Assembly (NCBI GenBank): GCA_044370415.1
Contig: JBILVO010000002.1
Span: forward strand, 14,157 to 78,156
Length of the DNA: 64,000 bases
DNA from: Pirellulales bacterium
Lineage (GTDB): Bacteria; Planctomycetota; Planctomycetia; Pirellulales; UBA1268
Reading direction: 5' to 3'
Shown here: piece after piece, positions 1-64,000 of the stretch
How positions within the stretch are numbered: position 1 is the stretch's first letter
Layout: every line of letters begins with the position of its first letter
Program-made: the position numbers and the translations under genes
Notes under the pieces: model-generated
The model's input: only the letters and a program-made list of their open reading frames with translations
Database searches by the model: none
What the model was told of the DNA's origin: nothing

Positions 1-144
1 GTCGTCCGCGCGCAGGTCGCACGCGACGGCGATCGTGTCGCCCCGCTGCGTCGCGCCTGCCACGGCCTGCGCGATCCGCGGATCGATGCCCAGGATGCCG
101 AGCTTCATGCGATCGGTGCCGGTCGTGCTGGTGGTGCCCGTCAT
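1..144 (-). CDS. 5' end of an unidentified protein (partial, continues past window start)
   Basis: ATG at 144-142 (alternative ATG at 108-106, MKLGILGI...) opens a frame that stays open to base 1. Almost every third codon position is G/C, as in the confident genes. It is absent from the ORF track because it has no in-window stop. 48 aa is too short to name; the N-terminus is only vaguely Rossmann-like. Confidence 0.4.
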   Translation of the reverse strand, partial: MTGTTSTTGTDRMKLGILGIDPRIAQAVAGATQRGDTIAVACDLRADD

Positions 145-224
145 GCAGCCATTGTTTCAGCCCGACGCAGCCGCGGCCAGACCAGCCCTGTGCACCGGCC
201 CGCGGGCCAGTGTATAGAAGAGGA

Positions 225-1451
225 ATGCGCGCGGAAGTGATCGCCATCGGCGACGAGTTGACGACGGGCCAGCGGCTCGACACCAACAGCCAGTGGCTCT
301 CCACCGAGCTCGGGTTCCTCGGCATTCCGGTCGCCTTCCACACCACGGTGTGTGACACGCTCGAGGACGGCATCGAGGCCTTCCGCATCGCGGGGAGCCG
401 CAGCGACGTCGTGGTCGCCACCGGTGGGCTGGGGCCGACCGCCGACGACCTGACGCGGGACGTGCTCGCCGCGGTGGCGGACGCGGCCCTGGAACTGTCC
501 GTGGAGGCCCTGGTCGCGGTCGAGTCGCGGTTCGCCCGGCGGGGCGTGCCGATGCCCGAGAGCAACCGTCGGCAGGCGTTGTTTCCCCGCGGCAGCCGGA
601 TCATCCCGAATCCCGACGGCACCGCGCCGGGAATCGAGCTCGACCTGCGACGTCCGGGGGGCGGCATGACGCGGTTCGTCGCGCTGCCCGGCGTGCCCGC
701 CGAGATGCGGCGGATGTGGTCGGAGTCGGTCGTGGCGAGCCTGCTGGCGTTGCTGCCCGAGGCGGGCACGATCCGCCACCGACGGATCAAGTGCTTCGGT
801 GCCGGCGAGAGCGCGATCGAGGCGATGCTGCCCGACATGATCCGTCGCGGTCGGGATCCGCTCGTGGGCATCACCGCGCACGAGGCCACGATCACGTTGC
901 GGATCGTGGCCCGCGGTCGCGACGCCGCGGCGTGCGCGGCCCTGATCGCTCCCACGGAGGAGACCATCAGAAAGGCGCTCGGAAGCCTGGTGTACGGAAC
1001 GGAGGACGACGAGCTCGAAGATGCGGTCGTGCGGAACCTCGCCGCCGCGGGAGCGACCCTGGCCACGGTCGAAGTGGGCACCGCCGGCCGCGTGGCGGGC
1101 TTGCTCGCACAGGCACAATCCCGGGCCTCGGGAACCGCCGCCTACCGTGGCGGAACCGTGGCGACTGCGGACCTGGAAGGGGGCGTCGCGGCCGCGGCGG
1201 AGCGGGTGCGGGCAGATCACGGTGCGGCGATCGGCCTGGCCGTGGCCGCCGTCCGGCCGGGCGCCCAAGGCCGCGACGTGATCGACATCGCCGTGGCTGA
1301 CGCCCGGGGAACTGAGTGCCGCGAGCACGTGCTGGGGGGCGGCGCCGCGCTGGCCCCGGCCCGGGCGGCCAAGTTCGCCATCGATCTGGTGCGGTCGCGG
1401 CTGGCGGAAAGGGGGCGGCGGGATGACCCGAGCGGTGGAACCGGGCGATGA
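225..1451 (+). CDS. cinA: CinA-family protein (MoCF-binding domain plus CinA/PncC-like C-terminal domain)
   Basis: ORF 210..1451. Motifs MRAEVIAIGDELTTGQ..DTNS, GGLGPTADDLTR and LPGVPAEM are typical of CinA. ATG at 225 is preceded by the purine-rich AGAAGAGGA; the GTG at 210 is less likely. Confidence 0.85.
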   Translation: MRAEVIAIGDELTTGQRLDTNSQWLSTELGFLGIPVAFHTTVCDTLEDGIEAFRIAGSRSDVVVATGGLGPTADDLTRDVLAAVADAALELSVEALVAVESRFARRGVPMPESNRRQALFPRGSRIIPNPDGTAPGIELDLRRPGGGMTRFVALPGVPAEMRRMWSESVVASLLALLPEAGTIRHRRIKCFGAGESAIEAMLPDMIRRGRDPLVGITAHEATITLRIVARGRDAAACAALIAPTEETIRKALGSLVYGTEDDELEDAVVRNLAAAGATLATVEVGTAGRVAGLLAQAQSRASGTAAYRGGTVATADLEGGVAAAAERVRADHGAAIGLAVAAVRPGAQGRDVIDIAVADARGTECREHVLGGGAALAPARAAKFAIDLVRSRLAERGRRDDPSGGTGR

Positions 1452-2559
1452 CCGGCGGGCGGCCAACCTGCGCACGCTGGCTCTGTTCGCCGGGCTGGTG
1501 ACCCTCGTGGGCCTGATCTCGTGGCCCTCGCTGGCCGGACGGGTGCAGTACGCGAAGACCCGTGCCGAGCTCGCCGCCATCCGCGACGCGGCCGCCGGCG
1601 CGGAACTGCGGTCGGTGGGAAAGCTGTTCACGACGCTGGCCCGTGTGATCGGCCCGGCGGTCGTGAACGTGACGAGCAGGCGGGAGTCGCACGCGCAGCC
1701 CGACGAGATCGGCGCCCTGCGCGGCGAGGGTGCTGGTGGCGGCACCGACGAGTCGGTCGGATCGGGCGTGATCGTGGAGGCCGACGGCATCATCGTCACC
1801 AACTACCACGTCGTGGCGCAGAGCGACGAGATCGAGGTCGCGCTGGCGGACGGCCGGCGGTTCAAGGCGAACCTGGTGGGGGCCGACGCCGGCAGCGACC
1901 TGGCAGTGCTGCGGATCGACGCCACGGGCCTGCCCACCGCCGAGTGGGCCGACAGCGACACGGTGGAGGTGGGCGAGATGGCCTGGGCCATCGGCAACCC
2001 GTTCGGACTCGATCGGACGATCACCTACGGAATCGTCAGCGCGGTCGGTCGCCGGGGCGTGGTCGACAATCCGTTTCAGGAGTTCCTGCAGACCGACGCC
2101 TCGATCAATCCGGGCAACTCGGGCGGGCCGCTCGTCGACGTGCACGGCCACGTCATCGGCATCACGACCGCCATCGTCGGCAAGGGGTTTCGCGGCATCG
2201 GCTTCGCGATTCCCAGCAACCGGGCGCGGCGCGTGTGCGAGGAGATCCGCACGACCGGGCACGTCGAGCGCGGCTATCTCGGCATGGAGGTGCGGGAGCT
2301 GCCGATGCCGCCGGGAGCGCGGGCGGCGGCCGGCGTGAGCGTGGCGGCGGTCGATCCCCGTTCGCCCGCGGCCCGGTCCGGCGTGAAGCCGGGCGACGTT
2401 GTGATCAGCTTCGACGGCGAGCCCGTGACGGAGCCGGCGGCGCTGGTGCTCCTGCTGCTGCGGTCGCCGGTCGGCGCCGAGGTGCCGATGGAGATCCTGC
2501 GTGACGGCACACGTCAGACCATCACCGTCACGGTCGGCAGGCGGCCGCACGAGCGGTAG
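1423..2559 (+). CDS. HtrA/DegP-family serine protease with PDZ domain
   Basis: It has an N-terminal hydrophobic anchor (LALFAGLVTLVGLI) and catalytic-triad contexts TNYHVV / DLAVLRI / GNSGGPL. The C-terminal segment is PDZ-like (GYLGMEV...GDVVISFDGEPV). It overlaps the cinA 3' end by 29 nt. Confidence 0.9.
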   Translation: MTRAVEPGDDRRAANLRTLALFAGLVTLVGLISWPSLAGRVQYAKTRAELAAIRDAAAGAELRSVGKLFTTLARVIGPAVVNVTSRRESHAQPDEIGALRGEGAGGGTDESVGSGVIVEADGIIVTNYHVVAQSDEIEVALADGRRFKANLVGADAGSDLAVLRIDATGLPTAEWADSDTVEVGEMAWAIGNPFGLDRTITYGIVSAVGRRGVVDNPFQEFLQTDASINPGNSGGPLVDVHGHVIGITTAIVGKGFRGIGFAIPSNRARRVCEEIRTTGHVERGYLGMEVRELPMPPGARAAAGVSVAAVDPRSPAARSGVKPGDVVISFDGEPVTEPAALVLLLLRSPVGAEVPMEILRDGTRQTITVTVGRRPHER

Positions 2560-2590
2560 AAGAGCGTGGACGCGGTCAGTGCGGGGCGGC

Positions 2591-2637
2591 CAGGGAAGAG
2601 AGTTCAGGGAAGAGAGTTCAGGGAAGAGAGGTCAGGG
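2591..2637. repeat. 14-bp tandem repeat CAGGGAAGAGAGTT x3 plus a partial copy, in the convergent htrA / ATPase intergenic region
   Basis: Read directly: cagggaagagagtt (2591-2604), cagggaagagagtt (2605-2618), cagggaagagaggt (2619-2632), caggg. It contains the stop codon (2632-2634) of the minus-strand ATPase gene. Confidence 0.9.
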
Positions 2638-5600
2638 CTTCGCGGCATCCTCGCCGCCCGGGGGGTCGTCGAGAAACTTCGTGAAGTTGAACTCGTCGGC
2701 GCCAAATCCCCCCGTGATTCCGAAGCCGTCGCCGGTGGCCGGCCGCGGCGCGGCGGTCGGCCGGGCGACCGGCCGCTCGGCCGGCGTGCCCTGTGGCCTC
2801 GCCTTCAAGGCCGCCGACACCGTGGCGAGCCAGTCGTCCGCCGGGAACGAGTAGGGACGGAACTTCTCCAGCGTGCCGGTCTCCTCGTGCACGAACAGCG
2901 CCCGCTGTGGACCGAGCTTCACGGCGGCGGGGCTGTCGACGAGCTGGCTCGAGTCGGAGCCGCTCATCTGGAAGATGACACGCAGCTCGAACTCCTTGAG
3001 CGTCGCCCGCTCGAACGTCCGCTGCAGATTCGTGAGGGAGTCGCACCAGACGAGCACGTGCACGCCGACGGGCGGGCCGTCCTTGAGCAGCGTCACGAGG
3101 TTCTGCGCGGGCGTCGCCTTGGCGTCGCCACTCATGGAGTAGCCGAAATCGCTCTCGTTGCGACGCAGTTCGCGAAACCGCGCCAGATCCCGGATGATCA
3201 CGAAGACGGCCTCGCCGTCGAGGACCTGATCCTCGATCCGGCGCTTCACCTCGTCGGCGAGCCTGGCGACGGCGTCGCCCACGCCGAGCGGATTGACCAT
3301 CTCGACCTCGTGCGGCAACGAGGGGGCGAGCCGCGCCAGCATGATGTCGGGCTTTTCCTGCGCGATTGCCGGTTCGAGCACGACGAACCGGGCCGCCCGG
3401 CCGACGCAGCCCCCCGGATGCGGATCGTGCCCCACCGCCAGGCTCATCATCGCCATCGCCAGCAGGCTGACGCCGAGATCCTCGCGCTGGCCGACGATCA
3501 GCAGGTTTGCGCCCCCCTGCCTGCGGAAGATCGCCGCCGTCGGATCCTTGATGGCGATGGCGTCGCCGAGCCAGGCGAGCGGTGCCACCGGCGGCTTGCC
3601 CGCCACGGTGCCGGAATCGAGCAGTTCGGAGAGCAGCCCGTTGCCCGCGGGGTTCGCCGCCTCGTTTCCGTCGAAGACGATCCGCGGCAGCGCCGGGATG
3701 TCGGTCCGCCGGTCGGCCAGTTCCCGCAGCTTGCCCAGGAACCACTCCCGGCGTTCATCGGTGAGAAAGACGACTTGGAAGTTGTTGTTGCCCTCGATCA
3801 TGCCGTTGGCGTCGTTGTAGATCGCCTCGCCGGGGCGGGTGAGGAGCCGGGCGGCCGTGTTGTCTTCGGAGAGGATCAGGCTGGAGTCGGCCTCGTTGCA
3901 CTGCAGGGCGATGCGGATGGCCATCTGGCCCATCGTCGCGCGGGGGAGGCTGTAGGAGCCGCCGAGTGTCTGCGAGCCCAGCAGCACATGCATGCCGAAG
4001 GCTCGGCCCTGCCGCACGAGCCGGTCGAGGATGAGCGCCGCATCCTGCGCGATCTTGTCGTCCTCGACGAAGATCTCCTGGAACTCGTCGATGATCAGCA
4101 GGATGCGCGGCATGGGGTCGGGATGGCCCGTCTCGCGGAAGCCCGCCACGTTCTGCACGGAGAGCTCGCGAAACAGGTCGCCGCGTCGCTTCAGCTCCCG
4201 GTCGAGCTGCTCCATCACCGAGAGGCCGAACTCCCGCTCGCTCTCGATGGCGATCACGCGGGCGTGCGGAAGCTTGTAGTGGTCGTAGAGCTTGAACTCG
4301 ACGCCCTTCTTGAAGTCGATGAGGTAGAACTGGATCTCGTTGGGGCTGTACTGCAGCGCGAGGCTCGTGATCATCGCGTGCATCAGCGTCGACTTGCCCG
4401 AGCCAGTCTTGCCCGCGATCAGGCAGTGCTGGCTCGTGCCCTTGCCGAGCTTGAGGCTCTGGATCTTCTTGGCGCCGGCCGGGCCGAGCGGCGCGACCAC
4501 CTCGTTGGCCGTGCTTCCGTGCCACCACTTTCCCTCCTCGGGTGCCACGCGGTCGAAGGGCACCTCGACCCGCTTGGCCGCCTGCGCCGCCTTGCCCACC
4601 CGCTGGATGATCCGCGTGAAGACGTCGTCGGGCGGCGGCTGCTCGACGGAGAGCGGCCACTTCCGGAACTCGGGATCGTTCCAGGTGTACACGCCGTTCT
4701 TGAGGACGAGCGTCGTGGAGTGCTTCTCGATGTCGTCGATCGAGAAGTTCGCCGGCACCGTCTGCGTGCCGTCGATCGAGACGATCGTGTAGACGCCGCA
4801 GCGCGCGCCCGATGCGGCGATGCTCGCCAGCCGGCGGGCGCTCGTCTCCGTGAAGTTGGCAGGGAAGTTGGCCACGACGACGAAGCGATACGGCTCGGGC
4901 ACCTCGGCGGCGGCGTTGTACGCCCCGATCGACTCGTACTCGTTGCGGAGATATTTCTGGATCACCAGTTCGATCTGCTCGGTGATGTCGGCGAGCTTTT
5001 GCTCGATGAGCGGCGGCTCCGTCCAGATGCGGCTGGTCACGAGGAGCTCGTCGTAGTCGGCCAGATGCATGAAGCCGGCGAACTGCTTTCCCAGTCCGAG
5101 CGGGTCGATGATCGTGAAGCGGGTCTGGCCGGCCGGCACGCCGCTGGCGATGCGCAGCATCAGCGCCTGCATCATGTCCGAGGCCACCTCCTTCTGGTCG
5201 GCCGTCGTCTTGATGAGGAGCGACGCCTCCACCGGGAACGGGACGATGGCCGGCTGCTTCCAGCTGATGGGGCCGAAGCCATTGAAGTCCGGGCGCTGCG
5301 ACACGCCGCCCGGAATCGACTCGAGGGAGAGCGCGAGATTGCCGAACCGCAGCCCGGGCGGCGCCGTCGCCGGGAGGGCAACGTCGCCGCGTGCCAGGTC
5401 GCCCCAGTCGCGGAAGGCCTCCGCATCGATCCGTGCCGCCTCGTCGAAGACGGCGGCGGTGTCGGTGCGGGCCGTCCGCCAGTCCTCGGTCATCTTCGCC
5501 CAATCGTCGTCCCGCCGGGTGGCCGCGGCGGCCAGACGGGCGTCGCGGTCGCTCTCGAGCGTCGCGAGCCTGCTCGTGCAGTCGGCGTCGAGCTTCTCGA

Positions 5601-6753
5601 TGAGCGGGGGATACTTCTTCTGGGCCGCCTCGCAGGATGCGGCCCGACGCTGCTCGATCTTCTGCTCGTACTCCGCGCACTTCGTCTCGAGGTCGGCCAG
5701 CGACTTGTCGCGTTTCTCCGCCAGCGCCTTGACCCGCGTCTCGAACGCCTCACGGGCTACCCTGGCCTCCTCCGCGAGCGTCTGCTCGAGCTTGACCACA
5801 TCGGCGTCGTGCCGCTTGCGCAGATACTCCGCGCAGCCGGCGTGGCAGCTCTTCGCGCGGGCGATCGTCGCCGCGAGCTCGTCGTGGAGCGCCGTCGCCT
5901 CTGCTACCGCCGTTCCACGCATCCTGCCGACGAGCCACCACCCACACGCCGCGCCGCCGCCGCCGAGGACGAACAGGGCACCCGCGGCGGCTGCGGCCTT
6001 CGTCGACATCGAGTCGGCGAGCGATGCCGGCAGGAGGAGGAAGACCGCGGCTGCGGCCAGCCCGCCGAGGAGGATGGGGATCGCGATGGCGGTCGCCATC
6101 ATCCCGCCGGAGAATGCCGTGGCCACGGCCTTGAGCCCGAGCAGTTTCGTCTTGCCGGCTTCGACCGCCTCACGGAGCTGTTCGAGGTGCGTGACGAGGG
6201 ACGAGCCCGTGGGCAACGGCTCCGCGTCCTGGGCCGGAGCCGCGTCGGTGGAGGGGCCGCGGCGTATCCGTCCCAGGAACGAACGTGCCTGCGAGTCGGC
6301 CTTGTCGAGGGCCTCGACGATCGTGGCCAGTTCCTTCTCCGACCGCCGCAGCCGCTTGCCCGGCTCGGAACGCTTGTGCTTTGACTGCTCCGCGACCGTG
6401 AGTTCGTCGAATGTGCGGGATTCCTGGACCTCCTCGTTTCCGTTCTTCCAGGCCCGGTTGATCTCCGCCGCCTTGTCCTTCCGCTGCTGCGCGAGCCGAC
6501 TGCGATCGTCGGCCACCAGCTTCTCCGCATTCCTGATCGCCTCCTCGAGCGCCCGCCGTGCCGCGCCGCTCTCCCGTGCATGGGCTTCCTTCACCGCGAC
6601 GATCTCCGCGTCGGACTCCGCACGGGCCGCCGCGGTCTCCCGGTCGAACGTGGCGACGATCTCTCGTTCGAGCTTCTCCCGGCTGGCGGCTGCCTGCCGG
6701 AGGCGATCGATCTGGCGCCGCAGGAGTTCGCGGTCGTAGGCGTCGTGGGACAC
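2632..6753 (-). CDS. Membrane-anchored FtsK/SpoIIIE-family multi-P-loop ATPase (EssC/EccC-like)
   Basis: 1373-aa ORF with a GTG start at 6753. Canonical Walker A LIAGKTGSGKST (~4387-4422) and Walker B ILLIIDEFQ (~4078-4104). These are flanked by two degenerate P-loop-like blocks (TIIDPLGLGKQF...YRFVVVANFP and LLIVGQREDLG...VFVIIRDLARF). Two hydrophobic spans lie at aa ~209-242 and ~252-276 (nt ~5925-6129), between long charged heptad-rich regions. Confidence 0.85.
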   Translation of the reverse strand: MSHDAYDRELLRRQIDRLRQAAASREKLEREIVATFDRETAAARAESDAEIVAVKEAHARESGAARRALEEAIRNAEKLVADDRSRLAQQRKDKAAEINRAWKNGNEEVQESRTFDELTVAEQSKHKRSEPGKRLRRSEKELATIVEALDKADSQARSFLGRIRRGPSTDAAPAQDAEPLPTGSSLVTHLEQLREAVEAGKTKLLGLKAVATAFSGGMMATAIAIPILLGGLAAAAVFLLLPASLADSMSTKAAAAAGALFVLGGGGAACGWWLVGRMRGTAVAEATALHDELAATIARAKSCHAGCAEYLRKRHDADVVKLEQTLAEEARVAREAFETRVKALAEKRDKSLADLETKCAEYEQKIEQRRAASCEAAQKKYPPLIEKLDADCTSRLATLESDRDARLAAAATRRDDDWAKMTEDWRTARTDTAAVFDEAARIDAEAFRDWGDLARGDVALPATAPPGLRFGNLALSLESIPGGVSQRPDFNGFGPISWKQPAIVPFPVEASLLIKTTADQKEVASDMMQALMLRIASGVPAGQTRFTIIDPLGLGKQFAGFMHLADYDELLVTSRIWTEPPLIEQKLADITEQIELVIQKYLRNEYESIGAYNAAAEVPEPYRFVVVANFPANFTETSARRLASIAASGARCGVYTIVSIDGTQTVPANFSIDDIEKHSTTLVLKNGVYTWNDPEFRKWPLSVEQPPPDDVFTRIIQRVGKAAQAAKRVEVPFDRVAPEEGKWWHGSTANEVVAPLGPAGAKKIQSLKLGKGTSQHCLIAGKTGSGKSTLMHAMITSLALQYSPNEIQFYLIDFKKGVEFKLYDHYKLPHARVIAIESEREFGLSVMEQLDRELKRRGDLFRELSVQNVAGFRETGHPDPMPRILLIIDEFQEIFVEDDKIAQDAALILDRLVRQGRAFGMHVLLGSQTLGGSYSLPRATMGQMAIRIALQCNEADSSLILSEDNTAARLLTRPGEAIYNDANGMIEGNNNFQVVFLTDERREWFLGKLRELADRRTDIPALPRIVFDGNEAANPAGNGLLSELLDSGTVAGKPPVAPLAWLGDAIAIKDPTAAIFRRQGGANLLIVGQREDLGVSLLAMAMMSLAVGHDPHPGGCVGRAARFVVLEPAIAQEKPDIMLARLAPSLPHEVEMVNPLGVGDAVARLADEVKRRIEDQVLDGEAVFVIIRDLARFRELRRNESDFGYSMSGDAKATPAQNLVTLLKDGPPVGVHVLVWCDSLTNLQRTFERATLKEFELRVIFQMSGSDSSQLVDSPAAVKLGPQRALFVHEETGTLEKFRPYSFPADDWLATVSAALKARPQGTPAERPVARPTAAPRPATGDGFGITGGFGADEFNFTKFLDDPPGGEDAAKP

Positions 6754-6857
6754 GGGCGTGGATCCGGTGGAGAGTCTGGTGGGGGCCGAAGGATGCGCTG
6801 GAAAAACACGTCACGGGGGGCGGGGGCCGCCGCGGGAGCGGGACGCACCGCCGCCGG

Positions 6858-7100
6858 TCAGGAATCGTCGGTGTCGCTCACGTCGCGGGCCGCGCGGGCG
6901 AGCACCTCCGCGAGCCGGCTGATGGCCTCGAGCGTCTCCTTGACCTTCGGCCGCAGGGGTTCGATGTGCTCCTCGTGAAATGCGCGGCTGGTGGCGTCGT
7001 CCCAGGAGTCGCGAGCCGACTCCCATTTGATGGCGAGATGTTTGAGCGCGAGCGCCAGTTTTGCCGCGCCGCCGGTCAATTCGCCGCCGTGGTAGCTCAT
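6858..7100 (-). CDS. 80-aa WXG100-like helical-hairpin protein
   Basis: Internal ATG at 7100 of ORF 6858..7295, overlapping the upstream gene's stop as ATGA (7097-7100). The sequence MSYHGGELTGGAAKLALALKHLAIKWESARDSWDDATSRAFHEEH... is helical with a central W-D-D-x5-F turn and sits next to the FtsK-like ATPase. The ORF track's 5' extension is Arg/Gly/Pro junk. Confidence 0.6.
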   Translation of the reverse strand: MSYHGGELTGGAAKLALALKHLAIKWESARDSWDDATSRAFHEEHIEPLRPKVKETLEAISRLAEVLARAARDVSDTDDS

Positions 7101-7711
7101 GACGCGGTCCCCCCGCGGTCGGCCCCGGGGGCGGTCGACGACGCGTCCGATGCGGCCGGCGGCTGCTCGTCGAGGCTGCGGCTCACCGACCCCGTCGCCC
7201 CTCCCTCGCCGCGGCTCGCCGCAGGGCTCGTCGCGCTGGTGTACTGGTCGAGCGAACGGAGCATCCGTTCCAGGCGGGCCATCGACCGCGGGCAATCGAT
7301 GTCGATCACCTCGCGAAACCGCGTGAGCCGCACCCCCGCCTCCTGCATCTCCTGGCGGACGATCGGCGTCCAGCGTCGGACCGCCTCCGCCTTCCGCTCG
7401 GCACGGGCGAGCTTCTTCTTGGCCTTCTCCAGCGCCTTCTTCTCCTCGGCGCAGGCCGGCTCGTTGTCGCCCACCTTCTTGTAGGTGCGGCAGTGCTGGA
7501 GGTCTTTCATGGCCTGGTTGACGCCGTCGGCGGCCCGGCGCACCTCCACCTTCCAGTAGGCCGCTTGGTCGACGCAGATCCAGTCGATGATGCGTTGGGC
7601 CTGCATCTCGACCTCGGTGATTCCCTGCCCGGTCTCATGCGAGAAGGCCACCAACGCCGTCTTCACGAACGTGATGGTGTCGATCGACTTGACATCGGCC
7701 TGGGTGGACAT
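7097..7711 (-). CDS. 204-aa helical protein of unknown function with a disordered Ser/Ala/Gly-rich tail
   Basis: Internal ATG at 7711 (MSTQADVKSIDTI...) of ORF 7097..8260, with GGAG 7-10 nt upstream. The coding-like composition begins there. It has a K/E/A/R-rich central helix (EEKKALEKAKKKLARAERKAEAVRR). I recognise no family. Confidence 0.6.
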   Translation of the reverse strand: MSTQADVKSIDTITFVKTALVAFSHETGQGITEVEMQAQRIIDWICVDQAAYWKVEVRRAADGVNQAMKDLQHCRTYKKVGDNEPACAEEKKALEKAKKKLARAERKAEAVRRWTPIVRQEMQEAGVRLTRFREVIDIDCPRSMARLERMLRSLDQYTSATSPAASRGEGGATGSVSRSLDEQPPAASDASSTAPGADRGGTAS

Positions 7712-7797
7712 GGTGCGACGCTCCATGCCGCGGGCCGCGGGGATCGGCTGCCTCCCGGTTTCCCGGACGGCGCGGCCCCGCGACGCGGCGGTTCTGC

Positions 7798-8070
7798 TCA
7801 GCGCTGCTGCTGGTATTCCTCGACCCGCTCCGCCTTCCGGATCAGGTACGGGACGTAGTCGCCCGTGGCCTCGACGAAGCGGCTGAAGGTGCCCAGCTGC
7901 TGCTCGAACTCCTCCGCGAACTTCTGCTGTTCCTGGTCCCGCCAGGTGGCGCTGAGGGCTGCCAGCTGCCGCTGCACCGCCTGCATCTGCGCCATCACCT
8001 CGGTGCTGAAGACGCGCAGCCGCGCCGCAAAGCGGCGGAGTTCCTGCGGATCGACGATGACCTGTCCCAT
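7798..8070 (-). CDS. 90-aa WXG100-like helical-hairpin protein
   Basis: Internal ATG at 8070 (MGQVIVDPQELRRFAARL...) of ORF 7798..8277, preceded by GAGGAGAGGAA. Two long helices are joined by TWRDQEQQKF (W-x-D-x5-F, at the position of WxG). The size and layout match ESAT-6/EsxA-type proteins. Confidence 0.65.
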   Translation of the reverse strand: MGQVIVDPQELRRFAARLRVFSTEVMAQMQAVQRQLAALSATWRDQEQQKFAEEFEQQLGTFSRFVEATGDYVPYLIRKAERVEEYQQQR

Positions 8071-8329
8071 GGGATTCCTCTCCTCGGCCCGCAGAGATGA
8101 CGCCGGGGCAACGCCGCCGCGGGCCGCGGACTCCGGCACCGCACTGGACGGCGACCTCCCCGACTGCCACCATCGTATCGCGCCGGCCGCGGAAACGCAC
8201 AGGGAGCCGCTCCCTTTGGGCCGGCCGCCCGCTGTGCTTCTGCGGTGGCGAAGCGTACACTCTGCGGGCCGGTCCACAATCCGCTCACGAATCCGCTCAC
8301 GTAGAATCGCCGAGGAGACGTTCCGACCG
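8071..8329. promoter_or_regulatory. Divergent intergenic region between the WXG-like operon and the hemQ-like gene
   Basis: 259 bp lie between two divergent start codons, so the region must hold both promoters. It contains the exact tandem direct repeat at 8278-8301. No -35/-10 boxes are assigned. Confidence 0.4.
8278..8301. repeat. Exact 12-bp tandem direct repeat AATCCGCTCACG x2 (followed by a partial tagAATCgc)
   Basis: Read directly at 8278-8289 and 8290-8301, about 30 bp upstream of the hemQ-like ATG. Confidence 0.9.
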
Positions 8330-9232
8330 ATGCAGCCGACGACTCCCCACGGCGCCGCCCGGCCGCCGGCCGCCGGCGCTCCCGGCCATTCCGCCCAACC
8401 GGGAGGCCAGCCCGGAGGCGGCGAGGCGTCGATCTCGCCGGCCGTCGGCTGGCACGTCAGCCACCTCTTCTACCGCTTCGACCGGACGCGGCTCGCGGCG
8501 CTCGAGCCGGCCGTGAGGGCCGAGGGCGCGAGGCAGTTCATCGCCGCGCTCGACCCGGCGGGGCCGGATGCCCCGACCCGGCTGCAGACCTGGCTGGTGC
8601 CCGGCCACAAGGCCGATTTCGGCGTCATGGCGCTCGATGCCTCGCCGTTGCGGGTCGAGGCCGTCCACCAACGGCTGCTGGCGGGCCCGCTGGGGCCGGC
8701 CATCGAGCCGGCCTGGTCGTTCATCGGTCTGACGGAGGTGAGCGAATATGTGCCCACCGTCGAGCAGTACGGCGAGCGGCTCGTGGAGGAGGGGGAGACA
8801 CGGGGCAGCCCGACCTGGCAGGCCAAGGTGCAGGGATACGCGGCTCGCGAGGAGTCGATGCGACGGGCACGGCTCGAGCCTGAAATGCCACCGTGGCCCA
8901 ACGCCTGCTTCTATCCCATGAACAAGAAGCGGAAGGTGGGTGAGAACTGGTTCACGCTGCCGTTCGCCGAGCGCAGTCGCCTGATGGCGGAGCACGGCCG
9001 GACGGGGATGACGTTCGGCGGACGCGTGACGCAGCTGATCACCGTGAGCGTCGGCCTCGACGACTGGGAATGGGGCGTCACGCTCTGGGCGCGGCGGCCC
9101 GAGTTTCTCAAGGAGATCGTCTACACCATGCGGTTCGACGAGGCGAGCGCTCGCTACGCCGAGTTCGGCCCCTTCTACACGGGGTACGTGCATTCGGCGG
9201 CCGACATTCTGGCCCTGTGCCGCGTCTGCTGA
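8330..9232 (+). CDS. Chlorite dismutase-family protein (HemQ/ChdC-like coproheme decarboxylase)
   Basis: Internal ATG at 8330 of ORF 7865..9232, with GAGGAG upstream. Motifs typical of the Cld/HemQ family: WHVSHLFYRF, FYPMNKKR..ENWF.LPF..R..LM.EHG, and LITVSVGLDDWEWGVTLWA. Confidence 0.8.
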   Translation: MQPTTPHGAARPPAAGAPGHSAQPGGQPGGGEASISPAVGWHVSHLFYRFDRTRLAALEPAVRAEGARQFIAALDPAGPDAPTRLQTWLVPGHKADFGVMALDASPLRVEAVHQRLLAGPLGPAIEPAWSFIGLTEVSEYVPTVEQYGERLVEEGETRGSPTWQAKVQGYAAREESMRRARLEPEMPPWPNACFYPMNKKRKVGENWFTLPFAERSRLMAEHGRTGMTFGGRVTQLITVSVGLDDWEWGVTLWARRPEFLKEIVYTMRFDEASARYAEFGPFYTGYVHSAADILALCRVC

Positions 9233-9239
9233 CGGATGG

Positions 9240-9977
9240 TCACTTGCCGTCGGGCCGGGCGGTCGCTCCGCCACTGGCGGCCGCCGCCGAGAGGAGAATG
9301 TCCACCTCGGTGCCCTTGGGCGGCACGCGGCCCGCGAAGGACTCGAAGAGCAACGCCTCGTTCGACTGCGAACTCTCGATCGTGAGGTCGAGCGTCGCCG
9401 TGGGGAAGTTGGAGACGCAGATCAGGTCGCCGCCGTCGCCCTGGTAGTACTCCTTCCCGTCGCTGGGATCCTTCCAGAAGGAGCTGCCCGCGAACACCCA
9501 GTCCTCGCGCATCGCCTCGCCGGAGCGGGTGTCGCGGACCCAGTCCTGGGCCCGCAGCTCCCGGACCATGCCGTCGCCGTCCTTCCAGCGCAGCCGCACG
9601 CGGACGGTCGGTCCCGACGCGGCGGCGTATTCGGGGTCGAACGTCACCGGCCTGCCGGGCTTCAGGCCGATGGCCACCAGCGCGGTGTGGACGAGCCGGG
9701 CCGAGCAGCGCGTGGCCAGGAGTGACTCGTAGTCCTTCGTGCCCTGCGGGCAGGCGAAGTACTCGATCGGCCCCTTGTCGACAGACACATCGGCACCGAC
9801 GACGACCGTCTTCGTGGCCGGATCGATCCACACCTCCTCGACCGGCGAGAGTCTCTTGAACTCCGGGTGACGGTCGACCGTGGAGGCCTTCGGGGCGGGG
9901 TCTGCGGCCGGGCAGGGCGGGGCACCCGCGACCAGCCACGAGGCGAGGATCAGGAGGGCTGCGAGCCGCGACCGCAT
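9240..9977 (-). CDS. Secreted protein of unknown function (signal peptide)
   Basis: ATG at 9977 gives MRSRLAALLILASWLVAGAPPCPA, a Sec-type signal. The composition is coding-like. It is convergent with the hemQ-like gene across only a 7-bp gap. I cannot verify the family. Confidence 0.65.
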   Translation of the reverse strand: MRSRLAALLILASWLVAGAPPCPAADPAPKASTVDRHPEFKRLSPVEEVWIDPATKTVVVGADVSVDKGPIEYFACPQGTKDYESLLATRCSARLVHTALVAIGLKPGRPVTFDPEYAAASGPTVRVRLRWKDGDGMVRELRAQDWVRDTRSGEAMREDWVFAGSSFWKDPSDGKEYYQGDGGDLICVSNFPTATLDLTIESSQSNEALLFESFAGRVPPKGTEVDILLSAAAASGGATARPDGK

Positions 9978-10102
9978 GAGTGGTCCCCCGGGGGGCGGCC
10001 CGTGGATGCCGGGCCTGGATTGGGCTACCATACCCGACCACTCCGGAGCGTGCGAACGCGCAGCGGAGTTGCACGATCCTCGAGCGGGACGAAGCCGAAG
10101 CG

Positions 10103-11917
10103 ATGGCGACGAAGCAGGCGGGCGGCCGACGAGCCGCGGCGAGAAAGACCAACGCAGGCGCGTCGCCGCAGGTCAAAGACGGCCCGCGTCGCCATCCGCA
10201 TGCGACGGCGACCGCCGCGGCAGTCGAGCCGCCGCCCACGGTGGGGTCGAGGCTGGCGGGCCGCCGCATCCGCGGCGGGGCGGAGCTGAGCGATTCGATC
10301 GACGTGCGCCGGCGGCTGCGCCGTCTGGCCCGGCAGATCGAGCGGGGGCCGAAGCACGTCCAGCGGATGAATTTCATCGAGGCCGCGATCGGCGACTGTC
10401 TCGACGACGCGGCCTCTATGGAGGCCGGCGTCGATCGCTGGCTGCTGTGCGAGGCGGCCACCTGGGGCCTGGCGTGGATGGCCCGCACCAGGCGGGCCGG
10501 CGGTTCGGCGGGCGGCATCCTCGAGCGGCTCGTGCGCACGGCCCGTTCCGCCCAGACGTGTCTCGACGCGGGCGACACCTCCCCGGCCCGGTTCATGCTG
10601 ACGCTGGCGAGGCTGTTTCGCGACATCGAGGCCTGCCGATGCCTGGAGTCCCCGGCCGCGACCGCGCTGTCCGCGGAGATCTCGCGGCTGGTGTCGGTCG
10701 AGGGCAGCGTGAGCCTGCACGGATCGTCGGCCATCGTCAGCCGGGTGGCACGCTGGGCGTCGGCGCGTGACGTCGCGTCGGCCACCGGGCCGGCTGCCTG
10801 GGACGAACCCACGGACGAGGCGTTCGGCAGGGCCGTGGCGACGGCGCTGCGGCTGCTCGGCGGACAGGGCCGCATGCTCGTGGGGGCGGGGCGGATGCCC
10901 GCCGCGTTCTCAGCTCCGGTGATGGATGCGGCTGCGGATGCCGAATGCAAGCGGGTGCGGCGGTCGGCCCGGCTGATGCGCGACGCTCCGAAGGCAGCGC
11001 AGGCCGCGAAGCAGCGACGCCGGACCCTGGCTCGAGACATGCACGACGCCGCGGCGGCGACGGCCATCCTCCGTTCCGGCTGGGATCGGGACGCGGTGCG
11101 GGTGCTGCTCGAGTATCGCGACACCGTCCCGCACCTGGAGATCGCGGTGGGCGACAGGCTGCTCGTCGACGGACCGTGGCGGTGGCGCGTGCTCGCCGAC
11201 GGCAGGCCCCTCGATGCCGAAGGGCCGTGGACCCTGTCGTGCTGGGAATCAGACCGGAAGGCCACCTTCCTCGAGATCGTCGCGCCGCTCGCCGGCGGCC
11301 TGCAGATCGAGCGGCAGATCGTGCTCCTGCCGAAGGATCGGGTGGTCCTGCTGGCCGACGCCGTGACCCGACGGGCGGGGCATGCGGAGCCGTCCAACGG
11401 CCATGCCCAGGGCGTGCATATGCGTGGCGCGGGCGGCGGAATGGCCGTGGAGTCGTTCGTGCCGCTGGCGGCCTCACTGGAGGGGGAGCAGGCCGAGGAG
11501 ACCCGCGAGGTGCTCGTCTACGACACGAAGCCCCGGCTCCTCGCGCTGCCGCTGTCGCTGCCGGAGTGGAAGTCGGCCGGCCACGGCGGCTTCGCGGTGA
11601 CGGCGGGTGGGCTCTCGCTCGAGCAGGCCACGGCCGGCTCGCGCTGCCACGCCCCGCTCTGGCTCGACCTCGACCCGCGTCGGCAGGGACGGCCGCTGAC
11701 GTGGCGGCAGCTCACGGTGGCCGACACACGCCGCAACCTGCCGCCGCACCAGGCGACGGGGTATCGCGTGCAGGTGGGCCGCGAGCAGTGGCTCGTCTAT
11801 CGGGCGCTCGACGTCGCCCGCAACCGCACGCTGCTGGGGTGCAACGTGTCGTGCGAGTTCCTCGTGGGAAGGATCGGCCGCTCCGGTGTCGTCGACAGGC
11901 TGATCGAGATCCAGTAA
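10103..11917 (+). CDS. Hypothetical protein, possibly with a heparinase II/III-like C-terminal domain
   Basis: ATG at 10103 (MATKQAGG...) within ORF 9980..11917. The C-terminal pattern HLEIAVGDRLLVDGPW...SCWESDRKATFLEI...IERQIVLLPKDRVVLLADAV resembles the heparinase II/III C-terminal fold. The assignment is weak. Confidence 0.55.
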   Translation: MATKQAGGRRAAARKTNAGASPQVKDGPRRHPHATATAAAVEPPPTVGSRLAGRRIRGGAELSDSIDVRRRLRRLARQIERGPKHVQRMNFIEAAIGDCLDDAASMEAGVDRWLLCEAATWGLAWMARTRRAGGSAGGILERLVRTARSAQTCLDAGDTSPARFMLTLARLFRDIEACRCLESPAATALSAEISRLVSVEGSVSLHGSSAIVSRVARWASARDVASATGPAAWDEPTDEAFGRAVATALRLLGGQGRMLVGAGRMPAAFSAPVMDAAADAECKRVRRSARLMRDAPKAAQAAKQRRRTLARDMHDAAAATAILRSGWDRDAVRVLLEYRDTVPHLEIAVGDRLLVDGPWRWRVLADGRPLDAEGPWTLSCWESDRKATFLEIVAPLAGGLQIERQIVLLPKDRVVLLADAVTRRAGHAEPSNGHAQGVHMRGAGGGMAVESFVPLAASLEGEQAEETREVLVYDTKPRLLALPLSLPEWKSAGHGGFAVTAGGLSLEQATAGSRCHAPLWLDLDPRRQGRPLTWRQLTVADTRRNLPPHQATGYRVQVGREQWLVYRALDVARNRTLLGCNVSCEFLVGRIGRSGVVDRLIEIQ

Positions 11918-11939
11918 GCGGCCGCGGGAGCCCGCCTGC

Positions 11940-12677
11940 ATGCCCGCCGAGGACGCGATCATCGCCCGCTGTCGGGAGAATCTCGCCGCGGTGCGGGAGC
12001 GGATCGCGGAGGCCTGCAGCCGTGCCGGCCGGCGGCCGGACGACGTGCGGCTCGTCGGCGTGACGAAGTACGTGTCCGTCGACGCGGCGCGGATGCTGCT
12101 CGACGCCGGCTGCATCGACCTGGGGGAGAGCAGGCCGCAGTCGTTGTGGAGCAAGGCCGAGGCGCTCGCCGGACACCACCCCGCGGCCCGCTGGCATCTC
12201 GTGGGGCACATGCAGCGCAACAAGATCCGCAGGACGCTGCCGGTGCTGTCGCTCGTGCACTCGCTCGACAGCCGCCGGCTGCTCGAGGCGATCGATGAGG
12301 AGTGCGCCGCCGCGGGCCGGGTCTGCGACGCGCTGGTCGAGGTGAATCTCGCGGGCGATCCCGGACGGACCGGCGTGCCGGAGGCCGACGTCGCCGCGCT
12401 CCTCGAGGAGGCGGGCCGGCGGCGTCACGTCCGTGTGCTGGGGCTGATGGGGATGGCAGCCCTGCCGGACGGCGACCCGGCCGCGGCCCGGCGGCAGTTC
12501 GCCCGCCTGCGCGGGCTGCGGGACGCGCTCGCCGCCCGCCTGCCGACGCCGACCGGCCTGCACGAGCTGTCGATGGGGATGAGCGGCGACGTCGTCGAGG
12601 CGATTCTCGAGGGCGCGACGATCGTGCGGATCGGGTCTGCCCTGTGGGAGGGCATCCCCGCGGCATCCGGCCGCTGA
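11940..12677 (+). CDS. yggS: YggS-family pyridoxal-phosphate homeostasis protein
   Basis: Motifs LVGVTKYVS, WHLVGHMQRNKIR, VHSLDS, VNLAGDPGRTGV, LGLMGMA and ELSMGMSGD..AI.EGAT.VRIG.ALW. The size (245 aa) fits the family. Confidence 0.9.
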   Translation: MPAEDAIIARCRENLAAVRERIAEACSRAGRRPDDVRLVGVTKYVSVDAARMLLDAGCIDLGESRPQSLWSKAEALAGHHPAARWHLVGHMQRNKIRRTLPVLSLVHSLDSRRLLEAIDEECAAAGRVCDALVEVNLAGDPGRTGVPEADVAALLEEAGRRRHVRVLGLMGMAALPDGDPAAARRQFARLRGLRDALAARLPTPTGLHELSMGMSGDVVEAILEGATIVRIGSALWEGIPAASGR

Positions 12678-12690
12678 CGCCCGCCGTCGG

Positions 12691-13674
12691 CTACGATCCT
12701 CGGCGCGACAGCATCCTCACGCTGGGGCTGTTGCCCTCGACGTGCGGATGGAAGGGCGATCGCAGGAACACGTTTCCGCTGACGGGGTCGGCGTGCATGG
12801 TGGTGAGATTGGTGAAGTCGTCACCGACCGCGGCGAGATCCCAGTCGGCTACCAGCGGCACGCCGACCGCGGCGAGATCGAAGAACCGCAGCCGCTTCGG
12901 ATCACGACTCACGACAAGCAGATGGCGGCCCACCTGGGTGGCGTCGACCGGGGTGCCGTCCGCCGGCAGCACGGCCGCCAGCGAGTTGGTCCGCTTGTCG
13001 ATGAGCAGCACCTGGTCGGCCCAGCTCTCCACCGCCGCGATCCAGTTGAATCCGTCGAGATCGACGAGCGTGGCCAGCCGCTGCCGGGGCGCCGGGAACG
13101 TCCGCTCGACCCGGCCGCTCGCGAGGTCGATCCGCACAACGTTCTCGACGCCCGGATAGATCCGAGTCCGCTCCAGCACGAAGAGGCAGCCGGGCAGGAC
13201 GAGGATGGTGCCGGGCATGAGGATGTCGTGCTCGAATGGCACCGCGCGGATGCCGTTCCAGCGAAACACCCTCCGGCTGCCCGTCTCGTTGAAATACATG
13301 GCACCCGGCCGGCCGCCGAACTGCTCGACCTGCAGGTGCTCGGGCATGGTGCGGGTGCGGACGGTGAGGCGGCCATGGCGGAGCCGGGCCACCGAGTGGT
13401 AGGTCCTCCAGCCCCGTCGGCCGGTGTGGTGCTTGCCGACGACCAGGATGCCGTCGGGGCCGAACGGATAGAGGAACTCGAGCGTGTGTGGCACGCGTGC
13501 CGAGGCGACCAGGCGCGAGCCATCGGCGGCATGGACATCGAGCCGGTAGTCCTCGACGCGGCCGTCGCTGTGGCCCTCCCAGAGATGGCCGGCGTGGAAC
13601 ACCTGGCCGCGGTAGACCTCGCAGCGGCCGAGCGGGACGATGGTGCGGACGTCGAAGTCGGGGCTGGCGCGCAT
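12691..13674 (-). CDS. Hypothetical protein (beta-rich, possibly propeller-like)
   Basis: ORF 12691..13683, with ATG at 13674 (MRASPDF...). Its amino-acid composition is protein-like, whereas the opposite-strand ORF 12742..13929 has the D/E/G/R/H-rich look of an antisense shadow. No family is recognised. Confidence 0.55.
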   Translation of the reverse strand: MRASPDFDVRTIVPLGRCEVYRGQVFHAGHLWEGHSDGRVEDYRLDVHAADGSRLVASARVPHTLEFLYPFGPDGILVVGKHHTGRRGWRTYHSVARLRHGRLTVRTRTMPEHLQVEQFGGRPGAMYFNETGSRRVFRWNGIRAVPFEHDILMPGTILVLPGCLFVLERTRIYPGVENVVRIDLASGRVERTFPAPRQRLATLVDLDGFNWIAAVESWADQVLLIDKRTNSLAAVLPADGTPVDATQVGRHLLVVSRDPKRLRFFDLAAVGVPLVADWDLAAVGDDFTNLTTMHADPVSGNVFLRSPFHPHVEGNSPSVRMLSRRGS

Positions 13675-13790
13675 GGAATCCACTGCCCGATCGCGTCCGG
13701 ATCATCACCCTGCGGACGCTCCCAGCATCCTAGCGACGGGGCCGCGAGGGGTGCCAGCGCTCGGTCGACGGCGGCGATGCAGGGGCCGCG

Positions 13791-14270
13791 TCAGTCGTCG
13801 AATCGGACCTCGCGGATCTCGAACTTCATCGTGCCGGCGGGCACGTCGATCGAGACCTTCTCGCCGACCCGGCGGCCAAGGAGCCCCTGGGCCAGCGGAC
13901 TGGCGACGTTGATCCGGCCGGCGTCGTAGTCCTCCTCGCCAGCGCCCACGAGCACGAAGATCTCCTCGTCGCCGAACTGCAGGTCGACGACGACCACGGT
14001 CGCCCCGAAGACCACCTCGTTGCCCGCCTCCTTGGCCCGCTCGACGATCACCGCCCGGGCCAGTTTGTCGCGCAGCACGTTGATCTTCGCCTGCATCATC
14101 CCCTGGCTTTCGCGAGCCCCGTGGTACTCGGCGTTCTCGCTCAGGTCACCCTCGCTGCGGGCCGCAGCCACGCGTTGGGCGAGCTTGGGCATCTCCACCG
14201 TCTCGAGGTGGTCGGCCTCGGCCTTGAGCTTGTCGTAGCCGGCGCGGGTCATGGGGATGCGGTCGGACAT
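13791..14270 (-). CDS. greA: Transcription elongation factor GreA
   Basis: ATG at 14270 (MSDRIPMTRAGYDKLKAE...) is preceded by GGGAGAA. Motifs GDLSENAEYH, VVFGATV and ASPLAQGLLGRRVGE are classic GreA. Confidence 0.95.
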   Translation of the reverse strand: MSDRIPMTRAGYDKLKAEADHLETVEMPKLAQRVAAARSEGDLSENAEYHGARESQGMMQAKINVLRDKLARAVIVERAKEAGNEVVFGATVVVVDLQFGDEEIFVLVGAGEEDYDAGRINVASPLAQGLLGRRVGEKVSIDVPAGTMKFEIREVRFDD

Positions 14271-14319
14271 TGGTTCTCCCTCGGGATAGTGCCGTGAACT
14301 GATCACGACGGGCGGGGCC

Positions 14320-15042
14320 TCAGCCCGGCGCCTGTGTCTCGGGCACGTAGAGCAGCCTGCCGCATGTGCGGCAGACCACCACGCGGCCCATGAGCAGGTT
14401 GGAGTGCATGTTTCCCGTCACCTGGTGGAAACAGCCCCCGCAGCTCTCGCCATCGAGCGGGGCGAGCCCCTCGTCCCCCTTCTGCTTGACGATGCGATCG
14501 TAGAGTGTCCGGGCGTCGGCGGGCAGATCCCGCTCGGCGGACTCGAGTTCGACGCTGAGCCGCTGCACCTCGCCCTCGAGCGACGTCGCCTCGGAGGCGA
14601 CGCGCGACTTCGTCTGTGCCAGCTGGGTGCGGGCGGCCTCGACGGCGGTCTCGGTCGTGGGCAGCGTCTTCCGCACCGCGTCGATGCGGTCGAGCGCCTC
14701 GAGGATCTCGTCCTCCAGCACCTTGGTGGCCATGCGGTCGGCGGCGATCTGCTCGGTGAGCGTCTGGTATTCCCGGTTTGTCTTGCAGGCGTTGAGCTTC
14801 GCCTCCAGGTCGTGGATCTTGGCTTCCGCAGACTTCAGCTGCAGCTGCTTTTGATCCGCGGCCACCTTCGCCTTCTTCACGTCGTCCTGCACCCCGGTTT
14901 TGGCGGCCTCAGCAGCCTCCAGCCGGGCGGCGTGGGCCGCCACCTGCCGCGGGCCGGCCGCGATGCGTCCACGCAGGTCCGCCAACTGCCGCAGGATGCG
15001 GTGCAGCGTTCGCAGGGTTTCGGTGACGACATCGCTGGACAT
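14320..15042 (-). CDS. Coiled-coil protein with C-terminal C4 zinc ribbon (COG1579-like)
   Basis: ATG at 15042 (MSSDVVTETLRTLH...). A long heptad-rich region is followed by CGGC...x...CRTCGR. Confidence 0.75.
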   Translation of the reverse strand: MSSDVVTETLRTLHRILRQLADLRGRIAAGPRQVAAHAARLEAAEAAKTGVQDDVKKAKVAADQKQLQLKSAEAKIHDLEAKLNACKTNREYQTLTEQIAADRMATKVLEDEILEALDRIDAVRKTLPTTETAVEAARTQLAQTKSRVASEATSLEGEVQRLSVELESAERDLPADARTLYDRIVKQKGDEGLAPLDGESCGGCFHQVTGNMHSNLLMGRVVVCRTCGRLLYVPETQAPG

Positions 15043-15170
15043 GACGGGCACGGGACTCCGCGGCGGGACGATCCGCCCGACCTCAAGGGTACCAGATTGC
15101 GGGGCGAAAAGCAGCGGGCCGGCCGCGAAAAGCAGCCGGCCCGCCGTTCGCATGGTCCGTCGGGCGGGCG

Positions 15171-16997
15171 TCAGCCCGGCATGCCCTCGAGGAACGTCTC
15201 GAGCTGCCGCGACCGCACCGGATGCTGCAGCTTCTTCACCGCCTTCGCCTCGATCTGCCGCACGCGCTCCCGCGTGACGCGGAAGATGCGGCCGACCTCT
15301 TCCAGCGTGTAGGTGTAGCCGTCGGTGAGGCCGTACCGCAGGCGGATGATCTCACGCTCGCGATACGTGAGCGTCTTGAGCAGCGAATCGAGGCGGTCCT
15401 TGAGCAGCCCGTGCGTGGCGGAATGCGTGGGGCTCACCGTCGCGACATCCTCGACGAACTCGCTGAAGCTCGCGTCCTCGCTCTCTCCGACGGGGCGGTC
15501 GAGGCTCATCGGCTGACGTCCCATGTCGAGCACACGCCGCGCCTCCTCGAGCGGCACGCCGGCCGCCTGCGCGATCTCCTCCGCCGCAGGCTCGCGGCCC
15601 AGCTCGTGCAGCAGCTTCTTCGCCGTGGTGCGCAGCTTCGAGAGCACGTCGATCATGTGGACCGGAATGCGGATCGTCCGGGCCTGGTCGGCGATGGCCC
15701 GCGTGATCGCCTGGCGGATCCACCATGTGGCGTAGGTCGAAAACTTGAAGCCGCGACGGTACTCGTACTTGTCGACGGCCCGCATGAGCCCCGTGTTGCC
15801 CTCCTGGATGAGGTCGAGGAAGCTCAGGCCGCGGTTGCGGTACTTCTTCGCGATCGAGACCACGAGCCGCAGGTTGGCCGCGGAGAGGTTCCGCTTGGCG
15901 GCCTCGTACTCCTCCTTCAATCGGCCGAGCGCGTCCACCCGCCGCCGCAGCGACCGCGGGCTCTCCAGCGTCGTGAGCATGAGGTCGCGGAGCTCCTTCC
16001 GCCTGTCGGCCCGTTCGTCGGTCGCCATGTGGCCGGCCTCCATGAGCCGGAGGTCGCGCTGCAGGCCGTCCATCCGGGCCGACATGCCGCGGAGCACCTT
16101 GACCAGCGGCTGCACGCGCCGCGTCCGCAGGCTCAGCTCCTCGACGAGCGCCAGCGACTTGCCGCGGGAGCGGCGGAAGCGAGCCCGCGCCGCCCGCGCG
16201 TCGGCGGGATCCGTGCGGCGGCTGATGAGGAGGCGGAAGTCGGCCTTGCCCTGCTCGATGAGGTGCTCGAGCGTCTGCAGGTTGTGCGGCATCCGCGCCT
16301 GGATCTGCTCCTTGGTGAGCCGCTCCGTGAGCGACACCTTGATCGTCCTGTCGAACGGGAGCTTCCCCTCGTGCACCCGGCGGAGCGTCTCGACCGTCGC
16401 CTGCATCGAGTAGGAGCAGCCGAGGATCGCGCGGCGAAACCGCTTCCGCGTGACTTCGATCCGCTTGGCGAGCGAGATCTCCTCCGCGCGTGTCAGCAGC
16501 GGGATCTCGGCCATCTGCGCCAGGTACATCCGGATCGGGTCGTTGCCCGCATTCGCCGGCGGCGTGGTGATCGCCTCGTCGCGGCGGGGCTGGCCGGGCC
16601 GCGATGCTGCCGCCCGGGCCGGCTCGCGGGGCCCGGCGTCGTCGACGGTGGGAGCTACGTCGACGAGCTCGATCCCCTGTTCCTCGAGGGCCACCAGGAG
16701 CGCGTCGATCTTTTCCGGGTCGACGGCCTCGTCGGGCAGGTAGGAGTTGACCTGGTCGAACGTCAGATACCCGAGCTTCCGGCCGGTGGCGATCAGGGCT
16801 GCGAGGTCGGCGTCGGCGTGGCCGGCGGCCGACGGCCCGCTGGCGGCAACGGCATCGGCCCGGTCTTCGCGGGTCGACGACGAAACCTGCCCGTCACGGG
16901 TCGACGGCGCATCGTCGCCGGACGACGACGCCGGCTGCGGGTCGCGGTTGGATGGCTTGGGCTGGGACATCGGCCGGGCGGTCGCGGATCGACGCAT
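15171..16997 (-). CDS. rpoD: Primary RNA polymerase sigma factor (sigma-70, RpoD)
   Basis: Motifs [53 protein letters not shown], plus region 4 [21 protein letters not shown] at 16997 lies 7 nt after a perfect AAGGAG; the track's GTG at 17015 sits inside that SD. Confidence 0.95.
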
Positions 16998-17102
16998 CGG
17001 GTGGTTCTCCTTCACGATCGTACCGTCACCTCGCGCACCGCCCCCCGACCGGCCGGAGGCAGTGCTTCCGGACGGCCGATTGCAGCGACGAGACGGGCAC
17101 CC

Positions 17103-19103
17103 TCACCCATCCTTGGGATCAGTCATGCCCTGAGCGGCCCGCCGTTGGGCGACGAGCTGCTCCAGAAGAGCCGCCTCCGAGCCGGGATCCAGCTGGGAGG
17201 TTTTCAGTGTGCGTGCGCTGCGGTGCGCCTGCCGCTCGGCGGAGCGGCGTCGCAGGGCGTCGCGCAGGTGGTCCATGCGTTCGCGGCCGTCGACCGTGGT
17301 GCGGCCGGCGCTCGACTCGTCGACAGCGACGAGCAGGCTCTGGACGACGGGATCGGCGATCTCGAGGAGCAGGCCTGAAAGGGCGACGGGCCGCCCGTCG
17401 GCGTGCAGCCGGCGGGCCGCTTCCAGGACGACCCGGCCCTCCGAGCTCTCGAGCTCGGAGGATTCCACCTCGCGGACGATGAGGCCCGCACCCTCGGGCA
17501 CCCCGACGAGCACCTCGATCACCTCGCGGTCCCAGGCGGAGAGCCGGGGCAGGCTCGCCGGCGCGGTCCCGGCGTCGCGGCCGCGGCCAGCGCCGGCCGA
17601 CTGTTTCCGCAGCGCGGCGAGACGGGAGCGGAGGGCCTCACGCGACAGCCCGAATCGTCGCGACAGCCGTCCCATGACCTGATCCTCGCGCAGCCGACCC
17701 TCCGACGGGGCGGCGGCGGTCGTCGACGCGGTGGCCAGCGCCTTGAGAACGCTCTCGACACCGGCCAGGGCGGCGTCGTCTCCCGCATCCGGAGGCAGCC
17801 GGGCGACGATCTCGTCGAGCCGGTAGTCGAGCGGGTCGCAGGCCGACGAGACGAGGGCCTCGAACGCGTCGCGGCCGTTGTCGAGGACGAACTCGCAGGG
17901 GTCGACGCCCGACGGCAGCCGTGCGATCCGCACGTCGATCGGCTCGGCGAGGATGACGTCGAGGATCTCGTCGGCACGGCGGCGGCCGGCGTCATCGCCG
18001 TCGAGCACCAGCACGATGCGGTCGGCGTAGCGGCGCAGCAGCTTGGCATGCCGCTCTCCCAGCGCCGTGCCCAGCACCGCCACCACGTCGTCGATGCCCG
18101 CCTGTCGCGCCGCGAGGCAGTCGGTGTAGCCCTCGACGACGACCGCCCGCCGCGATCGGCCCATCGCCTCCCGGGCGGTGTCGAGGCCGTACAGCATCGA
18201 GCTCTTCGAAAAGAGCGGCGTTTCCGGTGAATTGATGTACTTTGCGGAATCGGCCGCGGCGCCGGGCAGGACGCGGCCGCCGAAGGCCACGCACCGCGAC
18301 TGCGGGTCGAGGATCGGAAACATCAGGCGGTCTCGGAAGCGGTCGTAATGACCCGAGCGGTCCTGCCGCTCCACGGCCAGGCCGGTCCGCGCCAGGATCG
18401 CCGACGACATGCCGGCCGCCGCAGCCTGCCGGAGCAGCCAGTCCCACGAGGCGGGGGCGAAGCCGAGACGGAATCGCTCGAGGGTCGTCTTGTCGAGGCC
18501 GCGCGAGGCGAGGTAGTCGCGGGCGGGGCCGGCCTCCGGGGCCGACGTGAGGCAGGCGTGGAAGCGGTCGGCGGCCCAGGCCAGCGTGGCGAGCATCGCC
18601 GCCTTCTCGTCGGTCGGCATGCCGCCCCGCCCACGGGGCAGGTCGATGCCGGCCCGCTGCGCGAGCTGCTCGAGCGCCTCGCGGAACTCCAGCCGCTCCA
18701 TCTTCATCAGGAAGCTGAACGCGTCGCCGCCGATGTTGCACACCCAGCAGCGGAAGGTCTGGCGCTCCGGGTTGACGTGGAAGCTGGGACGGGAGTCCTC
18801 GTGCCACGGGCACAGCCCGACCATGGCCTTGCCCTGCCGCCGCAGCGACAGGTATGAGCCCACCAGATCGACGATATCGATCGCATCCCGAACCCGCTCC
18901 TTCAGGTCGTCGTGCGAGCCCTGAGGAAATGCCGGCGGGAATGCTGTGGGAGTCACGGTCGGCGTGTTTCCGGCGGTACGATTCGAGGACACCGTCGGAA
19001 TGTAGGAGCGTTCGCCGAACGGGTCAATCGCAGGAATCGACGCCCCAAACGGCCTGTTTTGCCGCGGCGAGACTGGGCTTGCCAAACCACCGTCGAGTCG
19101 CAC
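17103..19103 (-). CDS. dnaG: DNA primase DnaG
   Basis: CHC2 zinc finger CPWHEDSRPSFHVNPERQTFRCWVC, and a TOPRIM block VVVEGYTDC...VLVLDGDDAGRRRA. The true start is probably internal (for example GTG at 18956 or 18992) because the first ~45 aa have poor codon bias. It lies immediately upstream of rpoD. Confidence 0.9.
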   Translation of the reverse strand: MRLDGGLASPVSPRQNRPFGASIPAIDPFGERSYIPTVSSNRTAGNTPTVTPTAFPPAFPQGSHDDLKERVRDAIDIVDLVGSYLSLRRQGKAMVGLCPWHEDSRPSFHVNPERQTFRCWVCNIGGDAFSFLMKMERLEFREALEQLAQRAGIDLPRGRGGMPTDEKAAMLATLAWAADRFHACLTSAPEAGPARDYLASRGLDKTTLERFRLGFAPASWDWLLRQAAAAGMSSAILARTGLAVERQDRSGHYDRFRDRLMFPILDPQSRCVAFGGRVLPGAAADSAKYINSPETPLFSKSSMLYGLDTAREAMGRSRRAVVVEGYTDCLAARQAGIDDVVAVLGTALGERHAKLLRRYADRIVLVLDGDDAGRRRADEILDVILAEPIDVRIARLPSGVDPCEFVLDNGRDAFEALVSSACDPLDYRLDEIVARLPPDAGDDAALAGVESVLKALATASTTAAAPSEGRLREDQVMGRLSRRFGLSREALRSRLAALRKQSAGAGRGRDAGTAPASLPRLSAWDREVIEVLVGVPEGAGLIVREVESSELESSEGRVVLEAARRLHADGRPVALSGLLLEIADPVVQSLLVAVDESSAGRTTVDGRERMDHLRDALRRRSAERQAHRSARTLKTSQLDPGSEAALLEQLVAQRRAAQGMTDPKDG

Positions 19104-19150
19104 GACGCAGGCGTGATGGATCCCTGCAAGACCGCGCGTGAGCGGCGCGG

Positions 19151-19190
19151 CGTCAGGCGCGATCAGGCAAGATCAGGCGCGATCAGGAAA
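19151..19190. repeat. 10-bp tandem repeat (C/G)(G/A)TCAGG(C/A)(G/A)(C/A) x4 (cgtcaggcgc gatcaggcaa gatcaggcgc gatcaggaaa)
   Basis: Read directly. It contains the response-regulator stop codon (19183-19185) and lies between that gene and the dnaG start. Confidence 0.9.
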
Positions 19191-19647
19191 GAAGCCGGTC
19201 GATGCTCGCGAGCAGCCTGTCCATCGCGAACGGCTTGCGGATGTAGTCGTCCACGCCGAGCATCTCCGCATACGCCTTGTGCCGGCTGCCCTCGTTGGCG
19301 GTGATCATGATCACGCGCATGGGCACGGGGCGGCTGCGACGGAGCTTCTCGAGCACGAGAAAGCCGCTCCGCTTGGGCATCATCATGTCGAGCACGACGA
19401 GGTCTGGCTCCTCGGATTCCGCCATGGCGAGGCCCTGATTGCCGTCGCGGGCGACCAAGATCTCGTAGCCACGCGACTCGAGCACGGCCCGCATCGACTC
19501 CACGATCTCGGTGTCGTCGTCCACGAGCAGCACCCGCTTGCCGGCGCCGCCGGCTGCTGCGGCCCGCGGGGCGGTGCGGGCTGCGGCCTCCCCTGCGGCG
19601 GTCTCCCGGGCGGCGGCGGTCTTACGGGCTTTCCTGGGGGCGGGCAT
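19183..19647 (-). CDS. Single-domain response regulator (CheY-like receiver)
   Basis: Motifs KRVLLVDDD, phospho-acceptor context DLVVLDMMMP, and ITANEGS...KPF. It has a 35-aa Ala/Arg-rich N-terminal extension. Confidence 0.9.
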   Translation of the reverse strand: MPAPRKARKTAAARETAAGEAAARTAPRAAAAGGAGKRVLLVDDDTEIVESMRAVLESRGYEILVARDGNQGLAMAESEEPDLVVLDMMMPKRSGFLVLEKLRRSRPVPMRVIMITANEGSRHKAYAEMLGVDDYIRKPFAMDRLLASIDRLLS

Positions 19648-19795
19648 GCGTGAGTCTCGGGGGATTCCGGCGGTCGTGGGCGGCCTCCGGCTCGAGGCTC
19701 GCAGGTCACGAGATCATCGCCCGTGCCGCTCATACGCCGCAGGATATCACGAATCGAAAGCGACCGGCAAATTCACCGACGATTTTACGCAACGC

Positions 19796-20521
19796 TCATG
19801 CAGTCGGTCGCGGCCGATCGGGCGACGCGCCGAGAAACACCGCCGCACCGGCAAGGCCGAGCGCCGCACCCAGGAGCACGTCGCTTGGGTAGTGCGCCGA
19901 CGTGGCCACCCGCTGCGCAGCGGCCGCGACCGCCAGCGCGGCGAAGAGCCAGGCCGCCCGCGGATACTTCCACGACAGCGCCGCAGCCAGGCCGGCCGCC
20001 ATCGCGGCATGCCCGGATGGAAAGCTGTTGACGTCGCTGTGGCTGGTGAGCCGCGTCGCGGCCGCGGTGCCGAACGTGGCGATCGCGGAGGCCACGGCCG
20101 TGAGGTCGGCCGCTCGCGGCCGCACCCGATCGACGACCGCCTTGATGATGTCGACCATAAGACCGCCGGCGATCGCGGCCGCTATCATCCGCCAGCAGTC
20201 GCCGCTCGGCCCGAGGCGGCCGAACGCCGCCGTGCGGCCCGTGGCCGGGTCTCTCGCGGACAGCGAGGGGTCGAGGGCGACGGCGGCCAGCAGGATCACC
20301 GCCACACCCATCCCGTGGGCGAACACCTCAGCGAAGTTGAGAAACCGCTTCAGTTCGCCCGGGAGGTGGCCGGCCTTGCACCAGCGGGCCACATCGAGGT
20401 CGAACGCGAACGCAAGGCTCGAGGCGGCAGCGAGCGCGATCGCCATCGTGACGAGCCGGCGGCGCAGGCCGCCCCTACCGGGCGGCGGCCCGCTGGCAGT
20501 GGATGAGGATGAGCTGTCCAT
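19796..20521 (-). CDS. PAP2-family membrane phosphatase
   Basis: Motif SFPSGHAAMAAG...SAHYPSDVLLGAALG, with several hydrophobic spans. I prefer ATG at 20521 (MDSSSS...) over the track's TTG at 20575. Confidence 0.8.
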   Translation of the reverse strand: MDSSSSSTASGPPPGRGGLRRRLVTMAIALAAASSLAFAFDLDVARWCKAGHLPGELKRFLNFAEVFAHGMGVAVILLAAVALDPSLSARDPATGRTAAFGRLGPSGDCWRMIAAAIAGGLMVDIIKAVVDRVRPRAADLTAVASAIATFGTAAATRLTSHSDVNSFPSGHAAMAAGLAAALSWKYPRAAWLFAALAVAAAAQRVATSAHYPSDVLLGAALGLAGAAVFLGASPDRPRPTA

Positions 20522-20630
20522 GAAAAAAGTGTCGCAGACGGCTTCGGCGGCTGTCGAGAGCGGAGGGCCGCTCAAATTGCGGCTCCGCTCGTGGGCACAT
20601 CCTCTGCCGACGACCGCCGACGCCCGGCGG

Positions 20631-22169
20631 TCACGTCCACAGGCCGCGGTCGAGCACCCGGTAGTTGATCGCCTCGCTCACATGTGCGCAGCCGATCGAC
20701 TCGGAGGCGTCGAGGTCGGCGATCGTCCGCGCCACCCGCAGCACCTTGTCATGGGCGCGGGCCGAGAGTCCCAGGTCGGAGACCGCCGCCCGCACGAGTT
20801 CCGCAGCTGCGGGTTCGAGCGGGCAGAACTCGCGGATCTGCCGGCTCGTCATTCGGGCGTTGGACCGTACTGACAGGCCGGCGAACCGGTCGGCCTGCCG
20901 CAGCCGTGCGGCGAGCACCGCCTCGCGGATCTGGCTGCTCGATGTGCCGGCGCGGGAGGCGGAGAGCTCGCGGAACGGAACGGCAGGCACTTCGAGGTGG
21001 ATGTCGATCCGGTCGAGAAGCGGCCCGGAGATCTTGCCCATGTAGCGTTCGACCTGCGGCGTCGTGCACTGGCAGTCGCGTCGCGGATCGCCCCGGTAGC
21101 CGCAGGGGCAGGGGTTGAGCGCCGCCACGAGCATGAAGTCGGCGGGAAACCGCGTGCTCCCCTTCGCGCGGCTGATCGAGACGAATCCGTCTTCGAGCGG
21201 CTGCCTCAGCACCTCGAGCGTGCGGCGGTTGAACTCCGGCAGCTCGTCGAGGAAGAGGACGCCGTTGTGGGCGAGACTGATCTCGCCCGGCATCGGCACC
21301 GACCGCCCGCCGATGAGGCCGGCCTCGCTGATCGTGTGGTGCGGTGCGCGGAAGGGCCGGGTGGCCACGAGCGGCTGGCCCGTCGAGAGCAGGCCCAGCG
21401 CGCTGTAGATCCGCGTGGTCTCGATCGACTCGGCTGCCGACAGCTGCGGCAGGATCGTGGGGATCCTCTTCGCCAGCATCGTCTTGCCGCCGCCTGGCGG
21501 CCCAAGCATGACGCAGTTGTGACCGCCAGCCGCGGCGACGCAGAGGGCCCGCTTGGCGGCCTCCTGGCCACGGACGTCGGCGAAGTCGACGTCGTAGGCG
21601 GCGAACCGGTCGAACCACTCGGTCACGCGGGGCGGTGAGCGGGGGATGTCGAGCTCGCCGGCGAAAAATCGCACCGCCTCGTGCAGAGAATCGACGGGTA
21701 TCACCTCGATCTCCTCGACGACGGCGGCCTCGGTCGCGTTGGCCGTCGGCACGACGAGGCCGCGCAGCTTTCGCCCGCGCGCCACGGAGATCGCCGCCGA
21801 GAGCGCGCCGCGGGTGGGCCGCGTCGAGCCCTCGAGCGAGAGTTCACCGACGACCGCGTAGTCTTCGAACCGCTGCGCGGAAAACTGCCCGCTGCCGGCG
21901 AGGATGCCCAGCGTGATCGGCAGGTCGAATGTTGCCGCCTGCTTCGGCATCTCGGCCGGAGCGAGGTTTATCACGATCCGGTCGTTGGGCCGGTTGAAGC
22001 CGGAGTTGACCATCGCGCGGGCGACGCGGTGGGTGCTCTCGCGGATCGCGGGGTCGGGCAGGCCGACGAGCACGGTCGAGGGGAGGGCGCCGGTCGAGAC
22101 GTCGACCTCCACGTCCACCGGTACCGCGTCGATGCCCAGGAGCGAAAACGTCTGCAGGCGGGCAAGCAT
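20631..22169 (-). CDS. comM: YifB/ComM-family Mg-chelatase-like AAA+ ATPase
   Basis: ATG at 22169 gives MLARLQTFSLLGIDAVPVDVEVDV, the family's canonical N-terminus. Walker A is MLGPPGGGKTMLA, followed by VLFLDELPEF and ISGPLLDRIDIH. Confidence 0.9.
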   Translation of the reverse strand: MLARLQTFSLLGIDAVPVDVEVDVSTGALPSTVLVGLPDPAIRESTHRVARAMVNSGFNRPNDRIVINLAPAEMPKQAATFDLPITLGILAGSGQFSAQRFEDYAVVGELSLEGSTRPTRGALSAAISVARGRKLRGLVVPTANATEAAVVEEIEVIPVDSLHEAVRFFAGELDIPRSPPRVTEWFDRFAAYDVDFADVRGQEAAKRALCVAAAGGHNCVMLGPPGGGKTMLAKRIPTILPQLSAAESIETTRIYSALGLLSTGQPLVATRPFRAPHHTISEAGLIGGRSVPMPGEISLAHNGVLFLDELPEFNRRTLEVLRQPLEDGFVSISRAKGSTRFPADFMLVAALNPCPCGYRGDPRRDCQCTTPQVERYMGKISGPLLDRIDIHLEVPAVPFRELSASRAGTSSSQIREAVLAARLRQADRFAGLSVRSNARMTSRQIREFCPLEPAAAELVRAAVSDLGLSARAHDKVLRVARTIADLDASESIGCAHVSEAINYRVLDRGLWT

Positions 22170-22812
22170 GGCGAAGGGTCTCCCGTGCGCGATTGGCTTT
22201 CCTGACGCCGGCCGCGGCATGCCGGAAGCCGCGCGTGCCATTACTGTACGTGCGTATAGTTGCTGTGTCAATGGTCGGCGATCGCTGCCGTGAGGCCGAG
22301 CAGCTCAGCTCGCGGCGGAGGCATTCGCCGATGCCGACGCCATCCGCCTGAAAAATCTTCGCCAGCCGGAGCGCGGGACGAACGGTGGAGAGGCAGTTGG
22401 ACCGCGAGCGGACGACGCCCCGCCTCGAGGGTTGTGGTGCGGGCGGTCAGGCAACCGCCTGACCGCCGCTTCCGCCAAGCCCGCAGGCCGGCGGCAAAGC
22501 CGAACTGCTGTTCGACGAGGGCGAGCCCGCCAAGGAGGAGTGCCATGGCACTGCCGCCGGAGGCATGGGAAGGCTTCGTCGCGGTCCACGTGGTTGTCGC
22601 TGTGGCTGTCTTCATGGATTTCATGGCCGTGTCCGCGACCGCTCTCCGGCGATAACGTGGCAATCTATCCCTCGGACCTGCACTCCCCTCGAAGTTTTAC
22701 TCCGCGCACCGTGGCAGCCGTGGTCGCGGCGTGCTTGACGGGTTTCGCGAGGCAGGGCTAGAGTTCGCGCACCGGGCAGATGGCCTGCGAGACGTGAGAC
22801 TCCAGAGCGACA

Positions 22813-22917
22813 CAGAGTTCTAGAGCACAGAGTTCCGGGGTTCAGAGTTCCGGTGTTCAGAGTTCCGGGGCAGCGAGTTCAAGAGCAGAGAGATCAAGGC
22901 CAGCGAGTTCCAGGACA
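22813..22917. repeat. Degenerate 15-bp tandem repeat (consensus CAGAGTTCCGGGGTT) x7, decaying 3'-ward
   Basis: Units start at 22813, 22828, 22843, 22858, 22873, 22888 and 22903, all spaced exactly 15 bp apart. An isolated copy (TAGAGTTC) lies at 22759. The array sits directly upstream of the PQQ-propeller gene. Confidence 0.85.
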
Positions 22918-23012
22918 GAGGCTTGATCTGGCAGCGGCTGCGGCACGATAAGGTCGAGTCCCTGTCGTTTCTGAGCACCACCACGCCGGCAGTCCCAGGG
23001 GAGTTCACCGTC

Positions 23013-24419
23013 GTGCGATTCCTGCTCCAGTCAGTGGCGTGGGCGGCGTCGTGTGTGGTGGTATGGGCGGCGGTCGCGGACCCGACGCCGGCGGCCGAGG
23101 TGCCCAGCCTGTGGCAGCGGACGGCCGGCGTCGACTGGCCCTGCTTCCTGGGGCCGGCGGGGGATGGCACGAGTCCTGAAACCGGCTTCTTCACCGACAG
23201 CGGGCTGCGCGGGGCGAAGATCCTCTGGCAGCGGCCGCTCGACTCTGGCTACGCCATGCCGTCGATCAGCCGCGGCCGGCTGTTCCAGTTCTCGGCCCGC
23301 GGCCGGCTCAATCGGCTCGAGTGCATGCGGGCCGAGACCGGCGAGCCGCTCTGGTCGTTCGAGTATCCCACCGACTACGAGGATCTCTACGGCTACGGCA
23401 ACGGGCCGCGGTGCTGCCCGGTGATCGACGACGATCGCGTCTACATCTTCGGCGCCGAGGGGATGCTCCACTGCCTGAGGACCGTCGACGGCACGGTCGT
23501 CTGGAAGCTCGACACCACGGCCCGCTTCGGCGTCATCCAGAACTTCTTCGGCGTCGGTAGCACGCCCGTCATCGAGGGCGACCTGCTGATCGCCAGCATC
23601 GGCGGCTCGCCCGCCGCGAGCAAGGATGTGCCACCCGGCCGGCTCGACCGCGTCAAGGGAGCCGATTCGGGCGTGGTCGCCTTCGACAAGCGCACCGGCG
23701 AGGTGCGGTATCAGTTCAGCGACGAACTGGCCAGCTATGCGAGCCCGATGCTCGCCACCATCGCCGGCCGCCGATGGGGTTTCATGTTCGCCCGCGGCGG
23801 CCTGATCGGCTTCGAGCCGGCCACCGGACGGCAGGACTTTCACTTTCCGTGGCGGGCCACGATCCTCGAGAGCGTCAACGCCAGCAATCCCGTCGTCGTC
23901 GGGGACGAGGTGCTCATCAGCGAGACCTACGGGCCGGGGGCGGCGCTCCTGCGGGTGAAGCCCGGCGGGAGCGAGGTCGTGTGGAGCGACGACCCCAAGC
24001 AGCGGCGCAAGATCCTGCAGACGCACTGGAGCACGCCGATCCATCACCGCGGCCACGTCTATGCCTGCAGCGGCCGGCACACGGAGGGGGCGGAGCTGCG
24101 GTGCATCGACTGGAAGACCGGCGACCTGAAGTGGTCGCAGCCCGGCCTCGGCCGCACGAGCCTGCTCCTGGTCGACGGCCACTTCTTCTGCCTGACCGAG
24201 GCGGGGGGCTTGTTCGTCTTCCGCGCGAACCCCGACGCCTATCAGTCGGTCGGCGAGATCCCGCTGGAGGCCGAGCAGGCGGGCGGGCCCGACGGCCGCC
24301 GCGGACTGCTCCGCTATCCCGCCTGGGCGGCGCCGATCCTGTCGCACGGCCTGCTTTTCGTCCGCGGCGCCGATCGGCTCGTCTGTGTGGAGCTCGCGCG
24401 GGCCCCGGATGGCCGCTAG
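23013..24419 (+). CDS. Secreted PQQ-like (BamB-type) beta-propeller repeat protein
   Basis: ORF 22923..24419. GTG at 23013 follows GGGGAG and yields the signal peptide VRFLLQSVAWAASCVVVWAAVA. The body shows repeated propeller patterns (G.L.C....TGE.LW, DDRVYIFG, DG.VVW). The start is uncertain; the TTG at 22923 is possible. Confidence 0.8.
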   Translation: MRFLLQSVAWAASCVVVWAAVADPTPAAEVPSLWQRTAGVDWPCFLGPAGDGTSPETGFFTDSGLRGAKILWQRPLDSGYAMPSISRGRLFQFSARGRLNRLECMRAETGEPLWSFEYPTDYEDLYGYGNGPRCCPVIDDDRVYIFGAEGMLHCLRTVDGTVVWKLDTTARFGVIQNFFGVGSTPVIEGDLLIASIGGSPAASKDVPPGRLDRVKGADSGVVAFDKRTGEVRYQFSDELASYASPMLATIAGRRWGFMFARGGLIGFEPATGRQDFHFPWRATILESVNASNPVVVGDEVLISETYGPGAALLRVKPGGSEVVWSDDPKQRRKILQTHWSTPIHHRGHVYACSGRHTEGAELRCIDWKTGDLKWSQPGLGRTSLLLVDGHFFCLTEAGGLFVFRANPDAYQSVGEIPLEAEQAGGPDGRRGLLRYPAWAAPILSHGLLFVRGADRLVCVELARAPDGR

Positions 24420-24658
24420 GGCGCACTTGATCTCGCTTGAGCGACGACCCGGTGAAGTGGGAAAACGGCAAGCCGGGATCGGCGGAAGCTCGACGAGCTT
24501 GGAGGATTTCGCATGTCCAAGACGCATGCAGCGTAAGAGACGGTCGCGCGAAATCATCCCGCGAGGAGACTTCTGCCGGCCCGGCGGCGATCGCTCCCTG
24601 CCGGAACGCCCCACATAACTTGAATGCACTCGACGCCAGCCGCGTGGTTCGTGAACCC

Positions 24659-25828
24659 ATGACGATCTTCGCGACCGAGGAAAAGCGGCTGACGGTCGCC
24701 GTGCGGCTGCTCGCGGCGGCGTTTCTGCTCTGCCTCGGCCTGTCGTGGAAGCTCTGGATCTCGAGCCGGCTCTATCCGCTCGTGCCGCTCTTCGGCCTCC
24801 TGCCGCCGCTGCCCTCGCCGTTCGACCATCTCGCGCTGGCCGCGGTCGTCGGCCTGCTGGCGGGCATCGTCGTGTGGCCCCGCGCCACGCCGCTCATTGT
24901 CGCGGTCGTGGTCATGCTCTCCGCACTCTTCGCGCAGGACCAGAGCCGACTCTGGCCGTCGTTCTACGAGTTTTTCATCCTCTTCCTGCTGTTGCTCTCC
25001 TGGCGACCCGACGGCGGCGAGGGGGAGTCGCAGCGGCTGCTCGCGGGAATGCGGTTCGTCGTGGCTGCCGTCTATTTCTGGGGGGGCATCCAGAAGCTCA
25101 CGCCGCACTTCTTCCACGAGGAGTTTCCCTGGTTCATCCAGCCGCTCACCGACCTCGTGCCGGTGGCTGCGCCATGCGTGCCGGCGCTGGCGGTGGCGGC
25201 CGCGATCGGCGAGGTGATGATCGGCGTCGGGCTGCTCACGCGGCGGTGTCGGGCGTTCGCCCTCGGCGAGGCGCTCGTGATGCACGCGATCATCTTCGTG
25301 TGCATCGGGCCGATCCGGGGCAACTGGAACGACGCCGCGTGGATGTGGAGCCTGGCGACGGCGGCGTTCGCATGCGTGCTCTTTTACGACGCGCCGCCAT
25401 TTTCGTTCCAAACGATGTTCGCAGCGCCATGGCGGTGCAGCCTGCCGCAGATGCTGGCCGTGGCGCTCGTCGGCATCGCCCCGGTGCTCAACAACGTGAA
25501 CCGCTGGGACTCGGCGATGTCGTTCAACGTCTACACGGGCAACGTCACCACGGCCGCGATCGTCCTGCCCGCCGACGCGGTGGGGCGGCTGCCGCCCGAG
25601 GTAGCCGCGCACGCGACGCTGCAGGGCGCGGGGGCGCTGCTCGACGTGAACGCCTGGGCAAGGCAGGAATTCAACGGCGGCGCCTATCCTGAAGCGCGGA
25701 TCTTCCGGGCCGTCTTCCGCATGATCTGCGGGCTGGTGCCGGATCGGTCGCTGCGGCTCGTGATCATCGAGAAGGCGAGCTGGTCTGCCCCGAAGACGCA
25801 GCGGATGGAGGCCTGCGGCGAACTGTGA
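24659..25828 (+). CDS. Polytopic integral membrane protein, function unknown
   Basis: ATG at 24659 (MTIFATEEKRL...) inside ORF 24437..25828. At least 8 hydrophobic segments are rich in W/F/L. No family is recognised with confidence. Confidence 0.7.
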   Translation: MTIFATEEKRLTVAVRLLAAAFLLCLGLSWKLWISSRLYPLVPLFGLLPPLPSPFDHLALAAVVGLLAGIVVWPRATPLIVAVVVMLSALFAQDQSRLWPSFYEFFILFLLLLSWRPDGGEGESQRLLAGMRFVVAAVYFWGGIQKLTPHFFHEEFPWFIQPLTDLVPVAAPCVPALAVAAAIGEVMIGVGLLTRRCRAFALGEALVMHAIIFVCIGPIRGNWNDAAWMWSLATAAFACVLFYDAPPFSFQTMFAAPWRCSLPQMLAVALVGIAPVLNNVNRWDSAMSFNVYTGNVTTAAIVLPADAVGRLPPEVAAHATLQGAGALLDVNAWARQEFNGGAYPEARIFRAVFRMICGLVPDRSLRLVIIEKASWSAPKTQRMEACGEL

Positions 25829-25886
25829 CCCGTGCGGACAGTAACGCGGCGGAGCGGGCGTCGCCCTGCCGATGCCATGAACTGGG

Positions 25887-28800
25887 TCAGAAACCGGCGA
25901 AGGCCCGGGCCACGGTCGTCGCAACGCCGACGCTCTGCCCGTTCCCCCAGGAGATCGTGGAGGCCATGGCCATGGCGGCGTTGTTGGCGACGGCCCGGAT
26001 GCCGTTCGGCTGGATCTGGAGCGAGTAGATGCCCGTCGACGCGGTGCGGGCTGCGGGGAGCGTCAGCGTCCAGGTGGCCCCGCTGCCGGCGAGCGTCGCC
26101 CCGGTCAGGGACGCCGCGCGGCCGTTGAGCAGGAGGCGGAAGGACATGAGAGTCACGCCGGTGACCGGAGTGTTGAACGTGATCGGGATCGACAGCACCG
26201 TGGCGTTCCTGTCGAAGACGCGGGTGGGGTCGGAACTGAACCCCGTCTCCGTCGTCGAGGCGGAGATCCCTGCCGAGATGACGATGCTGCTGAGAGTTGC
26301 CAGGCGGTCGGACAGGGGCGGCAACGACTGGGATGTCATCTTGTTGCCGGCCACGTCGACGACCGGCGTGGCTGGGATCAACTGGTAGGAGACGATGTCG
26401 AGGTCCGTGGACATCTCGCCGGGGCTGACCGTGTAGGTGCCGGAGAGCAGGGTTCCCTCACTCAGGGCGGTGAGCGTGACGAACCCGCCGGTGCCGAGCT
26501 TCGCCTTGATCGCGCCACCCGCCTGTACCGGCTCGGCGAGCGTCGCCTCCACCACGACGGTTGCGCCGATGCCATACACGCCGTCGGCCGTCGGAGAACT
26601 CAGCCGCGTCACCACGGGGAGAACCCGGTCGAGCGTGAATGCGACCGCGGCAGCCGCCTCGCTCTGGTTGCCGGACGGATCCGTCTGGCTGGCGGAAACG
26701 GCGACGAGTCCGTCGCCGAGGGTCGCGAGGTCGGCGGTACTCAGCACGACCGCCTGTGCAGTGCCTTTCCCGGTGAGGGTCTTGGTGACACTGGCGGCGC
26801 CGCGGGTGAATCGCACGACGATCGTCGCGAGGCTTTCGCCGGTGACGGTGACGACGCCCGTGTTCTGCGTGGCTTCCGCGGCAGTGGCCCCGTTGGCGAT
26901 GCCGGAGCCGATCGCCAGGACGGGCGCAGTCGGCACGCCCGTGTCGAGCGTGAACCGAGCCGCGGTGGCGGACGGGCTCAGATTGCCGGCCACATCGGTC
27001 TGGACGGCCGAGACGACGACGGGGCCGTCGCCGAGGCTGGCGAGGTCGCCGACAGCGAGGACCACCGCCTGCTCGGAGCCGGTTCCGACGAGGGTTTTGG
27101 TGACCGTGTTGGTTGCGCGCGTGAAGGTGACCGCTATCGAGGCGAGGCTCTCACCCTTGACGGTGACCGCGCCGGAAGCCTGCGTGGCCTCCGCGGCGGT
27201 GGCGCCGCTCGCGATGCCCGCGCCGAGCGTGAGCGTCGGGGTGGCGGGCGCAGTGGTGTCGAGCGTGAACGGGAGCTGGGGGCCGGACGGGCTCTGATAC
27301 CCCACGAGATCGGTCTGGCGGGCCGAGACTGTCACGACGCCATTGCCGAGTGTGGCGGCGTCTTTAGAGGAGAGGGCAACCTGCTGCGCCGCGCCCGTGC
27401 CTGTGAGCGTCTTGGTCACCGTGGCGGTGCCACGGGAGAAGGTGACGACGATCACGGCGCGGGGCTCCCCGCTGACGACGACGACGCCGGCGGGCTGCTT
27501 GGACTCGGCGGCGCTGGCGCCGTTGGCGACGCCGTCGCCGAGCATCAGGTTGGGCGCCGCCGGAGCGGTGGTGTCGAGCACAAACTGGACCTGATTGCCC
27601 GCCGGGCCCGGATTGCCGGCGCGGTCCGCCAGGACGGCGGAAACTGTCACCAATCCGTCGCCGAGCGCCGTCAGATGCTCGGGTGTGAGCAACACCGCCT
27701 GGGAAGCGCCGGTGCCGGTGAGGCTTTTGGTGACGGACCGCGGGCCGTTGACGAAGGTGACCGTGATCGCCGCGAGGCTCTCGCCCTTCACGGTGACGAC
27801 TCCCGAGGCCTGGGTGGCCTCGGAGGCGGTGGCGCCGTTGGCGATGCCCGTGCCAAGCGTCACGACTGGCGCTGACGGCGGCGCCGTGTCGAGCGTGAAC
27901 TGCATCTGGCTGGCCGCCGTGGTCTGGTTGCCGGAGGGATCCGTCTGGGTGGCCGAGACGGTGACGAGCCCGTTGCCAAGCGCGGCCACCTCTCCGCCGG
28001 TGAGAACGACCGGCTGTGCCGCGCCGGTTCCCGTCAGCGTCTTGGTCAGCGATCCGCTGCCGCGGGTGAACCTGACCAGGATCGAGGCGAGGCTCTCGCC
28101 GGCGACGGTGACGACCCCGGAGGCCTGGGTGGCCTCCGCGAGGGTGACGCCGCCCGCGGGGGCCAGGCCCACGCCGTCACCCGGAGTCAGCGAGGGCGTT
28201 GCGGGAACGACCGTGTCGAGCGTGAACGTGGTCAGGGTGGGCTGGCTCTGGTTGCGGGCAGCGTCCATTTGGATTGCGGAGACGGTGACGACCCCGTCGC
28301 CAAGCGTCGTGAGATCACCGGCGGCGAGGACGACCGCCTGCGGGCCGCCCTTTCCCGTGAGAGTCTTGGTGACCGTATTGGATTCCCGCGTGAAACTGAC
28401 GACGATCGAGGCGAGGCGCTCACCGGCGACGGTGACAACCCCGGAGGCCTGTGTGGCCTCGGCGGCGGTGACGCCGTTCGCGACGCCGGCGTTGAGCGTC
28501 AGCAGCGGGGCCGACGGAACCGCCGCGTCGAGCGTGAACTGGAACTGGCCGCTGGTCGCGCCGGGGTTGCCGGCCGGGTCGGTCTGCCGGGCAGTGACGG
28601 TCACCCGACCGTCGCCAAGTTGGGCGATCTCGCCGGGGGTGAGCACGACGCCCTGCGCCGCACCGGAGGCGGTGAGCGTCTTGCCGACGGTTCCGAACGG
28701 CCCGACGAACTGCACCGCGATCGTGCCGGCGGCCTCTCCCGTCACCAGCACGACGCCGCCGCCCTGTCCGGCCTGACTGCCGTTGACGAGGCTGCCGATG

Positions 28801-31800
28801 CCCGATCCGGCGACGACCGCCGGGGCGGCCGGCGCGACTGAGTCGAGCGTGAACGACACCGTCGCCGCCGGGCTCGGGTTGTCGGGAAGGAGGGACTGCG
28901 TGGCCGATACGACGACGAGCCCGTCGCCGAGCGAGTCGAGTTCGGTGACGGTGCAGGCGATCGCCTGCTCGGTGCCGTCGCCGACGAGGTTGCGGACCAC
29001 GCTGCCGCCGACGCCGGCGAATGTCACGGTGATCGCGGCGCCCGGAGCGCCCACGACCGTGACGGCACCGGACGGCTGCCGGGCCTCGCTCCGTGTCGCC
29101 CCGCCGCCGGGGGCGATACCGACTCCGGCACCGAGCGCCAGGACCGGGGCCGCCGGCGGCGGAATCACCACGTCCGCGAACCGCACGGCGAGCGTCTGGG
29201 ACGGATCGCCCACCGTGGTCGCCGTCGTGTAGGTCTGGCCGGCGAACCTCACCGAGACCTCGTAGGATCCGCTGAACGCCCGCGCCGTGTAGCTGCCGTC
29301 GAAGGTCGTCCCGCGGACGTCGGTCCACCAATCCCCGAACACGAGATCCTCGTAGGCCTGGCCGCTCGGCTTGATGCTGAAGTCGGCGCGGTAGAGCCGC
29401 GCATCGGGCTGATAGTTCGTCCCGGCCCAGAATCCCCATTGCAGGAATTCGTCGGTGCCCGGCTGGCTGAACACCATCGTCATGTAGTCGCGCAGGTAAT
29501 CCGCCTGCAGCTGCTCGTCGGTCGTGTCGAGATCGAACTCGGTGATCGCGACCGGCAGCGAATACCGGTCGTGGTAATACTGGATCAGGGTCCCGAGCGT
29601 GGTGATGTCGGTGAGGACGTTCTCGGTGTAGTGGCTCTGTTCGCCGATGACGTCCACCAGCGACCGAGCGGTCAGGCGGTCGAGCCAGGCCTCGAAGTTG
29701 GCCCGGTGCGCTGTATCGCCGCCGTTGCGGGCGAAGATGTAGTAGTCGTTGAGGGCCAGCCGCGCCTCAGGATCGTGCTCGCGAAAGAGCTGGTACCAGT
29801 CGGCGACGACGGCATCGCCCAGCACGTCCATGACGTCGTGGTTGGCGTAGGGCTCGTTGACCACGTCCCACTCGTACGCCATCCCCGCGAAGGTGTCGGC
29901 GGCCGCGATGATGCGGGCGGCGACGGCGTCGCGCAGGTAGGTGCCCGCGGCCGTCTTGCCATCCGTGGCCAGCAGGGAGTCGTAGCGCGACCACACCGCC
30001 GCGGGCATGAAGCTGCGGCTGGGCCAGACGGCGGTGTGGCCCCGCAGGTCCAGCCCCGCATCGAGGATCCATTGCGCGGCGTCGATTCCCTGCTGGGGAT
30101 TCCTGTCGGACTCGACCCACTTCATCGAGTTCTCGACGACGGCGGTGTTGAACAGCCGTGTGAGGAGCGCCTGGTAGGCGAGCGCATCGGGGCCGCCGCT
30201 GGCTGAGAGCAGGGAGCCGGATGCGCTGACGGCCGTGCCGAACCGGAAATCGTGCCGCTGCTGCCGCAGTGTGACCACGGCCCCCGGGATCGCCCGGCCG
30301 TTGGCGTCGGTGACGGAGACCGTCAGGTTGGCCATGCGGTTCGCGGCGATGCGGGAGTCGGCGGCGGCCCGCCAGGCATCCGTACCCGACCGCCCCCCGT
30401 AGGAGGTCGAGGGCACCCGCATGGGCAGGTTGCCCACGTCGACCCGCGAGACGTCACGCCAGGTGAACCCGCCGATCTCCACGGCCTGCGGATCGAAGCC
30501 GGCGTTGAACGCGACCTGCAGCTGGCCGACCGCGTACTCCCGCGACGCTGCGACCGTAAACGAATACTGCCGCCACGTGGACGATGGAGAGATGGACGTC
30601 GAGTAGCGGGCGGTGTACGACCCGAATCGATCCTGCAGCACGACGCTGATGCGGGGCGTGGCTCCCGAGATCGACCGGGCCCAGTACGTCACCTCCATCG
30701 TGTCGCCACTGGCGACCGCCGCGCCACTCGCCGCGACCGCCTGGAATTGATAGCTCGCGGGAGGCTTCGTCACGGTGGTGAGCCTGAAGGCCGTCGTGAA
30801 CGGCTGGTCGACCACGCTGACCGACTGCAGCGTGCCGTAGGTGCTGCCGCTGTTGCCGAGGGAGAGGCCGGCGGCCGTGACGAGATCGGGCGACGGCCCG
30901 AAGTTGAGGAGGCGCACTCCGGCGAACTGCAGCGTCTGGACCGCGTAGCCCAGCTGCAGACTGAAGTTCGCCTGGCCTACCGCATAGGAGGCGGCGACCT
31001 GAAAGGGAATCTGCACCTTGTTCCAGTTCGTGTCGACCATCATGTTGCGGGCGAGCGACTTCGCGTATGACACCGCGTCTTCGAAGACCACGGAGAACTG
31101 GCCGCTGGATGTGTCCGAGCGGACCCAGAACTCGGCCCAGAGCACGTCCCCGCGGGTGACCGCCACGGCGTTCGACTGGCGTATCTGCGCCATTGAGGAT
31201 GCCGACGGCACGGCCGTGATGGCGGCCTGAATCACGCTGCCCAGGGTGGCATCCGTCACGGTGGAGAAGCTGCCGCCGTAGGTCACGAAGTTCGACCTGG
31301 CCGAGCCCGCGAGGATCGATGTGCCGCCGGTCGGCACGGGGGCATCGTCCTGCACCGAGATCGTCGCCGTCCGCTTGCCCCGCAGATCGACGTCGTAGCC
31401 CGCCGCCTGCTTCAGCTCCACGACGACCGCCTCAACGCCTTCCGCGCGAGCGTCGACCAGCGCCGACACCTCGAGGGATACCGCCGACTGCCCGGCCGGA
31501 ATGGTGATCGTGCCCGGCAGCGCGACGTAGTCGACGCCGTTCGCGGCCTGCCCCTGCAGCGCGTAGGAGACGGTGAGCGGGGCGGTCGTCGGGCCGCCGC
31601 TGCGCACGATCGACAGCCGCGCGGGGCTGGCCGATCCCTCAGCGGTGGTCGGAGTGTCGGCATAGATGCTCACCAGGGGCAGCACGGGCGTGAGGTACTC
31701 GCCGGCGATCGGCTCGAACGTGGTGGCGCCGGGACGCATCCAGCCGATGGCCAGCGAATCGTCACCCCCAGACTCTTTGTGCAGCGCCTCGATGAAGTAG

Positions 31801-32714
31801 GACTGGCCGGCGACGAGCGGCAGCGGCACCGAACGTTGCGTGGGTGATTGCTGCCAGCCGCGTGGCCCGCCGGGTGAGTCGAGGAAGGCGATCCGCCGCC
31901 GGCCCTCGGGAGAGGCGTCGTTGCTGAGCCACAGCTCCGCCGCGTCGTCGCCGGCGATCGAGAACAGATAGGTGCCGGTCGTCGGCGGCGCGAGGAAGCC
32001 GCGCAGCCGGCTGCCGTAGGCGTCGCCGGCGTTGGCCGGGGCCTCGGATGTGGCGATCGTGCCCGTGGTCGACGGCGTCGCGGGAAAGGCCGCGGCGGAT
32101 GTGAGATCGGTGACCCTGCCGCCGGGGATGCCCGTCCACGTCTCGCGGGTCAGGCCGCCGCGCTGGGCGGCGAAGAGCTGCGTGGCGGGGATCACCTCCA
32201 GCGGCTGGCTCGCGCTGCTCCAGCGGAGGCTGACCGCAGCGTTGCCCTCGGCCTCGGCATATTCCAGCACGATGTCGTAGCGGCGGCCGGCGACCAGCGC
32301 GATCGTTCCCGGGCTGCTCGCGGAGCCCGCCGTCGCGAAGCCGTCGACGAGGAGCTGGCCGTTGACCCACAGCCGGGCCGCGTCGTCGGTGGTCGCGGTG
32401 AAGGAATAGTCTTCGGTGTACTTGGCCTCGATCTGGCCGCTCCAACGGACGGAAAATGCGTCGCTGCCGAGCGACGCACCCGGCGAGCCGCCGAGCCAAT
32501 TGGCAGCGACCGTCGAGTCGATCCGGGCGAACGCGAGCGTGGAAAAGGAGGAGTCGCCGTAATACTGTGCCAACAGGCCGTTGCCCGCCAGCGTGTCCAA
32601 GGCGAGCAGCTGGCGACGCTCCAGCGTCTCGAGCAGCAGCCGGCGATCACGTCTCCGCCGCAGGCTGCGCGGCGTGGGCTGCGGTCTCCGCGGCAGGAAG
32701 TGCGGCCACGCCAT
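25887..32714 (-). CDS. Giant secreted multidomain glycoside hydrolase: PA14-like x2, Calx-beta, CBM-like modules, GH10 xylanase-type catalytic domain, 8 Ig-like tandem repeats
   Basis: ATG at 32714 follows GGTGGAGGT and gives MAWPHFLPRR...RRRRDRRLLLETLERRQLLA. PA14 signature: SVRWSGQIEAKYTEDYSF...DDAARLWVNGQLL. Calx-beta: VSYALQGQAANGVDYVALPGTITIPAGQ. GH10 motifs: VENSMKW, GHTAVW, WDVVNEP, LNDYY, GEQSHY, AITEFDLDT. Confidence 0.85.
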   Translation of the reverse strand: MAWPHFLPRRPQPTPRSLRRRRDRRLLLETLERRQLLALDTLAGNGLLAQYYGDSSFSTLAFARIDSTVAANWLGGSPGASLGSDAFSVRWSGQIEAKYTEDYSFTATTDDAARLWVNGQLLVDGFATAGSASSPGTIALVAGRRYDIVLEYAEAEGNAAVSLRWSSASQPLEVIPATQLFAAQRGGLTRETWTGIPGGRVTDLTSAAAFPATPSTTGTIATSEAPANAGDAYGSRLRGFLAPPTTGTYLFSIAGDDAAELWLSNDASPEGRRRIAFLDSPGGPRGWQQSPTQRSVPLPLVAGQSYFIEALHKESGGDDSLAIGWMRPGATTFEPIAGEYLTPVLPLVSIYADTPTTAEGSASPARLSIVRSGGPTTAPLTVSYALQGQAANGVDYVALPGTITIPAGQSAVSLEVSALVDARAEGVEAVVVELKQAAGYDVDLRGKRTATISVQDDAPVPTGGTSILAGSARSNFVTYGGSFSTVTDATLGSVIQAAITAVPSASSMAQIRQSNAVAVTRGDVLWAEFWVRSDTSSGQFSVVFEDAVSYAKSLARNMMVDTNWNKVQIPFQVAASYAVGQANFSLQLGYAVQTLQFAGVRLLNFGPSPDLVTAAGLSLGNSGSTYGTLQSVSVVDQPFTTAFRLTTVTKPPASYQFQAVAASGAAVASGDTMEVTYWARSISGATPRISVVLQDRFGSYTARYSTSISPSSTWRQYSFTVAASREYAVGQLQVAFNAGFDPQAVEIGGFTWRDVSRVDVGNLPMRVPSTSYGGRSGTDAWRAAADSRIAANRMANLTVSVTDANGRAIPGAVVTLRQQRHDFRFGTAVSASGSLLSASGGPDALAYQALLTRLFNTAVVENSMKWVESDRNPQQGIDAAQWILDAGLDLRGHTAVWPSRSFMPAAVWSRYDSLLATDGKTAAGTYLRDAVAARIIAAADTFAGMAYEWDVVNEPYANHDVMDVLGDAVVADWYQLFREHDPEARLALNDYYIFARNGGDTAHRANFEAWLDRLTARSLVDVIGEQSHYTENVLTDITTLGTLIQYYHDRYSLPVAITEFDLDTTDEQLQADYLRDYMTMVFSQPGTDEFLQWGFWAGTNYQPDARLYRADFSIKPSGQAYEDLVFGDWWTDVRGTTFDGSYTARAFSGSYEVSVRFAGQTYTTATTVGDPSQTLAVRFADVVIPPPAAPVLALGAGVGIAPGGGATRSEARQPSGAVTVVGAPGAAITVTFAGVGGSVVRNLVGDGTEQAIACTVTELDSLGDGLVVVSATQSLLPDNPSPAATVSFTLDSVAPAAPAVVAGSGIGSLVNGSQAGQGGGVVLVTGEAAGTIAVQFVGPFGTVGKTLTASGAAQGVVLTPGEIAQLGDGRVTVTARQTDPAGNPGATSGQFQFTLDAAVPSAPLLTLNAGVANGVTAAEATQASGVVTVAGERLASIVVSFTRESNTVTKTLTGKGGPQAVVLAAGDLTTLGDGVVTVSAIQMDAARNQSQPTLTTFTLDTVVPATPSLTPGDGVGLAPAGGVTLAEATQASGVVTVAGESLASILVRFTRGSGSLTKTLTGTGAAQPVVLTGGEVAALGNGLVTVSATQTDPSGNQTTAASQMQFTLDTAPPSAPVVTLGTGIANGATASEATQASGVVTVKGESLAAITVTFVNGPRSVTKSLTGTGASQAVLLTPEHLTALGDGLVTVSAVLADRAGNPGPAGNQVQFVLDTTAPAAPNLMLGDGVANGASAAESKQPAGVVVVSGEPRAVIVVTFSRGTATVTKTLTGTGAAQQVALSSKDAATLGNGVVTVSARQTDLVGYQSPSGPQLPFTLDTTAPATPTLTLGAGIASGATAAEATQASGAVTVKGESLASIAVTFTRATNTVTKTLVGTGSEQAVVLAVGDLASLGDGPVVVSAVQTDVAGNLSPSATAARFTLDTGVPTAPVLAIGSGIANGATAAEATQNTGVVTVTGESLATIVVRFTRGAASVTKTLTGKGTAQAVVLSTADLATLGDGLVAVSASQTDPSGNQSEAAAAVAFTLDRVLPVVTRLSSPTADGVYGIGATVVVEATLAEPVQAGGAIKAKLGTGGFVTLTALSEGTLLSGTYTVSPGEMSTDLDIVSYQLIPATPVVDVAGNKMTSQSLPPLSDRLATLSSIVISAGISASTTETGFSSDPTRVFDRNATVLSIPITFNTPVTGVTLMSFRLLLNGRAASLTGATLAGSGATWTLTLPAARTASTGIYSLQIQPNGIRAVANNAAMAMASTISWGNGQSVGVATTVARAFAGF
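26640..29165 (-). repeat. Eight in-frame ~315-nt (~105-aa) tandem repeats inside the giant protein gene
   Basis: Units are delimited by F(T/V)LD(T/S/A/R)..P.(A/T)P. Consensus: LG.G.A.G.TA.EATQASGVVTV.GE.LA.I.V.F.R....TKTL.G.G..Q.VVL...D...LGDG.V.VSA.QTD..GN. The boundaries are approximate. Confidence 0.8.
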
Positions 32715-33244
32715 GGGTACCTCCACCTGATGATGGGATAAGCCCCGCCCTGACGTAAAAAGTCGTCCGACCGGTGGGCACATCATCCTGCCGGCCAACC
32801 CCCCGCGAACGTCGAAGAGTGTACGAGAGGTCGAGGTCCGACGGCAATGGGGTTTGTGCACGCCGAGCCTTTTCCCAGCCGGCCTGACGCGGCCTGCGAT
32901 TCTTCATCGGCACGACGCCAACCCCAGCGAGAGTATGCGGGGCAGGCGTTGCTTCGGTTCATCAGGACGGGGCAGGCCGCCGCCGCCGGTCGCCCCACGG
33001 TGCCCCTGACCCGCGCCGCGGCGGCGCTGGAAAAGACAGGTCGGCCAGCGCGGCGATGGACGCAGCGACTGCGTTATCCGGTACGCTAAGGGCCCGGTCA
33101 GGAGCGGCCTGGGCGGGTGGCTGCCGCCGCGAGAAGGGGTGCGGCGGACGGCAGGTGGGTGGCGACCGAACGAAGTGGGAGCATGGCATGCTGCGGACAC
33201 TTTTTCACCATGACGCAGGCCCAACGGATTGCAGCGAGTGGCGG

Positions 33245-36004
33245 ATGACGCGCCGCCGACCGCCGGCCTTTCTTGCGGAGCTGGTGCTGGCTCTCACTGC
33301 CGTCGTCGCGGCCCTTGCAGCCCGTGCCGACGAGGGGATGTGGCTCTTCAGCCATCCGCCGCTGGAGCGGATCCACAGGGACCATGCGGCCGCGCTTGGG
33401 GGTGTGAAGCTCTCGCCCGAATGGCTCGGCCACCTGCAGCAGTCGTCGGTGCGGTTCAACTCCGGAGGCTCGGGCTCGTTCGTCTCTCCCGACGGCCTCG
33501 TGCTCACCAACCACCACGTCGGGGCCGACGCCCTGCAGAAGCTCGGCGACGCCGACCACAACTACTACCGCGACGGCTTCGCTGCGGCCACGCAGGCCGA
33601 CGAGCTCACGTGCCACGATCTCGAGCTCAACGTGCTCATGTCGATCGAGGACGTGACGGCGCGGGTGCAGGCGGCGGTGACGCCGGGGATGGATCCGCCG
33701 GCCGCGTTCGCCGCCCGCCGCAGGGTGATGGCCGAGATCGAAAAGCAGTCGCTGGCTGCCACCGGGCTGCGGAGCGATGTGGTGACGCTCCATCAGGGCG
33801 GGCTCTACCACCTCTACCGGTCGAAGAAATACACCGACGTGCGGCTCGTCTTCGCCCCCGAGCAGCAGATCGCGTTCTTCGGGGGCGACGCCGATAATTT
33901 CGAATTCCCGCGGTTCAACCTCGACGTCTGCTTCTTCCGCGCCTACGAGAACGGCGCGCCGGCGCGGGTGCCGCACCATCTCACGTGGAGCAGGCAGCCG
34001 GTCGCCGCGGGCGACCTCGTCTTCGTCTCGGGACATCCGGGCCACACGGACCGCGCAAGCACCGTGCGCGAGCTCGTCGCCATGCGGGACCGGCAGAGTC
34101 CGTTTGCGCTGTCGATGCTCAACCGGCTCGAGGTGATGCTCGGGGCCTACAGCGACGAGGGGCCGGAGGAACGCCGGCAGGCGATGGAGGATCTCTTCGG
34201 CGTGCAGAACGGCCGCAAGGCGCGGGAGGGCATTCTGGCCGGGCTGCTCGATCCGCGATTCATGAAGCGGAAGCAGGAGGCAGAGACGCGGCTGCGCGAG
34301 CGGCTGGCGAAGTCGCGGCCGGCGGGCGGCGGCTCGCCGCAGGTGTCGCCGTTCGAGCGGATCGAGCAGGCGGAGGAGCAGATCGCGAAGGTGGCGCTGC
34401 GGCACAACCTGCTCGAGGGGGCGGTCGGGTTCAACAGTCGGTATTTCTCGAACGCGCGAACGATCCTGCGGGCCGCCGCAGAGGCCGCCACGCCGAGCGG
34501 CGAACGGCTCCGCGAATACCGCGACTCCAACCGGGAGTCGCTCGAGTTCCAGCTCTTCTCCGCCGAGCCGATCCACGACGCCTTCGAGACCGTGAAGCTG
34601 GCTGACTCGCTCACGTATCTGGCCACGGCGCTGGGGCCCAACGACCCGCTCGTGCAGCGGGTGCTGGCTGGTCTGCCCCCGCGGGAGCGGGCGGCGCAGG
34701 TCGTCCGCGGCACCGGGCTGGGCACGCGAGCTGCCGAGCCGGGAGCCGCCGCTCCGGCCGACACGCGCCGGGCCCTCTACGACGGCGGCACGGCGGCGGT
34801 CGCCGCCTCGAAAGATCCGATGCTCGAACTGGCGCGGATCGTCGACGAGGAGGCGCGGTCGCTGCGGAAGGTGGTCGAGGCGGCGGGCGAGATGAAGCGG
34901 CAGGCGCACGCCGAGATCACGCAGTCCGTTTTCGCGGAGGAGGGCGAGGGCGTTTATCCCGACGCCACGTTCACGCTGCGGCTCGCCTACGGCACGGTGA
35001 AGGGCTACGAGCAGGGCGGGCGGAGCGTCGCGCCGATCACGACATATGCCGGCCTCTTCGCCCGGGCGCATGAGAAGCGGGAGGCGCCGCCGTTCGACCT
35101 GCCCGAGCGGTGGCGAAAGCTCGAGCCGGAACTCGAGCGAGACGAGGCCTTCCTGAAGACGCCGTTCAACTTCATCTCCACGGCCGACATCATCGGGGGC
35201 AACAGCGGCAGCCCGGTGGTCAACGTGGCGGGCGAGCTGGTGGGGCTGATCTTCGACGGCAACATCGAGTCGCTCGTGCTCGACCTGGCCTACGACGACG
35301 AGCGGGCCCGCGCCGTGTCGGTCGACGCCGCCGGAATCCTCGCGGCGCTCACGAAGGTCTACCGTGCCGACTGGCTCGTGAAGGAGCTGACGGCCGCCGG
35401 GGCCACGCGGGGCGCGGCCGGCGGGGAGTGGCGGTCGCTGTTCGACGGCAGGGCGCTCGGCGGCTGGCGGCCCACGGCCTTCGGCGGTGAGGGGGAGGTG
35501 GAGGTTGAGAACGGCGCCATCCGCATCGGCATGGGGGCCGACATGAGCGGCATCACCTGGACGGGCGACGTGCCGCGGCAGGGCTACGAGCTGGCGGTCG
35601 ACGCGCAGCGGGCCGACGGCAGCGACTTCTTCTGCGGGCTGACGTTTCCGGTGGGCGAGGATCCCTGCAGCCTGATCGTGGGCGGCTGGGGGGGCGGCCT
35701 CGTGGGTCTTTCGAGCATCGACGGCCAGGATGCCGCGCGGAACGACACGACGAGCTTCCACGAATTCAAGCGGGGCACGTGGTACGCGATCCGCGTCCGC
35801 GTCACCCCGGAGCGGATCGAGTGCTTCATCGACGACAAGCAGGTCGTCGATCAGCCGCTCGAGGGCCGGCGGATCTCGATCCGCGAGGAGGTGCGGGCGT
35901 CGGTGCCGTTGGGCATCGCCACCTACGCGACGACGGCACTGGTGAAGAACATCCGCTGGCGGCCGGTCGGGCCGCAGGCGGCGGGTCCGGAGAAACGGCC
36001 GTGA
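33245..36004 (+). CDS. Secreted S46-family (DPP7/DPP11-like) serine peptidase fused to a C-terminal DUF1080/LamG-like domain
   Basis: ATG at 33245 gives the signal MTRRRPPAFLAELVLALTAVVAALAARADEGMW. S46 marks: DEGMW, SGGSGSFVSPDGLVLTNHHV (His) and IIGGNSGSPVVN (Ser). The last ~190 aa (WRSLFDGRALGGWR...GTWYAIRVRV...VKNIRWRP) look like a DUF1080 domain. Confidence 0.8.
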   Translation: MTRRRPPAFLAELVLALTAVVAALAARADEGMWLFSHPPLERIHRDHAAALGGVKLSPEWLGHLQQSSVRFNSGGSGSFVSPDGLVLTNHHVGADALQKLGDADHNYYRDGFAAATQADELTCHDLELNVLMSIEDVTARVQAAVTPGMDPPAAFAARRRVMAEIEKQSLAATGLRSDVVTLHQGGLYHLYRSKKYTDVRLVFAPEQQIAFFGGDADNFEFPRFNLDVCFFRAYENGAPARVPHHLTWSRQPVAAGDLVFVSGHPGHTDRASTVRELVAMRDRQSPFALSMLNRLEVMLGAYSDEGPEERRQAMEDLFGVQNGRKAREGILAGLLDPRFMKRKQEAETRLRERLAKSRPAGGGSPQVSPFERIEQAEEQIAKVALRHNLLEGAVGFNSRYFSNARTILRAAAEAATPSGERLREYRDSNRESLEFQLFSAEPIHDAFETVKLADSLTYLATALGPNDPLVQRVLAGLPPRERAAQVVRGTGLGTRAAEPGAAAPADTRRALYDGGTAAVAASKDPMLELARIVDEEARSLRKVVEAAGEMKRQAHAEITQSVFAEEGEGVYPDATFTLRLAYGTVKGYEQGGRSVAPITTYAGLFARAHEKREAPPFDLPERWRKLEPELERDEAFLKTPFNFISTADIIGGNSGSPVVNVAGELVGLIFDGNIESLVLDLAYDDERARAVSVDAAGILAALTKVYRADWLVKELTAAGATRGAAGGEWRSLFDGRALGGWRPTAFGGEGEVEVENGAIRIGMGADMSGITWTGDVPRQGYELAVDAQRADGSDFFCGLTFPVGEDPCSLIVGGWGGGLVGLSSIDGQDAARNDTTSFHEFKRGTWYAIRVRVTPERIECFIDDKQVVDQPLEGRRISIREEVRASVPLGIATYATTALVKNIRWRPVGPQAAGPEKRP

Positions 36005-36792
36005 CGGCGACGCCCTCCGACGGTGGTGACGACAAGCTCCGCCGCCGGATCGCGGAGGAGGCGGCCCGGATGGTGGCCGGCGGCGGCGATTCGGCGCGGG
36101 CGCGGTTTCGCGCGGCCCGCCGCGTGGCCCGCGGCTGGGTGCCCGAGGAGCGGCTGCCGAGCCACGAGGAGATCCGTCGCGAGGTGAACCGGGAGACCGC
36201 TCCATCCGCCGGGCTCGCGCACTTGGGCGGCGACCGGTTCGACCGGATCGCCGACATCGTGCGGGTGCTCGAGACGGTGAAGCAGGATCCGGTCAGGCAT
36301 CCCGAGGGGGACGTGCTCGAGCACACGCTGCAGGTCTTCGACCGGGTGCACGAGGAGCGGCCGTTCGACGAGGAGCTGCTCACGGCGGCGCTCGTCCACG
36401 ACGTGGGGCGGGCGATCGACCGGGCCGATCCGGTGGCGGCGGGGCTCGATGCGCTCGGCGACCTGATCACGCCGCGGACCGGCTGGCTCGTCGAGTCGCT
36501 GGCGGCGGCCGCCGCCTACGGCGACCAGTCGCTCGGCGCGCGGGCCAGGCAGCGGCTCGAGGCCCATCCCGACTTTCTCGACGTGCTGCTGCTCGCCGAG
36601 AGCGATCGCAAGGCCTGCGTCCGCGGCTACGCCGCGCCGTCGCTCGAGGAGGCGATCGCGATTCTGCGGGCGCTCGACGCCGACGGCGGGGACGACGACG
36701 AGTATGTCGGCGACGAGGATGTCGACGACGAGGATGTCGGCGACGACATCGACGAGAATCGCTCCGCGTCCGGAGACACGCCAGCCCCATGA
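36001..36792 (+). CDS. HD-domain protein with acidic C-terminal tail
   Basis: GTG at 36001 overlaps the S46 stop (GTGA) and is in frame with ORF 35779..36792. HD motifs: HPEGDVLEHTLQVF...ALVHDVGRA. The C-terminus is D/E-rich (DDDEYVGDEDVDDEDVGDD). Confidence 0.7.
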   Translation: MTATPSDGGDDKLRRRIAEEAARMVAGGGDSARARFRAARRVARGWVPEERLPSHEEIRREVNRETAPSAGLAHLGGDRFDRIADIVRVLETVKQDPVRHPEGDVLEHTLQVFDRVHEERPFDEELLTAALVHDVGRAIDRADPVAAGLDALGDLITPRTGWLVESLAAAAAYGDQSLGARARQRLEAHPDFLDVLLLAESDRKACVRGYAAPSLEEAIAILRALDADGGDDDEYVGDEDVDDEDVGDDIDENRSASGDTPAP

Positions 36793-37952
36793 GGACGCCC
36801 GCCACGATCTTCGAGAATCATCTCCCGCGGCGGGTCGTGACCGGCCGGGCCGCGGCCCGCACGCTGGCGACGCTCTGCGGCGACCGCGGCTGGCGCCGGG
36901 TGGCGGTCTGCAGCGATCCGGGCGTCGTCGCGGCCGGCATCCTGCCGCGGGTGCTCGAGCCGCTCCATCAGGCCGGGCTCGTCGCCGACGTCCTGACCGA
37001 CATCCCGGCGGAGCCGCCGCTGGCCGCCGTCGATGCCCTCGCAGCCCGGATTGTGGACTGCTCCGCCGATGTCGTGGTGGCCGTCGGCGGTGGCAGCGTG
37101 ATGGACGCCGCGAAGGTGGCGGCCGTCTCCGCGCGGCACGGCCGGCCGGTGGCCGACTTCGTCGGGATCGGCCGGACGGGTGGCCGCGGGCTGCCCACGG
37201 TGCTCGTCCCCACCACCGCCGGCACCGGCTCCGAGGCGACGTTCGTGGCGATCCTCACCGATGCGGCCAGCGGGATGAAGGTGGGCGTGGTCGATCCGCA
37301 CCTCCTGGCGGACGTCGCCGTTGTCGATCCGGAACTCACCGACGGTCTGCCGGCGGAGATCACCGCCGCGACCGGCATGGACGCGGTCGTGCACGCGATC
37401 GAGGGCTTCATCGCCACGGTGTCCACACCGTTGGCCCGCGGCCTGGCGATCGAGGCCGCGCGGCAACTTGGCGGCGGGCTCGAGGCAGCATGCCGCGACG
37501 GCCGCGACACGGGGGCCCGCGATCGGATGGCCGTGGGGGCGCACCTGGCGGGGATGGCGTTCGCCAATTCCTCGTGCTGCGCGGTGCACGCGCTGGCGAT
37601 GCCGTTGGGGGGCCGCTTCCACATCCCGCACGGGGTGATCACCGGCTGCTTCGCGGCCGCGGTCATGCGGCACAACGCGCCGGCCTGCGCAGCCGACTTC
37701 GCAACGCTCGGCGAGGCGCTCGGCTGGGGCCGCACGCCGGCGGCCGAGTTCGCCGACCGGCTCGACGCGCTGGCCGGCCGCATCGGCCTCGTCGCCCAGC
37801 TGCGGCGTGTCTGCGTGCCCGACGACGCGATCACGGCGCTGGCCCGCGACGCCGTCGCCGTCCGCCGGCTCATGGATCCGAATCCGCGGCCCGTCACCGA
37901 GGCCGACGCCGTGCGGATCTACCGTGCGGTGCTCGCGCCGGCCGGAGCCTGA
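36789..37952 (+). CDS. Iron-containing (group III) alcohol dehydrogenase
   Basis: ATG overlaps the previous stop (ATGA). Motifs VVAVGGGSVMDAAK, LVPTTAGTGSE, and metal-binding His contexts (AVVHAIE, CCAVHALAMPLGGRFHIPHG). Confidence 0.9.
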   Translation: MRTPATIFENHLPRRVVTGRAAARTLATLCGDRGWRRVAVCSDPGVVAAGILPRVLEPLHQAGLVADVLTDIPAEPPLAAVDALAARIVDCSADVVVAVGGGSVMDAAKVAAVSARHGRPVADFVGIGRTGGRGLPTVLVPTTAGTGSEATFVAILTDAASGMKVGVVDPHLLADVAVVDPELTDGLPAEITAATGMDAVVHAIEGFIATVSTPLARGLAIEAARQLGGGLEAACRDGRDTGARDRMAVGAHLAGMAFANSSCCAVHALAMPLGGRFHIPHGVITGCFAAAVMRHNAPACAADFATLGEALGWGRTPAAEFADRLDALAGRIGLVAQLRRVCVPDDAITALARDAVAVRRLMDPNPRPVTEADAVRIYRAVLAPAGA

Positions 37953-37989
37953 GGGGACGACGGCCGTACCGCGGCCCGGGAGCAGACGC

Positions 37990-39459
37990 ATGAAGACGAT
38001 CCCGACGTTCTGGTTCGAGCCCCGGCCCTGGATCGACGGCCGCTGGCAGGGAGGAGACGAGGCGTTTGCCGTCATCGATCCGGCCACCGGTGCCGTGATC
38101 GCCGAGGTGGTGCGGGCCGATGCCGCCGCTGTGGAACGGGCGATCGCGGGCGCGGCCGCAGCGCAGCGCGGGTGGCGACATGTGTCGGCGGCCGACCGGG
38201 GGGCCGTGCTCGTGCGGACGGCGGCGGCGCTCCGCCACCGCAAGGACGAGTTCGCCCGGCTGCTCACCGCAGAGCAGGGCAAGCCGTATCCGCAGGCGGT
38301 CGGCGAGGTGGAGTATGCCGCGAGCTTCTTCCAGTGGTTCGGCGAGGAGGCGCGGCGGGTGTCGGGCCGGATCGTGCCGCACCCGGAGGCGGGCCGCGAA
38401 TTTTTCGTGGAGCGGGTGCCGGCGGGCGTGGCGGGGCTGATCACGCCCTGGAACTTTCCGCTGGCGCAAGGGGCAAAGAAGATGGCCGCGGCGCTGGCGG
38501 CGGGCTGCGCGGCGGTGTGGAAGCCGGCCGAGCTCACCCCGCTGGTGGCGCTGGCCATGGCGCCGGTGCTGGCCGAGGCGGGCCTGCCCGCGGGCGTGCT
38601 GCAGATCGTGCCGGGCCGCGGCAGCGTCGTCGGAGCGGTGCTGGCCGCCCACCCGGCCGTCCGCGTGCTGAGCCTCACCGGCTCCACGGCGACGGGCGCG
38701 GCGCTCATGGCCGGTGCCGCGCCGGGCATCAAGCGGGTGTCGCTCGAGCTCGGCGGCAACGCGGCCTTCATCGTGCTCCCCGACGCCGATCTCGACCATG
38801 CGGCCGACGAGCTCGTGCGGATGAAGCTCTTCGTGTCGGGGCAGGTCTGCGTGACTGCCAACCGCGTCTTCGTGCCGGCGGCCGTCGAGGAGTCCTTTGC
38901 TGCGCTGGTCGCGGCGCGGCTCGCGGCCGCCCGCGTGGGCAACGGCCTGGCCGACGGCGTCGACGCGGGCCCGCTCATCCACCGCGAGGCCTGCCGCGAC
39001 GTGGGGGTGCTCGTGCACGACGCCGTGGCCGCTGGCGCGCGGATCGTCGCCGAGAACAGGAGCTACGAGGCCGATGCATCACTGTCGCAGGGAAGCTTTT
39101 TTTCGCCGACGCTGCTCGTGGGCGTCCGCGACACGATGCGGCTGGCCCGCGAGGAGATCTTTGGGCCGGTGATCCCACTCCTGTCGTACGAGCGGGTCTC
39201 CGAGGCGGTGGCCCGGGCCAACGACACGCCCTTCGGCCTCGCGTCGTACGTCTACGGCCGCGACCTCTCCGCGTGCCGCGCGGTGGCGGAGCGGCTCGAG
39301 GCGGGCATCATCGGCGTCAACGAATGGCGGCCGCTGAAGGCGGAGATTCCGTTCGGCGGCGTGAAGACCAGCGGCATCGGCGCGGAGGGGGGAGAGGAGG
39401 GGATCCGCGAGTTCCTCGACACCCGGGTGATCTCGCTGCCGCGGCCGCAGCTGCCGTGA
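37990..39459 (+). CDS. NAD(P)-dependent aldehyde dehydrogenase (succinate-semialdehyde dehydrogenase/GabD-like)
   Basis: ATG at 37990 in ORF 37807..39459. Motifs EQGKPYPQAVGEVEYAASFFQWF, ITPWNFP, WKPAELTP, SLTGST, LELGGNA, catalytic Cys in GQVCVTANR, and EEIFGPV. These align closely with my memory of E. coli GabD. Confidence 0.9.
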   Translation: MKTIPTFWFEPRPWIDGRWQGGDEAFAVIDPATGAVIAEVVRADAAAVERAIAGAAAAQRGWRHVSAADRGAVLVRTAAALRHRKDEFARLLTAEQGKPYPQAVGEVEYAASFFQWFGEEARRVSGRIVPHPEAGREFFVERVPAGVAGLITPWNFPLAQGAKKMAAALAAGCAAVWKPAELTPLVALAMAPVLAEAGLPAGVLQIVPGRGSVVGAVLAAHPAVRVLSLTGSTATGAALMAGAAPGIKRVSLELGGNAAFIVLPDADLDHAADELVRMKLFVSGQVCVTANRVFVPAAVEESFAALVAARLAAARVGNGLADGVDAGPLIHREACRDVGVLVHDAVAAGARIVAENRSYEADASLSQGSFFSPTLLVGVRDTMRLAREEIFGPVIPLLSYERVSEAVARANDTPFGLASYVYGRDLSACRAVAERLEAGIIGVNEWRPLKAEIPFGGVKTSGIGAEGGEEGIREFLDTRVISLPRPQLP

Positions 39460-39547
39460 GTGTGGCGGCGGCCCCTTGGCATGGCCGCAGGCCGCGGCGA
39501 CACTGGTCGCCACGACCGCAGATCTGCTCCCCCGTCAGGATCATCAC

Positions 39548-40303
39548 ATGCCGCTTCCGCTCGCCGAACTCCTGCAGCTCTCCCGCTGGAACACGCCCAC
39601 GATCTGCAACGGCTGGGAGCAGATCACCTCCCACGACATCGCCAACGACGGCTTCAACCTGGAGGAGACCCGCGACTTCATGCCGCAGATGGGCCCGATG
39701 GCGGGCTACGCCGTCACGCTCGTCATCGAGCCGTCGGCGAAGGCCCACAAGCAGGCGCATAAGAGCAACGCCTCGGCGTGGGACGACTACCGCGGCTACA
39801 TCGGCAGCGTGGCCGGCCCGAAGATCGTCGTCGTGCAGGACCTCGACAAGCCGCGGGTCGTTGGCTCGTTCTGGGGCGAGGTCAACGCCAACGTGCATCG
39901 GGCGCTGGGCTGCGTCGGCACGATCACCGACGGCGCGATCCGCGACGTCGACGAGATGACGGCGGCCGGCTTCAAGGCGATCGCCCGGCGGCTCTGCGTC
40001 AGCCACGCCAACGTCGTGCCGGTGCGGTGGGGTGTGCCGGTGACCGTGTTCGGCCGCGAGGTGCGGCCGGGGCAGCTTGTGCATGCCGACAAGCACGGGT
40101 TCCTCGCCGTTCCGCCCGAGGACGAGCCGCGGCTGCTGGCGGCCGCGTCGTTCATGGACGCCAACGAGTGCCGCACGGTGATCGAGGCGGCCCGCGGCAC
40201 CAGCGGTATGTCGGCGGCGGAGATCGTGGCCGGGCTCAACGCGGCGTCGCAGCGGTTTCGTGAGGCTGCCCAGCGGGAGTTCCGCCGCGGCGGCGAGTGG
40301 TGA
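39548..40303 (+). CDS. RraA-family protein (RraA / HMG-aldolase / oxaloacetate decarboxylase fold)
   Basis: ATG at 39548 (MPLPLAELLQLSRWNTPTICNGWE) within ORF 39476..40303. Motifs GSFWGEVNANVHRALGCVGTITDGAIRD and VHADKHGFL. Confidence 0.75.
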   Translation: MPLPLAELLQLSRWNTPTICNGWEQITSHDIANDGFNLEETRDFMPQMGPMAGYAVTLVIEPSAKAHKQAHKSNASAWDDYRGYIGSVAGPKIVVVQDLDKPRVVGSFWGEVNANVHRALGCVGTITDGAIRDVDEMTAAGFKAIARRLCVSHANVVPVRWGVPVTVFGREVRPGQLVHADKHGFLAVPPEDEPRLLAAASFMDANECRTVIEAARGTSGMSAAEIVAGLNAASQRFREAAQREFRRGGEW

Positions 40304-40392
40304 CGTCGGTGTCGTGTCGGCCTGGGCGGCCTGCGCGGTTGCGTCTGCTGCATGCGGGCGATGGCGTGGTGTGCGTGACCAAGGAGTTTTCA

Positions 40393-42495
40393 ATGGCGAT
40401 GCAACGCGGCCGCGCTCTGGCACATACGACACGCCTGGTGAGCGGTGTGGCGCTCGTGGCGATGTTCGGCCTCTGGTCGCCGGGCCGCGCCGACGGTCCG
40501 GCCGACAACCTGCCCGACAACGTGCGGCCGATTCCGCCGGTGGGCATCGAGCTGGATGACAGCGTGCAGCAGCGGCTGCTCAGCGGGGCGGAGGCGATTG
40601 TCCGCGACGTCGAGGCGGTCGCGGCCGCCGACGGGGCCGACCGGGCCGAGGTGCTCGTGTTCGCCCGGGCCGTGCGGCTCGCGGTGGAGGATCGGTTTCT
40701 CTACTCGCCACAGGAGGTCGCCCTGGCGGAGCAGCTGCTGGAGCGCGGCCGGCAGCGGCTGGGGCTGCTCGCTGCGGGCAAGCGAGGGGTGACGCTTCTC
40801 GAGGCAGCGGCGCCGTCTCCGGCGCAGCCAGGGCAGCCGCTGCTCGCGGTGGGCGGGTTCCGGTCGCTGATCGACGGCTCGATCCAACCCTACGGCCTCG
40901 TCCTGCCGGCGGAGTTCGACCCTGCCGACCGGACGCCCCGTCGGCTCGACGTCTGGCTGCACGGCCGCGGCGAGAAGATGAGCGAGGTCGCGTTTCTCGC
41001 GCAGCGGCAGAAGAACGTGGGCGAGATCGCTCCGCCCGACACGATCGTGCTCCACCCCTACGGCAGGTATTCGAACGCCTTCAAGTTCGCCGGCGAGGTC
41101 GACGTGCTCGAGGCGATCGCGCACGTGCGAGCGCTCCTTCCGGTCGACGACCGGCGGATCACCATCCGCGGCTTCTCGATGGGGGGAGCGGGCTGCTGGC
41201 AGCTGGCCGTCCACCATCCCGGGGCGTGGATGGCAGCAACACCCGGCGCTGGGTTCAGCGAGACCAGCGATTTCCTCCGCGTGTTTCAGCAGGAGGAGTT
41301 TCATGCCACGGAGGCACAGCGCCGGCTGCTGCAGTGGTACGACTGCCCCGATTGGGCCGACAACCTGCGCACGCTCCCCACGGTCGCCTACAGCGGCCAG
41401 CTCGACGTGCAGAAACAGGCCGCTGACATGATGGTCGCCGCCTGCAAGGCCCGCGGCTTCGAGATGCCGCACGTGATCGGCCCGCAGACTGCGCACAAGA
41501 TCCATCCCGACTCGAAGGCCGAGATCGAGGCGTTTCTCGCGCGGCAGGCGGAGCAGGGGCGGCCCGACGTGCCGCGGGAGATCGACTTCACCACCTACAC
41601 GCTCCGCTATCCCTCGCGGGCGTGGCTCACCGTCACGGGGCTCGGCGAGCACTGGCGGGAGGCGCGGGTGCAGGCCGTGATCCGGTCGCCGGCCGCGATC
41701 GAGGTTTCGACCCGCAACGTGACGGGCATGTCGATCGACATCCCGGCCGCCGCGTCGATCGTCGACGCCGGCCGGCCGGTCGAACTGCGCGTGGACGGGA
41801 CTGTCATCACGGTGCCACCACGGGCCGGGCCGCGGTGGCAGCTGGCTCTCGACCGTGCGCCGTCGGGCTGGCGGCTCGACGACGGGGCGGCGGCGGCCGG
41901 ATTGCGAAAGCGGACGGGACTGCAGGGGCCGATCGACGATGCGTTCATGGATGCCTTTCTGTTCGTCGGTCCGGAGCCGGGCCGGGAAGGGGTATCCGCC
42001 GTGGACCGCTGGGTCGCCGAGGAGTTCATGCGGGCGAAGCGGGAGTGGCGGCGGCACTTCCGGGGCGACGTGGTGGAGCGGCGGGCGGCCGACGTGACGC
42101 CTGAGGAGATCGCCACGCGAAACCTCGTCCTCTTCGGCACGCCCACCTCGAACCCGCTCGTCGCCCGCGTGCTGCCGCAGCTTCCGGTCGTGGAGCGTGA
42201 TGGACACTGGGTGATCGGTTCCGGGCGGGCGGCCGTGGGCGAGAGCGTGCCCGTGCTCGTGTTCCCCAATCCGCTCGCGTCCGACCGCTACGTCGTGCTC
42301 AACAGCGGGTTCACGTTTCGCGACTACGCCTACCTCAACAACGCGCGGCAGGTCCCGATGCTGCCCGACTGGGCGCTGGTGAGCGTGACGGGCGGCCGCG
42401 GCTCGCAGCTGCCGGGCACGGTCCTCGCGGAGGGCTTCTTCGACGAGCGGTGGCAGCCGACGGCCACAGCCACATGGGTGCGCGCGGCAAAGTGA
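40393..42495 (+). CDS. Secreted alpha/beta-hydrolase (S9 prolyl-oligopeptidase/esterase-like)
   Basis: ATG at 40393 lies 7 nt after AAGGAG. It has a signal-like N-terminus (LVSGVALVAMFGLWSPGRADG) and the nucleophile elbow GFSMGGAG. Confidence 0.75.
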   Translation: MAMQRGRALAHTTRLVSGVALVAMFGLWSPGRADGPADNLPDNVRPIPPVGIELDDSVQQRLLSGAEAIVRDVEAVAAADGADRAEVLVFARAVRLAVEDRFLYSPQEVALAEQLLERGRQRLGLLAAGKRGVTLLEAAAPSPAQPGQPLLAVGGFRSLIDGSIQPYGLVLPAEFDPADRTPRRLDVWLHGRGEKMSEVAFLAQRQKNVGEIAPPDTIVLHPYGRYSNAFKFAGEVDVLEAIAHVRALLPVDDRRITIRGFSMGGAGCWQLAVHHPGAWMAATPGAGFSETSDFLRVFQQEEFHATEAQRRLLQWYDCPDWADNLRTLPTVAYSGQLDVQKQAADMMVAACKARGFEMPHVIGPQTAHKIHPDSKAEIEAFLARQAEQGRPDVPREIDFTTYTLRYPSRAWLTVTGLGEHWREARVQAVIRSPAAIEVSTRNVTGMSIDIPAAASIVDAGRPVELRVDGTVITVPPRAGPRWQLALDRAPSGWRLDDGAAAAGLRKRTGLQGPIDDAFMDAFLFVGPEPGREGVSAVDRWVAEEFMRAKREWRRHFRGDVVERRAADVTPEEIATRNLVLFGTPTSNPLVARVLPQLPVVERDGHWVIGSGRAAVGESVPVLVFPNPLASDRYVVLNSGFTFRDYAYLNNARQVPMLPDWALVSVTGGRGSQLPGTVLAEGFFDERWQPTATATWVRAAK

Positions 42496-42531
42496 GCCGC
42501 GGCGCCGGGCGTGTTCACGGCACGGTGTCTG

Positions 42532-44040
42532 TCACACCGCGGCGAGGGCGGCGCGCACGCCGGTCGTGCAGATCGCGGCCACGTGCGCGGCCACAGCCTC
42601 GTCGATGCCGGGGAGCGACGTGGCGAGGTCGCTGCCCCACAGCGACGCGTCTCCCAGGAGCGGCGCGACGACCGCGCGAGCCGCGGCCGGGGCGAGCGGC
42701 CCGCGCCCATGACCCGACCAGGCGGCGTGCAGCGCGTGCAGGGCCGCGGGCTCGTCCCGCACCGCGAGCGTGGCCGCGGTATCCGGCGTTGTGACCCTGT
42801 CCGCGCCGGCGGCGCGGCATGACGCGATCACCGCGGCCAGCGCGAACGTGAGCCGGCGGGGCGGTCGCCCCCACGCCCGCTGCCGATCCTCGGCCGCGCC
42901 GAGCAGCCGCGTGCGGAACTTGCTCGTGGAGTTGAGCGCGATGTCGTCGAGCCGGTGCCGCAGGAAGGGGTTGCGGAAGCGTTCGAACACCGACTGCGTG
43001 AACGCGTCGAGATCCGCCGCCGGCAGGTGGAGCGTGGGCAGGATCTCCTCGGTGAGGGCAGCCTCGAGAAACCCGCGGATCTGCATGTCGGCCATGCAGT
43101 CGGAGACGGTCGCGAGGCCCGCCAGGCGACCGACGGCCGCGGCCATCGTGTGCGTGCCGTTCAAGATTCGCACCTTCCGTTCGCGATACGGCGCGACGTC
43201 GTCGGTCCACACCACGTCGAGCCCCGCCCGCCCCAGTGGCAGCTCATCCTCCAGGCCGCCGCGCGTGCCTATCACCCACGAGTGGTAGGGCTCGGCGGCG
43301 ACGAGCAGCCGATCATCCCAGCCGATCTCCGCAGGGATCCGCGGGGCGTCCTCCGTGGGGTAGCCGGTGACGATCCGGTCGACGAGCGTGTCGACGAACC
43401 GGCACGCCGAGTCGAGCCAGTCGAGAAACGCGGGCTCGAGCCGCCAGCGTCGCGCGGTGTCTGTCACGGCCTGCCGCAGGGCGTCGCCGTTGCGCTCGAC
43501 GAGCTCGCAGGGCAGCATGATCCAGCCGCGGGCGGGGTCGCCGTCGAAGTGGCGAAACCGCGCGTGGAGCAGCTGCGTCAGCTTGGCCGGGAACGATGCC
43601 GCGGGGCGGGCGTCGGGAGCATCGTCCGGGTCGAGCCGGATGCCGGCCTCGGTGGTGTTCGACACCACGAACCGCGTGTCGGGATTGAGCCCGCAGCGGA
43701 GGAAGCCGGCGAAGTCGGCGTATGGGTCGATGCACCGCGTGACGCTCGACACGAGTTCGCGGGAGTCGACGGTCCGGCCCTGGTGGAGGCCGCGGAGAGC
43801 GACGGTGTAGAGGCCGTCCTGCTCGTTGATCAGGCCCGCGTTGCCGTGGGGCAGCGGCTGGATGAGCACGGCCGTCCCGTGGAACAGGCCGGCCCGGTTC
43901 ATCCGCTCGAGCATCCAGTCGACGAACGCCCGCAGAAAGTTGCCCTCGCCGAACTGGAGCACCTTCTCGGGGAGCGTCTGCCGCCGCGCGGCGGCGTGTG
44001 CCGAGAGCTGCGGCGGGCGGCGGGGCAGGGGAGCGGTCAC
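42532..44040 (-). CDS. uxaB: Tagaturonate reductase (altronate oxidoreductase), mannitol dehydrogenase family
   Basis: Motifs LQFGEGNFLRAFVDWM and RFVVSNTTEAGI. The ORF is 42532..44175. The true start is likely GTG at 44040, because the upstream part is Arg/Pro junk and UxaB proteins start ~25 aa before the QFGEGNFLRAF motif. Confidence 0.85.
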   Translation of the reverse strand: MTAPLPRRPPQLSAHAAARRQTLPEKVLQFGEGNFLRAFVDWMLERMNRAGLFHGTAVLIQPLPHGNAGLINEQDGLYTVALRGLHQGRTVDSRELVSSVTRCIDPYADFAGFLRCGLNPDTRFVVSNTTEAGIRLDPDDAPDARPAASFPAKLTQLLHARFRHFDGDPARGWIMLPCELVERNGDALRQAVTDTARRWRLEPAFLDWLDSACRFVDTLVDRIVTGYPTEDAPRIPAEIGWDDRLLVAAEPYHSWVIGTRGGLEDELPLGRAGLDVVWTDDVAPYRERKVRILNGTHTMAAAVGRLAGLATVSDCMADMQIRGFLEAALTEEILPTLHLPAADLDAFTQSVFERFRNPFLRHRLDDIALNSTSKFRTRLLGAAEDRQRAWGRPPRRLTFALAAVIASCRAAGADRVTTPDTAATLAVRDEPAALHALHAAWSGHGRGPLAPAAARAVVAPLLGDASLWGSDLATSLPGIDEAVAAHVAAICTTGVRAALAAV

Positions 44041-44114
44041 GGGGCGATGCCTGAACCTTCGTGCCTGATGCCGGCTATCTGGCCGGTGCAGAGACGCCGC
44101 GGGGAACGGGCCGG

Positions 44115-44738
44115 TCAGCTCCGCGGGGCTTCGCCGTCGAGCGCGACGCGGATCGCCTCGCGTGCCGCCCGCCAACGCGACTTCACCGTCCGCTCGGAGC
44201 AGCCCATGAGGCCGGCGATCGTCTTCTGGTCGCAGCCGAGGTACCAGACGAGGTGAAACACCTCGCGCTCGTCGTCGGGCAGAGCGGCGATCGCCTCATG
44301 GAAAAGCGTCCAACGGTCGAGGCTGGCATCCTCGGCGGGGCTGTGGTCGATGTAGTGCGCGGCGGTGCCGTCGACGACGCCACGGGGCATGACGTTGGTG
44401 CCGTGGTTGGCGGCGTACGAGGCGGGGCCGGCGTGCCGTCGGGCCAGGTCGATCAGCTCGCGGTGCAGCTGCGTCGCGGCGAGGGCCATGATCGACCGCG
44501 GCGAGTCGAGCGTGAGCGCGCCGAGCGCGCGATGAAGCCGCATGGCGGCGTTCTGGAAGACGTCGTCGGTATCTTCCCAGCGACGGACAGTCGGATAGCG
44601 GCCGAGCATCCGGTGGGCGAGGCGGCGGAGCCGCTCGCTGCAGAGCTCGATGATCCGGTTGCGAGCGGAAAGATCGCCGGCGGCGAGCCGCTCGAGGCAG
44701 GCGGCGAGCTCCGGTGATTCGTGGTCGGCGGCGTCCAT
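44115..44738 (-). CDS. ECF-type sigma-70 family RNA polymerase sigma factor
   Basis: ATG at 44738 (MDAADHES...). Region 2-like DDVFQNAAMRLHRAL. Region 4: EREVFHLVWYLGCDQKTIAGLMGCSERTVKSRW. Confidence 0.85.
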   Translation of the reverse strand: MDAADHESPELAACLERLAAGDLSARNRIIELCSERLRRLAHRMLGRYPTVRRWEDTDDVFQNAAMRLHRALGALTLDSPRSIMALAATQLHRELIDLARRHAGPASYAANHGTNVMPRGVVDGTAAHYIDHSPAEDASLDRWTLFHEAIAALPDDEREVFHLVWYLGCDQKTIAGLMGCSERTVKSRWRAAREAIRVALDGEAPRS

Positions 44739-45135
44739 GGGTCGCCCTCTGCGTGCGCCGCCGCGATGGGCGACAGACACTCCCAAGCACTCTGAGGAAA
44801 GAGTCTACCGCAGCCGGGTGCCCTGTGGAGGGGGGCTCTCCGACTTTGGGGCTGGCTGAGGAAAGGGTCCTGCACGGTCTTTCCACTCGGTGCCTCCGCC
44901 TCCTGTGGCGGATGACCGTACCCACGGCCAGCGAGGGCGGATTTGAGCGCGCCGGGATCGGCGTCGGCGTCAGCGGGCGGCGGTGAGGCGGCAGCGTAGC
45001 GTGCGCACGCCCTTTTGCACGGTGATGGGGAGCTTCCACCAGAGCATGTGCGCCCCTGGCACAAGGCATCGGGTTCACCGAGCACCATCCGCGACTCGAT
45101 CGCGGCCGCGAGGCGGGCTCGGCGGCCCGGCGTCG

Positions 45136-46041
45136 CTACGACGCGAACAAGGGCGCGAGATTTCGGTGGCAGGCCTCGGCCGCCGCGAACGGGTCGTAGC
45201 CCGGTTGCCGCCAGATCTGGCCGCTGACCTCACAGCAGTAGTCGCCCGCGTAGCCCGTGGCCTCGAGCGCCCGGCGGATCGCGGCATGATCGACCGACCC
45301 GTTCGCGCCGGGCAACGCGAAGGAGACCTTGCCGTCCGCCATGACCGCGTCCTTGAGGGCGACATATGCCACGAGCCCCTCTGCCTGCCGCACGGTCTCC
45401 TCGATGGAGAGGTCGCGGTAGGCGTAATGGCTGTAGTCGTAGACGATCCGCAGCTGCTCGGGTGACCCCAGCTGCTCGAGCAGCCACGCGGCCTGGCCGG
45501 GGGTCGACATCGCGCCGAACCGATGGGGCTTGATGGCGACGGTGCCGCCCTGGTCCCGGGCGAGGTCGACCCATGCGCCCAAGCGATCGCGGAAGGTGCC
45601 GCGGACCTGCTCCCAGACGCCCCCTCCGAGCACCGTCTGCACGAGCGGCCGCTTGCCACGGGTGAGATCGCGACCGAGTTCCAGGGATTGCCGGAGCCTG
45701 TCGAGCGCCGCGCGGGCGCGGCCCTCGTCCACCTGGGGCGGCAGGTCCTCCATCACGGCCACGAGCCGCAGGCCTCCGTCCTCGAGCAGTCCCGCTGCGG
45801 TCCGCCTGCGTTCGGCAGTGATCCGGGACGGCTCGCTGTCCCACTCCGGGATGGCGCAGCACTCGAAGCCGCCGAACCCGATCGCCGCGATGCGGCGGAT
45901 TGCGTCCTCGAGCGGCACCGACTTCATGCCGTAGTTGCCAATGGCCAGCCGCGGCGTGCGCGTCGGTTTCTCCTGAGCCCCAGCCCGCAGCGCGAAAGCG
46001 ATTCCGCCACCCATCGCCAGCAGTGCATCACGACGTTGCAT
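45136..46041 (-). CDS. Tat-signal sugar-phosphate isomerase/epimerase (xylose-isomerase-like TIM barrel)
   Basis: ATG at 46041 gives MQRRDALLAMGGGIAFALRAGA, a twin-arginine signal. The TIM-barrel-like pattern includes GFGGFEC, VAIKPH and YDYSHY. Confidence 0.75.
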   Translation of the reverse strand: MQRRDALLAMGGGIAFALRAGAQEKPTRTPRLAIGNYGMKSVPLEDAIRRIAAIGFGGFECCAIPEWDSEPSRITAERRRTAAGLLEDGGLRLVAVMEDLPPQVDEGRARAALDRLRQSLELGRDLTRGKRPLVQTVLGGGVWEQVRGTFRDRLGAWVDLARDQGGTVAIKPHRFGAMSTPGQAAWLLEQLGSPEQLRIVYDYSHYAYRDLSIEETVRQAEGLVAYVALKDAVMADGKVSFALPGANGSVDHAAIRRALEATGYAGDYCCEVSGQIWRQPGYDPFAAAEACHRNLAPLFAS

Positions 46042-46373
46042 CGATCCAGGCCTCCATCGCGGGTGGCGATCGGCTCGCGCCACTGGCCGGCAGTGTAGGG
46101 CAGGAATGGCTGCGGCTACCAGCGCCCGGCAAGACCCTCAGTGGCGGAGAACACCACAGCCGCCGGCCGCCCTCGCTTCCGTGTCTTGCGTCGGTCGAGG
46201 CGGCCCAAGGTCCCCAAATCGCGTTCGCGAGGGCGGTTGGCCGACTGGTGTGGCCGCCTGTGAAAAATCGCCACGGATTCTGTTGCCCCTCGGGGCCGTT
46301 TCTCTCGCTAACCCTAATGGCACGGCGGCCTGCGTCGCAGGGCAGTCGGCTTGCCTGGCGTAAGCCTGAAGTG

Positions 46374-46414
46374 CTGGCCTGACATGTGTGCCTGGCATGT
46401 GTGTCTGGCATGCC
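46374..46414. repeat. 13-bp tandem repeat CTGGCATGTGTGT, about 3 copies
   Basis: Read directly: ctggcctgacatgtgtgc / ctggcatgtgtgt / ctggcatgcc. Confidence 0.8.
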
Positions 46415-46561
46415 GCAAGGCGTGGCGACTACGGAGTCCAATGTGGCAGGGACGCAGCGACAGGGCGAAGCACCCCATCGACTGCGTGGCTGGCGAAAAA
46501 GTGTCCACAGGAAACTGGGGAGAGCACGGTGTCGAGCCAAGATCCTGCGAAGGGCTGCGTT

Positions 46562-46606
46562 GAGCTGTGGTGGGCGAGCGAGCTGTGTTGAGAGCTGTGT
46601 TGAGAG
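46562..46606. repeat. 12-bp tandem repeat GAGCTGTGTTGA (2 exact copies at 46580-46603 plus degenerate flanking copies)
   Basis: Read directly: gagctgtggtgg gcgagc gagctgtgttga gagctgtgttga gag. Confidence 0.8.
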
Positions 46607-46655
46607 AGGAAGTGCGGCCGGTGCCGCACGGGCGGAAGGATTGCCGAGGAGACAG

Positions 46656-46988
46656 ATGACCTACCACAGAATCCTGCGGCTGCCGCCGCACGAGGTCGAT
46701 CCCGTGCAGATCATCTCGGCGGCCTACGTCCAGCTGCGAAGGTGGCGGAGTGGCGAGCTCGACGTGTCGGCAATTGAGCGGCAGCGGCGGGTCAGGCTCA
46801 TCATCGTCGCCCGCGACGCGATGCTGCGTGACGTGCTGGTTGGCCGGGGATCGACGAGGCAGTCGCGATCGATGCTCCGCCGGCTGGCACATTCCCGAGC
46901 CTCGTCGTCCGCATCCGGCCGCTCGGCAGCGGCTGCGGGGCGGCGGGAAGGAAGGCAGGGACACGGGTTCGCGGACGGTGTAAACTGA
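46656..46988 (+). CDS. Small (110 aa) protein with an N-terminal YH-x-I/L-x-L-PP-x-E motif, function unknown
   Basis: ATG at 46656 follows GAGGAGACAG, inside ORF 46386..46988. The first ~60 codons have strong G/C third positions. The N-terminus MTYHRILRLPPHEVDPVQIISAAY resembles the YH.WLGIPP.E motif that I recall at the N-termini of many planctomycetal proteins. The C-terminus is low-complexity. Confidence 0.45.
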   Translation: MTYHRILRLPPHEVDPVQIISAAYVQLRRWRSGELDVSAIERQRRVRLIIVARDAMLRDVLVGRGSTRQSRSMLRRLAHSRASSSASGRSAAAAGRREGRQGHGFADGVN

Positions 46989-47012
46989 TGCGGGTTTCCG
47001 TAGCGATCTGCG

Positions 47013-50000
47013 GTGCCGCATCGCATGGCCGAACCGACGCACTGTCCAGCCGACGCAGACCTCCCGTCTGAAGCGTGTCGGGTGGAGGAACTGTCGCTCC
47101 TGACCGGGCTCTCCGAGTCGTTCGGTCTCGATGGGGCATGCATCGTCGATCTGCCGGTCGGCACCGATCTTGGCGGCGTCACGATCGTCCGCCTCCTGGC
47201 TGAGGGAGGCATGGGGCGGGTCTACGAGGGGCGGCAGCGGTCGCCCGACCGCGCCGTGGCTGTGAAGGTGCTGCGGGACGGGCTCGCCTCGCCGACGCTC
47301 GTCAGGCGGTTTGCGCAGGAGGCGCAGGTGCTGGCGCGGCTCAAGCATCCGCACATCGCGCAGGTGCACATGCTCGGCACGTTTCCACACGCGGGTGCCA
47401 CCGTCCCGTTCTTCGTGCTGGAGCTCGTCGACCACGCCCTGCCAATCGATCGATTTGCTCGCGAGCGACAGCTTTCCGTGCGGCAGGTCGTCGCGGTCAT
47501 GAGGAGCGTCGTCGCCGCCGTCGCCCACGGCCATTGCCTGGGCGTCGTGCACCGCGATCTCAAGCCGGGCAACATCCTCGTGGGGGCCGACGGGACGCCG
47601 AAGGTGATCGACTTCGGCGTGGCTCGTTGCACCGGTGCGGATCTGGCCCTGACGACCGCCCACGACGACACTGGTGGGATCGTCGGCACGCTCCGCTACA
47701 TGAGCCCGGAACAGTTCGAGGCTGATGAGTCGGCCATCGATCCGCGTACTGACGTCTACGCGTTGGGGCTGGTGCTGCACGAGGTGTTGACCGGCGAGCT
47801 GCCGTACGAGGTGCGGGGCAAGTCGCTTCCGGCGGCGGCCCAGATCATCCGCGAGCAGGAGCCGCGGGTGGAGGCGCGGATGCGGCAGGCCCTCGCCACG
47901 GCGACTGACGCTGGCGTGGGCGAGGCGGCGACGCTGGCGGCAGTCGTGGAGAAGTGCCTGCATAAACGGCCGGCCGACCGCTACGCCTCGGCGGACGCGC
48001 TCGAGGCGGACCTCGCCCACTGGCTGGCCGGTGAGCCGGTGCTGGCCCGGCCCCTCGGCCGCCTCGCACGCTGCCGGCGCTGGCTGGGGCGGCACCGGAC
48101 CGGTGTGATCGCGGCCACGGTCGCGATGGCGGCGGTGGGCGTCGCCGCGGCGAGCGTGGCCTTTCTGTCGCGAGCCGAGCTGCGGCAGCGGCTCGTCGCC
48201 GAGCGGCACCGCGAGGCCGCCGTTGAGCAGCAGGTGCGGGCGGACATCGAAAAGGCACACGCGAAGGTGTGGCAGGCGGAGGAAGCCCGCACACGCGGCA
48301 ACACCGTGCTGGCCAGGAGCCTCGTCGCCGAGGCGGTCGCAACGCGGCCGGGGGGGCCGCCGCCGATCGAAATCACCGTGCTGTCGGCGCTGCTTGACGA
48401 CGTGGACGGGGTCGACGAGTCGCTGGCAGTGCTGCGGGGCCATGCCGATCTGGTGACGAGCGTGGCCGCCACGGTTGAGGGACGCCGCGTGGCGACTGGA
48501 TCGAAGGATCGCACCGCCCGGCTCTGGGGCGTGGACGACGCCGGTTGCTGGACGCAGACGCACCTTCTCGAGGGGCATCGGGCGGCGATCTGGGGCGTCG
48601 CGATCTCGCCCGACGGCACGCGGGTGGCGACCGCCGCGGCCGACCGCACCGCGCGGCTCTGGGATGCCCGCGATGGGGCGTCCCTGGCGACGCTCGCCGG
48701 CCACCACAAGCCGGTGTACGGTGTCGCCTTCGCGGCCGACGGCGGGCTCGTCGCCACTGCGTCGGGCGACCGCACGGCCCGGCTGTGGAGCGTGGACGGC
48801 GAGCCTCGCGGGGAACTGGCAGGCCATGGCGACACCGTGTTCGGCGTCGCCTTCTCGCCCGACGGCCGGCTGCTGGCCACGGGGGCGGGCGATCGTACGG
48901 TGCGGCTGTGGGACGTGGCGACCCGTGAGCAGCGAGCCATGTTCGTGGGCCACGAGCAGCGGGTCTTCAACGTCGCCTTCTCGCCCGACGGCGGGCGGCT
49001 CGCGTCGTCGTCGGAGGACGGCACGGTGCGTGTGTGGCACGTCGCCTCCGGCGACGTCGCGGCGACGCTGCGGCATCCGCAGCGGGTCAACGCCGCCGTG
49101 TTCACCGCCGACGGGACGCGGATCGCCGCGGCGTCGGTCGACGGCGCGGTGCACATCTGGGATGCCCGCTCCGGACGCGAGACGGGCCGGCTGCGCGGTC
49201 ACGCCGACGGCATCTGGTCGGTGACGGCGCTGGCCGACGGCCGGATCGTCACCGGCGGGGCCGATGCGACGGCGCGGGTCTGGGACGCCGACGCTTCCGC
49301 CGAGCCGCTCGTGCGGTGCTCGAGCCGCGTGCAGGGAGTGGCGATCTCACCCGATGGCCGGCTGCTCGCCACCGCGCTGTCGGAGGGTGGCGTGCGGCTC
49401 TGGGACGCGTCGACGCTGCGGGAGATCCGGCAGGTTTCCGTGGCCGCCGGCCGCGTGAACGCGATCGAGTTCTCGGCCGACGGGGCACGGCTGATCGCCG
49501 CCTGCCACGACGGCGCGGTGCGGCAATTTCGCGTGACCGACGCCGCGGCCACCGGTGGAAGCGAGCCGACCGGGAGGCCGATCTACGCGGCGACGTACGC
49601 ACCCGACGGCGGCCGCGTCGCCACCGCGGGTGACGACCGACGGGTGCGGATCTTCGACGCGGTGACATGGGCCGAGGTGGCCGGGCCCTTCACGCACCCC
49701 GATCGGGCGCTGGCCGTGGCCTGGTCGCGCGACGGCCGCAGGCTGGCGACCGGCTGCGCCGACGAGATCGTGCGGCTGTGGGATGTCGCCGCGGGGACAG
49801 ACGGCGGCGCCGGGCAGCCGCTCCTGCTGGAAGGGCATGCCGCCGCGGTGAACTGGGTCGTGTTCTCGCCCGACGGCGGACGGCTGGCGACCGCGTCATC
49901 CGACGCCACTGTCCGGATCTGGGATGCTGTCACCGGCAGACACCTGGCGGTGCTCGACGGCGCGGTGGGACAGGTCTGGGAGGTCGCGTTCTCTCCCGAC

Positions 50001-50225
50001 GGCACGCGGCTCGGCGGCGTCGGTGCCGACCGCCGGCTCCACCTCTGGGAAACCGCCGGTGGCCGGCATCTGGTGGCGTTCGACGGGCATGCCGACGAGG
50101 TGTGGGCGATCGCGTTCGCGCCGGATGACGCCGCGATCCTCACCGGGTCGTGGGACGGTACGGCGCGGCTGTGGGGCCGTTCGGCGGCCGAGTTGCAGCG
50201 TGGCCGGGCTGCGGCGGCGCGGTAG
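47013..50225 (+). CDS. Ser/Thr protein kinase - TM - 14x WD40 (two predicted 7-bladed propellers)
   Basis: Hanks kinase motifs GGMGRVYEG, AVKVL, HRDLKPGNIL, DFG and GTLRYMSPEQ. One TM segment (VIAATVAMAAVGVAAASVAFL). Then 14 repeats of the type GH...V..VAFSPDG..LAT...D.T.RLWD. The start is GTG 47013 or ATG 47025. Confidence 0.9.
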   Translation: MPHRMAEPTHCPADADLPSEACRVEELSLLTGLSESFGLDGACIVDLPVGTDLGGVTIVRLLAEGGMGRVYEGRQRSPDRAVAVKVLRDGLASPTLVRRFAQEAQVLARLKHPHIAQVHMLGTFPHAGATVPFFVLELVDHALPIDRFARERQLSVRQVVAVMRSVVAAVAHGHCLGVVHRDLKPGNILVGADGTPKVIDFGVARCTGADLALTTAHDDTGGIVGTLRYMSPEQFEADESAIDPRTDVYALGLVLHEVLTGELPYEVRGKSLPAAAQIIREQEPRVEARMRQALATATDAGVGEAATLAAVVEKCLHKRPADRYASADALEADLAHWLAGEPVLARPLGRLARCRRWLGRHRTGVIAATVAMAAVGVAAASVAFLSRAELRQRLVAERHREAAVEQQVRADIEKAHAKVWQAEEARTRGNTVLARSLVAEAVATRPGGPPPIEITVLSALLDDVDGVDESLAVLRGHADLVTSVAATVEGRRVATGSKDRTARLWGVDDAGCWTQTHLLEGHRAAIWGVAISPDGTRVATAAADRTARLWDARDGASLATLAGHHKPVYGVAFAADGGLVATASGDRTARLWSVDGEPRGELAGHGDTVFGVAFSPDGRLLATGAGDRTVRLWDVATREQRAMFVGHEQRVFNVAFSPDGGRLASSSEDGTVRVWHVASGDVAATLRHPQRVNAAVFTADGTRIAAASVDGAVHIWDARSGRETGRLRGHADGIWSVTALADGRIVTGGADATARVWDADASAEPLVRCSSRVQGVAISPDGRLLATALSEGGVRLWDASTLREIRQVSVAAGRVNAIEFSADGARLIAACHDGAVRQFRVTDAAATGGSEPTGRPIYAATYAPDGGRVATAGDDRRVRIFDAVTWAEVAGPFTHPDRALAVAWSRDGRRLATGCADEIVRLWDVAAGTDGGAGQPLLLEGHAAAVNWVVFSPDGGRLATASSDATVRIWDAVTGRHLAVLDGAVGQVWEVAFSPDGTRLGGVGADRRLHLWETAGGRHLVAFDGHADEVWAIAFAPDDAAILTGSWDGTARLWGRSAAELQRGRAAAAR

Positions 50226-50229
50226 CCTG

Positions 50230-51168
50230 TCAGGCCGTCGCGCCGGAGAGCACCTGGCCGAGCGTCTCGGCGAGCACCGCGGCGCTCCGCTTGAGCCCTT
50301 GCGATTCCTTCGGCCACAGCTCGATCTCGAGGGCCTTCTCGGCGCCGGAGCGGCCGACAACCGTGGGCACCGAGATCGCCACGTCGCGGATGCCGTAAGG
50401 GCCGTTGAGCACGGTCGACACGGGCAGCACCCGCTTCGCGTCGAGGGCGATCGCATGGATCACCTCGGCGATCGACACGCCCACGGCGAAGCCTGCGCCG
50501 GTCTTCTTCTTGATCATCTCGGCGCCGGAGGTCTTGGCCCGCTGGAAGACGTCGGCGCCCAGCTTCGGCGTGTAGCCCGGGTACTTCTCGAGCGGCAGGC
50601 CGGCGACGCTCGCGCTGCTCCAGATCGGCACCATGCTGTCGCCATGCTCGCCGATGATCATGGCCTGCACCTGCGTGGCCGGGGCCTTGAGGTTCATGGC
50701 CAGAAGGCTGCGGAAGCGGAGCGTGTCGAGTAGCGTGCCCAGACCGATGACGCGGCCCTTCGGCAGCCCGAGGTCCTTCTCGGCAAGGTAGGTGAGGATG
50801 TCGACGGGGTTGCTGACGACGAGCACGATCGCGTCGGGCCGCATGCCCTTCACTCGGATCGACTCCAGGATCGAGCGGAAGAGCACGACGTTGCGGTTGA
50901 TCAGCGCCAGCCGGCTCTCGTCGGGCTTGCGGCGGAGGCCGGCTGTGATGCAGATCACGTCGGCGTCGGCGAGATCCTCGTAGCCGCCCGCGTGGATCGA
51001 CTGGTCCGCGATCGCCGCGGTGCCGTGGAGCATGTCGAGCGCCTGGCCGTCGGCCAGGTCGGCGTTGGCGTCCACGATCACGATCTCGTGGACGATGCCC
51101 CCGAGCTGCAGCGCGAAGCCCGCGGAGGAGCCCACGATCCCGCCGCCGCCGATGATGCCGACCTTCAT
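50230..51168 (-). CDS. LDH/MDH-family 2-hydroxyacid dehydrogenase (last gene of the microcompartment operon)
   Basis: Motifs MKVGIIGGGGIVGSS, ITAGLRRKPDESRL, VVSNPVD and IGEHGDS. It is convergent with the kinase gene across a 4-bp gap. Confidence 0.9.
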   Translation of the reverse strand: MKVGIIGGGGIVGSSAGFALQLGGIVHEIVIVDANADLADGQALDMLHGTAAIADQSIHAGGYEDLADADVICITAGLRRKPDESRLALINRNVVLFRSILESIRVKGMRPDAIVLVVSNPVDILTYLAEKDLGLPKGRVIGLGTLLDTLRFRSLLAMNLKAPATQVQAMIIGEHGDSMVPIWSSASVAGLPLEKYPGYTPKLGADVFQRAKTSGAEMIKKKTGAGFAVGVSIAEVIHAIALDAKRVLPVSTVLNGPYGIRDVAISVPTVVGRSGAEKALEIELWPKESQGLKRSAAVLAETLGQVLSGATA

Positions 51169-51250
51169 GGTGCCGAACTCCGTGTGCGCCTGTGTCCTGT
51201 GACCGTGTCCCGCGACTGTGTTCTCGGTGTCGGTGCCGCCGCGGTGCGGA

Positions 51251-52156
51251 TCATGCCGCGGCGATGCCGAGCTGCTTGCAGACCTGCTCGGTGACGGCCT
51301 TGACGAGCGCCTCCTGGTCGAGGCCCGCCGGCGTGACCGCGCGGCTGGCCGTGCCGGGCTCGGCGCCCATCGGCGGGGGAGCGTCGAAGGCCTTCCGCGT
51401 CACGCCGGTGGCGTCCCAGCTCGCGCGGAAGACGTCGTTGGCGCAGATGTCGCAGTTCTCCATGCTCTTGTCGAGTCGCGGATCGCTGTAGCCCCACTTC
51501 TGCTTGAGGTCGAGAAGCTCCTTCGTCTCCTGCTTCGTCAGGTAGGTCACGCGGCCGAGGTCCTTCGACAGCATGAGGATGCGGCAGTAGGCGTCGAGGA
51601 TCTCGGTCCACCAGTAGGCCTTCTCCACCGTCTCGCCGAAGCTCACCGTGCCATGGTTGGCGAGGATGAGGACGTTCGAGTTCTTGACGAACGGCCGCAC
51701 CGTGTCGGCGAACTTCTGTCCGCCCGGCGTCTCGTAGCGGGTGATCGGCACGTCGCCGAGGAACACCTCGACCTCGGGCAGGACGCACTGCGGGATCGGC
51801 TCGCGGGCCACGGCGAAGGCGGTGGCGTGGGGCGGATGGCAGTGCACGACGCTGTTGACGTCGGGGCGGTCCTTCATGATCGTGAGGTGGAGAAGGATCT
51901 CGCTGGAACGCTTGCGATGGCCGGCGAGCTGGTTGCCGTCCATGTCGACGATGCAGAGATCGGAGGGCTTCATGAAACCCTTCGAGATCATCGTGGGGGT
52001 GCAGAGCACCTCGTTGGGGCCGAGCCGGAACGAGATGTTGCCGTCGTTGCCGGCCGCGAACCCCTTGTTGTAGATGCGGCGGCCGATGTCGCAGATCTCC
52101 TCTTTAAGCTGGGAGAGCGACTTGCTGGATGTCTTTCCGGCGATCTTCGTGGCCAT
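51251..52156 (-). CDS. Class II (fuculose/rhamnulose-phosphate type) aldolase with a C-terminal extension
   Basis: Motifs GNDGNISFR, VVHCHPPHATAF and LANHGTVSFG (Zn-His ligands). A ~70-aa C-terminal extension ends in the amphipathic helix DQEALVKAVTEQVCKQLGI, which is encapsulation-peptide-like. Confidence 0.9.
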   Translation of the reverse strand: MATKIAGKTSSKSLSQLKEEICDIGRRIYNKGFAAGNDGNISFRLGPNEVLCTPTMISKGFMKPSDLCIVDMDGNQLAGHRKRSSEILLHLTIMKDRPDVNSVVHCHPPHATAFAVAREPIPQCVLPEVEVFLGDVPITRYETPGGQKFADTVRPFVKNSNVLILANHGTVSFGETVEKAYWWTEILDAYCRILMLSKDLGRVTYLTKQETKELLDLKQKWGYSDPRLDKSMENCDICANDVFRASWDATGVTRKAFDAPPPMGAEPGTASRAVTPAGLDQEALVKAVTEQVCKQLGIAAA

Positions 52157-52387
52157 GGGTGCTCCTTCTGGTTCGCGGTGGATCGTGGGTGGGGTGGACG
52201 GGTTCGGGGCGGAATGCGCTGCCGGCGGGCGGGCCGTGTGGGACGTGAGGGACTCTGCCTGTCCTATCGATTCTTGCCCACTTTTCGGGCTCGGGTCGGG
52301 CTGCGGGTCATCGTGGCCGTCCCGATCGGTCGGGGTGTCGGGGTCGTGCGGGTCGTAGGGTCTTTCGGCGTGCTTTCAGACGAGGTT

Positions 52388-52666
52388 TCAGGCGATGTCG
52401 AGGCGGTCGATGAGGGCCGCGACGTACGCGTCGACGGGCTTGGCATCCGGCTCGAAGGGCTGCGCCGCCTCGCCACCCTCGCTGAAGGCGACGAGCTGGC
52501 CGTAGCCGCTGCCCAGGTCATCCCAGGCCACCAGCGGCTCTGCGGGGCCGTCGGCGGCGGCGAGATCGGCCGCTGCCAGGGGCACCAGGAGCGTGAGCCT
52601 GCCGCCGCGCACCGTCGGGTGCGGCTCGACGAGGGTCACGGTGCCGATCGCGCGTCCGATTCTCAT
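52388..52666 (-). CDS. BMC-P (EutN/CcmL-family) microcompartment vertex protein, paralog 1
   Basis: 92 aa. MRIGRAIGTVTLVEPHP...G.RLLLV.. pattern, with AVDAYVAALIDRLDI at the C-terminus. Confidence 0.85.
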   Translation of the reverse strand: MRIGRAIGTVTLVEPHPTVRGGRLTLLVPLAAADLAAADGPAEPLVAWDDLGSGYGQLVAFSEGGEAAQPFEPDAKPVDAYVAALIDRLDIA

Positions 52667-52678
52667 GGTGGTGTCGCC

Positions 52679-53437
52679 TCAGTGGGAGTGGGTGTTGCAG
52701 CTGCAGGGCGTGGCCGCCGGCGCCGCGGTGGCGAGCTCGGGCGGGATGGCGGTGCGATCGCGGGTGGCGAAATCGGCGGCGGCCCGCTCCATGCCGCCGG
52801 TGAAATCGGCAGGGTTGACGACGAGCAGGTTGGCGGAGCACTCGGCAGCCGCGCGGGCCGCACCGGCCGCATCACGGACGGCGACCGCCCGCACGCCCGG
52901 ATGGCGATTGGCCAGGATGGTCGCGACGGCCGGCCGGCCGGTGAGCAGCACGCTGCGACCGCCGTCCCGGGCCGCGTGGGCTGCGAGGGCCGCGACGACG
53001 TCGGCGAGCCCCGAGGGGGGCAGTTGCTGCGCCGCAGGCACGGCTCGGGCGATGGCGGCGCACCGCCGGGTGGCGTCGCCGCCGCAGTCGGCATGGGAAA
53101 TGGCGAGGGGGCGGGCCGGTGCCGCCGTGGCGAAAGCGGGAGCAGCCGCCGTGACGATCGCCAGCCCGATCTCCCGGGCATGATCGCGGGCCGAGGGCGT
53201 GACGACGGCCCGGGGCGCCACCGTCAACTGCCTTGTGCCCGCCGGCAGGCGGACGAGCATGTCGAGCGTGATTACCCGCTCCCCGAGCACGACGGTCGAG
53301 CCGGCCGCGGAGGCGGAAGCTGCCGCCGCGGCGGGCGCCGCGGGACGGGGCGAGGGGCCGGCCTGGGCGGCGATCCGCCGGAGGACTTCCTCGACGATCC
53401 GTCGCACAGCGTCGCTGGTCTGTTCGGTATTCGCCAT
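52679..53437 (-). CDS. 252-aa microcompartment-associated protein of unknown function (N-terminal encapsulation-peptide-like helix; degenerate RpiB/LacAB-like C-terminal region)
   Basis: ATG at 53437 (MANTEQTSDAVRRIVEEVLRRIAAQ) within ORF 52679..53818, followed by an Ala/Pro linker. The C-terminal part, SVLLTGRPAVATILANRHPGVRAVAVRDAAGAARAAAECSANLLVV, parallels RpiB's ICGTGIGMSIAANK.PGIRAA...A...REHN.ANVL. The CGTG catalytic motif is replaced by TGRP. Confidence 0.65.
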   Translation of the reverse strand: MANTEQTSDAVRRIVEEVLRRIAAQAGPSPRPAAPAAAAASASAAGSTVVLGERVITLDMLVRLPAGTRQLTVAPRAVVTPSARDHAREIGLAIVTAAAPAFATAAPARPLAISHADCGGDATRRCAAIARAVPAAQQLPPSGLADVVAALAAHAARDGGRSVLLTGRPAVATILANRHPGVRAVAVRDAAGAARAAAECSANLLVVNPADFTGGMERAAADFATRDRTAIPPELATAAPAATPCSCNTHSH

Positions 53438-53496
53438 GGTGGGGAGTGTCGCGGGGAACGAGGATCGGTCGGGACGGGCCGGTCTGGGCTGCTCGA

Positions 53497-53760
53497 TCAG
53501 GGATTGTCGATGAGCGCCACGGTGCTCCACCGCGCCGGGGTCGTGCTGCTCTTGAGCCGGTCCCGCAGGAGCCGGCCGTCGCTGGTGATCATCACGACGT
53601 CGCCGGCCCCCGCCGACACCATGTCGATCGCCAGTTGCGGATCGCCGTCGGGCGAGCGGCCGTCGGCCATGAGCGGCTGCACGACGTGGAGCGTCGTGCC
53701 CGTCAGCGACGGGTGCTTCACCGTGGCGGTCGCGGTGCCGATGATGCGGGCGAGTTGCAT
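53497..53760 (-). CDS. BMC-P (EutN/CcmL-family) vertex protein, paralog 2
   Basis: 87 aa, MQLARIIGTATATVKHPSLTGTTLHVVQPL...DMVSAGAGDVVMI.... Confidence 0.85.
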   Translation of the reverse strand: MQLARIIGTATATVKHPSLTGTTLHVVQPLMADGRSPDGDPQLAIDMVSAGAGDVVMITSDGRLLRDRLKSSTTPARWSTVALIDNP

Positions 53761-53781
53761 GGCGAAGAAATGGGCTGAGGG

Positions 53782-55296
53782 TCAGCGGTCGATCGTGTCG
53801 GGGCTGCCGAGGATGCACAGGTCGTCAACGAGCGTGCAGCGGCGCTGCCGCGTGAAGGTGAGCGGCGTCGTCACGCCCTCGCCGGTCGGCGTGGCAATCG
53901 AGAAGGAGAGGTAGCCCTCGCCGCCGAGGCCGAGCCCCGCGACGCTCGGCCCGTTCTTGACGAAGAGCGTCGTGTCGAGGAGGCGGCCCATCTTCGTCAT
54001 CGTGCGGACGTTGTTGGAGTGGATGATCGCCGTGTGCCGGAAGCCGTGCTCGCTCTCGTGGGCCAGCCGGATCGCCTCGTCGGCGTCCTTGCACCGCACG
54101 AACGGCAGGAAGGGCATCATCTGCTCGGTCGGCACGAACGGATTGCCGACGTCGGTCTCGCCGAAGACTAGCTCGAGCCCCGGCCGGCCGGCCGCGCCGG
54201 CGGCCTGCGCGAGAAGCGACGCGTCCTGCCCGAGGAGATCCTTGCACGGCACCGGGTGCCGGTGGGCCCCCTCGCCGCTCATCACGATCGCCCTCTTCGT
54301 GAGCGTGTCGACCTGCGACGGCGTGAGCCGTAGGGCCCCCGCCCGCTCCATCGCGGCCATCATCCGGTCGAAGACCTCGGCGACGACGAAGACCTGCTTC
54401 TCGGCGATGCACAGCAGGTTGTTGTCGTATGCGGCCCCGTAGATGATCGACCGCGCCGCCCGATCGAGATCGGCCGTCTCGTCGACGACCACGGGCGGGT
54501 TGCCCGGGCCGGCCACGATCGCCCGCTTGCTCGATTGCAGGGCCGCCCGCGCGACGGCCGGTCCGCCGGTCACGCAGATCAGCTTGACGCCGCGGTGGTT
54601 GAAGAGCGCCGATGCCGTGTCGAGCGTCGGCTCGGCAACGAGGCAGACGAGGTTGTCGACGCCGATGTCGCGGTGGATCGCCGCGTTGAACCGGCGGACA
54701 CCCTCGGCCGCCACCTTCTTGCCGCTGGGATGGGGATTCACCACGACCGTGTTGCCGGAGGCGATCATGCTCACCGCGTTGCCGGTGATCGTGGGCAGCG
54801 AGTGCGTCACGGGCGTGATCGCGCCGATGACGCCGAAGGGGGCGTGCTCGATCACGGCCAGGCCGTGGTCGCCGCTGAACACCTCGCTCTGCATGAACTC
54901 GACGCCCGGCGACCGCTGGCCGAGCACCTTCAGCTTCTCGATCTTGTGCTCGAGCCGTCCGATCTTGGTCTCCTCGAACTCCATGCGGCCGAGCTCCTCG
55001 GCGTCGTCGATGGAGATCCGGCGGATGTGGGCGATCGCCTTGCGGCGGCCCTCCACGCCGAGCCGCTCGAGCTGCTCGAAAGCCTCCTGTGCCGCGACGA
55101 CGGCCTCGTCGACGCTCGTGAAGATGCCGTGGCGGCCGACGTGCGAACGGCCGGCGACCGGGCCGCCAAGTGGACCGGCAGGCGGGCCGCCGGACGGGCT
55201 GGCGGACGCTGCGGGCGGCGGGCTGCCAGCGGTTTTCAGCTCGGCGATCACCTGGCGGACGATCTCTGCGATGTCAGGAGCGGTTGCCTGTGTCAT
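53782..55296 (-). CDS. CoA-acylating aldehyde dehydrogenase (PduP/EutE-like) with an N-terminal encapsulation-peptide-like helix
   Basis: ATG at 55296 within ORF 53782..55746. The N-terminus is [21 protein letters not shown] followed by a Pro/Gly linker. Motifs [33 protein letters not shown], and catalytic Cys in [10 protein letters not shown]. Confidence 0.9.
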
Positions 55297-55364
55297 GGTT
55301 TTGTTCCGTGTCGTGCCTTCCTGTCGGTGGTGTGACTGATGCGTGGGCGTGCCGCCGCAGCGGT

Positions 55365-55685
55365 TCAGCCGCGGCCCTTCTGCCTGGTGAACACTTCCTT
55401 GCCCTCGACCCTGACTGTGTCGACGAGCCCGATGACGACGGCGTCGATCGGCAGCGTCTTTGTCTCCGGGGTGAGCCTCGCGCTCGATCCCTGGGTCACC
55501 AGCACGAGCTGTCCCTCGCCGGCGCCGAGCGTGTCGACGGCGATGAATGTGCGGCCGGTGGTGACGAGCCGGTCTCGGCTCTTGTCGTCGAGCCGGTAGG
55601 GCTCGACGACGAGCAGCTTGTGGCCGGTCATCGACTCGGTCTTCTGCGTTGCCACCACCGATCCGGTCACCAGTGCCACGAACAT
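55365..55685 (-). CDS. BMC-P (EutN/CcmL-family) vertex protein, paralog 3
   Basis: 106 aa, [29 protein letters not shown]...[15 protein letters not shown]. Its ATG overlaps the ackA stop by 1 nt. Confidence 0.85.
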
Positions 55686-56953
55686 CAGCTGCGCCTCCCC
55701 GTTGGTGTGCCCGCCGTCGCGGCTCGCTCCGCGGCCAGCAGATCACGCGTCTGCCGGGCCACGATCAGTTCCTCGTTGGTCGGAATGACCCAGACGGTCA
55801 CCCGCGCCCCAGCGGGGCTGATGATCCGCTCCTCCGTCCCCTGCCGGGCGTTGGCGGCCGGGTCGACCGCGATGCCCAGCTCTTCCAGGCCCGCCAGCAC
55901 GGCGGCCCGCGTGAGCGGCGAGTTCTCGCCGATCCCGCCGGCGAACCCGATGGCGTCGAGCCCGCCGAGTTCGACGATCCCCGCGCCGAGCCAGTGCCGG
56001 ATCGACGCCACATAGACGTCGATCGCCGTCCTCGCGGCACGGCTGCCGGCGGCCGCGGCCTGCTCGAGGTCGCGCATGTCACCCGACGTGCCCGACATCC
56101 CCGCCAGACCGCTCTTGGCCGACAGCTCGGCGAAGAGCTCCTCGAACCCGCGGCCGGTCTGCTTCGCCATGTGCAGGAGGGCGAAGGGATCGAAGTCGCC
56201 GGCCCGATTGTTCTGGGGCAGGCCCGACTGCGGGCTCATCCCCATCGACGTCCCCACGCTGCGGCCGTCCGCGATCCAGCAGACGCTGCTCGAGCCACCG
56301 AGGTGGCAGGAGATCGCCCGCAACGGCTTCCTTGGCACGAGCGCCGTCAGCCGCTCCGCCACGAAGCGATGGCTCGCCCCGTGGAAGCCCCAGCGCCGCA
56401 CGAGGTGCTTCTCCGCCCACTCCGTCGGCACCGCGTAGAGCGCGTTGCGGTCGGGAATGGTCGCATGAAACCCCGTTTCGAACGCCGCCGCCAGCGGCAC
56501 CGCCGGCAGCCGTGCCCCGACCTGCCGCATCGCCCGCACATAGGGCGGGTTGTGCGCGGGCGCCACCACCGCCATCTCCTCCATGGCGGCGAGCACGTCC
56601 GGTCCCACCCGCACGACGCCGCTCACGCGGCCGCCATGCACCGCCTTGAAGCCCACCGCCGCCACCTCGTCGACGCTCTCGAGCGGACCGCCCTCGGCGG
56701 TGAGCTGCTCGAGCGCTGCCGTGAGGGCGACGGCGTGGTCCGGCACGGGCATCACGGCCTCGAGTTTCCGCGGCTGCCCCGCACCGCGTGGCGACACCGA
56801 CGCGTAGACGCGGCTTTCGGCCGCACCGATGCGTTCGACGCCACCGCGCGCAAGCTCCGACTCCGTCTCGCCCGCCTGCCGTGGGTCGGCGGGCAGCTCG
56901 AAGAGCCGGTACTTGAAGCTCGTGGATCCGAGGTTGGCGACGAGGATTTTCAT
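55685..56953 (-). CDS. ackA: Acetate (acyl) kinase
   Basis: Canonical N-terminus [15 protein letters not shown] at ATG 56953 (the track's GTG is at 56959). Motifs FHGASH, HLGGSSS and GGIGEN. Confidence 0.95.
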
Positions 56954-57017
56954 GGGCACGTTCCGCGGGTCGAATGCACGTCCGTGTGCGGCCGCCAGCC
57001 GGCCGTCTCGCGACGGG

Positions 57018-57290
57018 TCAGCTGAAGAACGCCGTCACCAGGGTGTCGGCAGGCCGGGGAATCACGTGGCTGGCCACGAGCTCGCCCACCTGCTGGGCCG
57101 CGTTGGCACCGGCCTCGACGGCCGCCCGCACGCTCCCCACGTCGCCCTGCACGACGGTCGCAACGTAGCCGTTGCCGAGGCCGCTGATCCGCTTGAGGAT
57201 CTTCACGTTGGCCGCCTTGGCCATCGCGTCGGTCGCCTCGATGAGGCCGACGAGCCCCTTGGTCTCGATCAATCCAATCGCAGTGTTCAT
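57018..57290 (-). CDS. BMC-H (Pfam00936-type hexameric) shell protein
   Basis: ATG at 57290 gives MNTAIGLIETKGLVGLIEATDAMAKAANV...GDVGSVRAAVEAG...VIPRP. Confidence 0.9.
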   Translation of the reverse strand: MNTAIGLIETKGLVGLIEATDAMAKAANVKILKRISGLGNGYVATVVQGDVGSVRAAVEAGANAAQQVGELVASHVIPRPADTLVTAFFS

Positions 57291-57368
57291 AGTCGTTCCT
57301 GTGCTCTCGCTGTGAAAGTGAAAAAAGGTTTGGGATTGCACTGACATGGTCGCCGACGTTCTCTCGCA

Positions 57369-57647
57369 CTAGCCGGGCAGCACGATGCCGAGGTCCTCAT
57401 GGGGGCGGGCGATGACCTGCACGCTCACCACGTCGCCGATCCTGCCCGCCGCAGCCGCACCGGCGTCGGTCGCAGCCTTCACCGCGGCCACGTCGCCCGA
57501 CACGAACGCCGTGACGAGCGCGCTGCCGATCTTGTCCCAGCCGAGGAAGGTGACGTTCGCCGCCTTCATCATCGCGTCAACCGCTTCGACGAGCGTGACG
57601 AACCCCTTCACCTCGATCATGCCGAGGGCTTCGATGTTCTTCGCCAT
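57369..57647 (-). CDS. BMC-H shell protein (PduA/CcmK-like)
   Basis: ATG at 57647 gives [32 protein letters not shown]...[13 protein letters not shown]...VIARPH. An alternative upstream ATG at 57800 (ATGA overlap with the pduL stop) would add a 51-aa basic extension with weaker codon bias. Confidence 0.9.
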
Positions 57648-57796
57648 CTTGTGTCCTAGCTCCTGATGAAACTCTCCTCCGTTCCTGGCGGGAACTTTCC
57701 CGCCGACCGCACCGGCACGCGCCGGTCGAACGGTCCTCCTGTTTTGTGTCGGCGCGGCCGGTGCACGCACCGTTTTCCTGGCCGCGCGTTTCTTGG

Positions 57797-58528
57797 TCAT
57801 GTCTGCCTCACGAGTTCCACGCTCTCGGCGTGGTCGAGGTCGGCCGCATTGCCCTCGTCGGTGTCGATGTGCACCTCGAGCTTGCTCGTGGCGTCGGCCC
57901 GCACGAGCAGGTCGCGGAAGACGGTGCCGCAGCCGCCGCGGATCACGAGGCTCATGCGGTCGCCGTCCTTCACGCCGAAGTGGGCCGCGTCGGCGAAGTT
58001 CATGTGCACGTGCCGCTCGGCACGGATGACGCCCTCGGTGAGCTCGATCGCGCCGGCCGGCCCCACGAGCACGCAGCCCGGAGTGCCTGCGATCTTGCCG
58101 CTGGCCCGCACCGGCAGGTCGATGCCCAGGGAGATGCCGTCGGTGAAGGCCAGTTCGACCTGCGACGCCTTGCGGGTGGGCCCGAGCACGCGGACGGTCG
58201 GCAGCATCTTCCGCTTGGGGCCGACGAGCATGACGGTCTCTTCGGCGGCATAGAAGCCGTCCTGGTAGAGGTTCTTCTGGGGCGTCAGCGTGCGGCCCGG
58301 GCCGAAGAGCTTCTCAACGTGCTCGTCGGTGAGGTGGCAGTGCCGCGCGGAGATGCTCACCACGAGTGTCGGTTCGGCAGGCCGGCCGTCGCGGCCGGCA
58401 GCCGCCGGCACGCCACTGGACCGCAGCACGATCTCGCGGACGATCCGCTCGACGCCCGCGCGATCCAGTCCGGGCGGCAGAGCCCTGAGGGCGTGGTTGG
58501 CGATCAGGTGTGCAGTCGAGGCGCTCAT
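57797..58528 (-). CDS. pduL: PduL-type phosphotransacylase with an N-terminal encapsulation-peptide-like helix
   Basis: ATG at 58528 overlaps the deoR stop (ATGA). Duplicated PduL motifs [18 protein letters not shown] and [17 protein letters not shown]. The N-terminal helix is [12 protein letters not shown]. Confidence 0.9.
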
Positions 58529-59385
58529 GCGGGCCGCGTCCTTTCGGAGGAATGAGGCGGTCGGAGGCCGGCGGGCTCCGAGGGCTCCGGCACGGGCACG
58601 ACCATCAGCCGGGGGCCGGCCGCGGCGACGATCTCCCGCCACCGCTGCGGCAGGCCCTCGTCGCTGACGACGAGGTCGATGCCGTCCAGGCCGGAGACGA
58701 GAGTCAGGCTCTTGCGGCCGAATTTCGAGCTGTCGGCGACGACGATCACGCGGCTGGCCGCCTTCAACATCGCCTGCTCGGTTTCGGCGAGCAGCAGGTG
58801 GGCGTTGAAGAGCCCCTCCTCGGCGATGCCGGCCGCGGAGAGCACGGTGGTGGTGACGTGGAGCCGGCCGAGCAGTTCGTTGGCGTAGGGCCCGAGGCAC
58901 ACGCCGGTGCGGGGCGACACGTAGCCGCCGAGCAGCACGAGGTCGGTGCGGGCCTCCGAGGCGAACAGGTTCGCGACCGGGAGGCTGTTGGTGACGACCT
59001 GGAGCGACCGGCCGACGAGCAGCCGCGCCACCTCGTACGTGGTGGTGCCTCCGTCGAGCAGCACCGTCTCGCCATCCTCGATCACGTCCGCGGCAGCGGC
59101 GGCGATCGCCCGCTTCGCCGCCCAGTTGGCGGGCTGCCGCTCGTCGAATTCGGCCAGCCGCGGCATGCCGCCCGAGTAGAGCACGCCGCCGTGCGTCCGC
59201 CGCGCCGCCCCGTGCTCCTCGAGGGCGTCGAGGTCGCGGCGAACGGTCGACTCCGACACGCCAAGCTCGCGGACGAGTTCATCGAGCGCCGCGAAACCGC
59301 GGACGCGGATGATGTCGACAAGCCGGCTGCGACGCTCGTGGTTCTGCACGACTTCAGGCTCCAGAAGTGGCAGAGTATGAATCAT
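58525..59385 (-). CDS. DeoR-family transcriptional regulator (first gene of the microcompartment operon)
   Basis: [27 protein letters not shown], and a DeoR C-terminal sugar-phosphate-binding-like domain (LLDGGTTT...VVTNS). Confidence 0.9.
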
Positions 59386-59658
59386 ATAAGAGCGAAATCA
59401 AGCAGCGAGTGATCGAAAAATACCAGAAGTCAGGCGTAGAACGTGAGAGATGGAGAGAGTTTACGAGCAAATCGAGATTCGGCAAGAGGTTGTGCGGTCT
59501 GCGTCGACCTTTCCGGCCTGTTCGTCCAGAGCAAACACTAGGTCGCAAAAGCAGTGCAGGAAGCGATGTTTTTTGCGCGTTTCAGGGTGAATAACCGGCA
59601 CAATTGCTAGAATTCAGCGGCATACGGACGGGATGTCGAGCCGAGGGGAGGGCCGCGG
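59386..59658. promoter_or_regulatory. AT-enriched divergent intergenic region upstream of deoR-BMC operon and the GNAT gene
   Basis: 273 bp between divergent start codons. It is visibly much less GC-rich than the rest of the window (runs such as ATCATATAAGAGCGAAATCAAG, GATCGAAAAATACC, GATGTTTTTTGCG). It must contain the operon promoter. No boxes are assigned. Confidence 0.45.
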
Positions 59659-60369
59659 ATGCCACCGATTCGGTTCCTGCTGCGTTGCTGCCAGGCGTGT
59701 GAACACCCGTGGCCGGCGTCGGCAGAGCCCCGCGAGGGCCTGCTCGCCGTGGAAATGCGACCGGTCCGTGGCGGCGGCGACCTCGCGTCCGTGGCCGAAC
59801 TCGCCAAGCAGTGCCGGACCATCGACCCGGCCTTGGCGGGCCGCTGGAGCCCGGCCGGCCTCTGCGCGGAACTGCGTGGCCGGGAGGGCCGCAGGGTGCA
59901 TGGCTGGCTGGCGTGGCCAGCTGGCCCGGAGCCGTCGGTCACGCAGTCGTCCGCTGATTCGGCCCCTGAGTCTGCAGCTCATTCGCCTGCTGGTTCGGTT
60001 CCGCCCGGGGATCGCTGCCCGCTGGGCATGATCGCGGTGGTGGACGTCGGCCGGCAGCCGCTGGTCCGGGCATCGATCGCCTGGCTGCTGGTGCACCCGG
60101 CGGCACGGCGTCGCGGAGTCGCGACGGCACTGGTTCGCCGGGCACTCGCGGAGGTCGGCCGCCTCGGTGGCGACGTCGTGTCGGCCGAGACGCTCCCCTC
60201 ATGGGTGGCGGCGACCGCCTTCTGGAAGAGGTGTGCCGCGGATGCCGAGTCTGCGCCGCCGTGCCGGGGCTGCGTGCGGTGCCATCCCACCGACCTTTCC
60301 GCGGAGGACGTGGGCGGGCTGCGATCGCCCAACGTCGATGGGCTGCAGACGGCCATGGAGAACCGGTAG
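59659..60369 (+). CDS. GNAT-family N-acetyltransferase (probable)
   Basis: Acetyl-CoA-binding-like motif LLVHPAARRRGVATALVRRALAE. The N-terminal half is poorly conserved or low complexity, so the start is uncertain. Confidence 0.55.
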   Translation: MPPIRFLLRCCQACEHPWPASAEPREGLLAVEMRPVRGGGDLASVAELAKQCRTIDPALAGRWSPAGLCAELRGREGRRVHGWLAWPAGPEPSVTQSSADSAPESAAHSPAGSVPPGDRCPLGMIAVVDVGRQPLVRASIAWLLVHPAARRRGVATALVRRALAEVGRLGGDVVSAETLPSWVAATAFWKRCAADAESAPPCRGCVRCHPTDLSAEDVGGLRSPNVDGLQTAMENR

Positions 60370-60472
60370 ACTCGTCCTCCGCCCGCCGCCGATCGTGCTG
60401 CGACCGCCGGTAGCTGCGTGCGGCACGGTCGGCCCACCCGTGGCCCACGATATCCAGCCAGGAGATTCTCCC

Positions 60473-61564
60473 ATGCGTGAACGCACGACACTCGGCTCCC
60501 TCTCCCGCCGCGGCTTCGGTGCCGCCGTGGCCTGCGCCGCGGCCGGCGCGGCCGTTCCCGCATTCGCCCGCGTTCGGCGACTCGCCGCCGAGACGATCGT
60601 CGGCGAGGGTGAGCACCGCTTCCGGGTCAGGCACAACTTCCCGCAGCTGCCAGACCGCTTCACGTGGCAGACGACCCACGGCGTGGCGGTCGATGCGGCG
60701 GGCAACCTCTATGTGATCCACGAGGGGCTTGCGGACAAGAAAGACCACCCGGCGATCTTCGTCTTCGACCCAGAAGGCCGGTTCGTCCGGGCCTTCGGCG
60801 GCCAGTTCCAGGGGGGCGGCCACGGCATCGAGGTCCGCATGGAGGGAAGCGACGAGTTCCTCTACGTCTGCGGTTACCAGCAGGTGAAGTCGTTCGCGAA
60901 GCTGACGCTCGACGGCGAGATCGTCTGGTTCCGCAAGGCGCCGATGGAGTCGGGGGCCTACGCCGCCGGTGAGGACCTCTCCACGGCCCGCAACTGGAGC
61001 CGCCAGGGATTCCTGCCGACCAACTTCGCCTTCCTCGACGACGGCGGCTTCTTCCTCGCCGACGGCTACGGCTCGTTCAAAATCCACCGCTACGACAAGG
61101 ATGCGAAGTGGGTGAGCGCGTTCGGGGGTGCCGGTGAGGGGAAGGGAACGTTCAACACGCCGCACGGCCTCTGGATCGATCGCCGCCCGGGCCGCGAGCC
61201 GACGATCGTCGTCACCGACCGCGCCCACAACACGCTGCAGTGCTTCGGCCTCGACGGCACCTACAAGGAGACGATTCCCGGATTCGGTCTGCCCGCCAAC
61301 ATCGACTCGTGGAAGAGCCTGCTCGTCATCCCCGAACTCAAGAGCTCGGTGACGCTTCTCGGCGACAAGAACCAGATCGTCGCCCGGCTGGGCCGGGCCG
61401 TGGAGCGGCTCGACGAGATCAAGGATCTGCGGGCGCAGCCCGACAAGTGGGTGGACGGACAGTTCGTCCACCCGCACGACGCCTGCTTCACACCCGCCGG
61501 CGACATCTACGTGGCCGAGTGGGTGAAGACGGGCCGCGTCAGCAAACTCGAGCGGCTAGGCTAA
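60473..61564 (+). CDS. Tat-signal six-bladed beta-propeller (NHL-repeat/PAL-like) protein
   Basis: ATG at 60473 follows AGGAG, inside ORF 60167..61564. Twin-arginine signal MRERTTLGSLSRRGFGAAVACAAAGAAVPAFA. Repeated NHL-like segments (HGVAVDAAGNLYV, GGHGIEV, LADGYGS, TPHGLWID, VTDRAHN, PHDACFTPAGDIYVAEW). Confidence 0.75.
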   Translation: MRERTTLGSLSRRGFGAAVACAAAGAAVPAFARVRRLAAETIVGEGEHRFRVRHNFPQLPDRFTWQTTHGVAVDAAGNLYVIHEGLADKKDHPAIFVFDPEGRFVRAFGGQFQGGGHGIEVRMEGSDEFLYVCGYQQVKSFAKLTLDGEIVWFRKAPMESGAYAAGEDLSTARNWSRQGFLPTNFAFLDDGGFFLADGYGSFKIHRYDKDAKWVSAFGGAGEGKGTFNTPHGLWIDRRPGREPTIVVTDRAHNTLQCFGLDGTYKETIPGFGLPANIDSWKSLLVIPELKSSVTLLGDKNQIVARLGRAVERLDEIKDLRAQPDKWVDGQFVHPHDACFTPAGDIYVAEWVKTGRVSKLERLG

Positions 61565-61595
61565 AGTCCTGCTTACAACACGAGGAGTCGCGTCC

Positions 61596-64000
61596 ATGTC
61601 TGCGCTGGTCAGACGCCAGGTCCGAACGTGGCTGCAGTGTGCGGCGACGCTCGCCGCCGCGCTGGCCGCTGCGGAGGCGACGGTCGCCGCCGACCCGCGG
61701 CTCGCCGACCTCGCGCTCGAGCCGCCCGTCGTGAACACCGCCCCGGGCCCGGAATATGCCGACGCCGTCCGTCCCGGAAACATGGTGCTCGGCATCGATC
61801 GGACGCCGAAAGGCAGGCTCTGGGCGGCCTGGGTGGGCAATGGCGACAGCCCCAACGGCTTCTTCATGCTGGCGACGAGCGACGATGGCGGCGTGACCTG
61901 GTCGAAGCCACGGGTCGTGATCGACCCGCAGGACGGCGACGTCGCCGGCGTCCGCTACGAGCGGCGGGCGCTCGTCGGCAACCTCTGGACCGATCCGCTC
62001 GGACGGCTCTGGTGCTTCTTCGACCAGAGCCTCGGCTATTTCGACGGCCGCGCCGGCGATTTTTTCATCCGCTGCGACGATCCCGACGCGGCCGAGCCCA
62101 CCTGGACGCCGCCGGTGCGGATCGCCGACGGCTGCACGCTCAACAAGCCGACCGTCCTCGCCGATGGCGACTGGCTGCTGCCGGTCTCGCTCTGGACCAG
62201 AGACCGGATGGGCGGCCCGGGCGTAGATAAGGAGGCCCACAAGGATCTCGACGCGATCCGCATGGCCAACGTGTTCGCCTCGACCGACCAGGGGAAGACA
62301 TGGTCGCGCCGCGGTGGCGTGGCGTTTCCGGGCACCGAATTCGACGAGCACATGATCGTGGAATTGAAGGACGGCCGCCTCTGGATGCTCGCCCGGACGA
62401 AGCAGGGCATCAGCGAGAGCTTTTCGGCCGACAAGGGCCGCAGTTGGAGCGAGCCGGCGGCGTCCGCCATCCAGAACACGAGCGCCCGGTTCTTCATCCG
62501 CCGGCTTGCCTCGGGCAATCTGCTGCTGGTGAAGAACGGTCCGATCGACGTGCGGCTGCCACGGCGGTCGAGCCTCACGGCGTTCCTGAGCACCGACGAC
62601 GGCAGGACCTGGCCGCACGCGCTCCTGATCGACGATCGGGCGCAGGTCTCGTATCCGGACGGCTTCCAGGCCCCCGACGGCACGATCCACGTGCTCTACG
62701 ACTGGAACCGGCACACCGACGCCGAGATCCTGCTCGCGAGGTTTCGCGAGGAGGACGTGCTCGCCGGGAGCGTTGCCGGCGATCCGGCCGTGCCCTGGCA
62801 GCGGCGGCTCGTGCAGCGGGGCCTGCCGCGACGGACTGTGAACAAGGCTTTCGCCCCGCGGACGCCGGCGGCGATCGTGCCCGACCCGCGATGGATCGCG
62901 CAGGCCGCCGAGGACGCGCGTGAGGATTTTTCGAGCATCCCCTATGACGGCGTCTCGCCAAACAAGCTGGTCTGCGACACGACGCTGCGGGAACTCCCCG
63001 ACGGATCGTGGGCCCTCTTCATGCTGGCCGGCGACGATTTCGAGCCGTCCCCCGGCAACTACACCGGCGTGACCCGCAGTCGCGACCGCGGCACGACCTG
63101 GACACCGCTCGAGCCGGTCGCCCTGGGCCTGCCCCGCGATGGCGCCACCCGCGGCCAGGGGCCGACGGAGCTCATGGTCCGCGGCCACACCTGCACGCTC
63201 TTCTTCAGCACGCACTCGCAGACCTGGGGCCGTGACTGGCGGAGCTGGATGATCACCAGCTCCGACAACTGCCGCACCTGGTCGCCGCCGCAGCCGGTGC
63301 CGGGGCGGCTGGGACGGTTCACGTTCATCCGCAACTCGATCGTCACCCGCGACGGCCGGATCCTGCTTCCGTTCCAGCACTACGAGGGCCCGCCGGCGGG
63401 CACGCCGCCGCCGCCAGACGAGGAGAAGCCGTGGCACGGCGAGATCTTTCACTTCGTCAGCAATCCCCGGAATGGTGTGCTTGCCAGCGGCGACGGCGGA
63501 CACACCTGGACAGAGCATGGCGATATCCGGCTCACGCCCGACGACCGCTACCACGGCTGGGCGGAGAACAACGTCGTGGAACTCGCCGGCGGCCGGATCG
63601 CGATGATCATCCGGGCCGACCGGCTCGGGGGCGTGCTCTTCAAGGCGGAGTCGACCGATGGCGGCCGCACCTGGCCACGGTTCGCGTCGGCCACGGAGAT
63701 CCCCAATCCCGGCAGCAAGGCGACGCTCTATCCGCTCGGCGGCGACGCGGTGGCGCTGCTCCACAACCCCAACAGCCGCCACCGCAGCCCGCTGGCGCTC
63801 TGGATCAGCTTCGATGGCATGAAGACCTGGCCCTACCAGCGGGTGCTTCGGGCCGAGAGCTGCGACGGGCCGAAGGGCGCGATGAACTACCCCGACGGCT
63901 TTGTCAGCGCCGACCGCGAGTGGCTGCATTTCGCGTTCGATGACGCTCGCCACCGGGCCGTACACTACTCGGCGAAGCTTCCCCCGCTGCCGCCGTCGGC
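61596..64000 (+). CDS. Secreted tandem BNR/Asp-box (sialidase-like) propeller protein, 3'-partial
   Basis: ATG at 61596 follows GAGGAG. The frame stays open to the window end, so it is absent from the ORF track. Signal-like MSALVRRQVRTWLQCAATLAAALAAAEA. At least 8 Asp-boxes in the same frame: SDDGGVTWS, STDQGKTWS, SADKGRSWS, STDDGRTWP, SRDRGTTWT, SSDNCRTWS, SGDGGHTWT, STDGGRTWP. This suggests two sialidase-fold domains. Confidence 0.8.
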   Translation, partial: MSALVRRQVRTWLQCAATLAAALAAAEATVAADPRLADLALEPPVVNTAPGPEYADAVRPGNMVLGIDRTPKGRLWAAWVGNGDSPNGFFMLATSDDGGVTWSKPRVVIDPQDGDVAGVRYERRALVGNLWTDPLGRLWCFFDQSLGYFDGRAGDFFIRCDDPDAAEPTWTPPVRIADGCTLNKPTVLADGDWLLPVSLWTRDRMGGPGVDKEAHKDLDAIRMANVFASTDQGKTWSRRGGVAFPGTEFDEHMIVELKDGRLWMLARTKQGISESFSADKGRSWSEPAASAIQNTSARFFIRRLASGNLLLVKNGPIDVRLPRRSSLTAFLSTDDGRTWPHALLIDDRAQVSYPDGFQAPDGTIHVLYDWNRHTDAEILLARFREEDVLAGSVAGDPAVPWQRRLVQRGLPRRTVNKAFAPRTPAAIVPDPRWIAQAAEDAREDFSSIPYDGVSPNKLVCDTTLRELPDGSWALFMLAGDDFEPSPGNYTGVTRSRDRGTTWTPLEPVALGLPRDGATRGQGPTELMVRGHTCTLFFSTHSQTWGRDWRSWMITSSDNCRTWSPPQPVPGRLGRFTFIRNSIVTRDGRILLPFQHYEGPPAGTPPPPDEEKPWHGEIFHFVSNPRNGVLASGDGGHTWTEHGDIRLTPDDRYHGWAENNVVELAGGRIAMIIRADRLGGVLFKAESTDGGRTWPRFASATEIPNPGSKATLYPLGGDAVALLHNPNSRHRSPLALWISFDGMKTWPYQRVLRAESCDGPKGAMNYPDGFVSADREWLHFAFDDARHRAVHYSAKLPPLPPS

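Follow-up and report, generated by a model that had tools for sequence, protein, structure and literature searches.

The stretch of DNA analysed here (the window) comprises 64,000 nt of a Pirellulales bacterium with a genome of 70% GC, and carries a cassette of four open reading frames on the minus strand, encoding the proteins referred to below as WXG-A, p204, WXG-B and the ATPase (Table 1). The four same-strand reading frames, their coordinates and the ATGA overlap between the stop of the 204-aa frame and the start of the 80-aa frame ('gtcATGAgc' in the sequence) agree exactly with what the initial annotation had listed; the remaining intergenic gaps of the cassette measure 86 nt and 104 nt. 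The public gene call P0080 has p204 begin at an in-frame ATG located 15 nt farther upstream, which gives 209 aa. The GC3 of all four frames lies between 0.85 and 0.92, which is usual for real genes in a genome of 70% GC. In addition, 61 related loci encode all four proteins in the same order with 54-93% identity, and the four are therefore conserved genes rather than chance reading frames. The cassette is flanked by a convergent gene for an HtrA-like protease and a divergent chlorite-dismutase/HemQ-like gene, and gene calls bear out the earlier statement that these flanks are unrelated to it. The genes around the cassette are housekeeping genes (cinA, htrA, hemQ, yggS, greA, rpoD and dnaG). 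The presumed cassette promoter is assigned to the divergent intergenic region by position only, and no sigma-70 consensus was found there.

Table 1 Features of the four-gene cassette, with positions counted in the window.
Feature	Position	Strand	Description
Divergent intergenic region, WXG-A to HemQ-like gene	8071..8330	.	Presumed cassette promoter
WXG-A gene	7798..8070	-	90 aa, ATG start; RBS-like GAGGAG upstream of ATG
p204 gene	7097..7711	-	204 aa, ATG start
WXG-B gene	6858..7100	-	80 aa; start overlaps p204 stop (ATGA)
ATPase gene	2632..6753	-	1373 aa, GTG start; EccC/EssC-like architecture
ATPase N-terminal region	6124..6753	-	aa 1-210; coiled coil, no Pfam domain; putatively cytoplasmic
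ATPase membrane hairpin	5914..6123	-	aa ~211-280; two hydrophobic spans
ATPase stalk	5434..5913	-	aa ~281-440; coiled coil
ATPase D0	4519..5433	-	aa 441-745; conserved alpha/beta, FtsK-like fold without P-loop
ATPase D1	3709..4518	-	aa 746-1015; sole catalytic-looking FtsK/SpoIIIE domain
Walker A, GKTGSGKST	4387-4413	-	aa 781-789, in D1
Walker B, LLIIDEFQ	4078-4101	-	aa 885-892, in D1
ATPase last domain	2800..3681	-	aa ~1025-1318; degenerate FtsK-like
ATPase tail	2635..2799	-	aa 1319-1373; disordered, pLDDT <50; motif (D/E)EFNFxKFLDD at end

WXG-A matches the Pfam family PF06013 with 41 bits (cut-off 27.3, E 2.4e-10) over profile positions 2-76 of 86 and TIGR03930 with an E of 1e-8. Judged by these profiles, it is a bona fide WXG100-family protein, and public annotation labels it accordingly as 'WXG100 family type VII secretion target'. 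The turn between the putative helices, TWRDQEQQKF, is present as the initial annotation had described, with W43-R-D45 placing an Asp where W-x-G has the Gly. D45 is invariant in an alignment of eight sequences that includes a Verrucomicrobiota homologue (L082), and is conserved in the family of 52 sequences. The closest solved relative of WXG-A is HP0062 of H. pylori (3fx7/2gts), which the family profile matches colinearly over its full length (E 1e-10), while EsxB/EsxA of B. anthracis and S. aureus are matched with E values of 2e-7 to 2e-4. WXG-A has no signal peptide, and the match to HP0062 suggests that it is a helical hairpin. WXG-A is also the most conserved gene of the cassette, with a median identity of 84% (n=62 loci) compared to 69% for HtrA and 61-69% for neighbouring housekeeping proteins, and forms 7,778 90%-clusters in public data.

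WXG-B, which had likewise been called WXG100-like, reaches only 23.6 bits with PF06013, below the cut-off of 27.3 (E 6.4e-5, profile positions 18-85 of 86), so that the earlier assignment of both small proteins stands fully for WXG-A alone. Seven of the 16 members of the WXG-B family match PF06013 at an E of 0.01 or less, the best at 5.6e-5. Its turn SWDDATSRAF, again found as described, contains the invariant residues W33 and D35 (W-x-D), and hhalign aligns WXG-B with WXG-A at the W turn with an E of 0.002. We regard WXG-B as WXG100-like, albeit below the family threshold.

The third small protein, p204, has 540 homologues, every one labelled 'hypothetical'. It gave no match in Pfam, NCBIfam (E<=0.1) or PADLOC, no PDB sequence match and no specific Foldseek match, and hhalign found no match to WXG-A or WXG-B. 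An AF2 model based on 40 homologues (mean pLDDT 80.8, 131 residues at 90 or above) predicts a long antiparallel hairpin of helices 3-78 and 88-161 joined by a loop at 79-87, followed by a putatively disordered C-terminal tail of ~40 aa rich in Pro, Ala, Ser and Gly. In Gemmataceae and Verrucomicrobiota, homologues lie at the equivalent place in the cassette (E 1e-19 to 1e-53), and p204, which the interpretation in the initial annotation had left aside, is probably a core player. Membership of the LXG (PF04740) or Lap DUF families was rejected, as there was no match in Pfam or NCBIfam; the likeness to LXG/Lap is one of general shape only, namely a long hairpin flanked by two small hairpin genes. 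A hydrophobic segment is absent from WXG-A, p204 and WXG-B.

The ATPase opens with a coiled-coil region, followed by the two hydrophobic spans that the initial annotation had noted, one at aa 209-250 (Kyte-Doolittle at least 1.6) and a Gly/Ala-rich one at about 253-278. The sequence thus points to a protein anchored in the membrane by two transmembrane helices with its ATPase domains in the cytoplasm. In Urbifossiella limnaea, a cultured member of the Gemmataceae, the homologue carries an additional Ser/Thr kinase domain at its N-terminus, which indicates a cytoplasmic location of both termini and agrees with an even number of transmembrane helices. The stalk gave generic coiled-coil matches only (apolipoprotein A-I, aa 275-429). 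The three domains that follow are all FtsK-like alpha/beta folds, and every PVC homologue has exactly one strict Walker A; the Walker A and B motifs reported before are in place, but the earlier description of a multi-P-loop ATPase has to be corrected to three folds with a single Walker A/B pair. This pair belongs to D1, which matches PF01580 with an E of 3.9e-30, finds its best PDB matches in the D1 domains of EccC (4nh0, 7np7) and YukB (9qks), and contains the motifs GKTGSGKS, DEFQ and RQGRAFG(I/M)H invariant across PVC homologues. D0 is alpha/beta in the AF2 model and colinear by hhalign with D1 (E 0.0017) and with the last domain (E 2.4e-4), and no PVC homologue has a GK[ST] at the equivalent position. 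The last domain, also alpha/beta in AF2, aligns with D1 over 206 columns (hhalign probability 95%, E 1.9e-8) and has LLIVGQREDLG in place of Walker A and VFVIIRDL in place of Walker B, degenerate motifs that are kept in all PVC homologues. In the tail, the close family shows almost no variation at residues F1355, F1357, L1361, D1362 and P1365, and the terminal motif is missing from Verrucomicrobiota and Gemmataceae homologues.

Given a P-loop domain of the FtsK/SpoIIIE family (PF01580) with weak matches to FtsK, TcpA and TrwB-type models, the protein could be read as a DNA translocase or a conjugative coupling ATPase (FtsK/TraB/TcpA-like) with accessory proteins. Among NCBIfam models, however, the ATPase domain scores 114 bits with EccCa (8e-33), 103 with EssC and 100 with EccCb compared to 36 with FtsK (1e-9), and its profile matches EccC (3.7e-41), EccC5 (3e-34) and YukB (8e-31) in the PDB far better than FtsK (1.8e-13), FtsK and TcpA being 20-30 orders of magnitude worse than EccC. 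A Foldseek search with the AF2 model of aa 441-1373 returned T. curvata EccC, aligned over its cytoplasmic region of three ATPase domains (E 2.3e-31, 975 columns), with D2-D3 fragments of EccC/EssC as runners-up, while FtsK motors match a single domain of about 310 columns (8e-12). The ATPase has neither the gamma (PF09397) nor the alpha (PF17854) domain, both of which are present in true FtsK matches; the window offers no relaxase, integrase or mobile-element context, and the ATPase is strictly linked to WXG100 genes. Profiles and predicted structure thus place the ATPase closer to EccC/EssC than to DNA translocases, in line with the initial annotation, and we consider a role in DNA transport very improbable. 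The cut-offs of the EccC/EssC equivalog models are not reached (TIGR03924 114 of 509 bits, TIGR03925 100 of 347, TIGR03928 103 of 778). D1 on its own also resembles FtsK-like domains of a generic kind that occur in defence proteins (SspH, 92 bits). A known anti-phage defence system was rejected on the basis of PADLOC, where D1 fitted generic FtsK/HerA models (SspH, mad8) and the three small proteins fitted nothing.

All four genes of the cassette, in unchanged order, are shared by about 60 planctomycete MAGs, locus L084, Urbifossiella limnaea and Verrucomicrobiota. Stop/start codon overlaps are frequent in the related cassettes, the flanks are unrelated between lineages, and the ATPase lies in a WXG100 operon at every locus with enough flanking sequence in the two phyla. 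The cassette is thus the conserved unit in Planctomycetota and Verrucomicrobiota, and its flanks change. The genes scanned with Pfam in the window and the gene tables of related loci contained no EccB, EccD, EccE or MycP, and no EsaA, EssA, EssB or EsaB/YukD was detected in the window, as had been stated before; the ATPase has no FHA domain either. No other accessory Ecc/Ess gene was found among the Pfam-scanned genes of the window, and no extra WXG-, p204- or FtsK-like paralogue anywhere in it.

Compared to known systems, the cassette resembles the T7SSb (Ess/Yuk) of Bacillota in several respects: the ATPase has an N-terminal cytoplasmic region, two transmembrane helices and tandem FtsK-like domains that open with a P-loop-less D0-like fold, a layout matching that of EssC (PMC10765036); a WXG100 gene heads the operon; and a longer helical protein is encoded between small hairpin partners, as in Lap/LXG. 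The kinase found in one lineage is reminiscent of control by FHA domains and kinases in T7SSb and, more broadly, of such regulation in the T7SS variants of Gram-positives (PMC11217815). Unlike T7SSb, the cassette lacks EsaA, EssA, EssB and EsaB/YukD, has a coiled coil or a kinase where T7SSb has two FHA domains, three rather than four ATPase folds, only one of them with Walker motifs, and W-x-D for W-x-G, and it comes without LXG domain or toxin from a diderm PVC host. With the T7SSa (ESX) of Actinomycetota, it shares the best match of the ATPase (T. curvata EccC, 4nh0; EccC5, 7np7), two small WXG-type genes in one operon, recalling EsxB/EsxA, and, with mycobacteria, a host envelope with a second membrane; it differs by the lack of EccB, EccD, EccE and MycP, by the p204 gene splitting the small WXG genes, and by a single catalytic P-loop where ESX ATPases have three nucleotide-binding domains. 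HP0062 (PDB 3FX7/2GTS), a helical hairpin dimer in its crystal structure (PMC3397514), has the same W-R-D-x4-K-F turn and size as WXG-A, no signal peptide either, and is encoded near the FtsK/SpoIIIE protein HP0066 in a Gram-negative; the literature describes this pair as a 'minimal set' of T7SS (PMC4978471). HP0062 comes from a different phylum, and the comparison covers HP0062 itself. The subtypes T7SSc-T7SSj pair the EssC-like ATPase TsxC with the WXG100 protein TsxA and add a changing set of accessory genes, often including kinases, phosphatases and FHA proteins (Garrett, Higginson & Palmer 2024, PMC11217815). The PVC cassette fits the same definition of an EssC-like ATPase plus a WXG100 protein. 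All ten described subtypes belong to Bacillota or Actinomycetota, and most have the ubiquitin-like TsxB and further membrane proteins (PMC11217815), whereas the PVC cassette has no TsxB-like or further membrane protein and p204 instead. The initial annotation had overstated how new the cassette is: databases label WXG-A, and WXG100+FtsK pairs in Gram-negatives have been noted as uncharacterised in the literature (PMC10765036), so the cassette is less unknown than held before.

On balance, we favour the interpretation that the four genes form a compact module for type VII-like export of proteins, one that typifies the PVC superphylum. Homology gives good support to a self-contained T7SS-like module, while export itself, as well as hexamer formation and a complex among the small proteins, is purely what we infer. 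None of the outcomes that the initial annotation had listed as refuting its proposal was observed. Anchored in the cytoplasmic membrane via its two-helix hairpin, the ATPase may, by analogy to EccC/EssC, assemble into a hexamer with transmembrane helices lining a channel. D1, as the sole intact P-loop domain and most like D1 of EccC, would supply the energy, and the two flanking P-loop-less FtsK-like domains could serve as scaffold or in regulation and the docking of substrates. As clients we envisage the helical hairpins without signal peptide that are encoded upstream of the ATPase: WXG-A may act as a dimer, like HP0062, or pair with WXG-B, and p204 probably bundles with both into a rod-like pre-secretion complex, by analogy to LXG/Esx substrates. 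The folded complex would then cross the inner membrane into the periplasm or the cell envelope. All known T7SS substrates are described as pairing, through N-terminal domains of helical structure, with small partners that are helical as well (PMC10730906), and a p204 gene flanked by two WXG-like genes fits this pattern of substrate and partners.

Several observations speak against export. The cassette encodes no second membrane protein and no outer-membrane component and the characterised T7SS, to our knowledge, all depend on additional membrane subunits (EccB/D/E or EssA/EssB/EsaA). Of the three ATPase folds, one alone is catalytic, and there is one domain fewer than in EccC/EssC, whose equivalog cut-offs are missed by a wide margin; D1 alone also fits the FtsK-like domains of defence proteins. 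The Gly of WxG is replaced by Asp in both WXG-A and WXG-B, and inspection by eye revealed no canonical export motif of the YxxxD/E or HxxxD/ExxhxxxH type. The ATPase and its three helical partners could instead form an intracellular, membrane-associated housekeeping machine without any secretion, with a function such as envelope biogenesis, control of the cell cycle or of development, or the remodelling of coiled-coil scaffolds, and with the WXG-like proteins as adaptors or regulators rather than cargo. The single active ATPase site agrees with such a machine, as do the position of the cassette amid core genes, vertically syntenic in about 60 genomes, and a window that holds no toxin/immunity genes, outer-membrane component or added membrane subunit; the authors of the HP0062 structure were themselves undecided between an ESAT-6-like protein and a chaperone/adaptor (PMC3397514). 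The median identity of WXG-A, well above that of its housekeeping neighbours (84% versus 61-69%), points to such a machine too, but high conservation of EsxA-type proteins is also expected of core secretion components (PMC10765036), and the unusual conservation and the housekeeping neighbourhood fit an intracellular structural or regulatory role and a core secretion component equally well. Since sequence and predicted structure of the ATPase are nearest to T7SS motors, we regard a purely intracellular machine as rather unlikely. WXG100 proteins paired with such ATPases are, as far as we know, exported wherever they have been tested, which also argues against it.

If the cassette does export, it might be the core apparatus, with co-secreted targeting factors, of a T7SS-like weapon or effector delivery system whose cargo (LXG-, Rhs- or toxin-type, plus immunity) is encoded elsewhere in the genome. 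In Bacillota, EsxA is universally required and toxins often lie away from the ess locus (PMC10765036), and a catalogue of polymorphic toxins lists families with WXG-type N-termini from many phyla including planctomycetes (table in PMC3239186). We nevertheless find this improbable, as no toxin/immunity genes lie beside the cassette in six independent genomic contexts, the window holds no further WXG-, p204- or FtsK-like paralogue, and the cassette lacks the variability typical of antagonism loci. The export module that we favour may also be formulated more boldly, as a self-sufficient four-protein T7SS in which the one-site EccC-like ATPase is the whole inner-membrane translocon and the three hairpins are exported as a composite bundle: a minimal, possibly ancestral system, the first in classical diderms, devoted to envelope or surface housekeeping and not to warfare. 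We put this forward tentatively, as a possibility that is less likely than not.

T7SS have been defined and studied only in Actinomycetota and Bacillota, and texts from 2026 still describe them as systems of mycobacteria and Gram-positive bacteria. A conserved PVC module with one membrane protein, if it exports, would be a natural experiment on the minimal T7SS, raising the questions of whether an ATPase hexamer alone can act as a channel and what role the non-catalytic FtsK-like domains and the WXG100 proteins play. The cassette is present in the cultured Urbifossiella limnaea, for which a complete genome is available, and in very abundant freshwater lineages. If the machine is intracellular, the pairing of WXG100 proteins with EccC-like ATPases would have a non-secretory role; if the export module is real, it would constitute a new export route for bacteria with outer membranes and unusual envelopes.

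The four minus-strand genes that the initial annotation had proposed as a candidate minimal type VII secretion system (T7SS)-like module, here called WXG-A, p204, WXG-B and the ATPase gene, were recovered at exactly matching positions. As had also been claimed, the stop codon of p204 and the start codon of WXG-B share an ATGA in the sequence, and the quoted turns and Walker motifs were all found in the translated proteins. The remaining junctions measure 86 and 104 nt, and GC3 is 0.85-0.92 in all four genes. When one genome per species was scanned, 114 relatives of the ATPase emerged, and all four proteins were encoded in the same order in 61 of the 80 loci kept, with median identities across loci of 84% for WXG-A, 63% for p204, 70% for WXG-B and 64% for the ATPase. 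The cassette genes are real and under selection. A promoter scan of positions 2400-8600 did not find a sigma-70-like site, and terminator-like sites in the same region lay on the wrong strand and occurred at chance frequency.

Coordinates of the cassette genes and of further features in the window and at two related loci
Feature	Position	Strand	Product
WXG-A	7798-8070	-	90 aa
p204	7097-7711	-	204 aa
WXG-B	6858-7100	-	80 aa
ATPase	2632-6753	-	1373 aa
C-terminal tail of the ATPase	2635-2799	-	aa 1319-1373
Gene for protein with signal-peptide-like N-terminus	9240-10031	-	263 aa
Adjoining ORF	9980-11917	+	645 aa
dnaG-rpoD	15171-19172	-	
Giant multidomain protein	25887-32903	-	2338 aa
ECF sigma factor gene	44115-44804		
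WD40-fused Ser/Thr kinase	47004-50225	+	1073 aa
dnaG-rpoD at distant cassette locus L084	1936-5745		
Urbifossiella limnaea cassette locus (L087)	3958-12722		ATPase of 1573 aa

WXG-A proved to be a WXG100 protein, with a Pfam score of 41 bits against a threshold of 27.3. When its family profile was compared with the PDB, the nearest solved structure was HP0062 of H. pylori (3FX7/2GTS, E 1e-10), followed by EsxB/EsxA of Bacillus and Staphylococcus. HP0062 is an antiparallel dimer of helical hairpins which carries 'WRD' instead of WxG and is encoded next to an FtsK/SpoIIIE protein (PMC3397514), and its W-R-D-x4-K-F turn is shared by WXG-A, in which W43, D45, K50 and F51 are invariant, the Verrucomicrobiota homologue L082 included. 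The description of the second small protein as WXG100-like could be upheld in part: WXG-B aligns to nearly the full profile and has an invariant W-x-D, but its score of 23.6 bits is below the threshold, and 7 of 16 relatives gave a WXG100 match at E<=0.01. TALE-repeat proteins, which came up as relatives of WXG-B at E ~1e-9 when the profile of its family alignment was compared with the PDB, were rejected, as no single stretch was significant and the value is an artefact, the sum of short 'LEAIGRLAEVL'-like matches made by every repeat. The export motifs YxxxD/E and HxxxD/ExxhxxxH (PMC3935865) had, by eye, no convincing match in WXG-A or WXG-B, and a hydrophobic segment or signal peptide is absent from both proteins and from p204.

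p204 could not be assigned to any family of Pfam, NCBIfam or PADLOC, its profile had no relative in the PDB, and hhalign comparisons with both WXG families were negative. AlphaFold2 (AF2), supplied with 40 homologues, predicted with high confidence one long hairpin of two helices (3-78 and 88-161) with a disordered tail behind it; for this model, Foldseek returned generic coiled coils only and nothing at E<=1e-3. Two cysteines, C74 and C87, are invariant and lie on either side of the predicted hairpin tip, with C140 as a third, nearly invariant one. If a disulfide staple formed, it would be a hint that p204 resides in an oxidising (extracytoplasmic) compartment; the hint is weak because the Verrucomicrobiota homologues of p204 are without cysteines.

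In the ATPase, Pfam recognised a single FtsK_SpoIIIE domain (aa 753-929). Among the NCBIfam models, FtsK (1e-9) came far behind EccCa (8e-33), EssC (1e-29) and EccCb (8e-29), with scores that are all far below the equivalog cut-offs. Against the PDB, the family profile gave 4e-41 to 8e-31 for D1 of T. curvata EccC, of EccC5 and of YukB, compared with 2e-13 for FtsK. In profile-profile comparisons, the C-terminal domain (aa ~1040-1310) matched the P-loop domain, of which it is a degenerate version (probability 95%, E 2e-8), and aa 441-745 gave a weaker, colinear match. An AF2 model covering aa 441-1373 (pLDDT 77.8) comprises three alpha/beta domains, and Foldseek aligned 975 columns of it to the cytoplasmic part of EccC with its three ATPases (E 2e-31); the next matches were D2-D3 fragments of EccC/EssC, and FtsK motors covered one domain only. 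The catalytic-looking domain D1 (aa 746-1015) is flanked by domains with the conserved non-P-loop sequences 'LL(I/V)(V/I)GQ...' and 'F(T/V)(I/F)(I/V)DP(L/V)GLG'. The notion of a multi-P-loop ATPase had to be abandoned, as the strict Walker A occurs exactly once per protein in every PVC homologue examined, which leaves one catalytic site.

The protein opens with a coiled coil of 210 aa, which is followed by a hydrophobic hairpin (aa ~209-278), a stalk that is again a coiled coil, and then the ATPase domains. In having a cytoplasmic N-region, two transmembrane helices and cytoplasmic ATPase domains in this order it is laid out like EssC (PMC10765036), whereas the cassette ATPase has three folds instead of four and one catalytic site instead of three nucleotide-binding domains. 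Since the P-loop domain alone also matches generic FtsK-like domains, e.g. SspH with 92 bits in PADLOC, the case for kinship with T7SS depends on the order of the model scores, the structural match over several domains and the linkage to WXG100 genes taken together. The C-terminal tail consists of a disordered Pro/Ala-rich linker and a nearly invariant terminal motif, (D/E)EFNFxKFLDD-P, which is kept in the clade of the window, is missing from Verrucomicrobiota and Gemmataceae homologues, and could be a docking or autoinhibitory peptide. Some public ATPase records (P0001, P0005, P0006) bear the JGI label 'energy-coupling factor transporter ATP-binding protein EcfA2', an identity at odds with the domain content found.

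The cassette lies in a housekeeping region (cinA, htrA, hemQ, yggS, greA, rpoD, dnaG), and in close relatives the flanks are syntenic too, with hemQ and a signal-peptide protein upstream and htrA and cinA downstream. The protein with the signal-peptide-like N-terminus (263 aa) belongs to no Pfam family, and its gene keeps its place near the cassette, with hemQ in between, in most of the close relatives; neither this gene nor the adjoining ORF, also without a family, accompanies the cassette in distant genomes. Ten loci (L032, L037, L045, L051, L061, L063, L070, L076, L077 and L080) show the same syntenic planctomycete region and are deposited as e.g. 'Candidatus Kuenenia' or 'Chitinophagaceae'; these labels look unreliable, because identity is 62-78% (best tblastn segment) and the flanks are shared with Pirellulales/Planctomycetaceae MAGs in the 7 of 10 whose contigs are long enough.

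At more distant loci the flanks are wholly different and the four genes are still together, mostly with overlaps of a few bases. These loci are a contig with a 43%-identical ATPase, L084, two contigs whose WXG-A sequence NCBI names Verrucomicrobiota and whose flanks differ from one another, and Urbifossiella limnaea, a cultured strain of the Gemmataceae with a complete genome (CP036273.1). HMMs of the window's clade detected all four genes in each of them (p204 at 1e-19 to 1e-53, WXG-B at 2e-8 to 1e-30). In Urbifossiella, the ATPase carries a Ser/Thr protein kinase domain at its N-terminus and a separate second kinase gene (965 aa) lies immediately upstream of the WXG100 gene, an arrangement that suggests phospho-regulation of the module. 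As the WXG-A profile gathered 7,778 clusters at 90% identity, and at least 150 clusters at 50% identity (proteins of ~1300 aa) matched ATPase aa 445-1320 end to end in an exhaustive HMMER search, the family is large and common in environmental data. In the window, ~7 kb separate dnaG-rpoD from the cassette, and in L084 the distance is ~3-5 kb; this proximity may be left over from an ancestral synteny with the macromolecular-synthesis operon.

Among ~40 genes of the window there is no T7SS accessory family, and the window has no paralogues of the cassette genes. Elsewhere in the window, the giant protein combines PA14, GLEYA, Calx-beta, glycoside hydrolase family 10 and Ig-like domains and is probably a xylanase-type adhesin-enzyme, either secreted or on the surface. 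The ECF sigma factor gene adjoins that for a Ser/Thr kinase which has a long WD40 beta-propeller array fused to it.

In the best-supported reading, which we hold to be somewhat probable, the cassette encodes a compact exporter akin to a T7SS. Its ATPase would assemble into a ring that serves as the channel through the inner membrane and is driven by the one D1-like site, and a bundle of WXG-A, WXG-B and p204 would be the exported cargo, by analogy with known T7SS substrates, all of which (PMC10765036; PMC10730906) have helical domains paired with small helical partners. The main rival, an intracellular housekeeping machine without a secretory role, is favoured by how exceptionally conserved WXG-A is, by the core genes around the cassette and by the absence of further components in the membrane or outer membrane, and we judge it rather unlikely. 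Delivery of a toxin encoded elsewhere appears more doubtful still, and a DNA translocase, the reading that the initial annotation had named as speaking against its own, is very improbable, the gamma and alpha domains of FtsK being absent from the ATPase. The proposed module is a real finding, and its interpretation as a candidate for a minimal T7SS-like system survives the tests run, albeit with one P-loop only, one WXG protein below threshold and a pairing that had been noticed before.

Existing records already name the WXG-A proteins 'WXG100 family type VII secretion target' (NCBI) or 'YukE' (JGI) and the ATPases FtsK/SpoIIIE. Sutcliffe reportedly listed Planctomycetes and Verrucomicrobia among the Gram-negative phyla with WXG100/FtsK. 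The pairing in Gram-negative phyla is mentioned, with reference to Sutcliffe 2011 and Unnikrishnan 2017, in a passage of PMC10765036, and the HP0062/HP0066 pair of H. pylori has been described as a minimal set of T7SS (PMC4978471). All ten subtypes of T7SS that bear a name belong to Gram-positive phyla (PMC11217815), and full-text literature searches for T7SS in Planctomycetota found no paper. What appears to be new is the strict four-gene definition of the module, an ATPase architecture with three folds and one site, a third protein in the form of a long hairpin, the kinase-fused variant of the ATPase and the kinship of WXG-A with HP0062.

Follow-up and report, generated by a model that had tools for sequence, protein, structure and literature searches.

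Three-domain FtsK-like ATPases encoded with solo WXG proteins were described in 2012 by Zhang et al. (PMC3482391), who called these solo-WXG100 systems mobile versions of the T7SS and explicitly listed Planctomycetes among their hosts (PMC3482391). The H. pylori protein HP0062 (PDB 3FX7) is ESAT-6-like, has WRD in its bend and clusters with an FtsK/SpoIIIE protein (PMC3397514); it seems to be of this type. EccC, which is a membrane-anchored FtsK-like ATPase partnered with WXG100 proteins, as we propose for the ATPase described here, consists of two transmembrane helices, a helical stalk, a DUF, an active D1 and degenerate domains; the DUF is itself a degenerate ATPase fold, D1 is followed by degenerate D2 and D3, and the ESX pore has the EccC transmembrane helices as its central bundle (PMC11154593). 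EssC/YukB of T7SSb and TsxC of T7SSc-j are, like the planctomycete ATPase, FtsK-like ATPases with two transmembrane helices and WXG100 partners. Among T7SS variants, TsgC is also without FHA domains, and the 2024 survey of these variants covers Bacillota and Actinomycetota only (PMC11217815). Taken jointly with the export role discussed below, we lean towards regarding the present locus as the form taken in Planctomycetota by the H. pylori HP0062 type of system, in which a solo WXG100 is paired with a three-domain FtsK-like ATPase and which has been little studied.

The cassette and its ATPase gene

In the window, that is, the whole 64,000-nucleotide stretch of Pirellulales DNA analysed, four genes lie on the same strand, with the small genes upstream and the ATPase last:

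7798..8070 (-): WXG100 gene A, 90 aa, HP0062-like, with a TWRDQE bend (Pfam WXG100, E 2.4e-10)
7097..7711 (-): conserved gene 'MID', 204 aa (position and order kept in >50 loci)
6858..7100 (-): WXG100-like gene B, 80 aa, with a W-x-D bend (Pfam WXG100, E 6e-5)
2632..6753 (-): ATPase gene, 1373 aa, GTG start (from the open reading frame list and translation)

Gene A, preceded by GGAGAGGA, scores above the Pfam gathering score, and its product is 46-93% identical across the phylum; among solved structures, H. pylori HP0062 (3fx7, E 3.8e-6) is nearest, matched over the full length and with the WRD in common. Gene B, which scores below the gathering score, starts with an ATG that overlaps the stop codon of the preceding gene (ATGA) and lies immediately upstream of the ATPase in >50 loci. 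MID combines a conserved core of ~160 aa, helical by sequence-based prediction, with a variable tail, and searches of Pfam and the PDB returned no relative. The cassette order is conserved in >50 loci from Pirellulales, Gemmatales, Isosphaerales and Phycisphaerae; the best-matching loci span several orders and two classes of the phylum and, barring a few evident mislabels, are all labelled Planctomycetota. In the compared loci, no gene besides the four is conserved adjacent to the cassette. The neighbours are housekeeping genes (GreA, RpoD, DnaG, HemQ) and the cassette looks vertically inherited, a setting compatible with a role in cell biology no less than in secretion.

The ATPase reading frame is real and conserved. 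Its third-position GC (GC3) of 0.91 and GC2 of 0.47, in a window of 70% GC, follow the pattern expected of coding sequence; an identical copy of the protein is present in a public collection, ~40 full-length homologues were found, and the same domain order recurs, as a single reading frame, in ~70 independent loci, so the layout is not due to chance. Many long spurious reading frames on both strands, typical of high-GC DNA, would speak for an artefact, either separate genes joined through an assembly error or a frameshift, or a non-coding frame open by chance. The codon-position composition, the recurrence as a single frame and the 206 cluster representatives that match the arm at E <= 1e-10 leave this explanation with practically no probability, and the conservation data already refute it. 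The layout proposed in the initial annotation (long helix, two hydrophobic helices, long helix, three FtsK-like alpha/beta domains, Pro/Gly/Ala tail) was recovered, and the strings quoted there all lie at the residues given for them in reading frame 2632-6753 (-).

The three-domain core

Three successive alpha/beta domains are predicted, and in the AF2 model (mean pLDDT 83.9) their secondary-structure elements follow one and the same order; a tail comes after them:

4549..5346 (-): block 1, degenerate FtsK-like domain, residues 470-735 (AF2, hhalign, motif columns)
5179-5223 (-): block 1 P-loop equivalent, SLLIKTTADQKEVAS (SLLIKT-TADQKE-VAS, residues 511-525)
4861-4890 (-): block 1 Walker B equivalent, YRFVVVANFP
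3724..4548 (-): block 2, active FtsK/EccC-D1-like ATPase domain, residues 736-1010 (Pfam, PDB match)
4387-4413 (-): block 2 Walker A, GKTGSGKST
4078-4101 (-): block 2 Walker B, LLIIDEFQ
2809..3723 (-): block 3, degenerate FtsK-like domain, residues 1011-1315 (hhalign, AF2 fold)
3472-3504 (-): block 3 P-loop equivalent, LLIVGQREDLG
3175-3207 (-): block 3 Walker B equivalent, VFVIIRDLARF
2635..2808 (-): Pro/Gly/Ala tail, residues 1316-1373, ending in the conserved peptide EFNFTKFLDDPP (2659-2694) (composition)

Block 2 matches Pfam FtsK_SpoIIIE (E 3.9e-30), and the PDB entry closest to it in sequence is T. curvata EccC (4nh0, E 7e-33), matched in a region upstream of the D2-D3 portion; we read this region as D1. 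Across 27 diverse homologues the Walker motifs of block 2 are kept: the GSGKS core and DEFQ are invariant, and Walker A differs only by one K-to-R and one T-to-S change. By hhalign, homology links block 3 to block 2 (96.4%, E 1.4e-9) and block 1 to block 3 (90.7%, E 1.3e-6); the Walker B region of block 1 has a weak profile match to EssC D2 (E 0.08), and the motifs of block 3 are degenerate in all homologues compared. The earlier claim that only the middle block keeps canonical Walker A and B motifs holds, GKTGSGKST and IIDEFQ being found in block 2 alone, and by motif criteria the middle domain alone would be able to bind and hydrolyse ATP. Blocks 1 and 3 do have P-loop-like folds, as judged by the order of elements in the AF2 model and by their hhalign homology. 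While YRFVVVANFP, LLIVGQREDLG and VFVIIRDLARF had been correctly placed, the P-loop of block 1 had been sought too far downstream, at TIIDPLGLGKQF (residues 547-558); this candidate is instead strand beta-2 and the next loop, with LIDFKKGVEF as its counterpart in block 2, and the true equivalent is SLLIKTTADQKEVAS. The tail, present as described, contains 16% each of Pro, Gly and Ala; EFNFTKFLDDPP is conserved in the window's own clade only, and other clades are tail-less or end in DDLSQFTIL.

The top Foldseek matches of the core model are EccC (4nh0, 4n1a) and EssC (4lya), and the whole 881-residue model aligns to EccC D1-D3 (4nh0, E 3e-33, 972 columns). At the sequence level, neither block 1 nor block 3 matches the EccC DUF, D2 or D3 significantly. 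Since in EccC the active D1 comes after a DUF that is a degenerate ATPase fold too, the core reads like DUF-D1-Dx of EccC minus one domain. The degenerate/active/degenerate order, which the initial annotation took to be non-canonical, thus parallels DUF-D1-D2 of EccC (PMC11154593), and it is not a novelty either, being already present in Zhang et al. (PMC3482391): the solo-WXG systems share with the planctomycete ATPase three tandem FtsK-like domains with Walker A and B in the middle one only, as well as an adjacent WRD-type WXG100 gene.

The N-terminal arm

The novelty rests in the arm, the three-domain core having been known since 2012; no earlier account of a ~25 nm helical stalk that ends in a membrane hairpin was found in the literature searched. 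The arm comprises:

6262..6732 (-): N-terminal arm, one long amphipathic helix, residues 8-164 (AF2, periodicity, composition)
5926..6129 (-): hydrophobic helical hairpin, residues 209-276 (hydropathy, AF2)
5416..5925 (-): second arm, helix of residues 277-446, ~25 nm (AF2, length conservation)

Residues 8-164 are modelled as a single unbroken helix (AF2, pLDDT 88-98), which would measure ~23 nm if straight. The N-terminal ~200 aa had been called charged and heptad-like. The charge is confirmed (39% D/E/K/R in the first arm region), and the hydrophobic periodicity of 3.65 residues (z = 7.4 against shuffles) indicates an amphipathic helix nearer to hendecad than to strict heptad spacing. The Gly/Ala-rich hairpin consists of two ~24-residue helices and a ~8-residue loop; the two hydrophobic spans reported earlier are seen both by Kyte-Doolittle hydropathy (209-250 and 253-271, 19-residue window) and in the AF2 helices (216-240, and 249 onward). 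The second hydrophobic helix continues unbroken into the second arm (AF2 helix 249-446, pLDDT up to 97), in agreement with the second charged helical region originally proposed (37% charged; periodicity 3.65, z = 3.7). The second arm, ~190 aa, is near-constant in length across the phylum, and the distance from hairpin to block 1 is constant in ~60 loci. Among the 206 arm-matching cluster representatives, near-full-length ones (~1290-1540 aa) have the arm N-terminally and shorter ones resemble fragments. Eight planctomycete loci are without a hairpin and still retain the cassette; in a clade that has lost it, a clean ~60 aa deletion leaves both arms linked by a short turn.

With two hydrophobic helices, a cytoplasmic ATPase, and flanks that carry 3.0 and 3.6 K/R per 15 residues against ~1 in the short loop, we infer that both long helices lie on the cytoplasmic side of the membrane. 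The two arms most likely pair into one antiparallel cytoplasmic stalk of ~23-25 nm, whose tip is the membrane hairpin, since the hairpin-less clade keeps both arms joined, arm lengths are near-constant, and the arm model has weak Foldseek matches to antiparallel coiled-coil hairpins (chemoreceptor, Rad50, MukB, AhlB; ~350-460 columns, E 3e-3 or worse). The coiled coils that had been placed on both sides of the membrane anchor would thus flank it in the linear sequence only, and the envelope-spanning role suggested for them is unlikely. The chemoreceptor cytoplasmic domain, the Rad50/SMC/MukB arms, the dynein stalk and AhlB/SmhB, like the arm, have two long back-folded helices and a functional tip. 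They share no sequence homology with it, and here the tip is a hydrophobic hairpin and an FtsK-like triple-domain head sits on one arm only; we regard the likeness as an analogy of shape, not a family relationship.

None of the relatives examined in other phyla has this arm, an extra ~470 aa: they either measure 820-950 aa, with no transmembrane segment, or have a TerD-type N-terminus instead; the closest full-length ones are ~900-aa soluble three-domain proteins. The distinct lineage suggested earlier is borne out by conserved, phylum-wide homologues. Cassettes of Caballeronia, Helicobacter, Deinococcus and Rhodococcus have a homologous core and WXG100 protein, the WXG-A profile matching the WXG100 genes that adjoin their three-domain ATPases (E 1e-24 in Caballeronia, 6e-16 in Helicobacter, 1.5e-12 in Rhodococcus, 1e-8 in Deinococcus); a Micromonospora cassette has the core in common, with only a weak WXG100 match in its small upstream protein. 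Some cassettes of arm-less relatives contain no membrane protein at all. A Helicobacter plasmid cassette carries an HNH toxin and an SMI1/KNR4 immunity gene, which link a relative to export. The planctomycete cassette, in contrast to the mobile solo-WXG systems, is chromosomal and phylum-wide in a housekeeping setting, and adds a second WXG100-like gene and the conserved 204-aa gene.

Possible roles of the cassette

Homology and context incline us, by no wide measure, to see the ATPase as the motor of a four-gene T7SS-like cassette that exports WXG100 proteins. The stalk would tether the ATPase head at a fixed distance of ~23-25 nm from the cytoplasmic membrane, where the head, like other FtsK/EccC-type ATPases, would act in ring form, probably as a hexamer. 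The middle domain would hydrolyse ATP, and the two degenerate domains could serve as scaffold and as substrate or regulatory sites. The ring would bind both small WXG100 hairpin proteins in dimeric form, the 204-aa protein perhaps acting as a partner or an adaptor, and would drive export of the WXG100 proteins across the cytoplasmic membrane, and the clustered hairpins (12 helices per hexamer) may contribute to membrane passage.

Some observations point away from an export motor. Arm-less relatives have no transmembrane segment and some of their cassettes no membrane protein, so the core family may not be a self-sufficient exporter; the eight hairpin-less loci still have the cassette; a 25 nm stalk places the motor far from the membrane, unlike the short-stalked EccC; no outer-membrane component is linked, despite Planctomycetes being diderm; and the housekeeping neighbourhood holds no further conserved gene.

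The cassette might instead be a cytoplasmic, membrane-proximal machine that remodels or assembles the WXG100-like hairpin proteins and the 204-aa protein, with stalk and hairpin serving only to localise it, for example at invaginated cytoplasmic membrane, budding or division sites. Phylum-wide conservation in a housekeeping neighbourhood, the hairpin-less clade, the soluble core relatives in other phyla, the want of linked membrane or outer-membrane components, and a head-stalk-tip layout closer to SMC, Rad50, chemoreceptor and dynein stalks than to secretion ATPases all suit such a machine. We nevertheless think it rather unlikely: as far as the two sources cover them, every characterised pair of WXG100 protein and FtsK-like ATPase is a secretion system (PMC11217815; PMC4010439), block 2 is nearest to EccC D1, relatives adjoin toxin/immunity pairs, and most planctomycete members retain a hairpin that seemingly spans the membrane fully. 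A DNA translocase of the FtsK/SpoIIIE/TraB or coupling-protein type, acting in chromosome segregation or conjugation, is very improbable. The Pfam FtsK_SpoIIIE match, Foldseek matches to FtsK motor domains and TcpA, and relatives on plasmids are what such an enzyme would lead one to expect, but the FtsK sequence match (E 8e-12) is much weaker than that to EccC (E 7e-33), neither an FtsK gamma domain nor the FtsK-type four-helix membrane domain is found, no relaxase or conjugation gene is nearby, and the gene is fixed beside WXG100 genes.

We give still less credence to the view that the protein is the usual EssC or EccC of a canonical T7SS (T7SSa or T7SSb), with domains diverged past recognition, and on this point the initial annotation was right to set it apart. 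Partial NCBIfam matches to EccCa, EssC and EccCb, the Foldseek ranking of EccC and EssC, the parallel with DUF-D1-D2 and, for EccC, the similar order of transmembrane pair, stalk and domains do recall these enzymes. The NCBIfam scores, however, lie far below the cut-offs (EssC 103 bits against 778, EccCa 114 against 509, EccCb 100 against 347), a Pfam search found no FHA domain in the ATPase, and the HMM and structure comparisons give three P-loop-like domains, not the four of EccC and one fewer than in EssC. The called genes within ~10-13 kb of the cassette include none of EccB, EccD, EccE and MycP, the partners of EccC, and none of EsaA, EssA, EssB and EsaB (the EsaB/YukD-like ubiquitin-fold gene) of T7SSb. 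EccC has a short stalk, whereas here the transmembrane pair sits between a helix of ~200 aa and one of ~170 aa, which would form a long antiparallel stalk foreign to EssC, and the nearest full-length relatives outside the phylum are the soluble three-domain proteins.

The ATPase and its three P-loop-like domains

We focus here on an ATPase that closes a cassette of four genes on the reverse strand of the window (70% GC). What is new is the N-terminal arm of this protein (a long helix, a hydrophobic hairpin and a second long helix), which we found in Planctomycetota alone, and with it the fixed chromosomal cassette of four genes to which it belongs:

7798-8070, reverse strand: WXG-A, 90 aa (PF06013, E 2.4e-10)
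7097-7711, reverse strand: gene for a 204-aa protein, upstream of the ATPase
6858-7100, reverse strand: WXG-B, 80 aa (WXG100, E 6e-5, below the gathering score)
2632-6753, reverse strand: ATPase gene, GTG start, 1373 aa

Codon-position GC (GC3 0.91, GC2 0.47) marks the ATPase ORF as coding, and its reading as an ORF artefact was rejected. The public protein collection holds one protein identical to it and about 40 full-length homologues (38-81% identity, ~1220-1450 aa), those that are named all coming from Planctomycetia MAGs.

The AF2 model of the core (residues 440-1320, mean pLDDT 83.9) contains three successive alpha/beta domains with strands and helices in identical order, here called blocks 1, 2 and 3 (residues 470-735, 736-1010 and 1011-1315). 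In a Foldseek search of the PDB, the first match of this model was T. curvata EccC (4nh0, D1-D3; E 3e-33, 972 columns), and further matches were EccC D2-D3 (4n1a), EssC D2-D3 (4lya, 5fv0), FtsK motors and TcpA. Searches of the whole ATPase against Pfam, NCBIfam and PDB sequences recognised block 2 alone (Pfam FtsK_SpoIIIE, E 3.9e-30). The best PDB sequence match of block 2 is again EccC 4nh0 (E 7e-33), upstream of the D2-D3 portion of that chain, in a region that we read as D1; local HMM searches with block 2 placed D1 first and D2 second. The outer blocks were related to it by hhalign with diverse family profiles, in which block 3 matched block 2 (96.4%, E 1.4e-9) and block 1 matched block 3 (90.7%, E 1.3e-6). 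Blocks 1 and 3 are thus degenerate FtsK-like domains, as the initial annotation had proposed, and not folds of a non-P-loop kind. The direct comparison of block 1 with block 2 was insignificant with close homologues (E 0.027) and stayed weak with the diverse profiles (E 0.24), so that block 1 owes its assignment as a homologue to the match with block 3 and to the fold seen by AF2. Against PDB sequences, the profiles of blocks 1 and 3 gave nothing significant (E 0.08 to EssC D2; E 1.6 to EccC5).

Conservation of the motifs bears out the earlier reading that Walker A and B are intact in the middle block only. Across 27 diverse homologues, block 2 keeps GKTGSGKS[TS] and DEFQ, with one K-to-R and one T-to-S change, and blocks 1 and 3 are degenerate in every one. 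The block 1 loop is variable in these homologues, following x-x-x-G-[RK]-x-x-A in most and reading TADQKEVA in the window, and the block also carries VVA[ND]FP; block 3 carries VGQ-x-[ED]-[ED], and its Walker B position varies. A single motif had been misplaced in an otherwise accurate description of the layout: TIIDPLGLGKQF, taken for the block 1 P-loop, is instead strand beta-2 and the loop that follows, a stretch corresponding to LIDFKKGVEF of block 2. In block 3, the degenerate P-loop GQREDLG (3472-3504, reverse strand) resembles GEREQVL, reported as the degenerate Walker A of the EccC5 DUF (PMC11154593), a likeness that may be coincidence or a hint at the origin of the domain.

Residues 1316-1373 form a Pro-, Gly- and Ala-rich tail that ends in EFNFTKFLDDPP. 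Outside the window's own clade, this C-terminal peptide (2659-2694, reverse strand; EFNFxK[FM]LDDPP) is not conserved. Another clade of the ATPase ends in DDLSQFTIL, and most members are without a tail. These clade-specific peptides, noted in the window and in loci L034, L035, L037, L049, L052, L053, L055 and L057 of our genome scan, may be docking or autoregulatory motifs.

The suggestion that the protein is not a standard EssC or EccC held at several levels. EssC begins with two FHA domains, for which the ATPase has no Pfam match at E <= 1, its own N-terminus being a single long helix. EccC has a TM pair, a short stalk and four ATPase-like domains (DUF, D1, D2 and D3), whereas the window ATPase has three domains and carries its TM pair at residues 209-276, between helices of ~160 and ~170 residues. 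In EccC, D3 is the domain to which EsxB binds. The NCBIfam matches of block 2 to EccCa, EssC and EccCb are partial (100-114 bits) and fall far below the cut-offs: 102.6 bits, over residues 742-976 only, against 778 bits for EssC (TIGR03928), and 114 and 100 bits against 509 and 347 bits for EccC (TIGR03924 and TIGR03925). Neither the EssC partners EsaA, EssA, EssB and EsaB/YukD, sought among the genes called within ~10-13 kb of the cassette, nor the EccC partners EccB, EccD, EccE and MycP, sought in the cassette neighbourhood, were found. The domain order had also been called non-canonical and proved to be close to canonical. In EccC, the DUF is a degenerate ATPase fold that stands ahead of an active D1 and degenerate D2 and D3 (PMC11154593); since the blocks run parallel to this DUF-D1-D2-D3 order, the window ATPase reads as having one domain fewer, not a reshuffled order. 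As for FtsK, no Pfam match was found to the gamma domain (PF09397) or to the FtsK-type four-helix membrane domain (PF13491), whereas true FtsK matches in the public protein collection carry PF09397 and PF17854. Canonical EssC/EccC and a DNA translocase were thus both rejected as the identity of the ATPase.

A helix-hairpin-helix arm

The AF2 model of the arm, built on an alignment of 33 family members (mean pLDDT 84.6), has a single unbroken helix at residues 8-164, a disordered linker (165-184), short helices (185-213), a helix at 216-240 and, after an 8-residue loop, one helix from 249 to 446. Both hydrophobic spans noticed at the outset are present, at residues 209-250 and 253-271. The long helices on either side had been described as charged, and the first of them as heptad-like. 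They are charged (37-39% of residues), but their hydrophobic periodicity is 3.65 residues (z 7.4 and 3.7 against shuffles), so that they are amphipathic and not cleanly heptad.

Several observations suggest that the two long helices of the model probably run antiparallel as a pair that carries the hairpin at its tip. Geometry favours this, since residues 164 and 277 must both sit near the membrane. In ~60 loci the hairpin lies equally far ahead of block 1 (-255 to -190 relative to its start), and the length of the second arm is thus nearly fixed, which argues in the same direction. So does a clade of close relatives in which the hairpin (~60 aa) has been cleanly deleted (eight loci: L005, L007, L013, L014, L020, L024, L031 and L051): both long helices are kept there, joined by a short turn, and the whole cassette is retained. 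No extra membrane protein was apparent near these hairpin-less loci. Finally, Foldseek of the arm model returned weak matches (E 3e-3 or worse) over ~350-460 columns to antiparallel coiled-coil hairpins, namely those of a chemoreceptor cytoplasmic domain, Rad50, MukB, the dynein stalk and AhlB/SmhB.

The flanks of the hairpin hold ~3.0 and 3.6 K/R per 15 residues and its loop ~1; because the flanks are K/R-rich and the ATPase must be cytoplasmic, both arms are placed in the cytoplasm. This topology rules out the envelope-spanning coiled coil first envisaged and makes of the helices a cytoplasmic stalk. Among 1.84 billion representative proteins, 206 clusters matched a profile built from the arm alone at E <= 1e-10. 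In matches of near full length (~1290-1540 aa) the arm is N-terminal, shorter ones look like fragments, and the few that are named are Planctomycetes.

The four-gene cassette and its kinship

WXG-A scores 41 bits against the PF06013 gathering cut-off of 27.3. WXG-B, at 23.6 bits, lies below the same cut-off and is thus called WXG100-like only; hhalign relates the two at 44%. A literal W-x-G was not found in the bend of either protein, both having W-x-D instead (TWRDQE in WXG-A, SWDD in WXG-B). Of the solved structures, H. pylori HP0062 (3fx7; E 3.8e-6, full-length) comes closest to WXG-A and has the same WRD in its bend. For the 204-aa protein, neither relatives in Pfam and the PDB nor a WXG100 duplication could be detected; the stop of its gene overlaps the ATG of WXG-B as ATGA (7097-7100).

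A scan of species-representative genomes matched at least 600 stretches, and an ATPase relative is encoded in 570 of those listed. The complete domain order was found again in ~70 loci among the matches listed. The best 80 are nearly all labelled Planctomycetota and include Pirellulales, Gemmataceae, Isosphaeraceae (among them the isolate Singulisphaera sp. Ch08), Thermoguttaceae, Phycisphaerales and Tepidisphaeraceae; the exceptions, one Chitinophagaceae and one 'bacterium', are taken to be mislabelled bins. Several MAGs with close relatives are labelled 'Candidatus Kuenenia' or 'Chitinophagaceae' (L001, L011, L012, L015, L016, L018, L026, L035 and L043); their sequences group with Pirellulales-type loci, and the bin labels look unreliable.

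The four-gene order is kept in more than 50 loci among the best 80 matches. Beyond the four genes, no conserved neighbours, membrane or outer-membrane components included, were found past close relatives. The flanking genes, an HtrA-like protease and CinA on one side and HemQ, GreA, RpoD and DnaG on the other, are housekeeping or unrelated genes. Mobile-element genes were not seen near the chromosomal cassette, and a promoter and terminator scan around it gave nothing above shuffled background. Across the best-matching loci, the Planctomycetota cassette looks fixed and vertically conserved.

The cassette has relatives in other phyla, namely the three-domain ATPases with a solo WXG protein that are mentioned once, in a table footnote (Zhang et al. 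2012, PMC3482391). In a literature search for T7SS or WXG100 proteins in Planctomycetes this footnote alone turned up, and no follow-up to these relatives was found in the literature searchable here. Like the window ATPase, as seen by AF2, hhalign and Foldseek, they have three tandem HerA/FtsK-type P-loop domains with a catalytic Walker A/B in the middle domain only, and a stand-alone WXG100 gene adjoins them as WXG-A does here. The ATPase thus stands as a distinct lineage, as had been suggested, although the three-domain signature itself had already been noted in 2012. The relatives are described as mobile and patchy ('mobile versions of T7SS'), whereas the cassette is chromosomal and conserved across the best-matching Planctomycetota loci; this mismatch concerns distribution, not the protein.

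Four lines of evidence confirm the kinship. To the HP0062 match described here can be added that published work describes HP0062 as an ESAT-6-like protein that clusters with an FtsK/SpoIIIE protein (PMC3397514). Plasmids of Rhodococcus, Deinococcus and Caballeronia encode three-domain relatives whose match extends over at least 80% of the core. The WXG-A profile matches WXG100 genes beside the ATPases of arm-less relatives (E 1e-24 to 1e-8). Lastly, arm-less cassettes are found on Helicobacter sp. plasmid pNHP190012_1 (L085, 2047-6449), with an HNH toxin and an SMI1/KNR4 immunity gene, and on a Caballeronia plasmid (L082, 1501-11484), with VWA, PP2C phosphatase, Ser/Thr kinase and CARF genes. 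None of the relatives examined from other phyla has the arm, their proteins being 820-950 aa long. In the arm-less relatives no transmembrane segment is convincing, and the only hydrophobic stretch, in the Helicobacter protein, barely passes the threshold. Two initial readings were rejected: a 1322-aa Rhodococcus plasmid relative does not share the arm, its N-terminus being a TerD-like domain, and P0042 is not a truncated relative, as it represents a large Micromonosporaceae family of arm-less three-domain ATPases (~890 aa).

Possible function, and other loci in the window

In the reading that we favour, the three-domain head would form a ring, by analogy with other FtsK/EccC ATPases, in which block 2 would hydrolyse ATP and blocks 1 and 3 would act as a scaffold, or as substrate and regulatory modules. 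The ring would handle dimers of WXG-A and WXG-B, perhaps with the 204-aa protein, and in Planctomycetes a stalk of ~23-25 nm would tether the head to the cytoplasmic membrane. The transmembrane helices of EccC cluster in ESX pores (PMC11154593), and the tip hairpins could cluster in a similar way and provide a membrane passage. Its chief competitor is the reading that the cassette serves the cell close to the membrane and outside secretion, which is kept in play by its housekeeping context and vertical conservation, by the existence of a clade without the hairpin, by the solubility of the relatives in other phyla, and by the lack of a linked membrane or outer-membrane partner at the cassette. 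A more specific pair of proposals seems improbable to us even when the two are taken together: that the arm turned a normally soluble ATPase into a self-contained exporter, or that the protein is a motor for tethering or remodelling planctomycete endomembranes. In the exporter version, six hairpin arms would build a 12-helix cytoplasmic tube or cage of ~23 nm, continuous with a 12-helix membrane pore, and a ring positioned far beneath the membrane would supply WXG100 dimers; a single-protein T7SS-like machine would then be a housekeeping feature of Planctomycetota.

In Planctomycetota, the motor of a four-gene system has gained a membrane tether with a long stalk, which is distinctive. Current surveys treat type VII secretion as a feature of Bacillota and Actinomycetota (PMC11217815). 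If the WXG100 proteins are exported, this diderm phylum would possess in the cassette a minimal T7SS-like machine, and the small number of its parts might help to reveal the essential core of type VII export. If they are not, a role in the cell other than secretion would fall to WXG100 proteins and EccC-like ATPases.

Elsewhere, the window holds a planctomycete-type bacterial microcompartment locus (50230-59400) with an LDH/MDH-like gene, a class II aldolase, two EutN/CcmL proteins, an aldehyde dehydrogenase, an acetate kinase, a BMC-H shell protein and a DeoR regulator. Next to it, in a 1073-aa protein (47004-50225, forward strand), a Ser/Thr kinase domain at the N-terminus is fused to a long array of WD40 repeats. 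A 2338-aa protein (25887-32903, reverse strand) with PA14, GLEYA, Calx-beta, glycoside hydrolase family 10 and Big_13 domains probably degrades glycans, as a large protein that is secreted or exposed at the cell surface. Finally, an S46 (DPP11-type) peptidase is fused to a C-terminal 3-keto-disaccharide hydrolase (PF06439) domain (32888-36004, forward strand), a kind of fusion that is common in Planctomycetes.
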